Shown here: in pieces, positions 1-64,000 of the stretch
How the letters are laid out: each line of letters starts with the position of its first letter
Numbering within the stretch: the first letter of the stretch is position 1
Source of the DNA: an uncultured Burkholderiales bacterium
GTDB lineage: Bacteria; Vulcanimicrobiota; Xenobia; Xenobiales; JADMJV01
Length of the DNA: 64,000 nt
Assembly: GCA_964649085.1 (NCBI GenBank)
Contig: CAZYPN010000002.1
Coordinates: 158,991 to 222,990, forward strand
Direction: 5' to 3'
The notes under the pieces: model-generated
The model's input: the letters and a program-made list of their open reading frames with translations, nothing else
The model's database searches: none
Told to the model about the DNA's origin: nothing
Program-made: the position numbers and the translations under genes

Positions 1-1593
1 ATGGCCATCGATGCCGATTTGGGAGCCGGACTGATCGATGCCGACACCGCCAAAGCCCGCCGTGCCAAGGTTCAACGGGCAGCCGACTTCTATGGCTCGA
101 TGGATGGAGCCGGCAAATTCATCAAGGGCGATGCCATCGCGGCCATCGTCATCATGGTCGTCAACGTGGTTGGGGGTCTGGTGATGGGCTGCGGCTACTT
201 CGGAATGAGCGCTGGAGAAGCGTTGCAAACCTACGCCGTGCTCTCCATCGGCAATGGCCTCATCACCACGTTGCCCGCCTTTCTGATGTCGACCTCGATG
301 GGCATTATCGTATCCCGGGCCGCTTCCTCGTCCAACCTGGCCCGCGACCTGGTGTTGGAGATCTTGGGCCAGCCCCAGGCCCTGCGCTTTAGCGCCTTCT
401 CCCTGTTGTTGCTCGGCTTCCTGGGGCTCACCGGTCTCTTCGCCTTTCCGGCTCCGCCCTTCTTTGCCCTGGGGGGCGCCATGCTCTACGGTCACCACCT
501 GCTTTCTCAGGAACGCCAGGACGTGCAAGCCAGGCAAGAAAACCAGAAGGCCGAGGTCCAACGCGAAGTGGTCAAGAACCCCGAGCGAGCGGTGATCAAC
601 CTGGGCATCGACCCGCTCAGCCTGGAAGTGGGTCGGGGGCTGCTGGCCCTGGTCGACCCCGGGCAGGGCGCCAAGTTACTCGAGCGCGTGACGGCCATTC
701 GTCGCCACATCTCCCTGGAAATGGGGCTCATCCTCCCCGGCGTGCGCTTTCGCGACAACCTGCAACTCAAGCCCAATGCCTACGTCATCAAGATTCGCGA
801 AATCGAGGTAGCCCAGGGCGAAGTCCAACCGGGTCAATTCCTGGCCATCGGGCCGGCCGACAAGCTCAAAAGCCTGCGGGGCCTCCGAACGGTCGACCCC
901 ACCTACTCGATGCCGGGCATCTGGCTGCCTCCGGAGCAGCGCGGCGATGCCGAGCGACTGGGCTGCATGCTCTTCGACCCGGTCAGCGTCATCGCCACCC
1001 AGCTCACCGAGGTGGTGCGCAACCACGCCGACCAGCTGCTTCACCGCCAGGACGTCCAGGGTTTGCTCGACCACGTCAAGAAAACCCACCCGGCCGTGGT
1101 CAGGGAAGTGGTGGGTGAGGGGCTGGGCCTGGGGGAGGTACAGAAAGTGCTGCAGAATCTGGTGCGAGAGCGCGTGAGCATCCGAGACATGGTGGTCATT
1201 CTCGAGTGCCTGGCCGACCATATGGCCATGACCCGGGATACCGAGATGCTCACCGAGTTTGTGCGTTCCGCCCTGTGTCGCAACATCTGCAAGGATTACG
1301 TCAACGCCGAGGGCGTGCTGCAGGTGTTGACGCTGGACCCCGTGCTGGAAAGCCGGCTACAGACCACCAGCTCGCTCAGCCCGGGCGACGCCCAGGAGGT
1401 GATGCAGGCTCTCGATGAGCCCCTTCGACGCCTGCAAGAAAAAGGGCTACAGCCCATCCTGTTGACCTCGCCCGGAGTGCGGGCCCGGCTGCGAAGGCTC
1501 ACCGAGAGGTCGTGGCCCCAACTGGTGGTGTTGTCGTGGAATGAAATCGCCCCGCGCGTGCAGGTGCATTCGCTCGACATGGTCACATGTTAA
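1..1593 (+). CDS. flhA: FlhA/SctV-family type III export apparatus protein, partial (N-terminal ~130 aa lie upstream of window)
   Basis: Translation contains the conserved FlhA/InvA block 'MAIDADLGAGLIDADTAKARRAKVQRAADFYGSMDGAGKFIKGDAIAAI'. Large cytoplasmic C-terminal domain. ORF runs from window edge. Confidence 0.8.
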   Translation: MAIDADLGAGLIDADTAKARRAKVQRAADFYGSMDGAGKFIKGDAIAAIVIMVVNVVGGLVMGCGYFGMSAGEALQTYAVLSIGNGLITTLPAFLMSTSMGIIVSRAASSSNLARDLVLEILGQPQALRFSAFSLLLLGFLGLTGLFAFPAPPFFALGGAMLYGHHLLSQERQDVQARQENQKAEVQREVVKNPERAVINLGIDPLSLEVGRGLLALVDPGQGAKLLERVTAIRRHISLEMGLILPGVRFRDNLQLKPNAYVIKIREIEVAQGEVQPGQFLAIGPADKLKSLRGLRTVDPTYSMPGIWLPPEQRGDAERLGCMLFDPVSVIATQLTEVVRNHADQLLHRQDVQGLLDHVKKTHPAVVREVVGEGLGLGEVQKVLQNLVRERVSIRDMVVILECLADHMAMTRDTEMLTEFVRSALCRNICKDYVNAEGVLQVLTLDPVLESRLQTTSSLSPGDAQEVMQALDEPLRRLQEKGLQPILLTSPGVRARLRRLTERSWPQLVVLSWNEIAPRVQVHSLDMVTC

Positions 1594-2348
1594 GTCTGGC
1601 CCTGATCGCTGCTGGCCTGCAGCTTCTTACCCTGATGGTCCTGGGTCCTTTGAGCAGGTGGCGGCGTTGGCCCGCCCTCTGGGCTGTTGCCCTGGCCCTG
1701 CTGGCGGGCCTGGGCTGGCTGCAGCGTTCACACCCCCTGCACTGGCTGCTGGCCGGACCTCAGGAATACCTGATGTTCGGACCGCTGAGTCTGCTGGTGC
1801 TGGGACTGCCGGGACGGCACATTCCGCGAAGAGCCACCCGCTGGATCCTGGCGAGCCTTTCGCTGCTGGTGTTCACCCTCTACGGAGTGGGGCCGCTGCT
1901 GGCCCCCGCCCTCTGGCCACCGGCTCCGGCCAGCCGAGGCTCACACGGTGTGTGGCTCCAAGGCGACAGCTACGGCTGTGGTCCGTCGGCCAGCCTGACG
2001 GCCCTGGAACTCCTGGGGGTCCAGGGCGACTTTCCCGCACTCGCCCGCCAGGCTCTGACCAGCCCCCTGATCGGCACGGCTCCCGATCTACTCTGCCGCG
2101 CCCTGGAGAAACTCTATCCGGTGCGGGCCAGGTGGCTGCAACCCCGCAGCCTGGCCGAGGCAGGAACAGGTCCCCTGCTGCTGATTCTTCACCTGGGGCC
2201 CATGGTCGACCATTACGTGGCCCTGCTGGAGCAGGACAGCAAAGGACTGTGGATCGGCGATCCGTTGGACGGCCGGAGGCACATCACGACGGCGGAGTTT
2301 CGTCAGCGCTGGACCGGGGCGGTCATCCGGCTGGAACGCCGACCTTAG
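1587..2348 (+). CDS. Polytopic membrane protein with C-terminal peptidase C39-like (papain-fold, bacteriocin-processing-type) domain
   Basis: N-terminal hydrophobic helices. 'WLQGDSYGCGPSASLTALELLG' resembles the C39 Gln/Cys 'Q..xxCG.A.L' block. 'DHYVALL' is a candidate His block. C-terminal 'IGDPLDG...ITTAEFRQRWTG' matches the C39-like end. Overlaps flhA stop by 7 nt. Confidence 0.5.
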   Translation: MLSLALIAAGLQLLTLMVLGPLSRWRRWPALWAVALALLAGLGWLQRSHPLHWLLAGPQEYLMFGPLSLLVLGLPGRHIPRRATRWILASLSLLVFTLYGVGPLLAPALWPPAPASRGSHGVWLQGDSYGCGPSASLTALELLGVQGDFPALARQALTSPLIGTAPDLLCRALEKLYPVRARWLQPRSLAEAGTGPLLLILHLGPMVDHYVALLEQDSKGLWIGDPLDGRRHITTAEFRQRWTGAVIRLERRP

Positions 2349-2890
2349 CGCAGCGGGGCGCTCTCCAAGACCAAAATCGTGGCGATACTCTCGCGCTGAG
2401 CCGGGGTCAGAGCCCGCATCTCCTCGACGGCCTCGATCAACGGGGCGCCTTCTCGAGCCGAGAGGCTGCCCTTCTTCACGTGCTCCTCGAGCTTGTCGAT
2501 CATCCGAGGAAAGGCGTCCATGCCCATGGCCTTGCCTTTGACGAAGGCCTCGCGGTGCTGCACCACCACCAGTCCGAAGCGGGTCTTACCCTGAATTTCC
2601 TGACCCAGCACGCGGCGCTGGTTGGCGTTCAAGGAGCCAAATCTGGCCACCACATCCTGGGGCAAAGTCTTGAGTTGCTCGACGAGCTCGGGTTTGGAAA
2701 GAATCTGGCGGCTGGTGTTTTCCGACAGCCCATAGGCCCGCAACCGGGCCATATCGGCATCGGGGGCCTGGGCGTAGACCACCGTCGGACCCATCATGCC
2801 CGCCGCCGCGCTGGCCAGGCTGGCCGTGGTCAACAGGGCCCGCGCCAGCTTCTTGCCCAGGTCGGCGGAGTCAAAGCGAGTGGGTCGCAT
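2345..2890 (-). CDS. Hypothetical secreted/periplasmic protein
   Basis: ORF 2345..3019 trimmed to Met44, which precedes a signal-peptide-like segment 'KKLARALLTTASLASAAAGMMGPTVVYAQAP'. No recognisable family. Confidence 0.35.
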   Translation of the reverse strand: MRPTRFDSADLGKKLARALLTTASLASAAAGMMGPTVVYAQAPDADMARLRAYGLSENTSRQILSKPELVEQLKTLPQDVVARFGSLNANQRRVLGQEIQGKTRFGLVVVQHREAFVKGKAMGMDAFPRMIDKLEEHVKKGSLSAREGAPLIEAVEEMRALTPAQRESIATILVLESAPLR

Positions 2891-3260
2891 CAGTTCGGCC
2901 TCGGGTGCAGCCCCCAGTTCCACCCGGTCAGCCGGATCGTCCTGGCCTGAACCCCGAACCGCGGGCGAGGGGGCACCCTGAACCGGACTCAAGGAAGAGA
3001 AACGCTTGAGGGGATCCACAGCTAATTACCGCTGATGGCGTAGGGTGGAGCACCCTTGCGCACTTCGTTCAGAGGAGGCTGAGGCAGCATAAGAAACCGA
3101 TTCGCCCCGGCCAGGTACACCCCTTTACTCGAACAAGGCCGCCAGCCTGAGGGGCAGGGCGTGTGTCACCCTTGCCCCCCTGGGAGCGCGGCCGAAAACC
3201 CGTGGCCCGACCTACAACCCCTCCTCGATTTCGCCAAGGGCGGGGTTCTGGGCCGGGCTC

Positions 3261-3746
3261 CTAGCTGAAGAGAGGCAAATCGCCCTCGACCGGATGACTC
3301 TCGCTGGTGCGTGTCAGCGAAAGCGGCGACACCAACTGCCGACGCTCGAGGTCACCTACCCAGAGCTGTCCCTTTCGGTCCAGGTGACAGCTGTGGAAAT
3401 GCGCCTGAGTGAGCATCGGGTGCCGAGACAGCCAGAGCAACTGAGCGTGTGCATGATCTAGCGGAGAAGCCCCGTGACAGAAGGCACAGCCTTCGTGGGT
3501 CAAAGCCACCACGTCGATCGGCTCCTCGGGCACCTGGCGCACTCGATGCACTGCCAGCGAAATCTCTGCGGCCTCGAGAAAGTGAGCACACCCTCCCAGA
3601 TTCTGCAGCACCACACAGTTGTGAGTGAAGAGCTTTTCTGACTTCAGGCCGGTTTCACAGCAAGTCAGCACCAGGGCCGGTGCCCCCTGCTTGAGCCTCT
3701 GATAGAGCCCCCAGAAATGTCCATATGTGAGCATCATGGCCTCCAT
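3261..3746 (-). CDS. Beta-carbonic-anhydrase-like protein (divergent; catalytic Asp/Arg dyad substituted)
   Basis: ORF trimmed to the Met downstream of the icd stop. 'LVLTCCETGLKSEKLF' aligns to the beta-CA 'LxIGCSDSRVxxExL' block, with D->E and R->G. 'ALTHEGCAFCHG' aligns to the 'VxGHxxCGG' His/Cys block. Confidence 0.3.
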   Translation of the reverse strand: MEAMMLTYGHFWGLYQRLKQGAPALVLTCCETGLKSEKLFTHNCVVLQNLGGCAHFLEAAEISLAVHRVRQVPEEPIDVVALTHEGCAFCHGASPLDHAHAQLLWLSRHPMLTQAHFHSCHLDRKGQLWVGDLERRQLVSPLSLTRTSESHPVEGDLPLFS

Positions 3747-3801
3747 CTTGCCCGAGTTGCCAGCCGTCGAGAATGACAAGGTTGTAAGCTCTGCCGGGCG
3801 G

Positions 3802-5292
3802 TTACTCACCTTGACCCAGCGAATAGCCTCGCTCGCCGCCGAAGGTGCAAAGATTCTCGGTCTTGATGAACTCAAAGCCAGCCGAGTGAACTCGATGCAG
3901 GAGGTCGACGATTTCCTGCAGCGCGATCGGTTGGAGCTGCGGATGGGTGAATCGGCAACGCCAGTGATCGGTGCAAAACGTTTCGGGCATTCCCTCGGGC
4001 CAGACCTTCACACCGCGATTGGTGATCATTTTGAGCTGAAGCGACGCGCTGCCAAGCTCGCGCAACTGATTGCCGAGCTGCTCGGGGTTGGCCCCAGCCT
4101 GGCAGAGAAAAACGTCCACGCCAATGGTTTCCCGAGGTTCGCCGGCACGGTCGACCTGGCTCTTCAATAGCGGTTTGCGCATCTCGCCACCGGCCAGCCT
4201 GCGCAAGGGTAAGTGTTCGGGGCCTTTGCCGAGTCGCTCCACAATGGCGCGGGCGAAAGCTCGGGTTCCCACCACCTCATGGGTGTGTTCGGGGGTGGCG
4301 ATGTCATAAGTGTGCAGACCGTCTTCCAGCGTGCGCAACCAGGCATTCTGAACCCGTTCGGCCACCTCGGCCTGGCCCAGGTGGGTCAGCATCAGCACGG
4401 CTCCTTGCAACAGGCCCGAGGGATTGGCCTTATCCTGGCCGGCCCGCCGAGGGGCCGAGCCGTGGATGGCTTCAAACATCGCAAATCCATCGCCAATGTT
4501 GGAAGAACCGGCCAGTCCCACCGAGCCCGCGATTTGAGCGGCCACGTCCGAAAGGATGTCGCCATACAGGTTGGGCATCACCAGCACATCAAAGAGCTCT
4601 GGAGTGTCGGCCATCTTGGCGGCGCCAATGTCTACAATCCAGTGCTCTTTCTCGAGTTCTGGGTATTCGGCTCCCACTTCGTCGAACACTTTATGAAACA
4701 GGCCGTCGGTCAGCTTCATGATGTTGTCTTTGGTGAAGCAGGTCACTTTTTTGCGTCCGTTGGCACGCGCGAACTCAAAGGCATAGCGCACGATTTTCTC
4801 GGTGCCAGGCCGGGTGATCAGCTTGAGGCACTGATACACCTCATCGGTTTGCCGATGCTCGATACCGGCGTAAAGGTCTTCCTCGTTTTCGCGCACAATC
4901 ACCAGGTCCATCTTGGGGTGCCGAGTCTTGACATAGGGATGGAAGGCCATACAGGGACGAACGTTGGCATACAGGCCCAGAGCCTTGCGAATGGTCACGT
5001 TGAGACTCTTGTATCCACCGCCCTGAGGCGTGGTGATGGGGGCCTTTAAGAAAGTGCGCGTGCGGCGCAGTGACTCCCAGGCCTCGGGGCGGATGCCCGC
5101 AGTGAAGCCCTGTGCATAGACCGCCTCTCCTACCTCGATCTCCTCAACCTCGAGCAAAGCCCCGGCCTCACGAAGCACCGTGAGTGTGGCTTCCATGATT
5201 TCGGGTCCGATACCGTCTCCGCGCGCGACCGTGATGGGTGCGACTTGCTGGCTGGAGGTCTTGGAGGCTTCGGGTGATGATGCTGCAAGCAT
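3802..5292 (-). CDS. icd: NADP-dependent isocitrate dehydrogenase, extended 496-aa (Thermus-type) form
   Basis: Conserved IDH/IMDH blocks: 'ARGDGIGPEIM', 'LYANVRPC', 'IVRENEEDLYAGIE', 'NLYGDILSD', 'GSAPRRAGQDKANP'. Has a ~140-aa C-terminal extension. Confidence 0.85.
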   Translation of the reverse strand: MLAASSPEASKTSSQQVAPITVARGDGIGPEIMEATLTVLREAGALLEVEEIEVGEAVYAQGFTAGIRPEAWESLRRTRTFLKAPITTPQGGGYKSLNVTIRKALGLYANVRPCMAFHPYVKTRHPKMDLVIVRENEEDLYAGIEHRQTDEVYQCLKLITRPGTEKIVRYAFEFARANGRKKVTCFTKDNIMKLTDGLFHKVFDEVGAEYPELEKEHWIVDIGAAKMADTPELFDVLVMPNLYGDILSDVAAQIAGSVGLAGSSNIGDGFAMFEAIHGSAPRRAGQDKANPSGLLQGAVLMLTHLGQAEVAERVQNAWLRTLEDGLHTYDIATPEHTHEVVGTRAFARAIVERLGKGPEHLPLRRLAGGEMRKPLLKSQVDRAGEPRETIGVDVFLCQAGANPEQLGNQLRELGSASLQLKMITNRGVKVWPEGMPETFCTDHWRCRFTHPQLQPIALQEIVDLLHRVHSAGFEFIKTENLCTFGGERGYSLGQGE

Positions 5293-5373
5293 TTTTGAAT
5301 CTCGATTCTTGAAGTTTGATTCATCATTTTTTGATCACATTCTTCGAGTTGTCAAGGGGGCGGAGGGTTCTTT
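5293..5373. promoter_or_regulatory. AT-rich intergenic island upstream of icd (candidate promoter); minus-strand reading contains TTGACA
   Basis: Local AT-richness in a ~65% GC context. Reverse strand reads 'ccccTTGACAactcgaagaatgtgatcaaaaaatg'. Lies between the regulator stop (5374) and icd start (5292). Confidence 0.3.
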
Positions 5374-5667
5374 CTAGCGGTCCAGGTCGCGCAACCCCAC
5401 CATGGCCAGCAAATCGCCCACCGGGCAATGGGCCTCAACAGGGTGACGCAGCGGCAACGTGGGATTCACGCGATAGCGGTTCTTGCGCCCCTCGCGCAAT
5501 TTCTCCAGGTAGCCGGCCTGCACGAGGTCGCCAATAATCTTGTGCACGGCTCGCTCGGTGATGCCAACTCGGTCGGACAGTTCACGCAGGGTGATCTCCG
5601 GATTGGATACGATGCAGATCAGCACATGACTGTGGTTCGACAAGAATGTCCAGCGTTGTTCGCTCAT
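5374..5667 (-). CDS. Winged-helix HTH transcriptional regulator (ArsR/MarR-like), last gene of pilus operon
   Basis: 'ITLRELSDRVGITERAVHKIIGDLVQAGYLEKL' is an HTH plus wing pattern. ATG at 5667-5665 overlaps the pilB TGA (5669-5667) as ATGA. Confidence 0.55.
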   Translation of the reverse strand: MSEQRWTFLSNHSHVLICIVSNPEITLRELSDRVGITERAVHKIIGDLVQAGYLEKLREGRKNRYRVNPTLPLRHPVEAHCPVGDLLAMVGLRDLDR

Positions 5668-7382
5668 CAGTGCGCCAGCAAAGCCAGGGCCTCGTCTACC
5701 GAGGTCAACCCCTGGCGAACCTTGCTGGCCAAACTGGAACGCATGGGAATCAGCGCCCCACACGCCAGAGCGGCTGATGCAATGCGATCGGCATTGGCCG
5801 ATTCGGCCGGTAAAGCCCGCAACTCGGCAGTAAAGTCGAGCAGTTCGTGGACGGCAATGCGACCCTTAAATCCAAAGTGGTTGCACTCCTGACAGCCCAA
5901 CGGACCGAAGAACTGGCCCTCGAGCTGCAACGCTGTCAGACTTTCCTGGGAAGACTCCTCGGACCGCTTACATCGGGGACACAGGCGTCGCACCAAACGT
6001 TGGGCCAGCACGCCGTTGAGTGAAGCCTGAATTTGATACAGGGGAATGCCCATGTCCATCAGCCGCGTAATGGCCTGAGGGGCATCGTTGGTGTGCAGAG
6101 TGGAAAACATTTGATGACCGGTCAGAGCGGCCCGCACGGCGATTTGCGCCGACTCAAGGTCGCGGATCTCACCCACCAGCACCACGTCGGGGTCGTGGCG
6201 CAAAATGGCTCGCAGACCCTGAGCGAAAGTGTAACCGATGTCGGGCTGCACCTGGATCTGAGTGATCCCCGCCATCTGATACTCCACGGGATCTTCCAGC
6301 GTGATGGTTTTGCGGGTGGTATCGCTGATGCGGTGCAGGGTGGCATATAACGTCGTGGATTTGCCCGATCCGGTCGGCCCGGTAACCAGCACAATGCCGT
6401 GGGGTCGCTTGAGAATCTTCTCATAACGATCGAGAATCTCGGACTCAAAGCCCAGACTGGTAAGCTCAAGCTGAACGGCGTGGGGATTGAGAATTCGAAT
6501 CACCACACCCTCGCCGTTCACGTTGGGGATGATGGATACCCGCAGGTCGTACTTCTTGTCGTCGACCACCAGGCTGGAACGACCGTCCTGAGGCAGGCGC
6601 CGTTCGGCGATATCCATTCCTGCGCTGATCTTGATGCGCGAAATGACGGCATTGTAAAGGGCCAGCGGGGGCCCCGGGAACTCGCGCAGCAGGCCATCGA
6701 CACGATAGCGAAGCAGCACCTTGTTGGGGAAGCTCTCCAGATGAAGGTCACTGGCACCCAGGCGAATGGCCTGGGCCAGAATATGGTCGACGAGCTTGAT
6801 GGTGGGAGCGTCGCGATCTTCAAGCGTAGCCGCCTGCTGGACCTGGCCCTGAGCCTCGCCGCCAGCGGCCGCGGTGATGGCTTGCAGCGTGCGGCTCGAC
6901 TCTTCCGAGGTCAGCAAACTGCGATTCAACGCTTCCTCGATATCGCGGCCCAGCGCGAACACCGGCTCGACAACCAATCCGGTAAGTTTCGCCACGAAAT
7001 CTTGCGTTTGCAGATTGTAGGGGTCGCTGACGGCCAGATACAGATGCTGGCCCACTCGGAACAGGGGAATCGCCTTGACCCTGCGAGCCTGGTCTTCGGT
7101 CAGCAAATGAACGCAGGCTGGATCGGGATGATAGCGCCGCAAAGCCAGAGCAGGACAATCGTAATGACGAGAGAGCACGTCGAGCAACTGAGACTCTTCC
7201 ACCCAACGCTGCTGAAGCAAGAAATCGGCCGGGTCGCGCTGACTACTCAGCCGTTGGCGCTGCTCGTCGCTCAGCTCGAGACGCTCGACCCAATCGCTCA
7301 AGGGGTCACCAGGCCCAGGGCTTGTTGGTAGAAGACGATTTCGGCGGGGCCGCTCGACGAACTGGGCTGCAATTGATGCCAC
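5667..7382 (-). CDS. pilB: Type II secretion / type IV pilus assembly ATPase (GspE/PilB family)
   Basis: GspE_N-like N-domain. Walker A 'GPTGSGKSTT', Asp box, His box, and tetracysteine 'CPRCK...C..C' are typical of GspE/PilB. The start may be internal, because the ORF overlaps the pilM 3' end by 85 nt. Confidence 0.85.
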   Translation of the reverse strand: MASIAAQFVERPRRNRLLPTSPGPGDPLSDWVERLELSDEQRQRLSSQRDPADFLLQQRWVEESQLLDVLSRHYDCPALALRRYHPDPACVHLLTEDQARRVKAIPLFRVGQHLYLAVSDPYNLQTQDFVAKLTGLVVEPVFALGRDIEEALNRSLLTSEESSRTLQAITAAAGGEAQGQVQQAATLEDRDAPTIKLVDHILAQAIRLGASDLHLESFPNKVLLRYRVDGLLREFPGPPLALYNAVISRIKISAGMDIAERRLPQDGRSSLVVDDKKYDLRVSIIPNVNGEGVVIRILNPHAVQLELTSLGFESEILDRYEKILKRPHGIVLVTGPTGSGKSTTLYATLHRISDTTRKTITLEDPVEYQMAGITQIQVQPDIGYTFAQGLRAILRHDPDVVLVGEIRDLESAQIAVRAALTGHQMFSTLHTNDAPQAITRLMDMGIPLYQIQASLNGVLAQRLVRRLCPRCKRSEESSQESLTALQLEGQFFGPLGCQECNHFGFKGRIAVHELLDFTAELRALPAESANADRIASAALACGALIPMRSSLASKVRQGLTSVDEALALLAH

Positions 7383-8305
7383 TGCTCAACCCGCACCGGC
7401 AAGCCCAGCGATTCGGTCAGACGCTCATCCAGGCCCTTCCACAGAGCCGTGCCCCCCGTAAGAATGACCTGGCCGGGCTTGAGCATGGGAAACCGTTGCT
7501 GAGCAAACTTCACGGAGCGCTGAATCTCGGTAAGCCATCGCTGAATGAAGGACTCCACTTTGAAGTCTCGCTCCCCCACGTGGTATTCCAGCTTGGACTG
7601 CTCGGCCTGGTCCCAAGCGACCTGATCGCCCATCTGGAAAGCGTAGGTGAAGTCAGCCCCGGCCATGCCAAAATCGCGGCTGAAATAGGGCTTGCCGCCT
7701 GAGAGCAGCAGAACGTGAGTGGTGCGAAATCCACACACCACCACCAGCGAACATTCCTCGCTCGGAACCTTGCGGTTCAGGGCCAGGCCGCGCACCAGGG
7801 CCAGCACCGCGGGTTCACACGAAGCCACTTCGAGACCGCCCTGCACAAACAAAGCCTTGCGCGCGCCCAGGGTTGCCTTGGGAATGGCCAGAAAAAAATA
7901 GCCCAGATGGTCGGGTTTGTGTAGCGCGGGCACCTCAAACGGATACAGGTCCACCTCGGCCAGGGTGTGGGGAATATCTCGGGCGGCTGCCGTAGGCAAC
8001 GCCAGCTTCAGTTGCTCTCGGGTCAGCCGCGGCACTTCCACATAGCCCGTGGCGGCCGTGGCGTCTTCTAGCGACAGATGAATCTTCGGGGTGGAGCGGC
8101 CGGCCTCGCGGGCCACCCGCTCAATATGCTGGCAGGCCAGAGCCCCCAGTTCGGCAGGGCCGAGATCGTCCTCTTTGCCATGGCGCTGCGAAACAAGCGG
8201 AACATGAGACACGGTGCAGGTAGTTCCCGAGCGATCGAGGCAACACACCTTGAGGGCATAGCTACCAAGATCTACACCGAGCTGGACCTTTTTCTTCCAG
8301 AACAC
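7298..8305 (-). CDS. pilM: Type IV pilus assembly protein PilM (actin-like ATPase fold)
   Basis: N-terminal 'LGVDLGSYALKV' and overall length/pattern fit PilM. Position is immediately upstream of pilB. Confidence 0.65.
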   Translation of the reverse strand: MFWKKKVQLGVDLGSYALKVCCLDRSGTTCTVSHVPLVSQRHGKEDDLGPAELGALACQHIERVAREAGRSTPKIHLSLEDATAATGYVEVPRLTREQLKLALPTAAARDIPHTLAEVDLYPFEVPALHKPDHLGYFFLAIPKATLGARKALFVQGGLEVASCEPAVLALVRGLALNRKVPSEECSLVVVCGFRTTHVLLLSGGKPYFSRDFGMAGADFTYAFQMGDQVAWDQAEQSKLEYHVGERDFKVESFIQRWLTEIQRSVKFAQQRFPMLKPGQVILTGGTALWKGLDERLTESLGLPVRVEQWHQLQPSSSSGPAEIVFYQQALGLVTP

Positions 8306-8338
8306 CTCAGAAGATTCGGATGCAACCGAGGCCTTCCT

Positions 8339-9586
8339 TCACAGTCGCTGGCGGAAAAGCACGGTAAGCCCGGACGAACTGCCGCCACCGGAGTTGGATC
8401 CCGTTGGCGAAAACTCGGCCAGCGCCACGTCATAGTGAATGCTGGCCGCCCCCGACAGCTTCACCCGATCGCCGACCAGAGCACCGAAAATCGTGGCAGA
8501 GTTGCTCAACTCCATATCGGCTCCCGGCCCGTAGACAACCCCCACAAGATCGGTTCCGCCCGATTGATCGTACTTGGCTCCGTCGCCCAAATAAATCTGC
8601 AGCAACTCGGGTCGGGTGCCATTCTCGGAAAGCCGGGCTCCGTTGCTGAGCTGCATCTCCTTCGACACGAAAATCTGCACCGGCCCGTCTCCGGCCAGCT
8701 CGATTCGGGTGCCGCCCGAGATGTCGAGTTTCTCGAAAATGTAGGTTCCGGCTTCAAGAGTAAGACGGGCGCCGTTGCTGATGGTCACCGTGCGATAGTT
8801 GCCGGGTTCGAGCGACTTGGATTTCGAATTCAAGCTCAGATCCTTATCTCCAGGCTTACCGGGTGCCTCAACCGTAGGAAGGTCAAGCGGTGTGGTTTGA
8901 ACCTCGGCCTTTTCGTAGCTGGTGCCCCAGTCTTTCCAAATGGTGCTGTCTTTGCCCATGGTGCTCCCATTGGGAACTGTGGCATCGACCTTGCCGCCAA
9001 CGCCCACCAGGATCGTGCCGTCGATACTGGCCCCTCCGGTGATCTGGACCGAACCGGCTTTACTCGAATTGGTCACCACCCTCGCCTGGGATCCACCTTT
9101 CTTGTAGGGCCCCAATCGACTGTCATACGAGTCGATCGAGGCCCCGTTGGAAAGCGCGATAGAACTGCCAAAAGCTCCCGGCACACCCTTGCCTACCGAG
9201 GTTCCGGGCCGAACCAGCGCACAGGCTCGGCGTCGGGTGGTGGGGGCGAAAAAGCCCGTGCTGATCACATAGATACAGTCGGAGGGAATGGCCTGTCCAT
9301 CCAGGGTACGGTTGGGGCTGCGAAGAATTTGAATGTGATAGGTTTCGGGACCATCCCCCAACTGCACCGGCTGAGCCAATCCGGCATATCCCGAATTCTC
9401 AGCCAGCAGCTTGAGAGCCACCACCAATCCTGAGTCGGCGGCCGCCTGGGCTCGCTCGCTGCCCAGTCGATGAACAGCCATTTGCAGCTGCTGTCGTGAG
9501 CCCCAAGAGAGCGCGAAGGCGATGGCCATCAAGATCGCTCCCAGAGCCACTGCCAGCGCCAGCACAAAGCCCGCCCGGCGCCTCAA
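8339..9586 (-). CDS. Membrane-anchored pilus-associated protein (PilX/TadG-like minor-pilin-associated; candidate tip/adhesin)
   Basis: Single N-terminal TM 'FVLALAVALGAILMAIAFAL'. Gly/Ser/Thr-rich C-terminal region with repeated 'SNGARL', 'GGASIDG', 'GGT(R/D)' motifs. Start ATGA-overlaps the upstream pseudopilin stop. Confidence 0.4.
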   Translation of the reverse strand: MRRRAGFVLALAVALGAILMAIAFALSWGSRQQLQMAVHRLGSERAQAAADSGLVVALKLLAENSGYAGLAQPVQLGDGPETYHIQILRSPNRTLDGQAIPSDCIYVISTGFFAPTTRRRACALVRPGTSVGKGVPGAFGSSIALSNGASIDSYDSRLGPYKKGGSQARVVTNSSKAGSVQITGGASIDGTILVGVGGKVDATVPNGSTMGKDSTIWKDWGTSYEKAEVQTTPLDLPTVEAPGKPGDKDLSLNSKSKSLEPGNYRTVTISNGARLTLEAGTYIFEKLDISGGTRIELAGDGPVQIFVSKEMQLSNGARLSENGTRPELLQIYLGDGAKYDQSGGTDLVGVVYGPGADMELSNSATIFGALVGDRVKLSGAASIHYDVALAEFSPTGSNSGGGSSSGLTVLFRQRL

Positions 9587-10167
9587 TTCTGGGGTACCAC
9601 GCTGGCCACGAATTCTACCTGGTAACCGTTCGGTGTGGTCGTGAACAGGCGAACGCGATAGGCCCGATTGGAGGGCCCGGAAACCTCAAAAGCCCGCACG
9701 TTTCGCAGCAATATCCTTTGCCGCCAGGACGACGGTGCCAGCGGTGGCCCCGTCGTCAACTCGCCTCCGCTGGTCACGGGCGTGACAAAAGCCTGTTCGG
9801 CGCTCCAAAGCGTACCATTGTTGAGGCCGAAGGCCCTCCAGCTCGACCAGATCGGCACTCCCGAGCGGTCGAATTGCAGCGCGCTGCTCCCAACACTGGC
9901 GGCTCGAGGGATGACAATACCCGCAATGTTGGCATCTCGACGGATCGACTCGGACCGGCTCCAGGAAAGCTCGGACATCACGGTGTTCAAGGCCTTTTCC
10001 GAGAGGCTCAGCGTCTCCTGGACAGCCTGATAGCGCAAGTTCAGACGGGCGAAGAAGATCAGGTAGCCCATCATCAAGGTTCCCGCCAGGCCCATCAACC
10101 CCATCGAGACCACGGCCTCGGTCAGGGTGAAGGCGTGGCAGCGTCGACTAACCGGGACTGTCGACAA
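9583..10167 (-). CDS. Prepilin-type N-terminal cleavage/methylation domain protein (pseudopilin)
   Basis: 'RCHAFTLTEAVVSMGLMGLAGTLMMGYLIFF' is a class III signal-like motif (A/G-FTL.E plus hydrophobic helix). Confidence 0.55.
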   Translation of the reverse strand: MSTVPVSRRCHAFTLTEAVVSMGLMGLAGTLMMGYLIFFARLNLRYQAVQETLSLSEKALNTVMSELSWSRSESIRRDANIAGIVIPRAASVGSSALQFDRSGVPIWSSWRAFGLNNGTLWSAEQAFVTPVTSGGELTTGPPLAPSSWRQRILLRNVRAFEVSGPSNRAYRVRLFTTTPNGYQVEFVASVVPQN

Positions 10168-10534
10168 AGCACTTCACCTCCACTCGATGATTACGGCCGC
10201 CTTCCTGCCAAAGAACTCGCGAGCGAACGAACAACAGGCCCTGTTGTGACGAGGTTTCCAATTGGGGCTGGAACTGCATCACCGAGCGGCCAATGCGACA
10301 GGAAATCGTTGCCAACGGTTGCACGCCCAGGGTGGGCTTCAGATTACCGGCTCGCACCGACTCCAACCCTTCGCGGGCGATTTGAACGGCCACCCGAACC
10401 TGGGCGGCCTGAATGTAGCTGCGCTCTGCCGAAGAAACCACGCCCAGAGTGGCAACCCCTACCACGAACATGACGAAAAAGGCCACCACCACTTGAGTCA
10501 GCAAAAAACCTCTGAAGCGGTGAATGCCCATCAC
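10148..10534 (-). CDS. Pseudopilin-like protein (prepilin-type N-terminus, E5->Q)
   Basis: 'FRGFLLTQVVVAFFVMFVVGVATLG' is a G-F-L-L-T-Q prepilin-like motif followed by a hydrophobic helix. Confidence 0.5.
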   Translation of the reverse strand: MMGIHRFRGFLLTQVVVAFFVMFVVGVATLGVVSSAERSYIQAAQVRVAVQIAREGLESVRAGNLKPTLGVQPLATISCRIGRSVMQFQPQLETSSQQGLLFVRSRVLWQEGGRNHRVEVKCFVDSPG

Positions 10535-11745
10535 ATCATCAGCGCCGGCAAATTGAGGAAGGGAAGTGCCAGCCCCAGGATCACTCCCCCAAGAATGAGC
10601 CCGACCAGCACCGTAAGTGCCGGTTCAAGCAGGCTGGTAAGGCCCCGCAGGGCGTGCTCGCAGCGACGGGTGTAGAAGCGATCAATTTCGGTCAGCATAC
10701 GCTCCAGAGCCCCGGAACTCTCTCCCGTCGCCACCATTTCACAGGCCATCGAGGGGAAGAATTCGGTGCCACGCATGGCCGAGGACAACATCTCGCCCAG
10801 CGTCACCCGCTCCCTCAATGTCTGCACCAGAGCGGCCACATGCACGCTGGGAGTGGCTTCGGCCACCACCGTCAGGGCCTGAGCCAGGGGCACCCCACTG
10901 CGATACAGCAGACCCAACGTGCGCGCGAAGAGAGCCACCTGGAGGCCCTTGAAAATCTGATTGAAGGGATACAGTCGCAGCAGGAAGGCCTCGAAGCCAG
11001 CCCGGGTTGGCCCGTGCTTCAGGCCACGTCGAAGGCTCACAACTGCCAGCACGATGCCGAGAAGCCAGGCCCACCAGTAGCTCGAGAGACTCATGCCCAC
11101 ATTGACCAGGATCTGCGTTGGCAGCGGCAAGGCCGCACCCATGGCGTCGAAAATCGACTTGATCTGGGGCACACCCCAGGCCAGCATCAGACCGGCCAGA
11201 ATACTGGCCACACTCAGAACGAACAAAGGATAGGCGAGTGCCGAACGAACCTGACCCATCAGAGCATCCCGGCTCTCCATGTCCTCGGCCAGTTGACCCA
11301 ATACCTCCGGCAGCCGTCCCGAAGCCTCGCCAGCCCGCACCAGTTTGGATTGATAGATCGGAAAAACGGCCGGATGCTGGGCCATGGCGTCGGACATATT
11401 GGACCCCTCGGCCAGGCCGCTGGCGACCTGCCTCAACACCCGCTGCAGCCGGCTGTTCTCGCAGTCATCGGCCAGAGTCTCAAGACATGGCTTCAGTGCC
11501 ACTCCGGCCGAAGTGGCCACGGCCAACTGCTGAAAAGTGGCCAACAACTGCTCGGTGGAGGGGCCTCTTTCAAACAGGGGCTGATGCTCGCGAATGGCCC
11601 GCAACTCGGTGACCAACTGATAGTGTTCCGCCAGACTTTGCAGGGCAGCCGAACGAGAACTGGCCTGGATGTTGCCACTGACCAGTTGCCCCTCGTGATT
11701 CTGAGCTTGATACTGATAACGGGGCACGAAAGACTCCTTTCCCAC
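10531..11745 (-). CDS. Type II secretion system / type IV pilus inner-membrane platform protein (GspF/PilC family)
   Basis: 404 aa with two GspF repeats, three TM segments, and a typical 'GLILGGVILGLALP' C-terminal TM. Confidence 0.85.
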   Translation of the reverse strand: MGKESFVPRYQYQAQNHEGQLVSGNIQASSRSAALQSLAEHYQLVTELRAIREHQPLFERGPSTEQLLATFQQLAVATSAGVALKPCLETLADDCENSRLQRVLRQVASGLAEGSNMSDAMAQHPAVFPIYQSKLVRAGEASGRLPEVLGQLAEDMESRDALMGQVRSALAYPLFVLSVASILAGLMLAWGVPQIKSIFDAMGAALPLPTQILVNVGMSLSSYWWAWLLGIVLAVVSLRRGLKHGPTRAGFEAFLLRLYPFNQIFKGLQVALFARTLGLLYRSGVPLAQALTVVAEATPSVHVAALVQTLRERVTLGEMLSSAMRGTEFFPSMACEMVATGESSGALERMLTEIDRFYTRRCEHALRGLTSLLEPALTVLVGLILGGVILGLALPFLNLPALMM

Positions 11746-11843
11746 GGGTTCGCCCCCCTGCCTCGTTCGCCTTCAGCCTTAAGGCTGAAGCCAGCCAGGC
11801 TTAAGTCTGAAGGCATCGATGGGTTCAAGGCGAAGCCGCCGCT

Positions 11844-12245
11844 GTGGAGCGACCGCTGCTGATCTACGTTGTGGAAGACAGTCCTACTCAGGCTCTGGGG
11901 GTCAAGCGCACCTTGAAGAGCCTTCAACCCGTGGAGGTCAAGCTCTTCAGCGATGGTCTGGAGGCACACCGAGCGGTACAGTCCTGCCCTCCCGATCTCC
12001 TATTGATGGACCTGTTGGTGCCTTCGTTGCACGGCCTGGCCCTGTGCCGTTTACTGAAGTTCCACGCTGACTTTCAGCATATTCCCGTGCTGATTTTCAG
12101 CTCGATCACCGAAGTCGACATTCTCGAGCAAACCCAGGCGGCCGGTGCCGACGCCTTTTTGCCCAAGCCTTTCGATCCCGAACAACTGGTCAGCCGGGTG
12201 CGCAAACTGCGTCCCGAACTGCGACCGGTAGAGGCGTCGGCGTGA
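11844..12245 (+). CDS. Response regulator receiver (CheY-like, stand-alone REC)
   Basis: 'LLIYVVEDSP', 'DLLLMDLLVPSLHGLAL', 'IPVLIFSSI', 'LPKPF' are REC signature positions. Starts at GTG. Confidence 0.8.
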   Translation: MERPLLIYVVEDSPTQALGVKRTLKSLQPVEVKLFSDGLEAHRAVQSCPPDLLLMDLLVPSLHGLALCRLLKFHADFQHIPVLIFSSITEVDILEQTQAAGADAFLPKPFDPEQLVSRVRKLRPELRPVEASA

Positions 12246-13012
12246 AAGCCGAAGTCTTCTGGGACGACTTTCTCGACGCTTTGGAGTCGGCCCTCGAGCC
12301 CGATCCCGAGGCCCTGAGCCTGCGCGAACTGTATGTCCAGGGTCGCCTGTGGCAATCCTGGTGCAAGCGGCCCCATCGAGCCCCCGAGCGTTTCCAGCCC
12401 AACGATTGGGCCAGCAACTTTATGCGCTCAGGGCTGGGTAAACTGGAACTCAACCCGGACCTCTCCCAGCCTCGTCAAGGCGATCCCTGGCTCCTGGAGT
12501 TGCTGTGCCGCTCGTTGCTGGCCCTCAGCCCGGCCGGGACGCTGCACATCTCTGGCGATCCTCTGGCCCTCTGGCTCCGCCCTCCTCCGGGCCTGCCGAT
12601 TCCGGCGATGAAGGGCCCCCTACTTCAACGTCTCGGCTGGTCGCTTTCACTGGAGTGGACCTCCGACGGCATCCGTGTGCCGTGCCCCCTTGCGGTCGAG
12701 ACAACTGCCAGCCCGGTGGACTTTGACTCGCTGAGGCGCACCACGATGGACGATCCAGAGTTCGAACGCGAACTGATCGAAACGTTCCTTTCCGAGGGTC
12801 AACACCAACTCGAGAGCCTGCAGTTGCGCTATGCCAGCAACATTCTCCATTCGTTTCGCGGCAGTGCCTCGATGGTCGGAGCACGCACATTGACCGAACT
12901 GTTGGCAGCTCAGGAGAAACAGCCGGATCCGGCCCAACTTGTCCATTTGCAAAAGGAATTCGAGGCCGTCAGCGACTGTCTCCGTCAGCGACTACAGCAA
13001 CTCCACGCGTGA
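12242..13012 (+). CDS. Hpt (histidine phosphotransfer) domain protein
   Basis: C-terminal 'ILHSFRGSASMVGARTLTELL' fits the Hpt 'HxLKGSxxxxGA' motif. GTGA overlap with the upstream REC gene. Confidence 0.55.
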   Translation: MKAEVFWDDFLDALESALEPDPEALSLRELYVQGRLWQSWCKRPHRAPERFQPNDWASNFMRSGLGKLELNPDLSQPRQGDPWLLELLCRSLLALSPAGTLHISGDPLALWLRPPPGLPIPAMKGPLLQRLGWSLSLEWTSDGIRVPCPLAVETTASPVDFDSLRRTTMDDPEFERELIETFLSEGQHQLESLQLRYASNILHSFRGSASMVGARTLTELLAAQEKQPDPAQLVHLQKEFEAVSDCLRQRLQQLHA

Positions 13013-13020
13013 GGTGAAAC

Positions 13021-14727
13021 TTGAAAATCCTGGGTATTTGCCACGACGTCTTGATCTGTTCGGCCGCCCTGCTGATCGATGGCGAGGTGGTAGCAGCGAT
13101 CGCTGAAGAGCGTTTGGATCGCCAGAAGCAAAGCCGCCATTTTCCCGCCCTGGCGGTGCAGCGCTGCCTGTCGATGGCCGAGCTCAAGTTTTCCGACCTC
13201 GACGAGGTGGCCGTGGCCTGGAATCCCTCCTTGGAAATGGACACCGTGCCCTCGGGCTTCCTCTCGCGCCGTTGGCGATCGGAGCACCTTTCACAGGTGG
13301 CAGCTCGCTTCAGCCAGCTCTTTCCCGCACCCCCCTCAGCAGAACTTCAGCTGCTGGGGGTCCGCCAGGGTCTGCCTCCTATCACGTTCGTAGACCACTA
13401 CCACGCCCATCTGGGCAACGCCCTCTACCTGAGCCCTTTCGAGAACTGCGCCGTAGCGGTGCTGGACGGAAGGGGGGAAAAGCAGACCAGCTTGCTCGGA
13501 TTGGCCGAAGGAACCCGCTTTACGGCTCTCTCGGAAGTCAAGTTTCCCCATTCCCTGGGGCTCTTTTATGGAGCCGTCACCCAGCATCTCGGCTTCAAAC
13601 CCGATGGGGACGAATGGAAAGTGATGGCCCTGGCATCCTTCGCCAGCCCCGACAATGGCTATCTCGAACCCATGCGTCAGCTGGTCCGCCTGGACGGGCG
13701 GGGAGGTTTTGAACTGGATCTGGGCTATTTCGAGTTCTTTAATTTCTTCGAGCCGAAGATGTACAGCCAGCGCTATATCGACGTCTTTGGTCCGCCTCGT
13801 CGTCGCGACCAGCCGCTCGAGCCTCGCCACTACGAGATCGCCGCGGCCGCCCAAAAGGTCTTCGAGGATGCCGTCAGCGCCTTGCTGCACTGGCTGCATG
13901 AGCGCACCGGTCAAGCACATTTGGTGGTGGGCGGGGGCTGCTTTATGAATAGCGCCTACAACGGCAAGATCACCTCCCAGACCCCCTTTCGTGAGTGCTT
14001 TGTCGGCAGCTGTCCCGACGATTCCGGAACCTCCTTGGGGGCGGCCCTGTGGCTGCACGCCCAGCGCACCGGGCAACGCCCCCCAGCGGCCATGAGCCAC
14101 AACTACTGGGGGCCTGCCTACAGTGACGAAGACTGTCTGAGCGTGGCCCGACGTTACAAACTCGGCCCGCTCGAAGTCTGTGACGATCCGGGGCGGCGGG
14201 CTGCCCAGGACTTACTCTCGGGCAATATCCTGGGCTGGTTTCAGGGAGCCATGGAGTTTGGCCAGCGGGCCCTGGGGAATCGTTCCATTCTGCTCGACCC
14301 TCGCCGCAGCGACGGAAAAGACGTGGTCAACTCGGCCGTCAAGTTTCGCGAACATTTCCGCCCTTTCGCGCCGGCCATTCTGGCCGAGCACGTCAGCCAG
14401 TGGTTCGAGTGCGAGGCGGGCACAAGAGTGCCGTTCATGGAGAAGGTACTGCCCTTCCGACCCGGCCAGGGAGAAAAGGTTCCGGCCGTGCTTCACGTAG
14501 ACGGCACGGGTCGGCTGCAGACGGTGGACGAGCAGAGTTCTCCCCGTTATCGACGGCTGATTCAGTGCTTTTATGAGGAAACCGGGGTTCCCATCGTGCT
14601 CAACACCAGCTTCAACCTCAATGGTGAGGCCATCTGCTGCACGCCCGAGGATGCCCTGCGCTCGTTTTTCACGTGCGGGCTGGACGTCCTCTACCTGGGC
14701 AATGTGCGAATCTCCAAGATTCCCTGA
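13021..14727 (+). CDS. Carbamoyltransferase, NodU/CmcH family
   Basis: 'KILGICHDV...AAIAEERLDRQK' N-terminus, 'HYHAHLGNA', and 'VVGGGCFMNSAYNGKI' are typical of NodU/CmcH. Likely TTG start, preceded by GAGGTG. Confidence 0.8.
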   Translation: MKILGICHDVLICSAALLIDGEVVAAIAEERLDRQKQSRHFPALAVQRCLSMAELKFSDLDEVAVAWNPSLEMDTVPSGFLSRRWRSEHLSQVAARFSQLFPAPPSAELQLLGVRQGLPPITFVDHYHAHLGNALYLSPFENCAVAVLDGRGEKQTSLLGLAEGTRFTALSEVKFPHSLGLFYGAVTQHLGFKPDGDEWKVMALASFASPDNGYLEPMRQLVRLDGRGGFELDLGYFEFFNFFEPKMYSQRYIDVFGPPRRRDQPLEPRHYEIAAAAQKVFEDAVSALLHWLHERTGQAHLVVGGGCFMNSAYNGKITSQTPFRECFVGSCPDDSGTSLGAALWLHAQRTGQRPPAAMSHNYWGPAYSDEDCLSVARRYKLGPLEVCDDPGRRAAQDLLSGNILGWFQGAMEFGQRALGNRSILLDPRRSDGKDVVNSAVKFREHFRPFAPAILAEHVSQWFECEAGTRVPFMEKVLPFRPGQGEKVPAVLHVDGTGRLQTVDEQSSPRYRRLIQCFYEETGVPIVLNTSFNLNGEAICCTPEDALRSFFTCGLDVLYLGNVRISKIP

Positions 14728-14816
14728 ACTTGAAGAGGATTCTAGCTTCTACGAACTAAACTCGAACAAGTCGAGGATCGGGGAACCTGCCTTCCCCCCA
14801 GCGACTTTGTTTTTGT

Positions 14817-17800
14817 ATGAAGCACGCCGCACTCAAACAGTTGCTCCGCGTGATGGCTCGATTCAGCGCCATCACGCTGGGCCTGTCGATGGTTCTCCTG
14901 CTGGGGGCCTTCTTTCTGGCGTACTTTTTCAAAGACCAAATTTTACAGCACTACCGCCGGCAACTGGAAAAAAGTCTCAACGTCAACATCGCCATCCAAA
15001 GCTCCCAGCTGCGGGGCCTTCAGCTTCAACTTCGCGGAGTTCAGGCACAAACGCGAGGCGGGGCCCCGCTGGCCCGCATCGAGCGCCTGAAGGTCAACTT
15101 CCGCCCCTGGGCCGGCCTCACCCACGGAGCCGCTCGCTGGATCGACGCCTGTCAGTTGGAGCAACCTCAAATCGACCTGATTCTCGATGAGCAGGGTCGG
15201 CTGAACTGGGATTCCGTCACCCTGCCGACTCTCCCAGCACCCACCAGTCCCGAGCAAACGTTTCGGGGTGAGGTGCGTTTCGAGGGTGCCTCTCTCAGCC
15301 TGCGCGACCAACGCCAGGGCGGATTTCTGGCCCAACTCCCCCCGCTTCAGGGCCAGGTGGTGGTCAGGCCCGACCGACGCTGGACGGCCAGCGCCCAGGG
15401 GGCCCACCTGAAACTTCACGGCCAGGGCAGCCCGGGAGACCAGCAAATCCGACTTCAAATTGACGATCTGCCGCTGGAGGACTACCTGCAGCACCCTGAA
15501 CTGCGCGGCCTGATCCGGGCGGAGCAGGCTCTCGCCAGGGGCTCCCTGGAGGCCCGCTGGGGACCCGCAAAACCACCCCTGCTAAGTGGCAAAATCGGCC
15601 TGTCGGCCAGTTCTCTGGCCCTGCCCTCTTCCGGCCAAAGTCTGCAACAGGCCAGCGCCCAGCTTGCCTGGCTGGGCGGGAGCCTGTCGATCGAAAAGGC
15701 CCGGGCACTGTGGCAGGGCATGCCGATCCATATCGAGGGTGAAGTCAAAAGTGGCCAGCACGGTTGGGAGGACCCCTGGCTTGATCTGCGCCTGCGGGCA
15801 CCCCAAATTGCGCTGAAAAAGCTACAGCCCTGGCTCAAGGGAGTTCCGGTTGAACCCAGCGGAACGCTGGCCCTTGACATTCTGGCCGAGGGCCCCCTCT
15901 CTGAGCCCCAGGTCAGGGGGAGGCTGAAAGGTTGGAAACTGCTGCTCGGCGGCCAGCACCTGGCTGATGTTCTCAGCGACTTCGAGCTCGATGCCACCAG
16001 CCTGCACATTGAAAAACTGCTGGCCCATACCGGGCAGGGTGAGGAGTTCTCGGCCTCGGGCTGGATCTTTCGCGGTGGCGACCAGCGCATTTTCTTACGC
16101 CTTCAGGGCGGCCAAGCCGATTTGCGGGCCTTGCACCCCTGGCTGGGCCAGGGGCAGGATCTCGAGGTTACCGCGCTGGGATCGCTGCTCGATCCCATTT
16201 TAACAGGACACGGTCAACTGGCCGCTCTACCCCATAATCCCCTGGGCCTGACCGGGGCCGACGGAAACTTCTGGATCGACTCCGGCTCGGCCCTGGTCTG
16301 GAACTCGGCTCTGCAGGGCTCCGGAGGAGAAATTCAGGTACCCTGGGCGGTGCTCGATCTGACTCGAGGTCAACTGGCTGGGGCGGTCACCACCGAGCGG
16401 TTCAACCTGGCCACTCCGCAGGCCCTTCTGGAACTGCGAGGCGGAGGCCAGGGCGTGATCGACCTGAAAAACCAAAACTATAGCGGAACCGCCTGGCTGG
16501 AAGACAGCCGCATTCAGGCTGGCGGACTACCCTCCCTGAATGGCGTTCGCGGGTATCTGGCCTTTGAGCCCGGCGCGATGCTCGTGCCGCAACTCGAATT
16601 CCAGGCAGCGGGTGACCCGGTGGAGGTCACGGGCAGTTGGAACTCGGGGCAGGGCAATCTGTGGCTCCGTTCTCCCGGCATCAACCTCGCCCATTGGCTG
16701 AACCTCCCCGGAGCACAGGGGACCCAGCAACTCATGGCCTCGGCCCGAGTGCAGGCCGGGCAGATTGACGCCTTCCGCCTGTCCACTCGAGGCACGTTGG
16801 GGGATGCCTGGGCGGTGGGTCGCTGGCTTCCCGGGCAGGGTCCCGAACTCTACACCCAGTTCGCCAACCTGAGCCCGGGCAACGCCCCGCCGCTGGTGGG
16901 CGAGCTGGCCACCCGTTGGAATCAGGGACGGATGCAATACCTCTATCGGCTGGCGCCCGAACAGGGTGCCGACCAGACCTGGGCCTTCGGCCAGGGATGG
17001 TTGCAGGGAAATCAGCTGCACCTGGCCGAGAATTTCCTGCACCAGCCGTCGCTTGAACCCGTTGTTCAAGAGCATAAAGAGGGACGAGCCTATTCCTACT
17101 TTGGTCCGCTCGAGGGACCGCCCCTCATCACCGTCCACGATGGGGCCGTGCCGCGCAGCCAGGGAACGCTGAGCTGGAAGGGTCGCCTGGACCTGCGGCG
17201 CAAGCGCCTTCAGGTCGATGTTCAGGGACGACAACTGCGGGCCCATCAGTTAGCCGCCTGGTTCGGCCCCCTGGCCCAGCCGGCACCCGAGTGGTGGGTG
17301 GAACAGGGCGTACGACTCGAGGAAGCCGTCGTCGACGTGGATGCTCGGGGCGACGGTCCCCTGAACGGGCTGCAATGGTCGGCCTCGCTGCGCTCTCCCT
17401 GGACCCGCCTTTCGCGCAACCTGGGCGATGAACTGCGCTCCACCGCCTTCTCCTGGCGCACCGAGGCCGAGCTCCGAAGTGGCAGGCTGCGCCTGACCAA
17501 CCTGCTTTCACCCCGGCCTCAGGACTGGTCTCTGATGAGCTGGCGAGGTCCGCGTCGAGGCGGAACCCCCGAGGCCGATTGGCTGCGCTCGCGATTGGAA
17601 CTGGATTCCAAGTTGCAGCTCGCCGGCTGGGTGCGTGCCGAAGCCTTCCCCATGAGCACTGCCGGCTGGTTCACCCCCGGATGGGTCTCGGGCCAGTTGC
17701 CTTCGGGCAAGTTGAGCACCGGAACGGGGCAGGGGCTGCGGATCAGCGGTAGCCTTTCTCGTCCACTGCTCGACGGTCGCGTCGACCTGGTGGATGGCCG

Positions 17801-20567
17801 ATTTTGGACCGGCTTCCGCTACCTGCCCATCGACCAGGCCTATGCCGACCTCAAAGGCCACCAGGGACGCATTTCCCTCTCTCGCTTCCTGATGAGCTCC
17901 AACGGTCTCACCGTCCAGGGACGAGGCCACCGCAGCGCCGATGGCAGCCTGGTAGGCCAGCTCTGGGCCGATGACCTCAGTCTGGAAACCTTGAGAGACT
18001 TTGGTTGGAACACCCAGGGATGGCAGGGTAAGCTGGACCTGGCCCTGCGCTTCCGCGATGCCCAGGGGGTCTCGCCCGAGGCCTGGCTGGCCCTGGAGTC
18101 GGGCGGGCTGGCGCCGCCCGACTCCAGTCAGGCCGCCATTCGCCACCTGGTTCTGGGAGAAATCGAGCAGGACAGTGAAGGGTTGCCCACCACCGGACCG
18201 GGTCGGGGAGTTCATCTCTCGCTACAGGCGGGTCAGGTGGTCGTGCAACTGCCGCCCAGCGGCATCGCCCTCGAGTGGGACAATGCCGAAGCGAGCGAAC
18301 TGAAGGCCCAGGGTCAGATCAGCTGGCGAAGTGCTCCCAGGTCGGGGCAGAGCCTGCTGACCTGGATGCTGTCTAAAGACGGTCCCCGCTTCGGCAATGG
18401 CAAGCAACCCGCCGAGTTCAGCCTGACCCGGCTGAGCTGGACGCTGCTGCGGCAACTGGCCGGATTGCCCGACGACCCGCGTCAAGGGCTACTCTCGGGG
18501 CAGCTCTGGCTCTTGGGGCAGTATTTCGAGCAACACCGCACCCGCAACCCGGTGCTGAGCGGTCAACCTCTGGTCGAGGCCCAGATCAGCCAGTTGCAGC
18601 TCGAAGGGAGCGACGCCCAGCAACGCTGGTCTGGCATGCAGCTGGCCCAGCCTATCCAGCTGGCCTATCAGGTGTTCCCGGGCAAGGCCGGGATGCCGGC
18701 CAATGGCCGACTGAGCCTGTCACCCACCTGGATCGAATTCTTCCACCGGGCAGCCGCCGAATCCCAAAAGATCTTGGGGGGCAAACTGGCCATGGAAGGC
18801 GAGGTGCTGCTGACCGAAGGTCCAGGGGCCAAGAAGCTCGCCCCCAGCTGGAAGCAGTACCTGCGAGTTGGGCTGGAGAAGTTGCCGCTGCAGAACCTGG
18901 GATTCCTGACCTCCCGCAAGCTGGATGGTATGCTGGAGAAGCTGGAGCTGAGCCTGGAGGGCAGCCTGAATCAATCGCAGGGCTGGCTAACCCTGCTGGG
19001 ACGAGACCTGCAGTTCGAATCCTTGCGCGTTTCCTCGGCTCAGGGCCGGGTAGAGCTGCGCGGAGATGAGCCCGGCAAGCTCAAGCTGACGATGGGCCAG
19101 GGCGACGAAGAGTTCCGCTGGCTGTTGGGAGCCCCCAACGATCTCACCCAGTCGCTGCGCATTCAGGGCCAGGCCGAGCTCGACTTCGATCGGCTGCTGG
19201 TGGTCAACAGTCCCACTCTGGTTCCGAGCTGGAAGGGTTGGTCGTTATCGGGGCGCAGCCAGTTCGATCTTTCGGCCCAACTGCAAGACCCCCAGATGCG
19301 CCTGCTCTCGGCCCTGGCTCCAGAAGGCAGCCTGCTCACCGGCAATCTCAAAGCCGGCTTGCAGCTTCGAGGCACGGCCGAGCAGCCCGAACTCAGCGGC
19401 AACCTGGACCTCGAGCGAGGGGGCCTGGCCCACCCTCAGCTGCGCTCTCCCCTGACAGACTTCAACCTGCAAGCCCGCTTTGAACGTCTGGAAGGGGCCC
19501 TGGGCCGATACACGCTGCAGCGCCTCGACGGCTTGCTCGGTGGCCAGCCTTTCCGGGGAAGCGGCCAGGCCGAACTGCTGGGGCTCGACCCCCAGAGTCT
19601 CGAAATCCGTTTCGACGGAGACGAACTGCCCATTCAGTGGGACGGCCTGATGGATGGGCGGGCCAATGTACACCTGCTGCTCAGCGGGGCCCAACCAGCC
19701 CTGACGGGCACCATCGAGGTGCCCGAAGCCGACTTCTGGCTTCCCAGCAAAGATACCCTGGCTCGCCTGGGCTCGTTGAGCCAGGGCAGCGGTCGAACCC
19801 CGCTCGGTTACAACATCGCTGTTCAACTCGGGGAAGACTGCTGGGGGCACTATCTGAATTCGGCGGTGCGTGGCTCGGGAGAACTGCAGCTGGTGCCCAG
19901 TTCCAGCTCGGGAAAGCCCGTGCCCAACGGCCGGCTGTTCCTCTCGCGCGGCGTGATTCGAATTCCGCTTTATGAAGTCAACTTCCGGGTGCGCCAGGGC
20001 TATGCCTATTTTGAAGACAACTGGCTGCCCCGGTTGGACAATCTCGAGGCCGACAGCACCCTGGGAGAATACCAGATCACGGCCCGCATCGACGGCCAGT
20101 ATCCCAAGGTCAGCCTGGAGCTATTTTCCAACCCGCCTCTGGCCGAATCGGAACTGCGCCGGGTGGTGGCCGGTGGCCTACCCAGTATCAACGCCCCCAG
20201 CAATCCCTCACTGCTGGGGAATGCCCTGGGCAATTCCAACAACTTCCTGGTGAACCAGGGAATGACGTTCCTCTCCAACCTGGTCACGGGACAAATCACC
20301 CAGGGACTGGGTCGACTGCTCTCGTTTTCAGAACTCTCCTTCGATGTTCTGCCCACCTCGGAGTACGCTCTGCGTCTGGCCAAAGCACTGGATGACAAAG
20401 AGAAATTCCTGATCACCTTCGCCCAGGTCATCGGCACCACCCGATTCAACCAGAGCCTCAACCAGTACGGCATCGAGTATCGCTTCCAGCCCAATCTGAT
20501 GACCCGATTCACGATGGACAACTACGGTCAGGCCCGGCTCTGGTTTCAAGGGGTGCTGCGCTTCTAA
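14817..20567 (+). CDS. Giant (1916 aa) inner-membrane-anchored envelope protein, TamB/AsmA-like (DUF490-type C-terminus)
   Basis: N-terminal signal-anchor 'FSAITLGLSMVLLLGAFFLAYFF'. Very long beta-rich body. C-terminus ends '...NYGQARLWFQGVLRF' with a terminal aromatic, as in TamB/AsmA family. Confidence 0.45.
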   Translation: MKHAALKQLLRVMARFSAITLGLSMVLLLGAFFLAYFFKDQILQHYRRQLEKSLNVNIAIQSSQLRGLQLQLRGVQAQTRGGAPLARIERLKVNFRPWAGLTHGAARWIDACQLEQPQIDLILDEQGRLNWDSVTLPTLPAPTSPEQTFRGEVRFEGASLSLRDQRQGGFLAQLPPLQGQVVVRPDRRWTASAQGAHLKLHGQGSPGDQQIRLQIDDLPLEDYLQHPELRGLIRAEQALARGSLEARWGPAKPPLLSGKIGLSASSLALPSSGQSLQQASAQLAWLGGSLSIEKARALWQGMPIHIEGEVKSGQHGWEDPWLDLRLRAPQIALKKLQPWLKGVPVEPSGTLALDILAEGPLSEPQVRGRLKGWKLLLGGQHLADVLSDFELDATSLHIEKLLAHTGQGEEFSASGWIFRGGDQRIFLRLQGGQADLRALHPWLGQGQDLEVTALGSLLDPILTGHGQLAALPHNPLGLTGADGNFWIDSGSALVWNSALQGSGGEIQVPWAVLDLTRGQLAGAVTTERFNLATPQALLELRGGGQGVIDLKNQNYSGTAWLEDSRIQAGGLPSLNGVRGYLAFEPGAMLVPQLEFQAAGDPVEVTGSWNSGQGNLWLRSPGINLAHWLNLPGAQGTQQLMASARVQAGQIDAFRLSTRGTLGDAWAVGRWLPGQGPELYTQFANLSPGNAPPLVGELATRWNQGRMQYLYRLAPEQGADQTWAFGQGWLQGNQLHLAENFLHQPSLEPVVQEHKEGRAYSYFGPLEGPPLITVHDGAVPRSQGTLSWKGRLDLRRKRLQVDVQGRQLRAHQLAAWFGPLAQPAPEWWVEQGVRLEEAVVDVDARGDGPLNGLQWSASLRSPWTRLSRNLGDELRSTAFSWRTEAELRSGRLRLTNLLSPRPQDWSLMSWRGPRRGGTPEADWLRSRLELDSKLQLAGWVRAEAFPMSTAGWFTPGWVSGQLPSGKLSTGTGQGLRISGSLSRPLLDGRVDLVDGRFWTGFRYLPIDQAYADLKGHQGRISLSRFLMSSNGLTVQGRGHRSADGSLVGQLWADDLSLETLRDFGWNTQGWQGKLDLALRFRDAQGVSPEAWLALESGGLAPPDSSQAAIRHLVLGEIEQDSEGLPTTGPGRGVHLSLQAGQVVVQLPPSGIALEWDNAEASELKAQGQISWRSAPRSGQSLLTWMLSKDGPRFGNGKQPAEFSLTRLSWTLLRQLAGLPDDPRQGLLSGQLWLLGQYFEQHRTRNPVLSGQPLVEAQISQLQLEGSDAQQRWSGMQLAQPIQLAYQVFPGKAGMPANGRLSLSPTWIEFFHRAAAESQKILGGKLAMEGEVLLTEGPGAKKLAPSWKQYLRVGLEKLPLQNLGFLTSRKLDGMLEKLELSLEGSLNQSQGWLTLLGRDLQFESLRVSSAQGRVELRGDEPGKLKLTMGQGDEEFRWLLGAPNDLTQSLRIQGQAELDFDRLLVVNSPTLVPSWKGWSLSGRSQFDLSAQLQDPQMRLLSALAPEGSLLTGNLKAGLQLRGTAEQPELSGNLDLERGGLAHPQLRSPLTDFNLQARFERLEGALGRYTLQRLDGLLGGQPFRGSGQAELLGLDPQSLEIRFDGDELPIQWDGLMDGRANVHLLLSGAQPALTGTIEVPEADFWLPSKDTLARLGSLSQGSGRTPLGYNIAVQLGEDCWGHYLNSAVRGSGELQLVPSSSSGKPVPNGRLFLSRGVIRIPLYEVNFRVRQGYAYFEDNWLPRLDNLEADSTLGEYQITARIDGQYPKVSLELFSNPPLAESELRRVVAGGLPSINAPSNPSLLGNALGNSNNFLVNQGMTFLSNLVTGQITQGLGRLLSFSELSFDVLPTSEYALRLAKALDDKEKFLITFAQVIGTTRFNQSLNQYGIEYRFQPNLMTRFTMDNYGQARLWFQGVLRF

Positions 20568-20576
20568 TAGGCCTGA

Positions 20577-20906
20577 ATGCCAGGGGCCACGGAGGAAGAG
20601 CAAGAAAGCTCTCGGGTGTTCATTGGAATCGCCCGATTTTCTATGTTCTTAACCAGTCAGCCCCACTCTCTGAAAGAGAAACGGGCCATTGTCAACAAAC
20701 TGAAAGACGCCGTGCGCAACCGACTCTCGATTTCGGTGGCCGAGGTAGATGCCCAGGACAAATGGCAGCGTGCCGTGCTGGGGGTGGCCTGCGTGACAGC
20801 CGAGCAGCAGTCGGCTCACCGGCTGCTCGAGGAAGCGGCGCGAGTGCTCAACAGCTATCCTGAAGTACAGGTGTTGGAGGAAGAACGCGATGTCGACGCC
20901 TGGTGA
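20577..20906 (+). CDS. DUF503 / YlxP-like protein
   Basis: 'IGIARFSMFLTSQPHSLKEKRAIVNKLKDAVRNRLSISVAEVDAQDKWQRAVLGVA' closely matches the YlxP pattern (HSLKEKR ... VSVAEVD.QD.WQR). Start may be GTG at 20616. Confidence 0.65.
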   Translation: MPGATEEEQESSRVFIGIARFSMFLTSQPHSLKEKRAIVNKLKDAVRNRLSISVAEVDAQDKWQRAVLGVACVTAEQQSAHRLLEEAARVLNSYPEVQVLEEERDVDAW

Positions 20907-21543
20907 CCTGAGCTGGCTGCGGGCCGCTCTATTTCATAGCCTCGACCACGGCGAACTGAAAGTGCCGGCCGGATCGGCCCAGATACCCTGGCTCGACTGG
21001 CTGGGCATCGCCTGGAAGCCCGCTGCCGAGGCCGACTCGCTGGATGTTCAGTCGCTGGACGTGCCCTTCACGGCTCAGGAGTTGCGCGACCGGGGCCTGC
21101 TGGGAGAGGTCGTCTATGGCGCTCTGGTGCAAACCCGCTGGCACCCTCATCAGCAGAGCTGGGTGGCCCGAACGCGTTCGGAAATCGCTGCCTGCTACAC
21201 ATCGGCCGAACTCGATTCGTGCCACTGGCCCCTCACGCTGGAGGTCTTGGACGAACTGAATGCCTATCGACTGCAGGAGCTGACCCCAGGGGAACTGCTG
21301 GAGTATTCCAGGCCCTTCTGGAAAGGCTGCCCCAACCCTCAGGATGAGGCGGTGATGGAAGGCTGGGTCTTGCTGCACTTCAACACCTTCGAGCGCCTCC
21401 AAGACGTCGCCGAATGTTTGCATCCCTTTTTCGAACCACAGCCGCGCCCACACTGGAAATTGCCTCCAGAGATGAGTTGGAACGACGTGGAGAGCATGCT
21501 CGGCGAGGAGAGACTGAACCGGCTGCTGGGGGTCAGGTCTTGA
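20890..21543 (+). CDS. Hypothetical protein
   Basis: 217-aa ORF with protein-like composition. Overlaps neighbours by 17 nt and 4 nt. No family recognised. Confidence 0.4.
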   Translation: MSTPGDLSWLRAALFHSLDHGELKVPAGSAQIPWLDWLGIAWKPAAEADSLDVQSLDVPFTAQELRDRGLLGEVVYGALVQTRWHPHQQSWVARTRSEIAACYTSAELDSCHWPLTLEVLDELNAYRLQELTPGELLEYSRPFWKGCPNPQDEAVMEGWVLLHFNTFERLQDVAECLHPFFEPQPRPHWKLPPEMSWNDVESMLGEERLNRLLGVRS

Positions 21544-22211
21544 AGTGGTTGGCGCTGGCAACCCTGCTGGCGCCCTGGCTGCTGGCCGTCCTGCTGCTGC
21601 CCGCCCGCCGTTGGGACTGGCCCGCAGCCTATCTGGCCGTGGCCCTTTTTCTTCTGGGCGCCATTCCCCAGGCCGCCTGGTTGGCCCGCCACAACCCCCT
21701 GCTGTTTTTTCGGCGGGGCAACGAGCAAAACAGCGACAACAAAGTTCCCCCGCCCGACCGTAAGCTGGTTCTGGCGCTGAAGTTGGCGGCGCTCTCTATC
21801 GCCGTGCTTGCCGCCCTTGACTCGGGGCCTTCGGCCCGCTGGCCGTCCCCCTGGCAAATGGCATCAGGACTGTTCCTGCTCGGAGCAGGCCTGACCCTGC
21901 TGACCGCCAGCCAACGAGCCAATCGATTTTTCGAAGCCTACGTTCGCCTGCAAAGTGAATTTGGGCACCGACCCATCGACCACGGGCCCTACGCCCGCCT
22001 GCGCCATCCCGGCTATCTGAGCTATCTGCTGATCTTTGCCTCGGGCCCGTGCCTGTTGGCCTCCAACTGGGCCTGGGGAGGGGTGGCGCTGTGCCTGGTT
22101 CTCTTCGTTCTTCGGATCGTTTTCGAAGAAGGTTTCTTACGCCAGCATCTGGAGGGATACGCCGAATATTGCAGGCGAGTTCGCTACCGGCTGATCCCCG
22201 GGCTCTGGTAA
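21540..22211 (+). CDS. Isoprenylcysteine carboxyl methyltransferase (ICMT)/phospholipid methyltransferase-family membrane protein
   Basis: C-terminal 'HGPYARLRHPGYLSYLLIFASG...RIVFEEGFLRQHLEGYAEYCRRVRYRLIP' matches the ICMT/PEMT signature. Start assigned to TTG at 21540 (TTGA overlap). Start uncertain. Confidence 0.55.
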   Translation: MKWLALATLLAPWLLAVLLLPARRWDWPAAYLAVALFLLGAIPQAAWLARHNPLLFFRRGNEQNSDNKVPPPDRKLVLALKLAALSIAVLAALDSGPSARWPSPWQMASGLFLLGAGLTLLTASQRANRFFEAYVRLQSEFGHRPIDHGPYARLRHPGYLSYLLIFASGPCLLASNWAWGGVALCLVLFVLRIVFEEGFLRQHLEGYAEYCRRVRYRLIPGLW

Positions 22212-22274
22212 AAGGGTTCGAGGACGATTAGATCGGTTCGAGCCGTGGTAAGATGCCTGCTTGAGGTAGGAACG

Positions 22275-23624
22275 ATGTTAGAGCAAAAGATTCAGGGCCG
22301 AAAGGCCAACATTACCATTATCGGACTGGGCTATGTGGGGCTTCCACTGGCGCTTGGTTTCGCCCGCAAAGGGTTCAAAGTTTTCGGGCTCGACGACGAT
22401 AGCCCGAAAATTGAGAAACTGCTGTCCGGACAGGACTACATCAACGGCCAGAACGAGGTTGTGCGCCAACTGGTCCAATCGGGCCACTTCCAGCCCACTC
22501 GCAACAGCGAGGTGATCTCTCAATCCGATGTGGTTGTCATCTGCGTTCCCACCCCACTTACCCGCAACCGCGAACCGGATATTTCCTATGTGGAACAGGT
22601 GAGTCGTCGCATCGGTCAGTTGATCCAGGTGGGCAGTCTGGTGGTGCTGGAGAGCACCACCTATCCTGGCACCACCGAAGAAGTGGTGTTACCCGCCATC
22701 CTGGCCGGCAATCGGGTGACTCGAGTCGGGCAAGACTTCCATCTGGCCTTCAGTCCCGAGCGCGTCGACCCGGGCAACCCCTCGTACGACTCCTACAACA
22801 CCACCAAAGTAGTCGGTGGCGTAACGCCGGCCTGCACTCATCTGACCACCTTGCTGTACCAGGCCCTGCTCGACCATCCCGATCTGGTGAAGGAAGCCTC
22901 TTCTTCACGCGCGGCCGAGATGGAAAAACTCTTTGAAAACATCTTCCGCAGCGTCAATATCGCACTGGTGAACGAACTGGCCCTGTTGTGTCGCGAGATG
23001 AACCTGGACGCCTGGGAGATTCTCGACCTGGCCAGTACCAAGCCTTTCGGATTCATGCGATTCAACCCGGGTCCGGGTATCGGTGGGCACTGCATTCCCC
23101 TGGATCCCTTCTACCTCACCTGGAAAGCCCGTGAATTCGATTTCCCCACTCGCTTCATCGAATTGGCCGGAGAACTCAACTCGCGCATGCCCTTCCACGT
23201 GGTCGACCTGGTGGCCGAAGGGCTGGGCTCGCGAGGCCTGGAGGACGCCCGGGTGTTGCTGCTGGGCATGGCCTACAAGAAAGATGTCGCCGACCACCGC
23301 GAGTCGCCATCGCTGAAGGTCTACGACTTGCTGCTGAAGCGGGGCGCACGAGTCGACTACTTTGACCCCCTCATCCCCCAGATCAAAACCGCCGACGGCA
23401 TGCTGCGCTCGGTGGCCGCAGGAAGCTTCCAGGACTATGACTGCCTGGTGTTGATGACCGACCACAGTCAGTTCGACCTCTCCAAGCTGGTGCGTGCCTG
23501 CAAGGTGTTCGTCGACACTCGTGGGGTTGTCCGAGAACTGAATCAGGACTTTGGCGACACCCGCGTGCTGGGGCTGGGCCTACCGGCCCGGCGCACCGGG
23601 CCGCGCCTGCAAGTGGTTCACTGA
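22275..23624 (+). CDS. Nucleotide-sugar dehydrogenase (UDP-N-acetyl-D-mannosamine / UDP-GlcNAc 6-dehydrogenase family)
   Basis: 'ITIIGLGYVGLPLALGFA' Rossmann motif, catalytic 'GGHCIPLDP', C-terminal UDPG_MGDP_dh domain. ATG at 22275 preceded by GAGGTAGGAAC. Confidence 0.85.
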   Translation: MLEQKIQGRKANITIIGLGYVGLPLALGFARKGFKVFGLDDDSPKIEKLLSGQDYINGQNEVVRQLVQSGHFQPTRNSEVISQSDVVVICVPTPLTRNREPDISYVEQVSRRIGQLIQVGSLVVLESTTYPGTTEEVVLPAILAGNRVTRVGQDFHLAFSPERVDPGNPSYDSYNTTKVVGGVTPACTHLTTLLYQALLDHPDLVKEASSSRAAEMEKLFENIFRSVNIALVNELALLCREMNLDAWEILDLASTKPFGFMRFNPGPGIGGHCIPLDPFYLTWKAREFDFPTRFIELAGELNSRMPFHVVDLVAEGLGSRGLEDARVLLLGMAYKKDVADHRESPSLKVYDLLLKRGARVDYFDPLIPQIKTADGMLRSVAAGSFQDYDCLVLMTDHSQFDLSKLVRACKVFVDTRGVVRELNQDFGDTRVLGLGLPARRTGPRLQVVH

Positions 23625-25066
23625 CCGGCCAGCCAACGCGCCCGGTGGCGGAAACACAGCGCCAGCAACCCCATGGCCACTACCCCCAGCACGGCGCTGC
23701 CGGCCCAGTGCCCGGCAGCGCAGGCCCCGCTGCCCCAAAGGACCCGATGGCTGGAAACGACTCCGCTGAGGCTCAATAAGGCCAGCAGATAAGAGAACAT
23801 GGGAACCACCACCATGGCTGCAGACAACCAGTTCCGTCCCAACAGCCACAGCGAGCAGAACACCGTGGCGTAGGTGTCGAGCAGCATCCAGCCCAGGCCC
23901 AGCAACACCAGCACCCAGATCGCGCCAAGAGCTGCCGAAGAAGGAGCCTTGAGGCTCAGCACCATCGTGCCTGGAGCGATCAGCAGCAACCCTTCCAACA
24001 GGCGGGGCTGAAGCCGAACCAGCGCCAGACCATCCACCAGTTGCGTCGGAGTGAAGGAGGTCAGGGTTAAGTCGCGATTTTTCGGACCCAATTCTTGTTG
24101 GATAAAGCTAAGCTGCGATCCCCCGGCGAGCAGCAGAAGAAAGAAGGCTGCGTAGCCAAGGAAGAGCGCACCCAGGAAAAAGTGCAGCTGGCCGGCCACC
24201 GCTCCGAGGATGCCCAGGGCCAGGCAACTCAGGAACCACACCGGCGTACCTCGCCATACCAGGCGACTGCGATGGTAGCGATACAGCAACGGATGTAGTT
24301 GGCCCAACTGCGACCAACGCGAAGAAGGTCGCTGCCGGCAACCCCCTCGCCCCAGCCAGCACCAGGGGCCGCCCGATCCTGCCAGAAGCGGCAGCGGTCC
24401 GCCCCCGCTCTGGAGCCAGCGCAGCGTGAAACGACGGCAGGTCACAGCGCAGGCCAACAGCATTCCCAGAGTGACGGGAATAAGACATCCCGTGGCCAGC
24501 ACGGGCGAAACCAGCGCAAGCAGCTGGAAAGCCAGGCCCATCGCGAACAACATGCCGTAGAAGCCCACCAGATACCCGATGATCAGTCGCATGCTCTGGC
24601 CACGACTGGCCAGTACCTGGGACGCCATTCCCAAATAGTTGCAGAAAAGCGCCAGGGGCAGGAAGGCCATCCACAGCACGGTAGCCCCCACGGCCAGGCA
24701 GGGCTTGCCGCCAAGGACCGCTACCAGGCACGCCGCCAGGACCCAGCGACAGCCCTGCCACCAGCGCAGGGCCAGGAAGGCCGAACCCGTGTCCACCAGG
24801 GCCGAGGGAGAGATGCCCGAAACCAGCAGCTCATCTACGTGCTCAGACACCGAACGCAGGCAGGCCGGAATCGCCGACAAGGCCAGCACCAGGGGGATGC
24901 CTGCCAGGCTCAGCAGTACGAGGACCAGCCCAAATAACAGATCCTCGGAACCGATGGCGCTGACCAGCGCCACCGCAAACAGGGCCCAACTCCAACGGCT
25001 CCAGCGGCGCAGGCGCCCCTGGTAGAGCAGAAATAACGGATTCTCTGGGGACAGCAGGTTGCGCAT
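23618..25066 (-). CDS. Polytopic integral membrane protein, unknown function
   Basis: Very hydrophobic, 12 or more predicted TM segments. Trimmed to the ATG at 25066 to avoid overlap with the FmdB gene. Confidence 0.4.
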   Translation of the reverse strand: MRNLLSPENPLFLLYQGRLRRWSRWSWALFAVALVSAIGSEDLLFGLVLVLLSLAGIPLVLALSAIPACLRSVSEHVDELLVSGISPSALVDTGSAFLALRWWQGCRWVLAACLVAVLGGKPCLAVGATVLWMAFLPLALFCNYLGMASQVLASRGQSMRLIIGYLVGFYGMLFAMGLAFQLLALVSPVLATGCLIPVTLGMLLACAVTCRRFTLRWLQSGGGPLPLLAGSGGPWCWLGRGGCRQRPSSRWSQLGQLHPLLYRYHRSRLVWRGTPVWFLSCLALGILGAVAGQLHFFLGALFLGYAAFFLLLLAGGSQLSFIQQELGPKNRDLTLTSFTPTQLVDGLALVRLQPRLLEGLLLIAPGTMVLSLKAPSSAALGAIWVLVLLGLGWMLLDTYATVFCSLWLLGRNWLSAAMVVVPMFSYLLALLSLSGVVSSHRVLWGSGACAAGHWAGSAVLGVVAMGLLALCFRHRARWLAGQ

Positions 25067-25083
25067 CCCCAGATTATAACACG

Positions 25084-25308
25084 TTAATTCATCGAGCAGA
25101 ATCCCTGGTCGACACAGCTGCCACAGCCCCCCGGGGGACAGCTCATGGGCATCTCCTCGCCCCCCGACTGGGGAGAACTGAAGGCAGAGAACAGCTTGCG
25201 CAGGTCGCTTTGCTGGCAATGAGGACACTCTACGGCGTCCTCAGAACGGCGAAGCAGTTTCTCGAAACGGTGATGACATTGGTTGCAGGCGTATTCGTAA
25301 ATCGGCAT
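25084..25308 (-). CDS. FmdB-family zinc-ribbon protein (putative regulatory protein)
   Basis: 'MPIYEYACNQCHHRFEKLLRRSEDAVECPHCQ' is the canonical FmdB CxxC...CxxC ribbon. Transcribed divergently from the giant coiled-coil gene. Confidence 0.7.
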   Translation of the reverse strand: MPIYEYACNQCHHRFEKLLRRSEDAVECPHCQQSDLRKLFSAFSSPQSGGEEMPMSCPPGGCGSCVDQGFCSMN

Positions 25309-25380
25309 GGGGTAGATTTCTAGATTTCGTTTGGGTTCCTTTTAACGGGAAAACCGCTCAGACTTTCGAAGGCAGCCCCA

Positions 25381-28300
25381 GTGTCCCATCAACAACCCAT
25401 TACGCTGCAAGAGCGGCTAGAGAATATCAAGCAACGAGCCAGCGCGGTACGGGGACAGATGGAGGGGCGTCCCACGCGGACCGATGAAACCCGCGAGGAC
25501 TGGGGAGCCGTCGGTGCCTCGCTGCAGGTGCGCCTGGAGCAGCTGAGCCAGCGGCTACAGGAACGAGACCGTCAACTGGCCGAGCTGCAGCAGCGCCTCA
25601 ACGAGTCCGACTCGGGCCAGGGTCTGCGCCGCAAACAGCTGGAGCAGCTGGCGCAACAGCTCAGCTCCAGCCTGGACGAGAAAAAGGTGCTGCAGGGCCA
25701 GCTTCACTCGGCCGAAAGTCAACGTCAACAGCTGGAACTGCAGCTGCAACTGGTTCGCGACCAGCTGCAGGAGCAGCAAAAATTGCTGGGGCAGAGTCAG
25801 GGGCGGGTGCATGACCTGCGCCAGGAATTGCTGCAGCAGCAACGCCGCGTGCGCGTGGTGGACCGGCTCCAGCTGCAGCTCGACGAAGCCGGTCTGAATC
25901 TCGACGATTTGCTTCATTCGCTGGCCCAACTGGAAGGCGACTCTCCGCTGTTGCAGGCGCTTCGTGACCAGATCGGCCAGCTGCAGGGCCAGCTCGAGGC
26001 CAGTCAGCAGCGAGAACAAAGGCTGCTGCAGCACCTGCAAGATTTGAAAGCCCGCCAACAAGACCTGGAGGCCGAGAAAAACCACCTGGGTTCCGATTTT
26101 GCCGAGCTACACCGCCAGCTGCTGGAAAATCAGCGCGAGCTTGGCCAGGCGCGCGGCGAGCTGAAACGCTGGATGGAGCTGCGCAGCGAGGTCGATCCTG
26201 AACTGCCGCGCGAGGTACAGCATCTGCGCGAGCGCAGCCAGAAGCTCGAAGCCAAGTTGCGTCAGGCCGTGCTGGCGCTGGGCGAGTCGCGCCAGGCCAC
26301 CGAGCAAGAACGAGAAGCGCGCGAACTGGCCGAGCAGCTCCTGGGGAAAAGCCAGCAGCGCCTGGTTCAGCTCGAGGTAGAACTGGACGAGCAGGTGTCG
26401 GCGCTGCAGAACTCGTGGGAAGACGTCAGCCGCCTCGAACAAGAGCTGGAACAAAGCCGCCACCACAATCGCAGTCTGCAACTGCAGGTGGGCTCCTCGG
26501 ACGAACTGCAACAACGCCTACTGCAAAGCGACCAGCAGGCACAGGAGCTACAGCAGAGGCTGGCCCACAGCGACCAGGAAACTCAACAGCTGCGCCAGCA
26601 GCTGCAAGAAAGCCGCCAGCAAGCTGCCAGCTCGGCCCAACAACTGGAAGAACTCGAGCAGCAGCGCAGCCAGCTTGAGCAGCGCCTCGAGCGGGCCCAG
26701 CTGGTGCTTCACGAGCTGCAAAACCGGGCAGCCGAGGGCCAGCAAGAGCAGGTCCTGCGCCAGCAGTGGGAAGAACGCGCCCTCAAGGCCCAGGCTCGCT
26801 TTCACCAGGCGGTCGAGCGTTTGCGTTCGCAAACCGAGCAGCTTCGCCAGCAGCAAGCCGACCTGGAAAACTGGCAATTGCGCTCCGAACAGGTCCAACA
26901 GAGCCTGGAAGACAGCCAGGAGCGCCAGGTTCAGCTGCGGCGACAGCTGGAACGCTGGCAAGAAATCAGTGGTGAGTGGCAGCGGGTTGCCGAGGTTGGC
27001 CAGGAGGGCACGGCCTTCCTTGAGCAGCGGCTGGCCGAGCATCAAGAGCAGCAACTTCAGGCTCAACAGCACAGCCAGGAGTTGCAGCAGGGGCTGATTC
27101 AGTACCAGCAAGATATCCTTCAACTCGGTCAGGCTCTGGCCGAGCTCGAAGAAAGCAACCGCAGCCTGGAAACAGAACTGGGCCTGACGCGCCAGGAGCG
27201 CGACCAGCTTCATCTGCGGGTCGAGCAGCTGGTGGAAGAGGGCCGGGCCCGTCAACACGGGTTTGAGCAACGCTGGGACAAACTCAAGACTCGCCTGGGT
27301 CAGGTCCAGTCGGACCTGGAATACAGCCAGCAACGCGGCCTGATGCTGCAGGACAAACTGCAGCAAGTCGTTGAGGTCGTCCGCGAAGAAAAGCACGCTC
27401 ATCAGCAAACCCGACAACAAAAGGACCAGCTTCAGGAAGCCCTGGCCCAACTGCAAGAGAGCGCTCGCCAGAAGGACTCGCTGCTCGAGCAGCAGAGACA
27501 AGAACTCGACACCCAATCCATGGCTCTGGAAGAGTCCTGGGAAGAGGCCCATCGCCTGGGGGAAGACCTTGAACGCGAGCGACAGTCCGCGGCTCAGCTT
27601 CGCCAGCAGTTGCAAGAGCTGCGAGCCCAGCAAGATAGTTTGCGGGAAGAGCGCGATGCTCTGCGCGAGCATTTTGAAGAACTGCTACAACAAACCGATC
27701 TCGAGCGAGAGGAGTCGGCCCGAGAACTACAGCGCCAGCTGGAACTCAATCACGAGCAAACCCGTGCGCTACAGCTTCGACTGAAAGAAGTTAGCGAAGA
27801 ACTGCTGTCGGTTCAGCAACGGTTGCAAAAAGCCCAACAAAAGCTCTTGCAGGCCGTAGACAGCCTGCGTCAAGAGCGCCTGCTGCGCCAGGAACTCTCC
27901 CAGCAGATCGATGAGCGCGACCTGATGCTGGAAGAACAGACGCAGCTGCTGGCTCAGCGTGCCGAAGAACTGGCCAGCGCCCAACACCGCTGGTCGTCCA
28001 CCGACCAGCAACGTCAGCAGCTGCAGGCCAACCACCTGACCACCGTGGCCGAACTGGAGGCCCTGCGCCAGGAGTACGAAACCCAGGTGCTGGCCCTGGA
28101 AGAGTCATGGGAGGAAGCCAGTCGCCTTCAAGAGTCGCTCGACAGCGAGCGCACTCGGGCCCAGGCTCTGGAGCAGCAATGGGCGCAGGCCCAACAGGCC
28201 CAGGTTCAACTGCTGTCACAGCTCGACCAGCTGCAGGCCGCCTATTCCGAACTGCAGAGTCGCCACAGCGGTGCGCTGGAGCAGCAACAGCAGGAGCAGC

Positions 28301-31300
28301 AAGCCCTGGAGCAGCTCCATCTCCAAACCACCACGCTTCAGGAGCATCTCAAGCACCGGGTGGACCAACTGCAGCAGCTGAAAGCCTTGCGCGATCAGAG
28401 CCAGCAGCGGGCCCTGGCCTTGGAAGAGAAGCTGCGCCAGGCGGTGGTTCGGCTGGCCGAGGAAAAGCAGGCCCGCCAACAGCTGGCCCAACAAAACGAC
28501 CAGCTGATCGCTCAGCTCGCTCAGCTGGAACAAGAGGCCCGTCAGTCGCAAAGCGATCTGGTGGCCGTGCGCCAGGAGTTGGAAACCCAGCTCATGGCCC
28601 TGGAGGAGTCCTGGGCCGAGAGCAGTGCGCTTCAGGCCGCATTGAACGAGGCACGGGCCGGAGCCGAACAAGAACGAAAAGCCCACGAAGAAGCCCGCGC
28701 ACGCGTCGAAATCTTGCAGAAAGCTCATCAGCACGAAGTTTCCCTGAGAGAAGAGCTGGAGCAGGAGCTGGAAGAACTGCTACAGCTTCAGCTGCAGCTT
28801 GAGGAAGAAAAACAATCTCATCGCCACACCGGCCAGAACCTCGAACAGGTCAGGCAACGCCTGCTGGCTGTGGAACAGGAACGTGACCAGAGCGAGCAAC
28901 GCAGCCAGGCCCTCGAGGCCAAGGTGCTGCAGCTGGCCGAGCTGCTCAAGCAGCATCAGCAGCTGCGCCAGGCCGAGAAGCTCAAGGCTCAGGATCGCCT
29001 GCAGAAGTTCAGCGATGAAGTCCGCCAGCTGCGCCAGCAGCTGAGCACCAGCGAGGAAGAGAGCGCTACCCAGCAGCTGGCCCTCCAGGAAGCCTGGTCG
29101 GAAATGTCTCAGCTGCAAGAACAGCTGGAAGCCGAGCAGCAGAAACTTCTACAACTGACCGAAGAACGGGGCCGCCTCCAGGTCGACATGGCCGAGCTGC
29201 TGGCCCACAGCCAGTTGGAGAGCCAGCGCTCGCAGCAGCAGATCGGGGAATTACGCACAGAAATCCAGGCCCTGCTGGGGCAACGCCACAAGCTGGTGGA
29301 CGAGCTCAACACGCGCGGTGGCCAGCTTAAGCAACTGGCCTCCAACCAGGGAGCCTTGCTCGACCAGGTCAAGCGACAACATCAGCAGATCGACACCTTG
29401 CGAGCCCAGATGGAGGCTCGCGAGGACGATGTGGCTGGCCTGCAGCGCCAGCTCGAAGAGGAAGAGCAGCAGCGGCGACATCTGCTGGACGAACTGGAGG
29501 TGGCCACTCAGGCCAGCGACCTGCTGCAGCAAGAGTTGGGCGAGCGCGAGAACGAACTGCAATCGCTGCACGAGCGGCTGACTCGACTCGACGCGGCCCT
29601 GAATCAGGCCCAACAACAGGTGTCTTTGCTGGAAAGCCAGCGCGAGGCCTCGCAGGCGCAACTGCAGCAGCTCAGTCACAACCACGCTGAACAGATGGAC
29701 GAGCTGACGCGTCAGCTGCAGCGGCGCGAGCAGGAACTGGAAACGCTGCGCCAGATCGAAGCCGGTGCCCAGCAGGCGCTGGCCCAGGCCCAAGAGGAGC
29801 TCAACCGCTCGCAACATCAACAGCAGACACAGCAGCAACAGCTTCAGCACCATCGCCAGGAACAAAGCCGTCTGCAAGAAACCGTAGAACGCCTGGGACA
29901 GCGCTTGAGCCAGGTGGGTGGGGCCTTCCAGCAAGCCAAACTGCAGCTGGCGGCCCGCACCCAGCAACTGCAACAGGTTCAGGACAGTCGCCAGCAACTT
30001 GAGGAAGAGCTGGTTCTGGCCCAGGCACACGGCCAGCGAGAAACGGTCCGCGCCGATGAACAGCTCGAGCGGGCCGATCTGCTAGAAGCCCGACTGGAGC
30101 AGCTGACCGCCCAACAGCAAGAGCTGCTCGTCCAGGTAGAGCAGCTGCATCAACAACGCGTACCGCGGGAAGAATGGCAGGCCCTGGAGCGGCAGGCACG
30201 GGCCGGCGACCAGGAAATTCAAGGCCTGAAGGCTCAGCTCACCGACCTGCAACTGGCCCTCCAGCAGTCGGAAGAGTGGCGAGAGTCGCAGCAGCGCGAG
30301 CGCGAGGCACTGGAGTCGCGCCTCGAACGCACCCGCCAGGAGCTGGTGCAGGCCGTCGAGATCCAACAGGGATTGAAGGAACGCCTGCTGAGCGTGGTGG
30401 AAAAATTTCGCCACAGCGAGGCCCTGCGCCAGCGCCAGCAAGAGGAGTTGGAGGGCCTTCAGGAAGAGCGCCGGAACTGGCAGCTGCTCGAGCAAGAGTT
30501 GCAAGGGCGCGTCGTTCAGCTAGAGCAGATGGCCCTGGAGGGGCACCAGCAGCTCTCGCAGGAGCGCCAACAGCACGAACAACAGCTGCTCGAACGCGAC
30601 CAGCTGCTGGAGAGCTTTCGCAACGAGCTCGAGCAGGCCCGCGACCAGGTCGATCAGCTGGCTCGTGAGCTGATCGAGGCCCAGGATCGGACCTTCCAGC
30701 TGCAACAGGAGCTGGAAGTCAACGAAGACGAGTCGCAACGCGATCGAACGCGACGCGAAGAACTCAACAGCCTGGTCGCCAGTCTCGAACAACAGCTGCG
30801 CCAGCTCGGCGAAGAATCGGCCAGCCGCCAGGAGCAGCTGGAGGACCAGCTGGTTCATCAGGAAGGTCAGCTGAAGTCGGGACAGCAGGCTCTGCTGCAG
30901 GCTCAGAGCCAGCTGCGTCTGCTGCAGACCGAGCGAGACAAGCTGGTGCGGGCCTATCAGCAAAGCCGTCAGGCCCTGATCGAACACCAGCAGCAAGCGG
31001 TGGAGCAGCAGCAAAAGTGGGAACAGGTTGCCAGTGAACTGCGGGTAACTCGAACCCAACTCGGCAAAACTCAGGAAGAGCTTCAGCTGGCCCATCTGCA
31101 GGTGGAAACCCTCGAGGGCGACCTGCAGCGCCTCGAGTCGCAGCGAGATGAACTCGCCCAGCGTTCCGACTCGCGTTTCCAGGAATATGAAAACGAACTG
31201 GCTCAGCTGACGGTAGAGCTTACTGAGAAGCGCCAGGAAGCCTATCGCCTGCGCAACAGCGGCGAAGGTCTGCGCCAGGAAAACCAGTCGCTCACGCGGC

Positions 31301-34300
31301 GACTGGAAGAAACCCTGCGGGAAAAGACCGAGCTGACCCAGCGACGCGAGTTTGAAACGCAACAGTTCAAAAGCGTGCTTGAGCAGCTGCTCGGTCAACG
31401 CCAGCTGCTGGAGAGCAAGCTCAAAGAAGTCGCGGCTCAGCGCAAAGAATTCCTGCTGGAACTGAAGCGCGAGCGCCAGCTCAGCAACCAGCAGCAACAG
31501 GACCTGACCCAGCTGCAAACCCGCTTTGACGAATCGCAGGCCCTGCTGCAGCAACAGCTGCAGCAGCTCGAGCAAGTACGTGGGTATTTCGACGAAGCTC
31601 GCCAGCAAGGCCAGCAGCTCCAGCAGCAGCTACAGCAAGAATTGGGGCGTTCCAGCCAGCTGGAAGAGCAGCTGCACCATCACCAAGAGGGCTGGCAACG
31701 CGACCGCGGCCAGCTGGAACAGGAACGGCAACAGCGGCAACGGCTCGAGGTTGAGGTCGAAGCTGGCCAACGTCAGCGCGGCCAACTGGAAAGCCAGCTG
31801 GACCAACAGCGTGCTCAAATCGAGGGCCTCGAAGTCGAGCTCACCAGGCTGCAGGCAGAGTCCCATCAAGATCAGCAGCGTCTGAAGCAGGAGGCCGAGC
31901 TTCTGCAGCGCCAGCTGGAGCAGCTGAGCAGCCAGCGCCAGGGCCTGATGGACAAGCTCAAAACCGTGGCCGGGGAAAGGGCCGACCTGAAGCAGGCGCT
32001 GCAGGCCCAGCAGGAAGAGCTGGCCGAAATCCAGCTGCGCCGTGAAGTGCTGGAACTGCGCCTCGTCCAGGTAGAGGGCGAACGCGACCTGCTGCAGTCG
32101 GAATCGGAGCAATACCGGCAGCGGGTCGACGAGCTGGAAGAGCGCCTGGAACGCAGCGCCTCCGACTTCCAACAGGCCCAGGAACAGCTCCAGTTGCTGT
32201 CGGAACTGCGCGCCCAGGGTGCGCGCCAGGAACAGCAGCTGCAGGCCCTGGAGTGGGGGCGGGAAGCAGACGGACAAAAGATCGGCGAACTGCAGCAACG
32301 GCTGGAACAGGTTGACCAGCAACGCCAGGCCCTGGAAGTGGAACTGGCCCAGGCACGTGGCCGCCTGGAAGAAGCCGCCGTTCGTCGTGAGGAGCTGCAG
32401 TCGGAGATCGAAGACGCGGCTCGTCAGCTGCAGGGCCTGCGTTTTGAAGCCTCCGAATTGCGCCAGTCCCAGCAGAAGTCCAAGGAGTCGCTGCTGCTCT
32501 CGCAGCAAAAGGTCGAACAGCTCGAGGCCGAGCTCGGTGAACTGCGCACCCAGCATCAACAGCTTCAGGAACAATCGGCTCGCAACGAGGAAGAGCTGCG
32601 GCTTCTGCTGCGCCAGAGCCAGCAAGAATCCGAAGAACATCGCCAACTGTCCGAGGAACTGCTGCAACAGACACGAGAGCAGTTGGAACAGAAGGAAGCC
32701 CACCTTCTGAAGCTGGTCGATACGCTGGGTCGCGCCAAGGACCGGATGCGCGACCAGAAGGCGCGCGTGGCCGAACTGGAAAGCGAGCTGGCACAGGTCC
32801 GTGAGCAGGCCCAGGAGCATTTTCAGAGACTGATTCGCGTGACCCGCGAACGAGAAGATCTGTCGGAACTGAAGCAGCGCGAATTGGGCGAGCTGCAGCG
32901 CCAGCTACAGGCCGCCAGCGCCGAACTGGAACAGCGCCAGCGCGAACTGCTGGCGCTGGAGGCGCAAAACCAGCTGCAGCAGCGCGAACTGGTCGAGCTG
33001 AGCCGGCAGGAAGTCGCTGCCGAAGAACAGCGCACTCTGCTGCAGTCGCAACTCTTTGAACTGGAACAACAGCTGCGCTCGGCAGCCGAAGACAAGCAGC
33101 AGCTGGAGCGAGAACGAGACAGCTGGCAAGACAGGCAAGAACAAACCCAAAACGAGCTGGAGCAGCTGTCCATTGAGCATCGCGAGGTGCTGGATTCGAG
33201 GCAACAGCTCCAGGCAGAGCTGGAGCGCCTCTCGGTCCAGCTGAGCCAGCTGGAAGAGCACTCGAGCAGCGATTTGCAGCAGCGAGAACAGCAGATTCAA
33301 AAGCTCGGCGAGGCCTATGCCAAAATCCGTCAGCGCTTCGTAGAAAACCAGCAGCAACTGGCCGAGGCCCAGGCCGAGCAGGCCGCGCTGCGGCAGCGAA
33401 ACGAGCAGATCGAGGCAGAGCTGGGCCAGGCTCATGAACGATTGGAGCAGTTGCAGAGCGAAGCTCGCCAGCTCGAGGCTCAGGTCCACGAGCGCCAACT
33501 TGAACTGCAAGATCAGCAGCAGCAGCTAGAGCAACAGCGCAACGAACTGACCCGCCTTGGCCAGGAGAGCGAGAAGCAACGTTTCGAGCTGCAGCGACTG
33601 GCCCCGCTGGAAGCCCAGAACCAGGCTCAACAACGCGAGCTCATGGCCCTGAGCCGACAGGAAGCCGAGCTGGAGGAGCAGCGACAGCGGCTGCAGTCGA
33701 ACCTGGAACAGCTGAACCTGCGCCAGCAGAAGCTCGAGGGTGAACTGGCCGAGAGCGAGCGACGCCATTCCAAACTACAGGCCGAGCACTTAAAGCTGCA
33801 GCAAAAGCAGGCCACGGCCGAGGCCCAACTCGAGAGTCAACAGCAGGAAGTCGAGCGACTGCAGACCGAGCACCGCCTGGCCCGGCGCGAGGTTGAAGAG
33901 CTTCAAGAGCAACTCCAGCAGCGCGAAGTATCGACCCAAAAGCTGGGCGAGGCTTATGCCAAAGTGCGCCAGAAGCTGGTAGAAACCCAGCAGCAACTGG
34001 CCGAAGCTCAGGCCGAGGCCGAGCAGCAACAACGCCGCGCCGACCGTCTTGAGGACGATCTGGGCGGGCTGAAAGAAGAGCTGCGACTGGCCACTTTCGA
34101 GCGCAGCGCCGCTGAAGAACGCTGGCGAGGCGCCAGTCAACAGGTGCAGCAGGCGGGCGAAGAGCGCGAACGTCTGTCGCAGCTCAACGAAGAACTCAAG
34201 TCGAATCTGCGCCACACCCAGCAACTGCAGCAACAGGGCGAAGCCGACCTGGTCGAACTGAAGTTGCAGCTGCAGCAGGAACAGGAGCGAGCCGGGCAGC

Positions 34301-37300
34301 TGCAGCAAAAATTGCAGCAGGCCATTGGACGCCTGCAGCACACCAAACAGGCACTGCAGCAACGTCAGGACGAGTTGCTGGCCGGCAAAGAGGAAAAACT
34401 CCAGCTGGAATCCGAGCTGGAACAGCGCCAGCAAGCCTATAGCGAGCTGGAGCAGCAGTTGCGCCAGGCCCAGCAGCGACTGGCGGAACTGGAACCCGAA
34501 GTTGAAGGGCAGCGCGGGTTGCGGCTCGAGCTTCACGGCCTGCGAAGCCAGCTCGACAGCCTGCAGCACCAGCTGCAGCGAGCCCAGCAGCGAGAACAAG
34601 CCCTGGAAAGCCGGCTGGAGCAGGCCCAGGTTCAAGAACAGGAGCTGACCGGCAAGCTGCAACGCAGCCAGGCCAAAGAGCGCGAGCTGGAGCATCAACT
34701 GCAACGCTCGCAACAGCGAGAGCGAGAGATCGATAGTCAGCTGCAACGGGCGGGCAGCCGCGAGCGCGACCTGGAACAACAGCTGCGAGCGGGTGTCGAG
34801 CAAGAAGAGCGTCTGCGGGCCCAGCTCACCCAGGCCTGGAGCGATCTCCAGCAATCCGAACTGCTCCAGCAGCGGCTGCAGGACGAATTGAGCCAGTCTC
34901 GCTCCCAGGGCTCGCGACGTGAGAAGCAGGTGGCCGGGCTGGAAGAGCAGCTGGCCGGCCTTCAGGAATCGCTCGAGCGGGCTCGGCTGGATGGCGAGAA
35001 GCAGCTGGAGCAACATCGCGAGCGCGAGAGCCAGCTGCTGGAACAGCTAGAAAAGCTGGGAGAAGCCCTCAAGCTGCACCGCAGCAAGGCCAACGAGGCC
35101 CTGGCCGGGCTGAAACAACGCAGCGAAGAGGTCAGCGGTGAGCTGCAACTCTCGCTCCAGGAGCGCCTGGAGCTGCGCACACGGCTCGACCAGCAGGAAC
35201 ATCTCCTGGAAGAGCTGCACCACGAAGTGGACACCCGGCGCCAGCGCGAGGCCCACCTCGAGCAGGCTCTGGCCGAGGCCCGGCGGCGCGGCGGCGAACT
35301 TCAGGCGCGAGCCGGCGAGCTGGCACAATCGCTGGACGAGAGCCAGAACTTCCGGCGGCTGTTGCAAGAAGAGCTGGCCCAACAGCGTGAGCAGAGCCAG
35401 CACGACCTGGACACCCTGAATGCTCGCCTGCATGAGGCCGAGTCACGCGGCCGCGACCTGGAGGAAACCCGTTCCTTACTGCTGGAACAAGAGCAGAAGG
35501 CCCACGAGTTGAGCCTGAAACTGCGCGAGTTCCAGCAAAGCGCCATCCTTCAAGAAACCGAGCTGCAGCAGCTTCGGCAATCGCTCAAGCACGAGGAAGG
35601 CAAGCTTCAACAGCAGCAAAAGGCCCAACTCCACCAGCAGGAAATGCACCAGCAAAGGGTGCTGCAACTGCAACAGGACCTGGCCGACTTGGAAGGGCGA
35701 CTCGAAGAAAGCGAGCGTAACAACCACAAGCGTGAGCAGATCATCGGCCAGCTCAAGCAGCGCCTCGGCCAGGCGATGCAAGACCTCAGCCAGCGCCAGA
35801 CCGAGCTCCATGAGTCGCAACTGAGCCTGGAGAGGGCAGGGCGCGAACTGGAACTGAGTCGCAGCGACGGCCTGGGCAAGGAAGCGCGCATCGCCGAACT
35901 CGAGCAAGACCTCGAGCAGCGCATCCAGCGTGCCAATTCTGCCCAGCAGGAAGTCGAGAAGCTCTGGCAGCGCCTGCAGCGCGAAGAAGAACAGCGAGCC
36001 CAGCTGGCCTCCGATCTGGAAAGGCACCAGCAAGAAGCCGACCGGTTGCAGCAGCAGCTGGATGAAGCCACGCTGGAAAAACGCCAGCTGTTGCTCGACC
36101 TCGACGACGCCGCCAATCAAAAACTGCAGCTGGCGCTGGAGCTCGATCGCTCACTGGAGCAAAAGACCGCGGAAATTCAGCGCTGGCAGAAGCTGCAGGA
36201 AGAACAGCAACGCCGCCAGGACGACCTGGAAGGTCGCCTATTACTGGCCCAACAGCGAATCGAGGTCCTGACCGGAGAGCTGGAAGAACGCGAAGCTCGC
36301 CTGCAGGCTGAACGCAAGTCGGCCCAGGACCGCCAGCAAGAGTTGCGGGGCCGACTGGAACGCCAGGTGCTGGAGGCGCAGGCCCAGCAGCTGGAGCGCG
36401 AGGCCCGAGTGCAGCAACTCGAGCGCGAACAGCGCAAACAAGCCGAAGAGCTGGAACGTCAGCTGCAGGAGTTGCAAACGCAGCGCTCGGCCCTCGAAGG
36501 CGAGCTGGCCAGCCTGAAGGCCCTGGGCCAGTCGAGCCAGGCCAGCTACCAGGCCCGAATCGAGCAGATGCAGCGCGAATACGAGGGTCTGCAACGCCAG
36601 CTCAGCGAGCAGGAAGAAGAGGTTCATCAGCAACGCCTGCGGGTCTCCCAGCTGGAGGCCGATCAGGTGCTGCTCAAGCAGGCACTGCACCAGTCGGAAA
36701 CCGCCGCTCAGCAGCAACTACAGCGTCTGGAACGCCTGCAACTGGAGCGCGAGGCTCTGGAACAGCAGTTGCGTCAGCAGGAAGAGCTGGCCCACAAACT
36801 GTCGCAGCGGGCCGAGGCCGCCGGGCAAGAAGGCGAAGAGCTGCAGCGACGTCTTGAAGACGAGCAGCTCTTGCGACAGAGCCAGTGGGACGACATGAAC
36901 ACGCGCCTGGTTGAGGCCGAACGCAGGCACGCCGAGAGCGAAAGGGCGCGCGAAGAGCTGAGCCATCGCCTCAATGACGGTCAGCTGAATTACGAGATGC
37001 AGCTGTCCGAGCTGCGCCGTCAGCTCGACCAGGCTCGACTGCGTCTGGAGCGCGAGGGCGAATTTGTGCAGGGCCTGCAGGAGCGCCTGAAAGAGTCGCA
37101 GGCAGCCCAAATCCGTTTACAACAGGAGCAAGGCGAGGGGCGCCAGCAGTTGCTCGAGGCCCAGGCCGAACTGGAGCGTGCCCAGCAGGCGATGGAACGC
37201 ACCCTGAGCGAGATGCAGCTGCAGGAACGCAAGGTGGAACTGAGTCGCGAGTCTCAGGAACAGCAAAGACAGCTGTTGTTGCAGCGGGAAAGCGAGTTGC

Positions 37301-38109
37301 ACCAATTGGAAGAGGTGCGGGCCCGCCTGGACCTGCAGGTTGCCGATCTGGACCAGGAACGCGCCCGACTGCAGAAAGAGTCGGATCAACTCCGTCAGGA
37401 GCTGCAGACCTCGGGGCACCGCCTGCGCGAACAGGAAGAACGAGCACGTCTGCTTCAGGCCCAGCTCAACGTGGCCATGCAGCAGGCCGAAGAGGCCGAT
37501 CACCTGCAGCTCATGCAGATGCAGTATGAGCAAGACCTTGCCCGTCTACGCGGAGAACTGGACCAGAAACAGGCCGAAATCGACCAGCTGCAAGCCCAGG
37601 CCCGCAGCCTGTCTCGATTGCCCAACGAACTCAGCGACCGGTCGCGTCGACTGGAAGAACAGCAGGCCGAAATCCAACGGCACCGCAGTCGGGTGGACGA
37701 ATTGGAGTCGGAACTCTCGGATAGCCGTTTCTGGCGCCGAGATGCGGAAACGCGCCTGGAACGCAGCCAGCAATCGCTGGCCGAGGCCCAACGCAGCCTG
37801 GAAGCCGCCCGGCTGGAACGCGAAGAGCTGCGACGACAACTCGACGAACTGCGCGGCCAGGATGTTCGCACCCCCTACCTGCGCGCCCAGGAAGAACTGG
37901 CCGCCCTGCGTCAGGAACTGGCCCAGGCCCGAAAGCGAGAGGAACGACCGCCCGAGCCCACCCCCGAGGCCAGCCCCCCGCCACCCCGCTCGCGCCCCAC
38001 CAGCCGTAAAGCGCCTGCCAGCAAGCCTCAGGCCTGGACCCTGTTGGAGGGCTCCGAGACCAGCAGCGATCCGGCCGGTGGTGGTCTGGAGTTACCGGGG
38101 TTCTCGTGA
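25381..38109 (+). CDS. Giant (4242 aa) coiled-coil protein, Q/E/L/R-rich, modular repeats, Pro-rich basic C-terminal tail
   Basis: Uninterrupted 12,729-nt ORF. Heptad-like Leu spacing throughout, e.g. 'LQQRLNESD...LEQLAQQL'. No enzymatic motif. C-terminus 'RKREERPPEPTPEASPPPPRSRPTSRKAPASKP...'. Start GTG at 25381 (uncertain; next ATG at 25459). Confidence 0.8.
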   Translation: MSHQQPITLQERLENIKQRASAVRGQMEGRPTRTDETREDWGAVGASLQVRLEQLSQRLQERDRQLAELQQRLNESDSGQGLRRKQLEQLAQQLSSSLDEKKVLQGQLHSAESQRQQLELQLQLVRDQLQEQQKLLGQSQGRVHDLRQELLQQQRRVRVVDRLQLQLDEAGLNLDDLLHSLAQLEGDSPLLQALRDQIGQLQGQLEASQQREQRLLQHLQDLKARQQDLEAEKNHLGSDFAELHRQLLENQRELGQARGELKRWMELRSEVDPELPREVQHLRERSQKLEAKLRQAVLALGESRQATEQEREARELAEQLLGKSQQRLVQLEVELDEQVSALQNSWEDVSRLEQELEQSRHHNRSLQLQVGSSDELQQRLLQSDQQAQELQQRLAHSDQETQQLRQQLQESRQQAASSAQQLEELEQQRSQLEQRLERAQLVLHELQNRAAEGQQEQVLRQQWEERALKAQARFHQAVERLRSQTEQLRQQQADLENWQLRSEQVQQSLEDSQERQVQLRRQLERWQEISGEWQRVAEVGQEGTAFLEQRLAEHQEQQLQAQQHSQELQQGLIQYQQDILQLGQALAELEESNRSLETELGLTRQERDQLHLRVEQLVEEGRARQHGFEQRWDKLKTRLGQVQSDLEYSQQRGLMLQDKLQQVVEVVREEKHAHQQTRQQKDQLQEALAQLQESARQKDSLLEQQRQELDTQSMALEESWEEAHRLGEDLERERQSAAQLRQQLQELRAQQDSLREERDALREHFEELLQQTDLEREESARELQRQLELNHEQTRALQLRLKEVSEELLSVQQRLQKAQQKLLQAVDSLRQERLLRQELSQQIDERDLMLEEQTQLLAQRAEELASAQHRWSSTDQQRQQLQANHLTTVAELEALRQEYETQVLALEESWEEASRLQESLDSERTRAQALEQQWAQAQQAQVQLLSQLDQLQAAYSELQSRHSGALEQQQQEQQALEQLHLQTTTLQEHLKHRVDQLQQLKALRDQSQQRALALEEKLRQAVVRLAEEKQARQQLAQQNDQLIAQLAQLEQEARQSQSDLVAVRQELETQLMALEESWAESSALQAALNEARAGAEQERKAHEEARARVEILQKAHQHEVSLREELEQELEELLQLQLQLEEEKQSHRHTGQNLEQVRQRLLAVEQERDQSEQRSQALEAKVLQLAELLKQHQQLRQAEKLKAQDRLQKFSDEVRQLRQQLSTSEEESATQQLALQEAWSEMSQLQEQLEAEQQKLLQLTEERGRLQVDMAELLAHSQLESQRSQQQIGELRTEIQALLGQRHKLVDELNTRGGQLKQLASNQGALLDQVKRQHQQIDTLRAQMEAREDDVAGLQRQLEEEEQQRRHLLDELEVATQASDLLQQELGERENELQSLHERLTRLDAALNQAQQQVSLLESQREASQAQLQQLSHNHAEQMDELTRQLQRREQELETLRQIEAGAQQALAQAQEELNRSQHQQQTQQQQLQHHRQEQSRLQETVERLGQRLSQVGGAFQQAKLQLAARTQQLQQVQDSRQQLEEELVLAQAHGQRETVRADEQLERADLLEARLEQLTAQQQELLVQVEQLHQQRVPREEWQALERQARAGDQEIQGLKAQLTDLQLALQQSEEWRESQQREREALESRLERTRQELVQAVEIQQGLKERLLSVVEKFRHSEALRQRQQEELEGLQEERRNWQLLEQELQGRVVQLEQMALEGHQQLSQERQQHEQQLLERDQLLESFRNELEQARDQVDQLARELIEAQDRTFQLQQELEVNEDESQRDRTRREELNSLVASLEQQLRQLGEESASRQEQLEDQLVHQEGQLKSGQQALLQAQSQLRLLQTERDKLVRAYQQSRQALIEHQQQAVEQQQKWEQVASELRVTRTQLGKTQEELQLAHLQVETLEGDLQRLESQRDELAQRSDSRFQEYENELAQLTVELTEKRQEAYRLRNSGEGLRQENQSLTRRLEETLREKTELTQRREFETQQFKSVLEQLLGQRQLLESKLKEVAAQRKEFLLELKRERQLSNQQQQDLTQLQTRFDESQALLQQQLQQLEQVRGYFDEARQQGQQLQQQLQQELGRSSQLEEQLHHHQEGWQRDRGQLEQERQQRQRLEVEVEAGQRQRGQLESQLDQQRAQIEGLEVELTRLQAESHQDQQRLKQEAELLQRQLEQLSSQRQGLMDKLKTVAGERADLKQALQAQQEELAEIQLRREVLELRLVQVEGERDLLQSESEQYRQRVDELEERLERSASDFQQAQEQLQLLSELRAQGARQEQQLQALEWGREADGQKIGELQQRLEQVDQQRQALEVELAQARGRLEEAAVRREELQSEIEDAARQLQGLRFEASELRQSQQKSKESLLLSQQKVEQLEAELGELRTQHQQLQEQSARNEEELRLLLRQSQQESEEHRQLSEELLQQTREQLEQKEAHLLKLVDTLGRAKDRMRDQKARVAELESELAQVREQAQEHFQRLIRVTREREDLSELKQRELGELQRQLQAASAELEQRQRELLALEAQNQLQQRELVELSRQEVAAEEQRTLLQSQLFELEQQLRSAAEDKQQLERERDSWQDRQEQTQNELEQLSIEHREVLDSRQQLQAELERLSVQLSQLEEHSSSDLQQREQQIQKLGEAYAKIRQRFVENQQQLAEAQAEQAALRQRNEQIEAELGQAHERLEQLQSEARQLEAQVHERQLELQDQQQQLEQQRNELTRLGQESEKQRFELQRLAPLEAQNQAQQRELMALSRQEAELEEQRQRLQSNLEQLNLRQQKLEGELAESERRHSKLQAEHLKLQQKQATAEAQLESQQQEVERLQTEHRLARREVEELQEQLQQREVSTQKLGEAYAKVRQKLVETQQQLAEAQAEAEQQQRRADRLEDDLGGLKEELRLATFERSAAEERWRGASQQVQQAGEERERLSQLNEELKSNLRHTQQLQQQGEADLVELKLQLQQEQERAGQLQQKLQQAIGRLQHTKQALQQRQDELLAGKEEKLQLESELEQRQQAYSELEQQLRQAQQRLAELEPEVEGQRGLRLELHGLRSQLDSLQHQLQRAQQREQALESRLEQAQVQEQELTGKLQRSQAKERELEHQLQRSQQREREIDSQLQRAGSRERDLEQQLRAGVEQEERLRAQLTQAWSDLQQSELLQQRLQDELSQSRSQGSRREKQVAGLEEQLAGLQESLERARLDGEKQLEQHRERESQLLEQLEKLGEALKLHRSKANEALAGLKQRSEEVSGELQLSLQERLELRTRLDQQEHLLEELHHEVDTRRQREAHLEQALAEARRRGGELQARAGELAQSLDESQNFRRLLQEELAQQREQSQHDLDTLNARLHEAESRGRDLEETRSLLLEQEQKAHELSLKLREFQQSAILQETELQQLRQSLKHEEGKLQQQQKAQLHQQEMHQQRVLQLQQDLADLEGRLEESERNNHKREQIIGQLKQRLGQAMQDLSQRQTELHESQLSLERAGRELELSRSDGLGKEARIAELEQDLEQRIQRANSAQQEVEKLWQRLQREEEQRAQLASDLERHQQEADRLQQQLDEATLEKRQLLLDLDDAANQKLQLALELDRSLEQKTAEIQRWQKLQEEQQRRQDDLEGRLLLAQQRIEVLTGELEEREARLQAERKSAQDRQQELRGRLERQVLEAQAQQLEREARVQQLEREQRKQAEELERQLQELQTQRSALEGELASLKALGQSSQASYQARIEQMQREYEGLQRQLSEQEEEVHQQRLRVSQLEADQVLLKQALHQSETAAQQQLQRLERLQLEREALEQQLRQQEELAHKLSQRAEAAGQEGEELQRRLEDEQLLRQSQWDDMNTRLVEAERRHAESERAREELSHRLNDGQLNYEMQLSELRRQLDQARLRLEREGEFVQGLQERLKESQAAQIRLQQEQGEGRQQLLEAQAELERAQQAMERTLSEMQLQERKVELSRESQEQQRQLLLQRESELHQLEEVRARLDLQVADLDQERARLQKESDQLRQELQTSGHRLREQEERARLLQAQLNVAMQQAEEADHLQLMQMQYEQDLARLRGELDQKQAEIDQLQAQARSLSRLPNELSDRSRRLEEQQAEIQRHRSRVDELESELSDSRFWRRDAETRLERSQQSLAEAQRSLEAARLEREELRRQLDELRGQDVRTPYLRAQEELAALRQELAQARKREERPPEPTPEASPPPPRSRPTSRKAPASKPQAWTLLEGSETSSDPAGGGLELPGFS
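32950..34030 (+). repeat. Two diverged ~640-655-nt direct repeats inside the giant coiled-coil gene
   Basis: 'EAQNQ(L/A)QQREL(V/M)(E/A)LSRQE' at ~32957 and ~33610. 'QKLGEAYAK(I/V)RQ(R/K)(F/L)VE(N/T)QQQLAEAQAE' at ~33298 and ~33938. Confidence 0.5.
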
Positions 38110-39107
38110 GGCAGCTGCTGCTTCAGTCACCGATCTTTCTCGAGCACGACACCGGTCGTCACGTGGAGAACGCCGCAAGGCTGCAAGCCATTCAACAGCA
38201 GCTCGTAGGTCTGGAAGGCTGGCGGTCTGCCAGCCCCCGAGCGGCCAGCGACGACGAACTGTTGCTGGCTCATCAACCCTCCCACCTGCAACACCTGCTT
38301 CAGCTGCAAGCCGAGGGTGCGCGCTGCGTCGATGCCGACACCGTCCTTTCGGCACGCAGCCTGGAGGCAGCCCGTCTGGCCGCAGGTGGGGGGCTGCTGC
38401 TGGTGGACGAGGTGCTGAGTGGCGAGGCCGACCTGGGCTTCGCCCTGGTGCGCCCCCCGGGCCACCACGCCACGCCCGACCGCGCCATGGGCTTCTGCCT
38501 GTTTTCCAATGTGGCGCTGGCCGCCCTCTACGCCCGCCAACGTTGGAAGCTGGAGCGCATCTTCATCCTCGACTGGGATGTACACCACGGCAATGGCACC
38601 CAGGACTGCCTGCTGGAGCATCCCCAGGTCACCTTTTGTTCGCTGCACCAATGGCCGCTTTACCCGGGTTCGGGCTGGCACGACGAGCGCGGCCAGGGCA
38701 ATCTGTACAATCTGCCGATGCCGGCCGGCTGCGGCGACGCCGAGTACTTATTTGCGCTGGAAAAGCTGGTTGGACCCTTGCTGGACAAGGTCCAGCCTCA
38801 ACTGATCCTGCTTTCTGCCGGCTACGACGCCCACCAGCGCGACCCGCTGGGTTCGATGGAAGTCACCACCAACGGCTTTGCTGCCATGGCCTCCTGGCTG
38901 CGCCAGCGAGCGACGCAATTGCGGGCACCTTTATTGGGCTTTCTCGAGGGAGGCTACGACCTGCGCGGACTGTCCGAATCGGTAGCGGCTACGCTGCAGG
39001 CCTGGTCTCGGCCGGGCCCGCTCAGCCCGGTGGAGGCTCGGGCATTGAGCAGTGGGGTCCTGCAGAGGATCTACCAGGCTCAGGCAAGCTGGCAACTCGA
39101 GGGCTGA
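38106..39107 (+). CDS. Histone deacetylase-family enzyme (HDAC/AcuC/acetylpolyamine amidohydrolase class)
   Basis: 'LVRPPGHHA', 'GFCLFSNVALAA', 'ILDWDVHHGNGTQD', 'SAGYDAHQRDPLGSMEVT' are the HDAC-fold catalytic and Zn-binding blocks. GTG start overlaps the giant gene TGA (GTGA at 38106-38109). Confidence 0.85.
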   Translation: MRQLLLQSPIFLEHDTGRHVENAARLQAIQQQLVGLEGWRSASPRAASDDELLLAHQPSHLQHLLQLQAEGARCVDADTVLSARSLEAARLAAGGGLLLVDEVLSGEADLGFALVRPPGHHATPDRAMGFCLFSNVALAALYARQRWKLERIFILDWDVHHGNGTQDCLLEHPQVTFCSLHQWPLYPGSGWHDERGQGNLYNLPMPAGCGDAEYLFALEKLVGPLLDKVQPQLILLSAGYDAHQRDPLGSMEVTTNGFAAMASWLRQRATQLRAPLLGFLEGGYDLRGLSESVAATLQAWSRPGPLSPVEARALSSGVLQRIYQAQASWQLEG

Positions 39108-39242
39108 TCTGGATCATCGTTCTCCGCTTTGGGGCCGACTATAGTCCACAGGGCTCTGGCAGGAGTCCGCTTCCGTCGCTCGATATCCTGGTAACGGCTT
39201 CGCTTAGAGCGATGACGGGGGTCACTTACCTGGAGGTAACTT

Positions 39243-40382
39243 ATGAAGACAACAACGCGCAATCTTTTCGGAGGTCTGGCCCTCACGGCGGCCCTGGTTT
39301 CCGGCTGCGGCGACGAGGAATTCGCCGCCTTCCTGGGACGTCAGCTCAATTTTCTGCTGGTGCCCAACACCGCCAGCACCAACGTAGACATTCGCCTGCT
39401 CGAACAGGGCAGCGGCATTCCCGGCCCCAATGTGCAGGTAGCCACCGGCAACCACCCCACCATGGTCGCCATTACGCCCAATGGCGCTTTAGGCTATGTG
39501 CCCAACGCCGACGAGGTGGGCAGCATTACGGGCTACAACATCGACGCTTCCAACAGCAACTTTGTGCAGGCCCCCGGCTCGCCTACCCCGGTAGACTTTC
39601 CTCCCTGCACCTTGAACATCCACCCCAGCGGGCGCTTTATGTATGCCGTGGGCGACAATGACATCACCGGTTTTGGCATTGGCGAAACCGGCGCGCTCAC
39701 TCCTCTGGCGAATACCAGTTTCGAATTCGGTGGCAAGGCTACGGTAGGCATTACGCCAGGCGCCTTCTTCCGCAATGGTCAATTCTTCTTCCACAACGCT
39801 GGCTTTGAGGGAGTCGTGGCCTTCGAGGTCAACGGCGACACCGGGGCCCTTACCGGTGACTTGCCCGTAATCCAAGGCAAAGGTCCGTCGACCTCCATTG
39901 CCCGGCTGCCGAACACCGAAATTCTGCTGGTAGCACGACGAGATTTTGGCCAGGAAGATGCCCGCAGTGAGCAACTGCAAGGCCACAGCGACGGCGTGCT
40001 CGAGAGTTACCGGATCGAGGCCAATGGTAGTGCAACCTTCCTCGACTCCGAACCCTTCCAGGCCGACCCGATGGGCGTGGTGGCCAGCACACGCGGCTTT
40101 GCCTATGTGGGCACCAGGTCTACCGGCTCGGGGGTGCTGGCCTTCCAGGTGGACGCCAACGGCAACATCTCCAACGAGGTGGCCTTTGCCGCCGGTGCCG
40201 AGGACAGTTCCTACCCGGGCGTGGACCCCTCGGGCAACTTCGTCTTCGTTTCGGCCCAGAATACCAATCAGGTGTTCGGATTTCGAATCGACGACGTGGG
40301 CAACATGATCGCGCTGGCCGGTTCACCGTTTGCCGGTTACCTGGCCCCCGGCGTGCCCACCCTGGCCTTCTATCAACTGTAG
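39243..40382 (+). CDS. Lipoprotein, 7-bladed beta-propeller lactonase-like (Pgl/3-carboxymuconate cycloisomerase-like fold)
   Basis: Signal peptide plus lipobox 'LTAALVSGCG'. Repeated propeller-like segments 'FMYAVGDNDITGF', 'FVFVSAQNTNQVFGFRID'. SD 'GGAGGT' 7 nt upstream. Confidence 0.5.
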   Translation: MKTTTRNLFGGLALTAALVSGCGDEEFAAFLGRQLNFLLVPNTASTNVDIRLLEQGSGIPGPNVQVATGNHPTMVAITPNGALGYVPNADEVGSITGYNIDASNSNFVQAPGSPTPVDFPPCTLNIHPSGRFMYAVGDNDITGFGIGETGALTPLANTSFEFGGKATVGITPGAFFRNGQFFFHNAGFEGVVAFEVNGDTGALTGDLPVIQGKGPSTSIARLPNTEILLVARRDFGQEDARSEQLQGHSDGVLESYRIEANGSATFLDSEPFQADPMGVVASTRGFAYVGTRSTGSGVLAFQVDANGNISNEVAFAAGAEDSSYPGVDPSGNFVFVSAQNTNQVFGFRIDDVGNMIALAGSPFAGYLAPGVPTLAFYQL

Positions 40383-40436
40383 GCCATAGCAGCTCCTTGA
40401 ACAGAAAAGCCCGGGCTCCGGCCCGGGCTTCTTCGT

Positions 40437-42311
40437 TCAGGGGTGCTGGCGTCGCCAGAGGATGGCTGGATACACGGTGCTCCAAAGCTGTACGGGGTTG
40501 GACTCGTTTTCGCCGCCGCCGTGAAAAGCACGAGCCACGACGCCCTGGCCGGGTTCGATCGCAAAGCCCCACAGCTCCGAATGAGCCAGCTTGCCGGCCC
40601 GGGCCTCGGCCGCGTCGAGACGGGACAGCACTTTTTCAATGCGCTCCTGGAGCTCCGGAAAACGCTGCTGTTGTTGAATCAGCCCGGCCGTCAGCATGGC
40701 CGATTGCCACGACCAGATCACCGATCCGTGGTAAGCGCGCCGCCCCAGCGACTCGAAGTGTCGAGGGCTGTAGGCCGGATTGGCCACCACCGGGCCCACT
40801 TCGGTCATCAGCCCCAGCGGGAAGTGGAGTTCCAACAATCGCAAGGCCGTCTCGACCTCCAATCGTTCGGGCTGGCCCAGGAACAGCTCGAAGCTGAAGT
40901 CGCTGTTGACGACCTCCACGGCCTTTCCCTGGTCGTCGAGAGACAGGGCCCAAAAGCGCAGCCCTTCGTCGCCATGTTGCAGAAACTGACCCAAGGTGGG
41001 CCCCCCGGGCTCGATTTCGCGGCTCAGAAAAAACCTCGCTTCGGCCTGGGGCAGATGAGCGAGAAACCTTTGCAGGCGCTGGCGAACCTCGCTGCCGGAA
41101 AGTTCTACCTGGTAGGCAGGGGCCACGCGCTCACGCCAGGCCAAAGCCATCTCTCGGGCGGCCGGCTCCTCGGCGGCCAGCGCCTCGAGGGCGGCCGGGA
41201 CCAGGGTCAGGTTAACATTGCCGGGATAGCGCCCGCCCCCCAGCCCCTCCTGCGAATCACGCCACTCCCCCACCGACAGGCCCGGGCGTAAGGCCACTCC
41301 CCGGGAAGAAGTCTGTAGAGCTGCCGCCTGAGCCAGTACATATTCGGCATTGCGCCGGACCTGGGGTCCGCGAGAAAATCCAGGAGCCCGAGCCAGGGCG
41401 ATGGGCAACAGGAAGTCGTCATCGATCATCTTGTAGTCGTAGAGAGGCCGCTGACTGACGCGGCCTTCCTCGACCCGATGGCGGTAAGAGGCCCAATCGC
41501 CCAGGTCTTCTTCGTGGGCCACCTGGCCGTCGGCCGAGAGGCGACCCAGCACCGACTCCAGCCCCTGAGCATAGGCCTGGGGGGTGAGCACGGGCTGCAG
41601 CAACATGAGCGATAGCAACGTGTCGCGGCCAAAATAGGTCAGAAAGCGCCAGGACCCGGCCATCCACTTCTGCGGGCCCACCAGAAACCGCAGGCCCTCG
41701 AGCGCCTCCTGGCAGCGCCGCCGCTGAGCGGTAGGCAACTGCTGCATCCAGCCCAGGGCCCGAGGTTCAATCAGCTCCTCAAGGGCGTAGACCGGCTGGG
41801 GGGCATAGGGAATGCGAACCTGGCCTTCGAGCACCTCTCCCCGTTGGCGCAGCCCCAGGTGATAGCCCGAACGGGTCCACCATTGCCAGCCATTCTGACG
41901 ACGATAGACCTCGCGCTGGCCTCGCCCACGCCGCACGCGTTCCGCTCCCTGCGGTCCAAGTTGCTCGCGGTCGCGGATGGTGCGGATACTGTCGAGCAAG
42001 ACTTCCTGAACTCGCAGCGAGCCCCGAACTCGCAGCTTGAAACGCAAGGTCTGGCCGGCCGCGTCGGCCCCAAAGTTGGGCTCTTGAAGCCAGCTCAAGC
42101 GGGCCCCGGAAAACCACAGGGCCACCCCGCTGTTCTGGCTGGGAAAGGCCAGAATCAGCCGAGACTCGGGGCGAAGCAGAGCATGAACCTGTCCCTTGCT
42201 CTGCTGCACAAAGCGATGGTCCTGACCCCCTTCGCTGCGCCGAAAGCGCAGTTCGTCGGCGGGCACAGCCCAGCTTAAAGCCAGGCTCAACAGAAATACG
42301 GACCATCGCAT
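40437..42311 (-). CDS. Secreted six-hairpin glycosidase-like protein (glycogen-debranching/GDE_C-like)
   Basis: Track ORF 40437..43556 trimmed to Met 'MRWSVFLLSLALSWAVPA' (signal peptide). 'LTYFGRDTLLS' and 'GSVIWSWQSAMLTAGL' resemble (alpha/alpha)6 GDE-like hydrolases. The upstream 415 aa of the track ORF is antisense to a better gene. Confidence 0.45.
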   Translation of the reverse strand: MRWSVFLLSLALSWAVPADELRFRRSEGGQDHRFVQQSKGQVHALLRPESRLILAFPSQNSGVALWFSGARLSWLQEPNFGADAAGQTLRFKLRVRGSLRVQEVLLDSIRTIRDREQLGPQGAERVRRGRGQREVYRRQNGWQWWTRSGYHLGLRQRGEVLEGQVRIPYAPQPVYALEELIEPRALGWMQQLPTAQRRRCQEALEGLRFLVGPQKWMAGSWRFLTYFGRDTLLSLMLLQPVLTPQAYAQGLESVLGRLSADGQVAHEEDLGDWASYRHRVEEGRVSQRPLYDYKMIDDDFLLPIALARAPGFSRGPQVRRNAEYVLAQAAALQTSSRGVALRPGLSVGEWRDSQEGLGGGRYPGNVNLTLVPAALEALAAEEPAAREMALAWRERVAPAYQVELSGSEVRQRLQRFLAHLPQAEARFFLSREIEPGGPTLGQFLQHGDEGLRFWALSLDDQGKAVEVVNSDFSFELFLGQPERLEVETALRLLELHFPLGLMTEVGPVVANPAYSPRHFESLGRRAYHGSVIWSWQSAMLTAGLIQQQQRFPELQERIEKVLSRLDAAEARAGKLAHSELWGFAIEPGQGVVARAFHGGGENESNPVQLWSTVYPAILWRRQHP

Positions 42312-42359
42312 CGGAAAGGTTTCCAAATCCAGGGTTCCCAGGCCTTCTGGAGAAGCTGG

Positions 42360-43721
42360 GTGGCTATGGCCGGTCCTTCGGAACTGGAGAATTTTCTCAA
42401 AGAGCAGCAGGCCGAGGGCGTGCTCGAGTCCCAGGGCAAGTTCACCATGGCCCGGGAAAAGGCCCTGGAGAAACTGGCCGCCTTCCAACTGCCCCGCGAC
42501 ACCGCCTGGATTCTCAAAATCGTCCAGGCGGCCGTGCGCTGCGGAGCGCCCGGGCTGGACATCCGTCAGACCAGTACCGACACCGAGTTTCGCTTCCGCT
42601 GCCCCGAAAGTTGGACGCTGGAAGCTCTGGACGCCGCCCTGGTCGACCCCGAAAACAGCGAGGACCTGGGGCTGGATCACCTCAAACGCGGGCTCTGGAG
42701 CGTGGGCATCAACGGGCTGCGCCCCTTTCACTGCAGCCTGCCCGGGGCCGACAAGGCTCTGGTTTGGAACGGGAAAGATTTTCATCAGCCACCGTGTCAG
42801 GTGACGCCCGACTTTCACCTTACGGTGTCTCACCGCACGGTCTATGAGGGCAAGGGCCTGCCGCTGCTCCGGTCGATTGAGGCAGCTTCGGGCAATGCCA
42901 CCCTGGCCCGCGAACTTCGTGATCATGCCTTCACCTGCCCCATTCCTCTCAGCCTGGACAAACGCCGTCTCGACGCCCTGCAGCTGTGTCCCGGCCACGG
43001 CTATTCCAAAACCAGCTATCCGGCCTACCTGGCCCTGGCCTCGGGGCAACTGCCCGACCTTCCCCTGCCCCCGGGCACCTTTGGCGGCTACGATATGCCC
43101 TCTGGCGGCGATGCCCAACTGAAGAAGCTGCTGCATCAGGTGGCCCAACCCCAACAAATCGCGGTAGCCGCCCTGATCGCCATTCATGTCGAGCGAGTCA
43201 CCGAGAACAAACGCACCTTTTGGCGGCGCCACCAAAGCGACCATCATTTTTACTGGGTGCGCGACGGGGTGGTGGTCAGCCGCCAAAGCCTTGCAGGTTT
43301 GCGAACCTCGCCGGTCAGTATGGCGGTCATCGCCAGTGCCGAAGGTTTGCCCAGCGACCTGAGCGCCTTCAGCGTAGTGCAGAACGCCGAAACCCAGAGC
43401 CGCCAGCGTGACGCGCTGCTCGCCATCTGGCCCCGTCTGCAGCAGGCCCAAATCCAGCTCAAGCCGCTGATCGAAAGCAGCCAATCTTACGGCCGTCTGG
43501 GGGGTGGGCTGCTGATCGGTGCGGGCGGCCTGATGATGCTGGCCTCGCCCATTCACGGGCTGGGTTTTATGGGCTGGGGTCTATTCACGCTGATTCAGGC
43601 CGGGCAAGACGAGGTGGAACTGGAGAACGCTTTGCAAAGCGAACTCCAGAGCCTGCAAGCTCAGTGGGAGCAAAAGGTGTTGCCCACTACTTCCCAGCCC
43701 CGCTCACCGTGGAGCTGGTGA
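42360..43721 (+). CDS. Hypothetical protein with C-terminal hydrophobic hairpin
   Basis: Protein-like composition. SD 'GGAGAAG' before the GTG start. C-terminal 'GGGLLIGAGGLMMLASPIHGLGFMGWGLFTLI'. Overlaps the convergent permease gene by 35 nt. Confidence 0.45.
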   Translation: MAMAGPSELENFLKEQQAEGVLESQGKFTMAREKALEKLAAFQLPRDTAWILKIVQAAVRCGAPGLDIRQTSTDTEFRFRCPESWTLEALDAALVDPENSEDLGLDHLKRGLWSVGINGLRPFHCSLPGADKALVWNGKDFHQPPCQVTPDFHLTVSHRTVYEGKGLPLLRSIEAASGNATLARELRDHAFTCPIPLSLDKRRLDALQLCPGHGYSKTSYPAYLALASGQLPDLPLPPGTFGGYDMPSGGDAQLKKLLHQVAQPQQIAVAALIAIHVERVTENKRTFWRRHQSDHHFYWVRDGVVVSRQSLAGLRTSPVSMAVIASAEGLPSDLSAFSVVQNAETQSRQRDALLAIWPRLQQAQIQLKPLIESSQSYGRLGGGLLIGAGGLMMLASPIHGLGFMGWGLFTLIQAGQDEVELENALQSELQSLQAQWEQKVLPTTSQPRSPWSW

Positions 43722-52565: not shown

Positions 52566-54281
52566 TCAGGCCGGGTCGTAACTTTCGCCGATGGCATCCT
52601 CGGGGTTGGCCGCTTCGTCTTCCTTGATATAGGCCTGCAGCGTGTCGTCGACGCGCTTCACCTGCCAGATCTTTTGGCAGCCCTGGAAGTAGAACTGCTG
52701 CCCCTCGTTGATCATCGCCTGGTTCTCTTCCTGAGCCCCCTGGCGAATCTGACGAATGCCGTACTCGCACTCTTCCACGCCCTGATTGAGCAACTCGAGC
52801 GAGTCGGCACAGAGGTCGATCACCTCCTGGAGCTTGGCCCGCTCTTCCTCTTCCACTTCGTCGGGAATGGGGGGTGGGTGCAGCTTGCTCAATTCGGCTT
52901 TGGCGCTGTCGATGTTGGCCTGGCTTACATCCAGCTTGGCCATCAGCTCATCGATAGGCAACTTACCGCGCAAAAACTTGTCGCAGCTCTCAAAGAGGTC
53001 CTTCATGACGTCGGTGACGACCATGTCGCGAGAACTATCGCTGGCATCGCCCTCGAGCACCTGGAAGCTGCTGGTCGAACTCCAGCTGCTGTAGACGTCG
53101 GAACCGGCCATCTGGGGCAGGCTGGCGCCGCACTTGGCGCAAAACTTGGCCGGCGCATTGGGTGTGGAACAGGCCGGACAAATCACTTTTCCATAGCTCT
53201 CACTGTGGGCCTCAACGTTCACGCGGGCGCCGTGCACCGTTTGCGTACCGCTCTCGAGGTCTTCCAGAGCCTGAACGGCGTCGTCGGCCGAAGCCGTACC
53301 GTCGCAGTAAGCGATCAGAACCGTCAGGGCCTCCTCCATGAGCTCCATGGCCTCGAGCATCTTGGGGGTCTCTTCCTGAATGACCGTAGAGTCGTTGCTG
53401 GCCTTGACCACCAGCTGCAGGTCGCCAATGCTTTTCTGCAGCCGCTCCACCTGGGGCACGCACAGATTGCGCAAAACACCCGGCTGGATCTTCTTCTCCA
53501 GCACGCTGTCGGCGGTTTTCAAGATAATGTTGATGGCCGCCGACGGGGTTGGGCTGGAAGTGATCGATTCGTTGAATTCGTCGACTGCGGCATCCAGGTT
53601 GGAGTGACCCTGTTCCAGGTCGCGGGTCAGTTCCTCGAACTTGGCGGCCGACGACCCGGGGGTCAGAGCCTTGAGCGCCTGCAGAGCAGCCACGATGCTC
53701 TCCAGGGCAGCCCGCCGGGCCGGCACGCCCGGACCGTTCTTCTCCTTACTGTTGTCGATCTCGCGAATGGCCTCCGCATAGAACACCTCATACTGGTTGC
53801 AGGTGCCCTGCCAGCCCTCGATGGGCGCCTTGCCCTCGCGAACCAGCTTGCCGAGATTGGCAAACAGGTTGATCAGCGGATACTTGCTCGGCCCCTCGGA
53901 AAGGAACCGTTGCTCATAGGCCGCCATCGCCGACTGCAACCCGGCCGAACAGAAGGCCAGCACGTGGGCTGACTCGTCGAGCAACTCGGGGCGAGGATCC
54001 GCCTTAAAACTGAGGATCTGCTCGAGTGCCGCGTCGTAGCCTTCGAAATACTTGGCAATCAGCTCAATTTCGTTCTTGAACTTGGCCTGAAACTCGGCCC
54101 CCTGCTTTTCAGTACCGGCGAAAAAATTGTCCGAAGCCTGAGTCAGCGCGTCCTGTCGGGCCTGGGCCATGTGCTCCAGCTCAGGGTAGGCCCTGGTGTC
54201 GCCGGCGGCGACCTCCAGACATTTGTCGATCAGCGCCTGGGTCTCGGCGGATTGGCTGACGGGCTTGGTTGCTTGGCTCAT
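52566..54281 (-). CDS. Zinc-ribbon-containing coiled-coil protein, unknown function
   Basis: Trimmed to Met 'MSQATKPVSQ'. Double CxxC ribbon 'CPACSTPNAPAKFCAKCGASL'. Long helical acidic regions. ATGA overlap with upstream GNAT gene. Confidence 0.5.
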   Translation of the reverse strand: MSQATKPVSQSAETQALIDKCLEVAAGDTRAYPELEHMAQARQDALTQASDNFFAGTEKQGAEFQAKFKNEIELIAKYFEGYDAALEQILSFKADPRPELLDESAHVLAFCSAGLQSAMAAYEQRFLSEGPSKYPLINLFANLGKLVREGKAPIEGWQGTCNQYEVFYAEAIREIDNSKEKNGPGVPARRAALESIVAALQALKALTPGSSAAKFEELTRDLEQGHSNLDAAVDEFNESITSSPTPSAAINIILKTADSVLEKKIQPGVLRNLCVPQVERLQKSIGDLQLVVKASNDSTVIQEETPKMLEAMELMEEALTVLIAYCDGTASADDAVQALEDLESGTQTVHGARVNVEAHSESYGKVICPACSTPNAPAKFCAKCGASLPQMAGSDVYSSWSSTSSFQVLEGDASDSSRDMVVTDVMKDLFESCDKFLRGKLPIDELMAKLDVSQANIDSAKAELSKLHPPPIPDEVEEEERAKLQEVIDLCADSLELLNQGVEECEYGIRQIRQGAQEENQAMINEGQQFYFQGCQKIWQVKRVDDTLQAYIKEDEAANPEDAIGESYDPA

Positions 54282-54892
54282 GGTGTCTCCCCGGATGTAG
54301 TTTGTTGCCCTTCGCGCCGCTTGCGGGTGCGCAGCAGACGGCTGACCGAATGGCTTCGTTCGGCCAGCGGACGCCCCGGCATTCGCACCGGACCTTCGGC
54401 TCCGCAGGCCATCGTGAGCTGATATCGCTCGATATCGAATCCTACCTGGATAGCGCTGAGCAGGGCTCGCTCGTTGCTGGCAGAGACTTTCGCGGTCATA
54501 TAGCGATACCCTCGCTGATGGGTAATGCGGGCAGCCTCGCGCACCAACGCGTGCCCCACATAGCGGCCCCAATACGCTTCCTCAACGCCCATGTTGAAAA
54601 GAAAACTCTGACTCTCGCCGGTAGACTCCTCGATATGGTGGAACTCGAGGATGAGAAAACCCGCCGGCAGATGTTCTTTGTGGGCGTCGACGGCCACCAG
54701 CACGGCGAAATCGCGCTTGCGCAAAATCCACTGGTCCAGCTCGTGCAGCGAGGCCTGGGCCCGCTCCAGCACCTGAGCCGTGGGAATGTCGCGGCTCTCG
54801 GGAATGCCCTGCCCCACCAGCTCCAGCGAGAGGCGGCGGATGAAATCCATGTCCGACAATCGCGCGCGGCGAACCTCAATGCCTGGTGTCAC
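54278..54892 (-). CDS. GNAT-family N-acetyltransferase
   Basis: Acetyl-CoA-binding-like 'RYVGHALVREAARITHQRGYRYM' plus overall GNAT topology. ATGA overlaps on both sides. Confidence 0.65.
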   Translation of the reverse strand: MTPGIEVRRARLSDMDFIRRLSLELVGQGIPESRDIPTAQVLERAQASLHELDQWILRKRDFAVLVAVDAHKEHLPAGFLILEFHHIEESTGESQSFLFNMGVEEAYWGRYVGHALVREAARITHQRGYRYMTAKVSASNERALLSAIQVGFDIERYQLTMACGAEGPVRMPGRPLAERSHSVSRLLRTRKRREGQQTTSGETP

Positions 54893-56280
54893 GACGGGCC
54901 CTGCTTCAGACGCAAGGGCGAACCTTTCAAGGCCACTTTCACCTTCAGCCTTTCGATCCGCAGTTGCAGATCTCCCGGTAGTGGCAACTGCTCCAAAGCT
55001 CGCAACTCTCCCTGAGCCCGTAGGGGCTGGTCGGCCTCCAAGAAAAGCTCGGCCAGCTCGAGCTGAGCCTCAAGATTGGCCATATCCTGGGGCAACAGCT
55101 GCAGAGCACGTCGATAGCTCTTCATGGCGGCCTGAGGCTGTCCTGACTGTCGCTGTGCCCGCGCCAACTCGCGCAGCAACTCGACCCGCGAACCCGGGTC
55201 GGACAGCTGTAGCTTGAGGGCCTCCTGCAGGCAGGCCTCGGCCTCGGTCGGGCGACGTCCCAGGCTCCAGGCCCGTGCCAGCAAACCCAACAAATGCCTT
55301 CGCGATAAGGGATCGGCGCTCTCACCCCAGTCGGCGAGCAACTTCTGCCAACGCTCCGCGGCAGCCCGATAACGCTTTTGCTCAAAATCGATGAAGCCCC
55401 TCAGATAGTCGGCCTTGCCGGGCGTGACCTGCCCCAGCCAGTGCTCGGCCTTGATATAGTTCTTGCGCAGCCAGTAGAAGGCGGCCACATCGAAGGCGTC
55501 GACCTGATATTCAGGCACCAGAGTCGCAGCCTGCTCGAACCCCGGGCCCTGATGGTCCTGACCGCTGCCCCAGGCCCGGCACACCAGAGCTGCAGCCCGC
55601 AGACCGGCCACCTCCTGGCTGAGGTCCTTCAGGCTGTGGAAGGCCGCCATCCAGGCTTCGACCTCAGAACGCTGCCCCTTGCCCAGCATTTCGCAGAGGT
55701 CGCCCAAGTAGCGACGGCACAGCGGCGTGTAGCCTCCGATCACCGAGTAGGCCACGGTGGTGGCCTGAAACTGCAGGCCCCGCAGTCGCTCGAAGAGCTG
55801 CAAAGGATCTTCCCAAACCCCGTCGCTGGCGTCCAGGAAATAGTCCACATCGATGTCCAGCAGCCAGCTGCGCTCATCGGCTCGCGGCAGAACCTCGCTG
55901 GTGCACACCACCAATCGGGCTCCGCGGAGCTGGCCTACCACCCGATGGTCTTCGAGCTTGAGCGAATTGAACTCGGGCAGTTGCAGGGGAACCCAGGTGG
56001 GAAGCTCGTGAAAACACCACTGCAGCAGGTCAGAGTGGCCCTGGCAGAGATGGGGAGGCACCACCCACCAGACTTCGCTGACGATGCCTTCCTGAACGGC
56101 CTTCAGCAGATAGTTGGCGCAGTTGACCTCGGGATGCTCCACCTGCAGGTCGAGGGGCGCCTGAAACTCGGCCATGTCCAGATGGGCGTCGATGTGCAGG
56201 CAGGCAGCCCCTCGAATACCCATTTCCTTCCACAGGAAATAGGCATCCCGATGGTCCTCCATCATACGAAGCGGTCCCAT
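54889..56280 (-). CDS. UPF0489 (C5orf22-like) N-terminal domain fused to TPR repeats
   Basis: N-terminus 'MMEDHRDAYFLWKEMG...CLHIDAHLDM...NYLLKAV...VWWVVPPH' parallels the UPF0489 pattern 'VVEDHQEV...LHFDSHPDL...NWIMPAV...VIWFHP'. C-terminal half has TPR-like 34-aa repeats. Confidence 0.5.
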   Translation of the reverse strand: MGPLRMMEDHRDAYFLWKEMGIRGAACLHIDAHLDMAEFQAPLDLQVEHPEVNCANYLLKAVQEGIVSEVWWVVPPHLCQGHSDLLQWCFHELPTWVPLQLPEFNSLKLEDHRVVGQLRGARLVVCTSEVLPRADERSWLLDIDVDYFLDASDGVWEDPLQLFERLRGLQFQATTVAYSVIGGYTPLCRRYLGDLCEMLGKGQRSEVEAWMAAFHSLKDLSQEVAGLRAAALVCRAWGSGQDHQGPGFEQAATLVPEYQVDAFDVAAFYWLRKNYIKAEHWLGQVTPGKADYLRGFIDFEQKRYRAAAERWQKLLADWGESADPLSRRHLLGLLARAWSLGRRPTEAEACLQEALKLQLSDPGSRVELLRELARAQRQSGQPQAAMKSYRRALQLLPQDMANLEAQLELAELFLEADQPLRAQGELRALEQLPLPGDLQLRIERLKVKVALKGSPLRLKQGPS

Positions 56281-56397
56281 GGGCCACAGTTCAGGACTCT
56301 GCCTGGCAGGTCCTCTGTGGCGGTTCGGGCTCCCCTTACCAAGAAAAAGAGACCCGCGGAACCCGCGGGCCTCTTTTCATTTCAGGTTGCTCTGGAT

Positions 56398-57174
56398 TTA
56401 GAAGAAGCCAACGCCACCGGGGGCGCAGCCGCAGAACGGAGGACGACCGAAGGGCGGGAACTGAGGCTGCATCATAAAGTTGCCGCCGCCGCAGCCCATA
56501 TAGCCGCCGCCACCCTGGCCCATCATCATCACCTGCATCATCATCATCGTGGACATCATCTGCGACATCATGCCCATCATCATCATCTGCTGCATCATCG
56601 GATCCTGGCCATAGCCCTGTCCGGGATAGGGTCCACACTGGGGCCCACCGTAGCCACCACCATAGGGAGGAGCATAGCCACCACCGTAGCCGCAGCCGCC
56701 GCCGTGATAGGGGGGCATCGGGGGGGGCTGAATGCCACCGCAACCGTTGCCGAACGAACCATTGCAGGGGCCGAAGCTGGCGCAGTTCTGAGCCTGACCG
56801 GCCTCGCCCAGCGGGCCCACACCGAAGAGCTTCTGCACACCACCGTCGAGCCAACCGATTGCTCCGGCAGCGGCCTGACCGACGAACGGGCCGGCCATCG
56901 AGCCCAGGAAGGGCATTCCGAACATACCGCCGATGGCGAAGCCGGCGATGCCGCCGACAATCGGGTCGCCCAGCACGTTCTTGGCAGCCGACAGACCGCC
57001 GTGGAGAACGTGACCTACGCCTTTAAAAAGTCCTTTACCAACCGAGCCGAGGGCGCCAAGGGGGTCACCACTGACCAGTTTGACTGCGCCGTCGACCACA
57101 CCGCCGACGACCGATTTGGCTCCACGCCAGACGCCTCGTGCGACGTCAACTACTCCGCGTACTACACCACCCAT
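56398..57174 (-). CDS. Low-complexity Gly/Val-, Gly/Tyr/Cys/Pro- and poly-Met-rich protein
   Basis: Trimmed to Met 'MGGVVRGVVDVARGV'. Segments 'GYGGGYAPPYGGGYGGPQCGPYPGQGYGQ', 'MMQQMMMMGMMSQMMSTMMMMQVMMMG', terminal 'CGCAPGGVGFF'. Confidence 0.4.
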   Translation of the reverse strand: MGGVVRGVVDVARGVWRGAKSVVGGVVDGAVKLVSGDPLGALGSVGKGLFKGVGHVLHGGLSAAKNVLGDPIVGGIAGFAIGGMFGMPFLGSMAGPFVGQAAAGAIGWLDGGVQKLFGVGPLGEAGQAQNCASFGPCNGSFGNGCGGIQPPPMPPYHGGGCGYGGGYAPPYGGGYGGPQCGPYPGQGYGQDPMMQQMMMMGMMSQMMSTMMMMQVMMMGQGGGGYMGCGGGNFMMQPQFPPFGRPPFCGCAPGGVGFF

Positions 57175-57260
57175 GTTCTTGTCCCTCCAGATTTTCGTTG
57201 TCGAAACTTCTCTTGCCCAGTGTATCCCCCGGTACCGGGGAGCCGACAAGGGCTTAAATG

Positions 57261-57300
57261 TTGAACATTTGCAACAAGTTTGTTTCAAAAGTGTTAACCA
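57261..57300. promoter_or_regulatory. AT-rich palindrome-dense element in divergent intergenic region (candidate promoter/operator for map and/or the Gly/Met-rich gene)
   Basis: 'TTGAACAtttgcaacaagtTTGTTTCAAaagTGTTAACCa'. Contains inverted TTGAACA/TGTTTCAA, palindromic TTGCAA and GTTAAC. Shares TGTTAACC with the rpsB upstream region. Confidence 0.3.
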
Positions 57301-57334
57301 GGCTTTCGTCGGCGCCATCCCGAACCCCTGGCCC

Positions 57335-58084
57335 GTGAATCTCGTCACCGACAAGCAAGACCTGCAGATCCTCCGACAGTGTGGTTTGCTCGTGGCCGAT
57401 ATCCTGGACACCGTTTCGGCGGCGGTAGCCCCCGGGATCTCTACGGGCGAGCTCGACCAGATGGCAGCCTCCATGATCGAAGCCGCCGGGGCCATTTCGG
57501 CGCCGCGCAAGGTGTATAACTTTCCTGGCAGCATTTGCATCAGCCTTAATGACGAAGCGGTTCACGGCATTCCCGGAGAGCGCAAGGTACAGGCTGGCGA
57601 CCTCGTCAAGGTAGACGTCACGGTGGAATACCAGGGATGGATCACCGATGCCGCCCGAACCGTGGTGGTGGGTCCCAGCGATCCTCAGGCCGAACAGCTG
57701 GCGCGCTGCTCCGAAACCGCTCTATTGAAGGCCCTGAGCCTGGCGCGCGAGGGCAGGGCTCTTTGGGAAATCGGCCTGGCCGTTGAAAGCGTGGTCAAGC
57801 GGGCGGGTTTTCGCGTGTTGCGCCAACTCTGTGGGCACGGCGTGGGGCGCAGCATACACGAGAGCCCCGTGGTGCCCAATTTCTACGATCGGCGCTACAA
57901 GGACAGGCTGCGCGCCGGGCAGGTGATCACCATCGAGCCCATTCTAGCCCTGAGCACCGAGGAAATCGTTACCGACCCCGACGGCTGGACCTTGCGCACC
58001 CGCGACGGTTCGGTTTCAGCCCACTTCGAGCACAGCCTGCTGATCACCCAACGAGAGCCCATTATCCTGACCCTCAAGCCATGA
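57335..58084 (+). CDS. map: Methionine aminopeptidase, type I
   Basis: 'VNLVTDKQDLQILRQCGLLVADIL' aligns to the MetAP N-terminus. Metal ligands in 'DLVKVDVTV', 'HGVGRSIHE', 'ITIEP', 'HFEHSLLIT'. GTG start chosen by alignment. Track ORF begins earlier (57080). Confidence 0.8.
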   Translation: MNLVTDKQDLQILRQCGLLVADILDTVSAAVAPGISTGELDQMAASMIEAAGAISAPRKVYNFPGSICISLNDEAVHGIPGERKVQAGDLVKVDVTVEYQGWITDAARTVVVGPSDPQAEQLARCSETALLKALSLAREGRALWEIGLAVESVVKRAGFRVLRQLCGHGVGRSIHESPVVPNFYDRRYKDRLRAGQVITIEPILALSTEEIVTDPDGWTLRTRDGSVSAHFEHSLLITQREPIILTLKP

Positions 58085-59217
58085 TCGCCCTGGTAGCCTG
58101 GGCCTGGCTGTACGTGGGATTGATCGTGGCTCTGGTCAGCTGGCGGACGGGCCTGCTGCCCGCGGGCCGACGCGCCCATTTGCCCCGCCTTTCAGTGGTC
58201 ATTCCGGCCTGCAACGAAGCCGACACGCTGGCTCCCGCGCTGGCTTCATTGCTGGCCAGCGACTATCCCGACCTGGAAATCGTGCTGGTCAACGACCGCT
58301 CCAGCGACGCAACCGGAGACCTGATGGAGGCCATGGCGGCCCACGACCCACGGGTGCAGGTCGTTCACCTGCACAGCCTGCCGCCGGGTTGGCTGGGCAA
58401 GAACCACGCCATGCACCAGGGCGCGCGGCGGGCCAGCGGGCGCTGGATATTGTTCAGCGACGCCGACGTCGTTTTCCAGCCCGACACGCTGGCCCGGGCC
58501 GTCAGCCTGGCCGAGGACCGAGGGGTCGAACACCTGGTGCTGTCGCCCCGTGTCATTGCAGGAACGTTTTGGGAGAAGGTGTTCCTGAGCTATTTTGGCA
58601 CGGCCTTCTGTTTCCGTTTTCGCCCCGACCGGGTGGGCCACAGGGGGCGCTATTTTGCCGGCATAGGCGCCTTCAACCTGGTGCAGCGAGAGCCGTACCT
58701 GCAACTGGGAGGCCACTCGACCCTGGCCCTGCAGGTGCTCGACGACATGGAACTGGGGCGCCTCTTCAAGCTTCACGGCTACCGTCAGCATTTTGCCGGT
58801 GGCGGAGCCAGCGTCCAGGTGCGCTGGGCGGTGGGGCTGCGCGGGCTGGTGATGGGCCTGGAAAAAAACGCCTTCGCCGGGGTCAACTATTCGCTGCTGC
58901 TGGGCCTTTCGGGCTCGTTGGCATCGCTGCTGGCCAGCCTGGTTCCGCTGCTGCTGCTCGCTCCCCAGGCCGATCCGTGGCTGCGCCTGGTGTGCTGGGC
59001 CGGCATCGCTATCAGCGCCATCGCCGTCAGTCCTGGTACGGGAACCCCCCGCTGGGCAGGAGCCTGCTTTCCGCTGGCGGGAGCTTTGTTCAGCTTCATC
59101 TTCCTGCGTTCCATCTTCCTGGCACAGTACCGAGGCGGAATTTACTGGCGAGGCCAGTTCTATCCCCTGTCCCGCTTGAAGGAGGCCCAAAGGGCTCTGC
59201 GAACTCCTGCTGGTTAA
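58081..59217 (+). CDS. Family 2 glycosyltransferase with N- and C-terminal TM segments
   Basis: 'LSVVIPACNEADTL', 'EIVLVNDRSSD', 'FSDADVV' are GT2 DxD-type blocks. ATGA overlap with map. Confidence 0.75.
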   Translation: MIALVAWAWLYVGLIVALVSWRTGLLPAGRRAHLPRLSVVIPACNEADTLAPALASLLASDYPDLEIVLVNDRSSDATGDLMEAMAAHDPRVQVVHLHSLPPGWLGKNHAMHQGARRASGRWILFSDADVVFQPDTLARAVSLAEDRGVEHLVLSPRVIAGTFWEKVFLSYFGTAFCFRFRPDRVGHRGRYFAGIGAFNLVQREPYLQLGGHSTLALQVLDDMELGRLFKLHGYRQHFAGGGASVQVRWAVGLRGLVMGLEKNAFAGVNYSLLLGLSGSLASLLASLVPLLLLAPQADPWLRLVCWAGIAISAIAVSPGTGTPRWAGACFPLAGALFSFIFLRSIFLAQYRGGIYWRGQFYPLSRLKEAQRALRTPAG

Positions 59218-59236
59218 GCCCTATCTGGAGGATCCC

Positions 59237-60625
59237 TTGTCGCTTTCCGAGTATCTGAACAGCCACCGTCAACAGTTTGAGTCCGACCTTTTCCGCCTGC
59301 TGGAAATCCCCAGCGTCAGCACCGATCCGGCGCGCAAGTCCGAGGTTGTGCGCTGTGCCCACGAGGTTGCCGCTCAGCTGCGTCAGGCCGGTCTGGAGGA
59401 CGTGGCCGTGATGGAAACCGGCGGGCACCCTTTGGTGTTTGGCCAGTGGCTGCATGCGCCCAATGCGCCCACCGTGCTGGTCTACGGCCACTACGACGTG
59501 CAGCCCGAAGATCCGGTAGAGCTGTGGACCAGCCCCCCGTTCCAGCCCACGGTGCGTGAGGGCAAGGTGTACGCCCGCGGAGCCACCGATGACAAAGGCC
59601 AGTTCATCGCTCACGTCAAGGCCGTCGAGGCCCTGATGAAAACCGAAGGCAGGCTGCCGGTGAACGTCAAGTTTGTCATCGAAGGCGAAGAAGAAATCGG
59701 CAGCCGCAACCTGGCGCCCTTCCTGGAGAGCCACCGTGAGCTGTTGGCCGCCGACGTGCTCGTCGTCAGCGACAGCGCCATGTTTGCCCCCGACGAACCC
59801 AGCATCGTATACGGGCTGCGGGGTCTGGCCTACGTGCAGGTGGAGCTGAAGGGTGCCGATAGCGACCTGCATTCGGGCGTATTTGGCGGGGCTGTGCCCA
59901 ATCCGGGCTTTGAACTGTGCCGCATCATCTCCCAGCTGAAGGACGAGCAGGGCCGCATTACCGTGCCCGGCTTTTACGACAAGGTGCAGGACCTCACTCC
60001 TCAGGAACGTCAGGACTATGCGCGCCTTCCCTTCGACGCCGAGGCCTTTCGCAAGGAACTGAACGTCCCGGGCCTTTCCGGCGAAGAAGGCTGGACCCCG
60101 CTCGAGCAACGCAGCGGTCGGCCCACTTTGGAAATCAACGGAATGTTGTGTGGCTGGACGGGTCCGGGAGCCAAAACGGTGCTGCCCAATAAGGCTATGG
60201 CCAAAATTTCCTGCCGATTGGTGCCCGACCAGGACCCCGAAGACATCGCCCGCCTGCTGAGCGAGCACATTCGCAGACTCTGCCCCCCCACGGTGGAATG
60301 TCATATCGAATCGCTGCACGGCGGCAAGCCCTGGCTGACCCCGCGCCAACATCCGGCCCTCGACTGCGCCAATCGGGCGGTACAGCAAGTCTTTGGCAAG
60401 CCGGCTCTGTTCGTTCGTGAAGGGGGCTCGATTCCCATCGTGGTGGATTTTCAGACCATCTTGGGCCTGCCTGGAATTCTGGTGGGCTTTGGCCTGAACA
60501 GCGAAAACCTGCACGCCCCCGACGAGCATTTCGACCTGGGCAACTACCACAAGGGCATCCAGCTTTCGGTGGAACTGATGCGCCAAATGGCCAGCTACCA
60601 GAGCCCCGTATTGCTCAACCAGTAG
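59237..60625 (+). CDS. M20-family metallopeptidase (dipeptidase/ArgE-DapE-CPG2-like)
   Basis: 'VLVYGHYDVQP', 'ARGATDDKGQ', 'EGEEEIGS' are M20 metal-binding blocks. C-terminal dimerisation domain. TTG start with GGAGG 7 nt upstream. Confidence 0.8.
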   Translation: MSLSEYLNSHRQQFESDLFRLLEIPSVSTDPARKSEVVRCAHEVAAQLRQAGLEDVAVMETGGHPLVFGQWLHAPNAPTVLVYGHYDVQPEDPVELWTSPPFQPTVREGKVYARGATDDKGQFIAHVKAVEALMKTEGRLPVNVKFVIEGEEEIGSRNLAPFLESHRELLAADVLVVSDSAMFAPDEPSIVYGLRGLAYVQVELKGADSDLHSGVFGGAVPNPGFELCRIISQLKDEQGRITVPGFYDKVQDLTPQERQDYARLPFDAEAFRKELNVPGLSGEEGWTPLEQRSGRPTLEINGMLCGWTGPGAKTVLPNKAMAKISCRLVPDQDPEDIARLLSEHIRRLCPPTVECHIESLHGGKPWLTPRQHPALDCANRAVQQVFGKPALFVREGGSIPIVVDFQTILGLPGILVGFGLNSENLHAPDEHFDLGNYHKGIQLSVELMRQMASYQSPVLLNQ

Positions 60626-60658
60626 GGGTCAGCGCTCCCTCAACGAAATCCTCCGTTC

Positions 60659-61114
60659 ATGAGTGCAGTACCCCCTCGCGTCGCCCTTCGCTATTCAGGT
60701 TACATCCAGGCCGATCACCTCTTGGGCTATCTCAAGGCTCTGAAAATCATCATCGCCGCCGACCACATCACCCCCCACGAGCACCAGGCCTTTCAGGCCG
60801 GGATGCGGGTGATGGGGGTCAGTCCCGAAATGCGCCGCGAGGTCGACGAATTTGACCCCCGCCAGGGTAAGCTGCTGGAAGTACTGCCCAACATGCAATT
60901 GGGCGGGCGGGCTGCCCGTTTCCTGATCCGCGATGCTATTGAACTGGCCTATGCCGATGGGGTCTACGGCTCGCAGGAACGCTCGGCCATTCACCGAGTG
61001 GCTCGCTTGCTGGGCATCAGCAATGAATTGCTGACGGCCATCGAAAGTCTGGTGGAGATCGAGCGGGCGGCTCGCCATCTCAAGAAATCGCTGATGTTGA
61101 TCAGTTCTCACTGA
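60659..61114 (+). CDS. TerB-like domain protein (tellurite-resistance TerB / DjlA N-domain-like)
   Basis: 'ALKIIIAADHITPHEHQAFQAGMRVMG' and 'AIELAYADGVYGSQERSAIHRVARLLGI' fit the TerB-like helical pattern. Confidence 0.4.
   Translation: MSAVPPRVALRYSGYIQADHLLGYLKALKIIIAADHITPHEHQAFQAGMRVMGVSPEMRREVDEFDPRQGKLLEVLPNMQLGGRAARFLIRDAIELAYADGVYGSQERSAIHRVARLLGISNELLTAIESLVEIERAARHLKKSLMLISSH

Positions 61115-64000: not shown

Follow-up and report, generated by a model that had tools for sequence, protein, structure and literature searches.

A predicted TPR-fused peptide arginase and its partner GNAT in a conserved four-gene module of Xenobia-like bacteria

The locus analysed here is a four-gene module, U-A-B-C, whose gene A encodes a protein that, on sequence grounds, belongs to the peptide-arginase family PF12640 and carries a fused TPR domain. 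Its neighbours encode a GNAT N-acyltransferase (B), a helical-bundle protein with a putative zinc ribbon (C) and a low-complexity protein rich in glycine and methionine (U), the last two being unannotated. The set probably serves to modify proteins in two steps, and not to switch acetylation on and off. In the explanation that we favour, tentatively and stopping a little short of calling it probable, A would convert Arg to ornithine (Orn) on a protein substrate, probably U, B would then N-acylate the Orn, and C would assist as a partner protein, as a scaffold or as a chaperone, or might itself be a second substrate.

Gene organisation

All four genes lie on the minus strand of the window, the whole 64,000-nucleotide stretch of DNA that was analysed. 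U (56398..57177; 258 amino acids) starts at an ATG at 57177, preceded by GGAGGG, and is directly upstream of A (54889..56280; 463 amino acids, ATG start). There follow B (54278..54892; 204 amino acids, GTG start) and C (52566..54281; 571 amino acids from the ATG at 54281). A first-pass annotation had described A, B and C as a three-gene operon. The three overlapping genes are indeed real, co-directional and located between 52566 and 56280 as it proposed, but the unit is incomplete, since a fourth conserved gene, U, directly upstream of A, had been missed. Similarly, three ATGA junctions had been claimed where two junctions exist. That between B and C (54281-54278) is an ATGA overlap, whereas the stop of A and the start of B share four nucleotides reading GTGA, so that B starts with GTG at 54892; its orthologues start at the equivalent position. 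Orthologous loci whose A proteins are as little as 37% identical still have this gene order and these four-nucleotide overlaps. In keeping with the operon proposal, the coupling of A, B and C is therefore conserved and not a chance arrangement.

The 120-nucleotide spacer between U and A has an MFE of -60.6 kcal/mol (z = -5.8). It holds a terminator-like hairpin (56340..56378, minus strand) with a 16-bp stem, a 3-nucleotide loop and a U tract, and a second hairpin just before the start codon of A. Hairpins of differing sequence are found in the latter position at the homologous loci L006, L002 and L004, and none is present there at L001, L007 or L011. An Rfam search gave no match.

Gene A: catalytic and TPR domains

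Residues 6-148 of A match positions 3-167 of the 167-position Pfam profile PF12640 with 31.1 bits (cut-off 27), so that the earlier UPF0489 assignment proved correct; the motifs quoted in its support are present as EDH (residues 8-10), HIDAHLDM (29-36) and VWWVVPPH (70-77). The catalytic domain (55681..56280, minus strand; residues 1 to about 200) contains MEDHRDAYF (with H10), D31-A-H33-L-D35 and LLD142-I-D144-V-D146-YF. Signature motifs of the peptide arginases are EEH(N/H)EAF, DXHXD and LDIDLDYFSC (PMC10028609), and A has them in variant form as MEDHRDAYF, DAHLD and LDIDVDYFL, the first with E to D changes at its second and fifth residues. The guanidine-stabilising Glu11 of OspR corresponds to Asp9 in A, a substitution that counts against the favoured explanation.

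The metal site is intact. H10, D31, H33, D35, D144 and D146 of A align to the OspR Mn ligands His12, Asp39, His41, Asp43, Asp165 and Asp167 (PMC10028609), and these six putative ligands are invariant across 33 homologues. The alignment thereby gives A the six-ligand pattern of a binuclear arginase and bears out the suggestion that it is a metal-dependent hydrolase; arginase activity is predicted from this intact site and from family membership. The best structural match of A is OspR, with agmatinase, arginase and proclavaminate amidinohydrolase also among the best, and no HDAC fold appears in the top 60. Neither by domain nor by fold does A qualify as an HDAC-type deacetylase (PF00850). Against the NCBIfam model NF052474 (FlmR/OhkR) A scores 23.2 bits for a cut-off of 350, with positions 5-163 of 287 aligned; this weak match, confined to the N-terminal half, is a point against sequential action of A and B.

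The TPR domain (54907..55671, minus strand; residues about 204-458) matches TPR_2 with 31.7 bits (cut-off 27), TPR_12 and TPR_19 being likewise above their Pfam cut-offs. It is all-helical in the predicted model and matches Pins/LGN and the peptide-binding TPRs of Rap/NprR/PlcR in structure.

Genes B, C and U

The GNAT call for B holds, with 30.3 bits against Pfam PF00583 (cut-off 20.7). As read from the sequence, R110-Y-V-G113-H-A115 fits the GNAT acyl-CoA motif R/Q-x-x-G-x-G/A, and in the alignment G109, L116 and A120 of this stretch are invariant. The C-terminal tail is also conserved, at C163, G167, P172 and R174, and includes the conserved sequence PMPGRP.

C is an acidic, all-helical protein with a central, putative four-Cys zinc ribbon (53130..53180, minus strand), C368-P-A-C371 ... 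C381-A-K-C384. The four cysteines are invariant in 30 paralogues; the Pfam entries DZR, Zn_ribbon_3 and DUF7577 all score below cut-off, and the region has a pLDDT of about 60-70 in the model. Of the earlier description as a zinc-ribbon coiled-coil protein, the double CxxC is real, but stacked helical bundles are predicted in place of a coiled coil. The 30 paralogues have no invariant Arg or Lys in common, which makes C a less likely, though still possible, substrate at a conserved site.

U is a low-complexity protein containing 28% glycine and 10% methionine. Its N-terminus, MGGVVRGVVDVARGVWRG, is followed by a hydrophobic, glycine-zipper-like segment (residues 72-95, approximately), a Met/Gln tract and a Cys-rich C-terminus. 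Three of its four arginines fall in the first 17 residues, grouped in a conserved N-terminal RG motif, and R6 is invariant. Pfam yielded neither a match nor a recognisable leader family for U, and a word-index search with its N-terminal region returned two near-identical proteins only. Types 2 and 3 escaped an HMM of type-1 U proteins and were recovered by a motif search and by a phmmer search with a type-3 protein as query. U is far larger than known arginase substrates, and in this respect speaks against the scheme in which A and B act in turn.

Distribution and neighbourhood

We compared 48 arginase-like loci, from assemblies labelled as or resembling Vulcanimicrobiota/Xenobia, with 32 loci of other phyla. 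The scan for A employed a 16-sequence alignment, the 33-sequence alignment being too diverse. A GNAT homologous to B adjoins the arginase-like gene at 36 of the 48 Xenobia-like loci, a C homologue is present at 28 and a U-type protein at 24, while neither GNAT nor C occurs at any of the 32 others. The Xenobia-like loci fall into at least three rearranged paralogous layouts, with up to five modules per genome: repeated duplication and rearrangement have shaped the module within a single uncultured phylum. At 13 type-1 loci the gene immediately upstream of A is an orthologue of U. That a U-type protein was not detected at every module counts against the favoured explanation, as does the hint of polyamine chemistry given by BpsA_C-like genes (PF01861, polyamine aminopropyltransferase-type), which accompany 16 sister modules. 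The literature searched offered no relevant link between PF01861/DUF43 and peptide modification.

Pfam scans of 20 flanking ORFs, with a non-exhaustive coverage of short unannotated ones, revealed no RiPP hallmark within about 10 kb, be it LanM, a C39 transporter, a radical-SAM enzyme or a canonical precursor, and no NHLP, Nif11 or DD(I/V)LF precursor; this absence is a further observation unfavourable to sequential Arg modification. PADLOC anti-phage defence models gave no match to U, A, B or C at E values up to 0.01. The genes beside U in the window, for methionine aminopeptidase (MetAP), a glycosyltransferase and an M20 peptidase, recur, if anywhere, at the closest orthologous locus and are absent from more distant ones. 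An HDAC-family gene at 38106-39104, next to which A, B and C had been counted as the second acyl-modification module of the window, is genuine, but no evidence ties it to the conserved module: it stands outside it, 14 kb away and separated by unrelated genes.

Comparison with known systems

Peptide arginases were discovered as late as 2020 and, to our knowledge, their known roles are so far confined to the maturation of small RiPP natural products. The bacterial PF12640 enzymes characterised to date (OspR, KspR, PhaR, FlmR, OhkR and BipC) are without exception peptide arginases, and none is a deacetylase (PMC10028609, PMC8784127, PMC12703449, PMC12707348). With the RiPP enzymes OspR, FlmR, OhkR and BipC, A shares its Pfam family (PF12640/UPF0489, renamed FlmR_OhkR_N), the three motifs in variant form and the six Mn ligands, OspR being also its best structural match. 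It differs in that the C-terminal, dimerisation half of OspR is replaced by a TPR domain of around 260 residues, and in that neither a RiPP precursor nor another maturase is found near it. Our literature search turned up no peptide arginase with a fused TPR domain. The conventional ureohydrolases (arginase, agmatinase and proclavaminate amidinohydrolase; PF00491) belong to another Pfam family and have their motifs in other contexts than A.

The only experimentally characterised arginase-GNAT pairs work sequentially on the same residue: in selidamide RiPPs the arginase converts Arg to Orn and the GNAT then produces acyl-Orn, the two activities not being antagonistic (PMC8784127). Judged from the genes alone, A and B resemble KspR/KspN and PhaR/PhaN, in which a PF12640 arginase gene is likewise co-located with a GNAT gene. 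Here, however, NHLP or Nif11 precursor and LanM are lacking, the putative substrates are low-complexity proteins of 130-280 amino acids, a putative zinc-ribbon protein of some 570 residues belongs to the set, and there are several paralogous modules per genome.

Proposed mechanism and alternatives

In the favoured scheme a binuclear Mn(II) site of A would hydrolyse the guanidino group of a polypeptide Arg to yield ornithine and urea, the substrate being kept in place by the TPR domain. B, as a dedicated GNAT, would then N-acylate (most simply, acetylate) the delta-amine exposed by A, a step modelled on the selidamide pairs. Which protein is modified, in what order the two enzymes act, which acyl group B transfers and what C does are all inferred. 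The most likely substrate would be U, with its few arginines in the N-terminal RG motif, and MGGVVRGVVDVARGVWRGAK is a candidate peptide substrate for A.

It is unlikely, though a reading to be taken seriously, that A and B modify the same protein or proteins independently, A making Orn and B acetylating a different amine, be it a Lys or the N-terminal residue of U after removal of Met. The best NCBIfam match of B, far below cut-off, is to the N-terminal acetyltransferase RimI, the N-termini of U-type proteins are invariant (MG- in U1 and U2, MA- in U3) and the MetAP gene adjoins U in the window; however, that adjacency is missing from the orthologous loci checked, the profile matches of B tend towards side-chain and polyamine amine acetyltransferases, and the characterised arginase-GNAT pairs are sequential on one residue (PMC8784127). 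We give rather less credence to a role in small-molecule metabolism, in which A, as an enzyme of agmatinase or guanidino-hydrolase type, would act on a free guanidino compound and B would acetylate the diamine or polyamine so formed, with U and C as unrelated neighbours. Such chemistry would suit the fold that A has in common with agmatinase and arginase, the occurrence of the polyamine/diamine acetyltransferases PaiA and SSAT2 among the nearest solved relatives of B, the BpsA_C-like genes at the 16 sister modules and a spermine-synthase-like gene 5 kb downstream in L004. Yet the characterised PF12640 members act on peptides and OspR lacks the residues that bind the backbone of free arginine (PMC10028609). 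Moreover, A carries a large TPR domain of peptide-binding type, U- and C-type proteins follow A and B across three rearranged paralogous layouts, and no BpsA_C gene is present in the window or at the type-1 loci.

Bacteriocin and RiPP loci commonly have a structural gene separated by a leaky terminator from the enzyme genes behind it, and U could accordingly be imagined as a large precursor of either type, which A and B would mature before its cleavage and export, C being an immunity or recognition protein. We regard this as improbable. In its favour, the Arg motif of U3 proteins comes after a GGGG run, recalling KspA, in which Arg1 of the core is preceded by Gly at position -1 (PMC13647313), and a distant TPR-fused homologue of A (P0068) is clustered with PqqD, radical-SAM and ABC-transporter genes; but no protease, C39 transporter or other maturase was found among the 20 flanking ORFs, U has no recognisable leader family, and at 130-280 amino acids the U-type proteins carry long low-complexity tails. 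The arginase and HDAC families belong to one fold superfamily, and a GNAT beside a hydrolase is a familiar writer/eraser pattern; both points favour the model of the first-pass annotation, in which A would be a deacetylase reversing the acetylation of C by B. That on/off switch we judge very improbable, given that characterised PF12640 enzymes are peptide arginases, that HDACs are missing from the 60 top structural matches of A and that the known arginase-GNAT relationship is a sequential one (PMC8784127).

Implications

Returning to sequential modification by A and B, a broader and more speculative form, on balance doubtful, would be a non-RiPP, protein-level system in which the TPR-tethered arginase and the GNAT turn Arg in the N-terminal motif of Gly/Met-rich proteins into N-acyl-ornithine, with the putative zinc-ribbon partner involved, and in which the aminopropyltransferase-like enzyme of sister modules could build polyamine-like side chains on Orn. 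Routine proteomics could miss the product, since the calculated residue masses of N-acetyl-ornithine (156.0899 Da) and arginine (156.1011 Da) are a mere 0.011 Da apart.

The module brings a predicted TPR-fused arginase and its own GNAT together with two full-length proteins, and RiPP machinery is absent from the surroundings scanned. Should the model hold, conversion of Arg to Orn would extend from natural-product chemistry to protein post-translational modification, and the module would supply a defined set of enzymes and substrate. Bacteria would then offer their first example of ornithine being installed by enzymes in full-length proteins. Human C5orf22 (UPF0489 protein C5orf22) shares the Pfam family of A, a likeness by family assignment in a eukaryotic protein devoid of operon context, and its action as a protein or peptide arginase is a hypothesis, not a demonstrated function (PMC10028609). 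If our explanation is true, the module would offer a tractable model for the function of this human protein.

Gene organisation

Three open reading frames occupy the minus strand of the region flagged by the first-pass annotation, as it had proposed: gene A (54889-56280, 463 aa, ATG start), encoding a TPR-fused UPF0489 protein; gene B (54278-54892, 204 aa, GTG start), encoding a GNAT; and gene C (52566-54281, 571 aa from the biologically sensible ATG at 54281), encoding a helical-bundle protein with a putative zinc ribbon. Three ATGA junctions had been described. There are in fact two, and only that between the B stop and the C start (54281-54278) reads ATGA; the four bases shared by the A stop and the B start read GTGA, so that B begins with GTG, and an equivalent start position is seen in B orthologues. 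A and B are translationally coupled.

A fourth gene of the set, U, lies upstream of A. The open reading frame there was listed as 56398-57540, but conservation begins only at an internal ATG at 57177, preceded by GGAGGG. The resulting gene (56398-57177, minus strand) encodes a 258-residue protein, 28% Gly and 10% Met, that has no Pfam match. The protein starts with MGGVVRGVVDVARGVWRG and contains a hydrophobic segment resembling a glycine zipper and a tract of Met and Gln; its end is rich in Cys. In 13 loci an orthologue of U immediately precedes A. Three of the four Arg residues of the window protein fall within the first 17 positions, U proteins being otherwise Arg-poor, and each of the 13 distinct sequences from modules of the window's layout (type 1) retains R6.

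The U-A spacer (56281-56400, minus strand; minimum free energy -60.6 kcal/mol, z -5.8) contains a strong 16-bp terminator-like hairpin and a second hairpin just 5' of the A start codon. Among six orthologous loci examined, hairpins of unrelated sequence occur at the equivalent place in three (L006, L002 and L004) and none is found in L001, L007 or L011. A hairpin after U would suit a substrate gene expressed at a high level, with weaker expression of the enzyme genes behind it.

The window has a G+C content of about 62%. Divergent from U on the plus strand are a MetAP gene (PF00557, 57080-58084), a family-2 glycosyltransferase gene (58081-59217) and an M20 peptidase gene (59237-60625), the last also found near the closest orthologous module (L001), with none seen at more distant loci. 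A LuxR/GerE-type regulator gene (51954-52562, plus strand) runs convergently towards the end of C; close homologues are found right next to C in orthologous locus L007 and 4 kb from it in L008. Elsewhere, a 257-aa frame (50219-50992, minus strand) has three internal repeats with SVQDQC(S/H/R)IG and no Pfam match, and a 1916-aa TamB/AsmA/DUF748-type protein (14817-20567, plus strand) suggests an outer-membrane biogenesis function in the source organism.

A TPR-fused branch of the peptide-arginase family

The UPF0489 assignment of A in the first-pass annotation is borne out by Pfam: A scores 31.1 bits against PF12640 (gathering score 27) across the entire 167-position profile, its TPR repeats also exceed threshold, and all the residue patterns quoted in its support are present. 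A function has by now been assigned to UPF0489. PF12640 is named FlmR_OhkR_N in the precomputed Pfam data of the protein collection, and NCBIfam includes a 'peptide arginase, FlmR/OhkR family' model. OspR, KspR, PhaR, FlmR, OhkR and BipC, all of PF12640, convert Arg within ribosomal peptides to ornithine and urea by means of a binuclear manganese site (PMC10028609, PMC8784127, PMC12703449, PMC12707348).

OspR (8brp) is the sole non-TPR known structure matched by the A sequence (E 2e-4 with the N-domain alone). Residues H10, D31, H33, D35, D144 and D146 of A align with the OspR ligands His12, Asp39, His41, Asp43, Asp165 and Asp167, and none of the six varies among 33 aligned homologues spanning 21-57% identity, in keeping with the earlier suggestion of a metal-dependent hydrolase. 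The family motifs MEDHRDAYF, DAHLD and LDIDVDYFL are recognisable, and the AlphaFold model is confident (pLDDT 93.4, pTM 0.90). Together these observations make A a peptide-arginase family member whose catalytic site appears intact. The remaining structural matches are TPR proteins, among them the peptide-binding Rap/NprR/PlcR type. A thus joins the fold, motifs and ligand set of a peptide arginase to a TPR domain of peptide-binding type, and constitutes a new branch of a known enzyme family; a literature search found no description of a TPR-fused peptide arginase. Membership of the narrower FlmR/OhkR subfamily was rejected, A scoring 23 bits against a cut-off of 350 on the NCBIfam model, in an alignment limited to the model's first half.

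The GNAT and the putative zinc-ribbon protein

B matches PF00583 at 30.3 bits (cut-off 20.7) and is by sequence an ordinary GNAT with a plausible acyl-CoA motif. Its profile weakly matches acetyltransferases for side-chain-like or polyamine amines (nourseothricin acetyltransferase, 1.8e-5; PaiA; thialysine/diamine acetyltransferases), matches that are compatible with an ornithine acceptor and prove nothing. Residues from about 155 to 204 (54278-54430, minus strand) form a conserved C-terminal extension, AC163xxEG167PxPMP172GR174P..., ending in a basic tail and common to type-1 and type-2 paralogues. One possible role for this extension is docking to the TPR domain of A.

C has only sub-threshold matches to Pfam zinc-ribbon models. 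In its predicted structure helical bundles follow one another in a chain, with a four-Cys ribbon at the centre, and structure comparison returns generic four-helix bundles only. The family is small (308 cluster representatives among 1.84 billion, nearly all of 540-590 aa), and the C proteins of orthologous loci are 38-44% identical to that of the window over essentially full length. No Arg or Lys is invariant across paralogues. Candidate roles for C are scaffold, second substrate, and chaperone of a low-complexity protein prone to aggregation.

Conservation of the module

Almost every homologue of A was drawn from an assembly labelled Vulcanimicrobiota, Eremiobacterota or Xenobia. The A-B-C order and overlapping junctions are kept in orthologous loci whose A proteins are 53%, 42% and 37% identical to that of the window. 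A scan with one genome per species returned 80 A-like loci, classified by phmmer and HMM searches. Forty-eight belong to 24 Xenobia-like assemblies (up to five loci each), counting doubtfully labelled ones (e.g. 'uncultured Burkholderiales', 'Selenomonadaceae') placed there solely on module resemblance. B is adjacent in 36 of these, C is in the flanks of 28, a U-type protein, partly detected by motif, is present in 24 and a BpsA_C-like gene (PF01861) in 16. The 32 loci from other phyla (Omnitrophota, Desulfobacterota-like, Nitrospirota and others) have no adjacent B, no C in their flanks and no BpsA_C-like gene.

At least three rearranged layouts occur in the Xenobia-like modules. Type 1 reads U > A > B > C; in type 2 a different U (MGRVVxGVARG...) precedes C, with A > B nearby; in type 3 the protein ahead of B > A is of a third kind, small and rich in Gly, Gln, Asn and Met, C is convergent, and a BpsA_C-like gene lies on the far side of C. 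Every type has its own U-type protein with a conserved arginine motif, in type 3 an invariant GGGGPR(A/Q)PRM. The type-3 small proteins carry a hydrophobic glycine zipper at the N-terminus, and their genes immediately precede that of the GNAT (5973-6377 in locus L087), with homologues in L030, L032, L033, L034, L036, L037, L039, L040, L041, L045 and L047. U-type and C-type proteins co-vary with A and B. That the same four protein kinds stay together through duplication and rearrangement is strong evidence that they form a functional unit, and it passes the check set in the first-pass annotation, that the genes recur together elsewhere.

BpsA_C-like genes, named for the branched-polyamine-synthase C-terminal domain, accompany type-2 and type-3 modules (L087, 9940-11082; L005, 1634-3792; about 20 further loci) and are absent from the window and type-1 loci; their products could extend or otherwise modify ornithine, or point to polyamine metabolism. 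A distant UPF0489+TPR homologue, P0068 (475 aa), has a PMT-family glycosyltransferase on one side and a PqqD protein, four radical-SAM genes, ScmC and an ABC transporter on the other, indicating that TPR-fused arginase homologues also occur in RiPP-like clusters outside Xenobia.

Proposed function and alternatives

All functional statements on the module are predictions. A would convert polypeptide Arg to ornithine, and B would then acylate the newly exposed amine. U is the favoured putative substrate, since each module type pairs its own U-type protein with a conserved arginine motif in an otherwise Arg-poor sequence. In selidamide biosynthesis, ornithine produced by the arginase is subsequently acylated at its delta-amine by the GNAT, and leaving out the arginase abolishes acylation; no relation of a PF12640 enzyme to a GNAT other than such sequential action has been established by experiment (PMC8784127). 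The first-pass annotation had A reversing acetylation by B. This writer/eraser model has the least support, the known PF12640 activity being arginine hydrolysis. The HDAC-family gene that it had mentioned is genuine (38106-39104, plus strand; PF00850, 286 bits), but lies 14 kb away, outside the conserved module. Its start is overlapped by the stop of a giant 4242-aa frame (25381-38109, plus strand) with strongly positive AT skew (+0.28 to +0.40) over its full length.

Another possible target of acetylation by B is the U N-terminus, as all U proteins start MG- or MA- and the best NCBIfam match of B, though far sub-threshold, is RimI. Alternatively, free guanidino compounds and polyamines may be the substrates of A and B, a reading with which the agmatinase-like fold of A and the BpsA_C-like genes of sister modules agree, but against which stand the TPR domain and PF12640 membership of A and the constancy with which U and C accompany the enzymes. 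U may also be an unusually large RiPP- or bacteriocin-type precursor, although no protease, transporter or further maturase was found nearby.

The proposed arginase-then-GNAT logic is common to selidamide pathways and the module. The acylated ornithine of selidamides lies at the N-terminal end of the core (PMC13647313), and the Arg cluster of the window U is likewise near the N-terminus. The NHLP/Nif11 precursor and lanthionine synthetase of selidamides are missing from the module. Unlike selidamides, it combines putative substrates of low complexity, 130-280 aa long, with a dedicated putative zinc-ribbon protein of 570 aa, occurs in several copies per genome, has aminopropyltransferase-like genes beside sister modules and, within our scan, is restricted to one candidate phylum. 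The module may offer a first handle on arginine-to-ornithine conversion in full-length proteins.

Follow-up and report, generated by a model that had tools for sequence, protein, structure and literature searches.

To our knowledge, peptide arginases have so far been described solely as enzymes that mature small secreted RiPPs. They carry the motifs EEH(N/H)EAF, DXHXD and LDIDLDYFSC, with six His/Asp ligands for Mn (PMC12703449, PMC10028609). In the selidamide RiPPs a peptide arginase is followed by a GNAT, so that Arg is converted to Orn and then to N-delta-acyl-Orn (Hubrich et al. 2022, PMC8784127), and where the arginase is absent the GNAT acts on Lys, as in nostolysamide (PMC8784127). PMC10028609 raises the question of whether members of the wider PF12640 family, human C5orf22 among them, act on proteins as modifying enzymes. 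Here we describe a gene for a low-complexity (LC) protein in a 64,000-nt stretch of contig CAZYPN010000002.1 (the window), whose operon partners point to a post-translational Arg-to-ornithine modification. A first-pass annotation of the window had described the LC protein and missed the operon, in which genes for a predicted peptide arginase, for a GNAT and for a helical protein with a zinc ribbon follow directly downstream.

The LC ORF (57174..56398, minus strand) has its ATG at 57174 and its stop codon at 56398-56400 and encodes 258 aa (Table 1). Its longest listed form runs to 57540 (380 aa); the Met start at 57174, already named by the first-pass annotation, is right because the MGG at this position is the start in all homologues. 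The stop codon is followed by a 16-bp GC hairpin and a U-run, and comparable hairpins lie 3' of the LC gene in L001, L006 and L008; an Rfam Leu_leader match at 56346-56422 was below threshold and represents the terminator hairpin only. One alternative is that the ORF is a spurious product of GC-rich, triplet-repeat DNA and that the real gene is an antisense His-rich ORF (55378-57264, plus strand), which is open across the LC gene in the window (628 aa) and in 7 of 12 orthologues. The sense frame, however, is free of stops in all 12 orthologues whereas the antisense frame is interrupted in 5, nucleotide differences between orthologues fall mostly at codon position 3 (4/4/34 for L005 versus L012), the gene has its own Shine-Dalgarno site and terminator, and the protein is conserved down to 40% identity. 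Frame conservation and codon-position substitutions refute the spurious-ORF reading, the probability of which is negligible, and the antisense ORF is an artefact. The LC ORF is a genuine gene, as the first-pass annotation had maintained, and it is conserved.

Table 1. Features of the LC gene and its operon (positions in the window)
Feature	Position	Strand	Basis
LC gene, modular low-complexity protein, CDS including stop	56398..57174	-	ORF, family, frame conservation
Shine-Dalgarno GGAGGG, 8 nt 5' of LC ATG	57183..57188	-	read from sequence
Intrinsic-terminator-like hairpin and U-run between LC and arginase genes	56344..56378	-	sequence
N-terminal hexapeptide M-G-G-V-V-R, Arg6 the proposed arginase target	57157..57174	-	residue-6 covariation
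Residues 1-70, Gly/Val/Arg-rich predicted amphipathic helices, 11-residue (hendecad) repeat	56965..57174	-	periodicity, AF2
Residues 71-110, 'GDPIVGG...' hydrophobic glycine-zipper segment	56845..56964	-	hydropathy, family conservation
Residues 111-190, conserved 'N..FGPxNG..GxGGxxPP' linker with Cys, then G/Y/P-rich repeats	56605..56844	-	alignments
Residues 193-218, Met/Gln-rich tract after conserved D-P cap	56521..56598	-	sequence, homologues
Residues 219-258, Gly/Cys/Pro tail with aromatic end (...FCGCAPGGVGFF)	56401..56520	-	recurrent in family
Predicted PF12640/UPF0489 peptide-arginase domain fused to C-terminal TPR repeats, 463 aa	54889..56280	-	Pfam, OspR alignment
Predicted GNAT acyltransferase, ~190-200 aa, 4-nt overlap with arginase stop	54278..54892	-	PF00583, E 5e-7
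571-aa all-helical protein (Zn571), CPxC...CxxC zinc ribbon at 53130-53180	52566..54281	-	

The LC protein founds an unannotated, lineage-specific family in the Vulcanimicrobiota (= Eremiobacterota). A first word-based protein search with the LC protein gave 7 matches, a short list explained by the absence of NCBI MAG LC proteins from that protein collection; a later word-indexed protein search, swamped by low-complexity words, gave 9, and a scan of genome contigs with the single LC protein returned no matches. The family was reached via the 571-aa partner protein, with further members recovered by synteny, and an exhaustive profile search (E<1e-10) yielded ~16 clusters at 50% identity with lengths of 155-311 aa. 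All named sources of its members are Vulcanimicrobiota/Eremiobacterota MAGs. Weaker matches (P0036-P0055) lie outside the family; they are large proteins with Gly-rich repeats. Scans of Pfam and NCBIfam with the LC protein gave no match at E<=1, and a profile search of the PDB gave nothing but a weak match of the LC N-terminus to FtbJ, which is compositional and not homology. We take FtbJ to be a tape-measure protein, and the comparison touches the Gly-rich regions of phage tape-measure proteins. The weak profile matches to FtbJ (9j1k, from a monocin tail-like bacteriocin structure; PMC11830787) and to the phasin/apolipoprotein-like P0052, at E 0.02 to 1e-3, are both compositional and do not imply family membership.

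The translation (G 28%, M 10% with 25 Met, P 9%) contains all the strings quoted in the first-pass annotation (GVVRGVVDVARGV, GIAGFAIGGMFGMPFLG, GYGGGYAPPYGGGYGGPQCGP, MMQQMMMMGMMSQMMSTMMMMQVMMMG and ...CGCAPGGVGFF), and the zoning it described, from Gly/Val through Gly/Tyr/Pro/Cys to poly-Met, is present. Across the family the N-terminal ~130 aa are conserved and the C-terminal part is hypervariable. An AF2 model built on a 7-sequence alignment reached a pLDDT of 45, which does not suffice for a fold search, so structural statements are soft. Two helices are predicted at low confidence in the N-terminal region (2-34 and 38-68), where the hydrophobic periodicity is 3.7 (= 11/3) and the Gly periodicity 5.6 when summed over 31 family members. 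In their 11-mer repeat and 3.67-residue hydrophobic periodicity, residues 1-70 resemble apolipoproteins, phasins and alpha-synuclein. Residues 71-110 are possibly a membrane-inserting hairpin, to judge from their hydropathy, with a top Kyte-Doolittle 19-mer mean of 1.47 that lies below the classical transmembrane threshold. Residues 111-190, in whose region the DNA carries a repeat of 12-nt period (56645-56691), are predicted to be disordered. The Met tract itself holds 17-18 Met in 26 residues, is encoded by an imperfect (CAT)22 array at 56521-56587, shows periodic polar residues and is covered by a predicted AF2 helix (192-220, pLDDT ~60). Beyond it, the C-terminal Cys cluster and a terminal F/Y/C recur across the family.

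The first-pass annotation had also asked whether the Met and Cys tracts are conserved. The C-terminal Cys cluster is recurrent, whereas the Met tract occurs in only about half of the family: the pattern '[DN]P..MMMMG.MM' is found in P0002, P0004, L005, L008, L012, L016, L006, P0031 and P0034 and is absent from P0003, P0005, P0007, L015, L017, L019, P0022-P0026 and others, with repeats of QQPWG, GFPGG, QQPYG or PSYPSY at the same position elsewhere. The tract is thus an optional Met/Gln-rich helical module. This bears directly on the earlier suggestion that the LC protein binds or sequesters Cu(I) or Ag(I), its Met runs and Cys ligating these soft metals as in CusF, PcoC and CueO. The suggestion draws on the 25 Met, including a near-continuous tract, on the 7 Cys of the C-terminal half and on a similar Met tract in at least nine homologues, and the resemblance to CusF, PcoC/CopC and the Met-rich insert of CueO lies in an abundance of Met and in neighbouring Cys and His. 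Copper sites rich in Met are as a rule located in the periplasm. The N-terminus of the LC protein, however, is not signal-peptide-like: it is charged at residues 6, 10, 13, 17 and 20 and lacks a hydrophobic core. The protein has no homology to these copper proteins and no match to any Pfam or NCBIfam metal domain, and metal-homeostasis genes of the cop/cus/pco type adjoin the LC gene in 0 of 18 loci. In contrast to Met-rich Cu(I) proteins, its Met runs are uninterrupted, lie in a predicted helix that has a conserved D-P cap and polar residues at periodic positions, and are dispensable, giving way to aromatic/Gly/Pro repeats in about half of the family. A role in Cu(I) or Ag(I) binding is therefore very unlikely, and the LC protein is more likely to be a structural protein that undergoes chemical modification than one that binds copper.

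Other analogies to the tract, by likeness and not by homology, are the Met/Gln/Gly/Ser-rich, helix-prone segments and disordered G/Y/Q/P tails in low-complexity or prion-like regions of eukaryotic TDP-43 (its C-terminal conserved helix) and yeast Pbp1/ataxin-2, and the SRP54 M-domain with its 'methionine bristle'. Met-rich segments of these types are plausible surfaces for self-association or promiscuous hydrophobic binding. Unlike the eukaryotic Met-rich regions, the LC protein is bacterial, probably membrane-tethered and, judging by its operon, apparently enzyme-modified. Self-association, which the first-pass annotation had raised as self-assembly or phase separation, is plausible, being compatible with a disordered G/Y/P/Q/M tail and a predicted Met-rich helix.

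The LC gene heads a conserved operon, for which we collected 18 distinct loci. The order LC, arginase, GNAT, Zn571 is found in 10 of them; the remainder comprise LC-arginase-Zn571 (2/18), LC-GNAT-Zn571 (3/18), LC-Zn571 (1/18) and LC-arginase on short contigs (2/18). The LC gene lies directly upstream of the arginase in 14 of 15 arginase-bearing loci. LC and Zn571 form the most persistent pair, the sole content of L006. One genome (L010 = L011 = L014) has arginase, GNAT and Zn571 without an adjoining LC gene, so that the enzymes may act on a different substrate, or the LC gene may have moved. The operon sits in a housekeeping neighbourhood (rpsB-tsf, htrA, luxR) common to the window, L005 and L010. 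A methionine aminopeptidase gene (57080-58084, plus strand) was considered as a member of the system and rejected, its adjacency not being conserved at other loci.

The gene downstream of LC, labelled 'hypothetical protein' by NCBI, encodes a distant PF12640 peptide arginase with intact catalytic motifs and a predicted activity. The Pfam score for PF12640 is 31.1 bits against a gathering cut-off of 27 (residues 6-148), with TPR families also matching, and PF12640 is likewise recorded for the L022 orthologue. A profile matched OspR (8BRP) at E 4.6e-9, and the residue-level alignment places MEDHRDAYF (EDHRDAYF at 56236-56259), HIDAHLD (56176-56196) and LLDIDVDYF (DIDVDYF at 55837-55857) on the corresponding OspR motifs. 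All 13 orthologues retain the six metal ligands, with motif variants such as DLDVDYL and DDHKKAY. The protein thus shares with the RiPP peptide arginases (OspR, KspR/PhaR, FlmR/OhkR, PbsE) the PF12640 domain, the three motifs and the six Mn ligands, and its gene too adjoins that of an Arg-bearing putative substrate. It differs in carrying a ~230-aa C-terminal TPR domain, and in the literature searched peptide arginases are nowhere mentioned together with tetratricopeptide repeats. From FlmR/OhkR it is very divergent, scoring 23.2 bits on NCBIfam NF052474 against a cut-off of 350, and it is not a member of that family.

The GNAT is present in 13 LC-bearing loci. Among solved structures, those nearest to it are N-alpha or small-molecule acetyltransferases, which match weakly (Naa40 at 2e-4; PaiA). 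A Gly2 N-myristoylation-like modification was also considered; the GNAT is a single domain that none of our comparisons linked to N-myristoyltransferases, and the idea is speculation. The true start of Zn571 is M98 of the listed ORF, and the resulting protein (~571 aa) consists of four-helix bundles and a zinc ribbon. An arginase and a predicted GNAT-fold acyltransferase (PF00583) adjoining a putative substrate gene recall the selidamides, and a further parallel is that arginase-less substrates carry Lys in place of Arg, as nostolysamide does and as L017, L024 and L025 do here. The LC operon differs from the selidamide systems in that no LanM-type lanthionine synthetase gene was found in any LC locus examined, in that the LC protein has no NHLP/Nif11 leader, and in that the target probably lies at the very N-terminus.

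The identity of LC residue 6 tracks the enzymes. It is Arg in 14 of 14 arginase-bearing loci, Lys in 3 of 3 loci that have the GNAT and lack the arginase (L017, L024, L025), and Gln, with an MFG start, in the single locus without either enzyme. The Lys6 loci belong to two independent lineages, each sister to Arg-type members with arginase, and both also show a G2→S change. P0026 combines Arg6 with an otherwise Lys-rich N-terminus; we forecast an arginase downstream, which was then found (L026). The covariation amounts to only three or four evolutionary transitions, and a metagenome scan for additional Lys-type loci returned only the known L017 contig. Because R6/K6/Q6 tracks the arginase and G2/S2/F2 tracks the GNAT, the LC protein is a candidate arginase substrate, with Arg6 converted to ornithine and subsequent acylation near the N-terminus, the reading that we favour over the alternatives, at about even odds. 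The covariation is hard to account for if the LC protein is instead an unmodified disordered or membrane scaffold working with the 571-aa helical protein only, while arginase and GNAT act elsewhere, be it on the 571-aa protein or on a small molecule. That reading fits the persistence of the LC-Zn571 pair, down to its isolation in L006, and the genome with all three partners and no LC gene; the arginase forecast for L026, however, was borne out, and we judge it unlikely.

The origin of both enzymes in RiPP maturase families (PMC12703449, PMC8784127) also suggests that the LC protein could be a giant RiPP precursor, in which the N-terminal ~130 aa would act as leader and a hypervariable, Cys-rich C-terminal core would undergo modification and cleavage and leave the cell as a small natural product. 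A conserved N-terminus with a hypervariable C-terminus fits the leader-core pattern, a terminator hairpin lies directly 3' of the 'precursor' gene, and an Arg is found 3-6 residues from the C-terminus in 10 of 14 arginase-bearing loci as opposed to 1 of 4 arginase-less ones. At 155-311 aa, however, LC proteins are not short leader-core peptides; protease, transporter, cyclase and other maturase genes are absent from every locus examined, residue 6, and not the C-terminal part, shows the strict covariation, and the window LC protein lacks a C-terminal R-F motif. The conserved housekeeping setting of the operon on the chromosome is a further difference from the RiPP arginase systems, and a RiPP precursor is accordingly quite unlikely.

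Our model of a modified LC protein builds on the reality of the gene, its family, the operon, the catalytic motifs and the residue-6 covariation. We infer that the arginase would hydrolyse Arg6 to ornithine, possibly also the hendecad Arg17 and Arg28 and a C-terminal Arg, and that the GNAT would then acylate an amine at the N-terminus, either the side chain of Orn6 or Lys6 or the alpha-amine of Gly2 or Ser2. The modified N-terminus, together with the amphipathic and Gly-zipper region, would probably keep the LC protein at the cytoplasmic membrane, where its sticky low-complexity tail would probably self-associate or bind the helical-bundle partner. In its fullest form, which is possible and which we hold tentatively, this would be a new bacterial protein-maturation system that acts on a full-length cytoplasmic protein. 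A TPR-guided arginase (acting on Arg6 and maybe other periodic Arg) and a possibly fatty-acyl GNAT would yield a lipid-anchored scaffold, the Met/Gln/Gly/Tyr tail of which would enter a membrane-tethered assembly or condensate with the talin/vinculin-like four-helix-bundle zinc-ribbon protein.

Even without modification, the LC protein is a real lineage-specific low-complexity protein for which a copper role is unsupported, and it offers a natural bacterial example of a Met-rich low-complexity module. The operon provides a concrete case for protein modification by the PF12640 family, with a putative site at Arg6, Lys and Gln variants that track enzyme loss and a partner GNAT. If the proposal is true, this would be the first ribosomal ornithine in a housekeeping protein instead of a secreted RiPP, and the protein-arginase role proposed for human C5orf22 would gain a bacterial model. 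For the poorly studied Vulcanimicrobiota/Eremiobacterota, the operon offers a first clue to the function of a conserved set of genes that lack annotation.

The low-complexity gene (LC) described in the first-pass annotation is present on the minus strand, and every peptide string quoted from its product was found. The protein is 28% Gly, 10% Met (25 residues), 9% Pro, 9% Val and 3% Cys, residues 193-218 read MMQQMMMMGMMSQMMSTMMMMQVMMM, and the DNA of its GYGG region is a periodic array with a 12-nt period. By ORF listing the frame reaches up to 57540; the start assigned at 57174 is correct, because all homologues begin at MGG. All 12 of the 12 orthologues keep the sense frame open. In pairwise comparisons of orthologues across the first 78 codons without gaps, nucleotide differences at codon positions 1/2/3 were 4/4/34 (L005 vs L012), 18/12/50 (L001 vs L018) and 17/13/43 (window vs L005); this excess at position 3 marks purifying selection acting on the reading frame. 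LC is thus a real gene, as first claimed, and that it is a spurious ORF is scarcely credible. The His-rich ORF opposite, which spans the LC and downstream arginase genes and in which the Met tract reads as a run of His (HHHHLHHHHRGHH...), is an artefact that arises because the GC-rich antisense frames contain few stops; in 5 of 12 orthologues stops interrupt it. A terminator-like hairpin lies right 3' of the gene in the window, L001, L006 and L008, consistent with the first gene being expressed more highly than the enzyme genes; an Rfam Leu_leader match (26 bits vs a gathering score of 50) coincides with this hairpin and is not a leader.

Positions of the LC operon and of other features in the window
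Feature	Position	Strand	Remark
LC ORF	56398-57174	minus	258 aa; ATG 57174, stop 56398-56400
GGAGGG	57183-57188	minus	8 nt 5' of LC ATG
16-bp GC-rich hairpin, then UUUUUCUU		minus	directly 3' of LC stop
Imperfect (CAT)n array	56521-56587/99		DNA of the Met tract
Leu_leader match (rejected)	56346-56422	minus
Antisense His-rich ORF (rejected)	55378-57264	plus	628 aa
Arginase (ARG)	56280..54889	minus	N-terminal PF12640/UPF0489 + TPR repeats; directly downstream of LC
Acyltransferase (GNAT)	54892..54278	minus	PF00583; next after ARG
Methionine aminopeptidase (M24)	57080-58084	plus	divergent from LC
TamB/AsmA/DUF748-type protein	14817-20567	plus	1916 aa
Gln/Leu/Glu-rich ORF	25381-38109	plus	4242 aa
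ORF with N-terminal polyketide-synthase dehydratase-like segment and class I/II aminotransferase domain	62393-63937	minus

The ARG product, named only 'hypothetical protein' at NCBI, scores 31.1 bits on PF12640, above the gathering score of 27. This is the peptide-arginase family (OspR, KspR, PhaR, FlmR, OhkR, PbsE), which converts peptidyl-Arg to ornithine and whose defining motifs, EEH(N/H)EAF, DXHXD and LDIDLDYFSC, bear six Mn ligands (PMC12703449, PMC10028609). A profile of three ARG orthologues matched the OspR crystal structure 8BRP (E 4.6e-9), and residue-level alignment placed the first motif of OspR, IMEEHNEAFFIW, on MMEDHRDAYFLW, LHVDEHSDL on LHIDAHLDM and LDIDIDYFS on LLDIDVDYFL; all six metal ligands are kept in 13 of 13 orthologues. 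Its score on the model for the characterised FlmR/OhkR enzymes, 23 bits vs a 350-bit cut-off, places it far from that subfamily, and we found no mention of a TPR fusion of a peptide arginase in the searchable literature. The nearest solved relatives of GNAT are weak (Naa40, E 2e-4; PaiA), as is a rimI match (E 9e-4).

We surveyed 18 distinct LC-bearing loci. The order LC-ARG-GNAT-Zn, where Zn (Zn571) is a 571-aa four-helix-bundle zinc-ribbon protein, occurs in the window, L001, L005, L008, L012, L015, L016, L018, L019 and L020; LC-ARG-Zn in L002 and L022; LC-ARG, at contig ends, in L021 and L026; LC-GNAT-Zn in L017, L024 and L025; and LC-Zn in L006. ARG-GNAT-Zn with no adjacent LC is found in L010 (= L011, L014), from Vulcanimicrobiota MAG SCN18_25_8_15_R3_B, where an RNase II gene occupies the expected LC position and the LC gene may lie elsewhere in the genome or have been lost. 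Because rpsB-tsf, an HtrA-like protease and a LuxR regulator surround the operon in the window, L005 and L010 alike, it looks like core genome and not a mobile biosynthetic island. Upstream neighbours of LC vary (L008 891-2201; L002 4897-5952; L024 952-2019; L020 1150-2940): in L008 ftsZ is the second gene upstream, both L002 and L024 have a T2SS/T4P platform gene (T2SSF) upstream in divergent orientation, and L020 has an NRPS-like gene there (AMP-binding, PP-binding, condensation). The methionine aminopeptidase beside LC, whose product begins M-G-G, is probably a coincidence since the adjacency is not conserved in other loci.

The identity of LC residue 6 follows the enzyme content of the locus: it is Arg in 14/14 arginase-bearing loci (R-type), Lys in all three that have GNAT without arginase (K-type), and Gln in the sole locus without either enzyme. 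A naive Fisher test (14/0 vs 0/4) gives p = 1/3060, a value that ignores phylogeny, the real independent events numbering about three. In a neighbour-joining tree of LC N-terminal domains the K-types fall in two separate lineages (L017 and P0025 sister to R-type P0007/L020; P0030 sister to R-type P0026), from which we infer at least two losses of the arginase, both accompanied by R6→K and G2→S. The periodic residues Arg17 and Arg28 have likewise become Lys in L017, leaving a single Arg in the whole protein. From Arg6 of P0026, in an otherwise Lys-rich N-terminus, we predicted beforehand an arginase downstream, and it was found ('...LLMEDHREAYFFWKE...CVHVDAHLDIS...'). The pattern matches exactly what is documented for selidamide RiPPs, in which Orn produced by a peptide arginase is acylated on the side chain by a GNAT and arginase-less pathways use Lys (PMC8784127). 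M-[GS]-G begins LC in 13/13 GNAT-bearing loci and Phe stands at position 2 or 3 in two of three GNAT-less ones (MFG in L006, MGF in L022), so GNAT content, too, singles out this N-terminal peptide. In L024, a 359-nt spacer (2625-2983) separates the K-type LC gene from GNAT, in the place taken elsewhere by the arginase gene (1.4 kb); deletion of that gene may have left the spacer behind, and its called 114-aa ORF resembles nothing compared.

Pfam and NCBIfam scans of LC gave no match. A word-indexed protein search returned seven metagenomic homologues, and a profile search run exhaustively against 1.84 billion representatives yielded 16 clusters at E<1e-10; further members came through synteny, and the first list was short because their exact sequences are absent from the protein collection searched. 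All sources bearing an organism name are Vulcanimicrobiota / 'Candidatus Eremiobacteraeota' MAGs. The architecture is modular. An almost invariant start, M-G-G-x-x-R, opens a Gly/Val/Arg-rich stretch of ~70 residues with a hydrophobic period of 3.7 (= 11/3) and a Gly period of 5.6, probably a hendecad amphipathic helix; a hydrophobic glycine-zipper segment ('GDPIVGG...', Kyte-Doolittle mean peaking at 1.47), a conserved linker ('N..FGPxNG..GG..PP'), a hypervariable low-complexity tail and a Cys/aromatic C-terminus (...CGCxPGGPRxFF[CY], ...CCPCQCRFA, ...GHRFC, ...APGANSFF) complete it. An AF2 model from a 7-sequence alignment, of low confidence (pLDDT 45), predicts helices at residues 2-117, disorder at 134-190 and a helical Met tract at 192-220 (pLDDT ~60). 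P0006 equals P0007 (L020 3111-3776) until the GFPGG repeats and then runs out of frame (VAFPVVAFPVV...), a frameshift that stems from faulty assembly or from true slippage in the low-complexity DNA.

The Met tract, for which Cu(I)/Ag(I) binding had been proposed, is conserved only in part. A homologous '[DN]P..MMMMG.MM..M..MMMM' recurs in the window protein, P0002, P0004, L005, L008, L012, L016, L006 (the longest, with poly-Q), P0031 and P0034, is weaker in L018, P0032 and P0033, and is absent from P0003, P0005, P0007, L015, L017, L019, P0022-P0026, P0029, P0030, P0056 and P0057, which carry QQPWG, GFPGG, QQPYG or PSYPSY repeats instead, or just a short tail. What sets the sister proteins of L016 and L015 apart is precisely this Met helix, present in the first and missing from the second. 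The tract is thus a conserved yet optional module, which suggests that selection keeps a sticky, disordered tail generally and not a Met-specific ligand set. This dispensability, the lack of metal-homeostasis genes in any of the 18 loci and the lack of a signal peptide on LC all argue against a Cu/Ag-binding protein, which we consider very unlikely.

Beyond the gene, family, operon, intact motifs and covariation documented here, we infer a chemistry, localisation and assembly for LC. LC would be the substrate of ARG, which would turn Arg6 into ornithine, and GNAT would acylate the N-terminal peptide at the Orn6/Lys6 side chain or the residue-2 alpha-amine. The modified N-terminus, cationic hendecad helices and Gly-zipper would hold LC to the membrane's inner face, and through its tail (here with a Met/Gln helix) LC would self-associate or bind the four-helix-bundle partner. 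We hold this core proposal to be about evenly poised between right and wrong: the covariation speaks for it, tempered by one genome with the enzymes and no adjacent LC, the few independent transitions and the low-confidence LC model. That LC is an unmodified scaffold and the enzymes act elsewhere is unlikely, if the most plausible of the rivals. A C-terminal Arg (R-F-C/A or PRxFF), found in 10/14 arginase-bearing vs 1/4 arginase-less loci and absent from the window LC, is a possible second modification site; that LC is a giant RiPP precursor whose core lies at the C-terminus is, in our view, rather improbable.

Elsewhere in the window, the 4242-aa ORF (Q 20%, L 17%, E 16%, R 11%; no Pfam match) accounts for a strong positive AT skew at 24-38 kb, and its composition points to a giant coiled-coil protein.

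The peptide-arginase family and the arginase-plus-GNAT logic are already known; the TPR fusion, the protein-sized, low-complexity putative substrate family, the zinc-ribbon helical partner and the housekeeping context of the ARG-GNAT operon in an under-studied phylum appear to be new. With the LC operon, whether PF12640 enzymes act on proteins can be put to a direct test.
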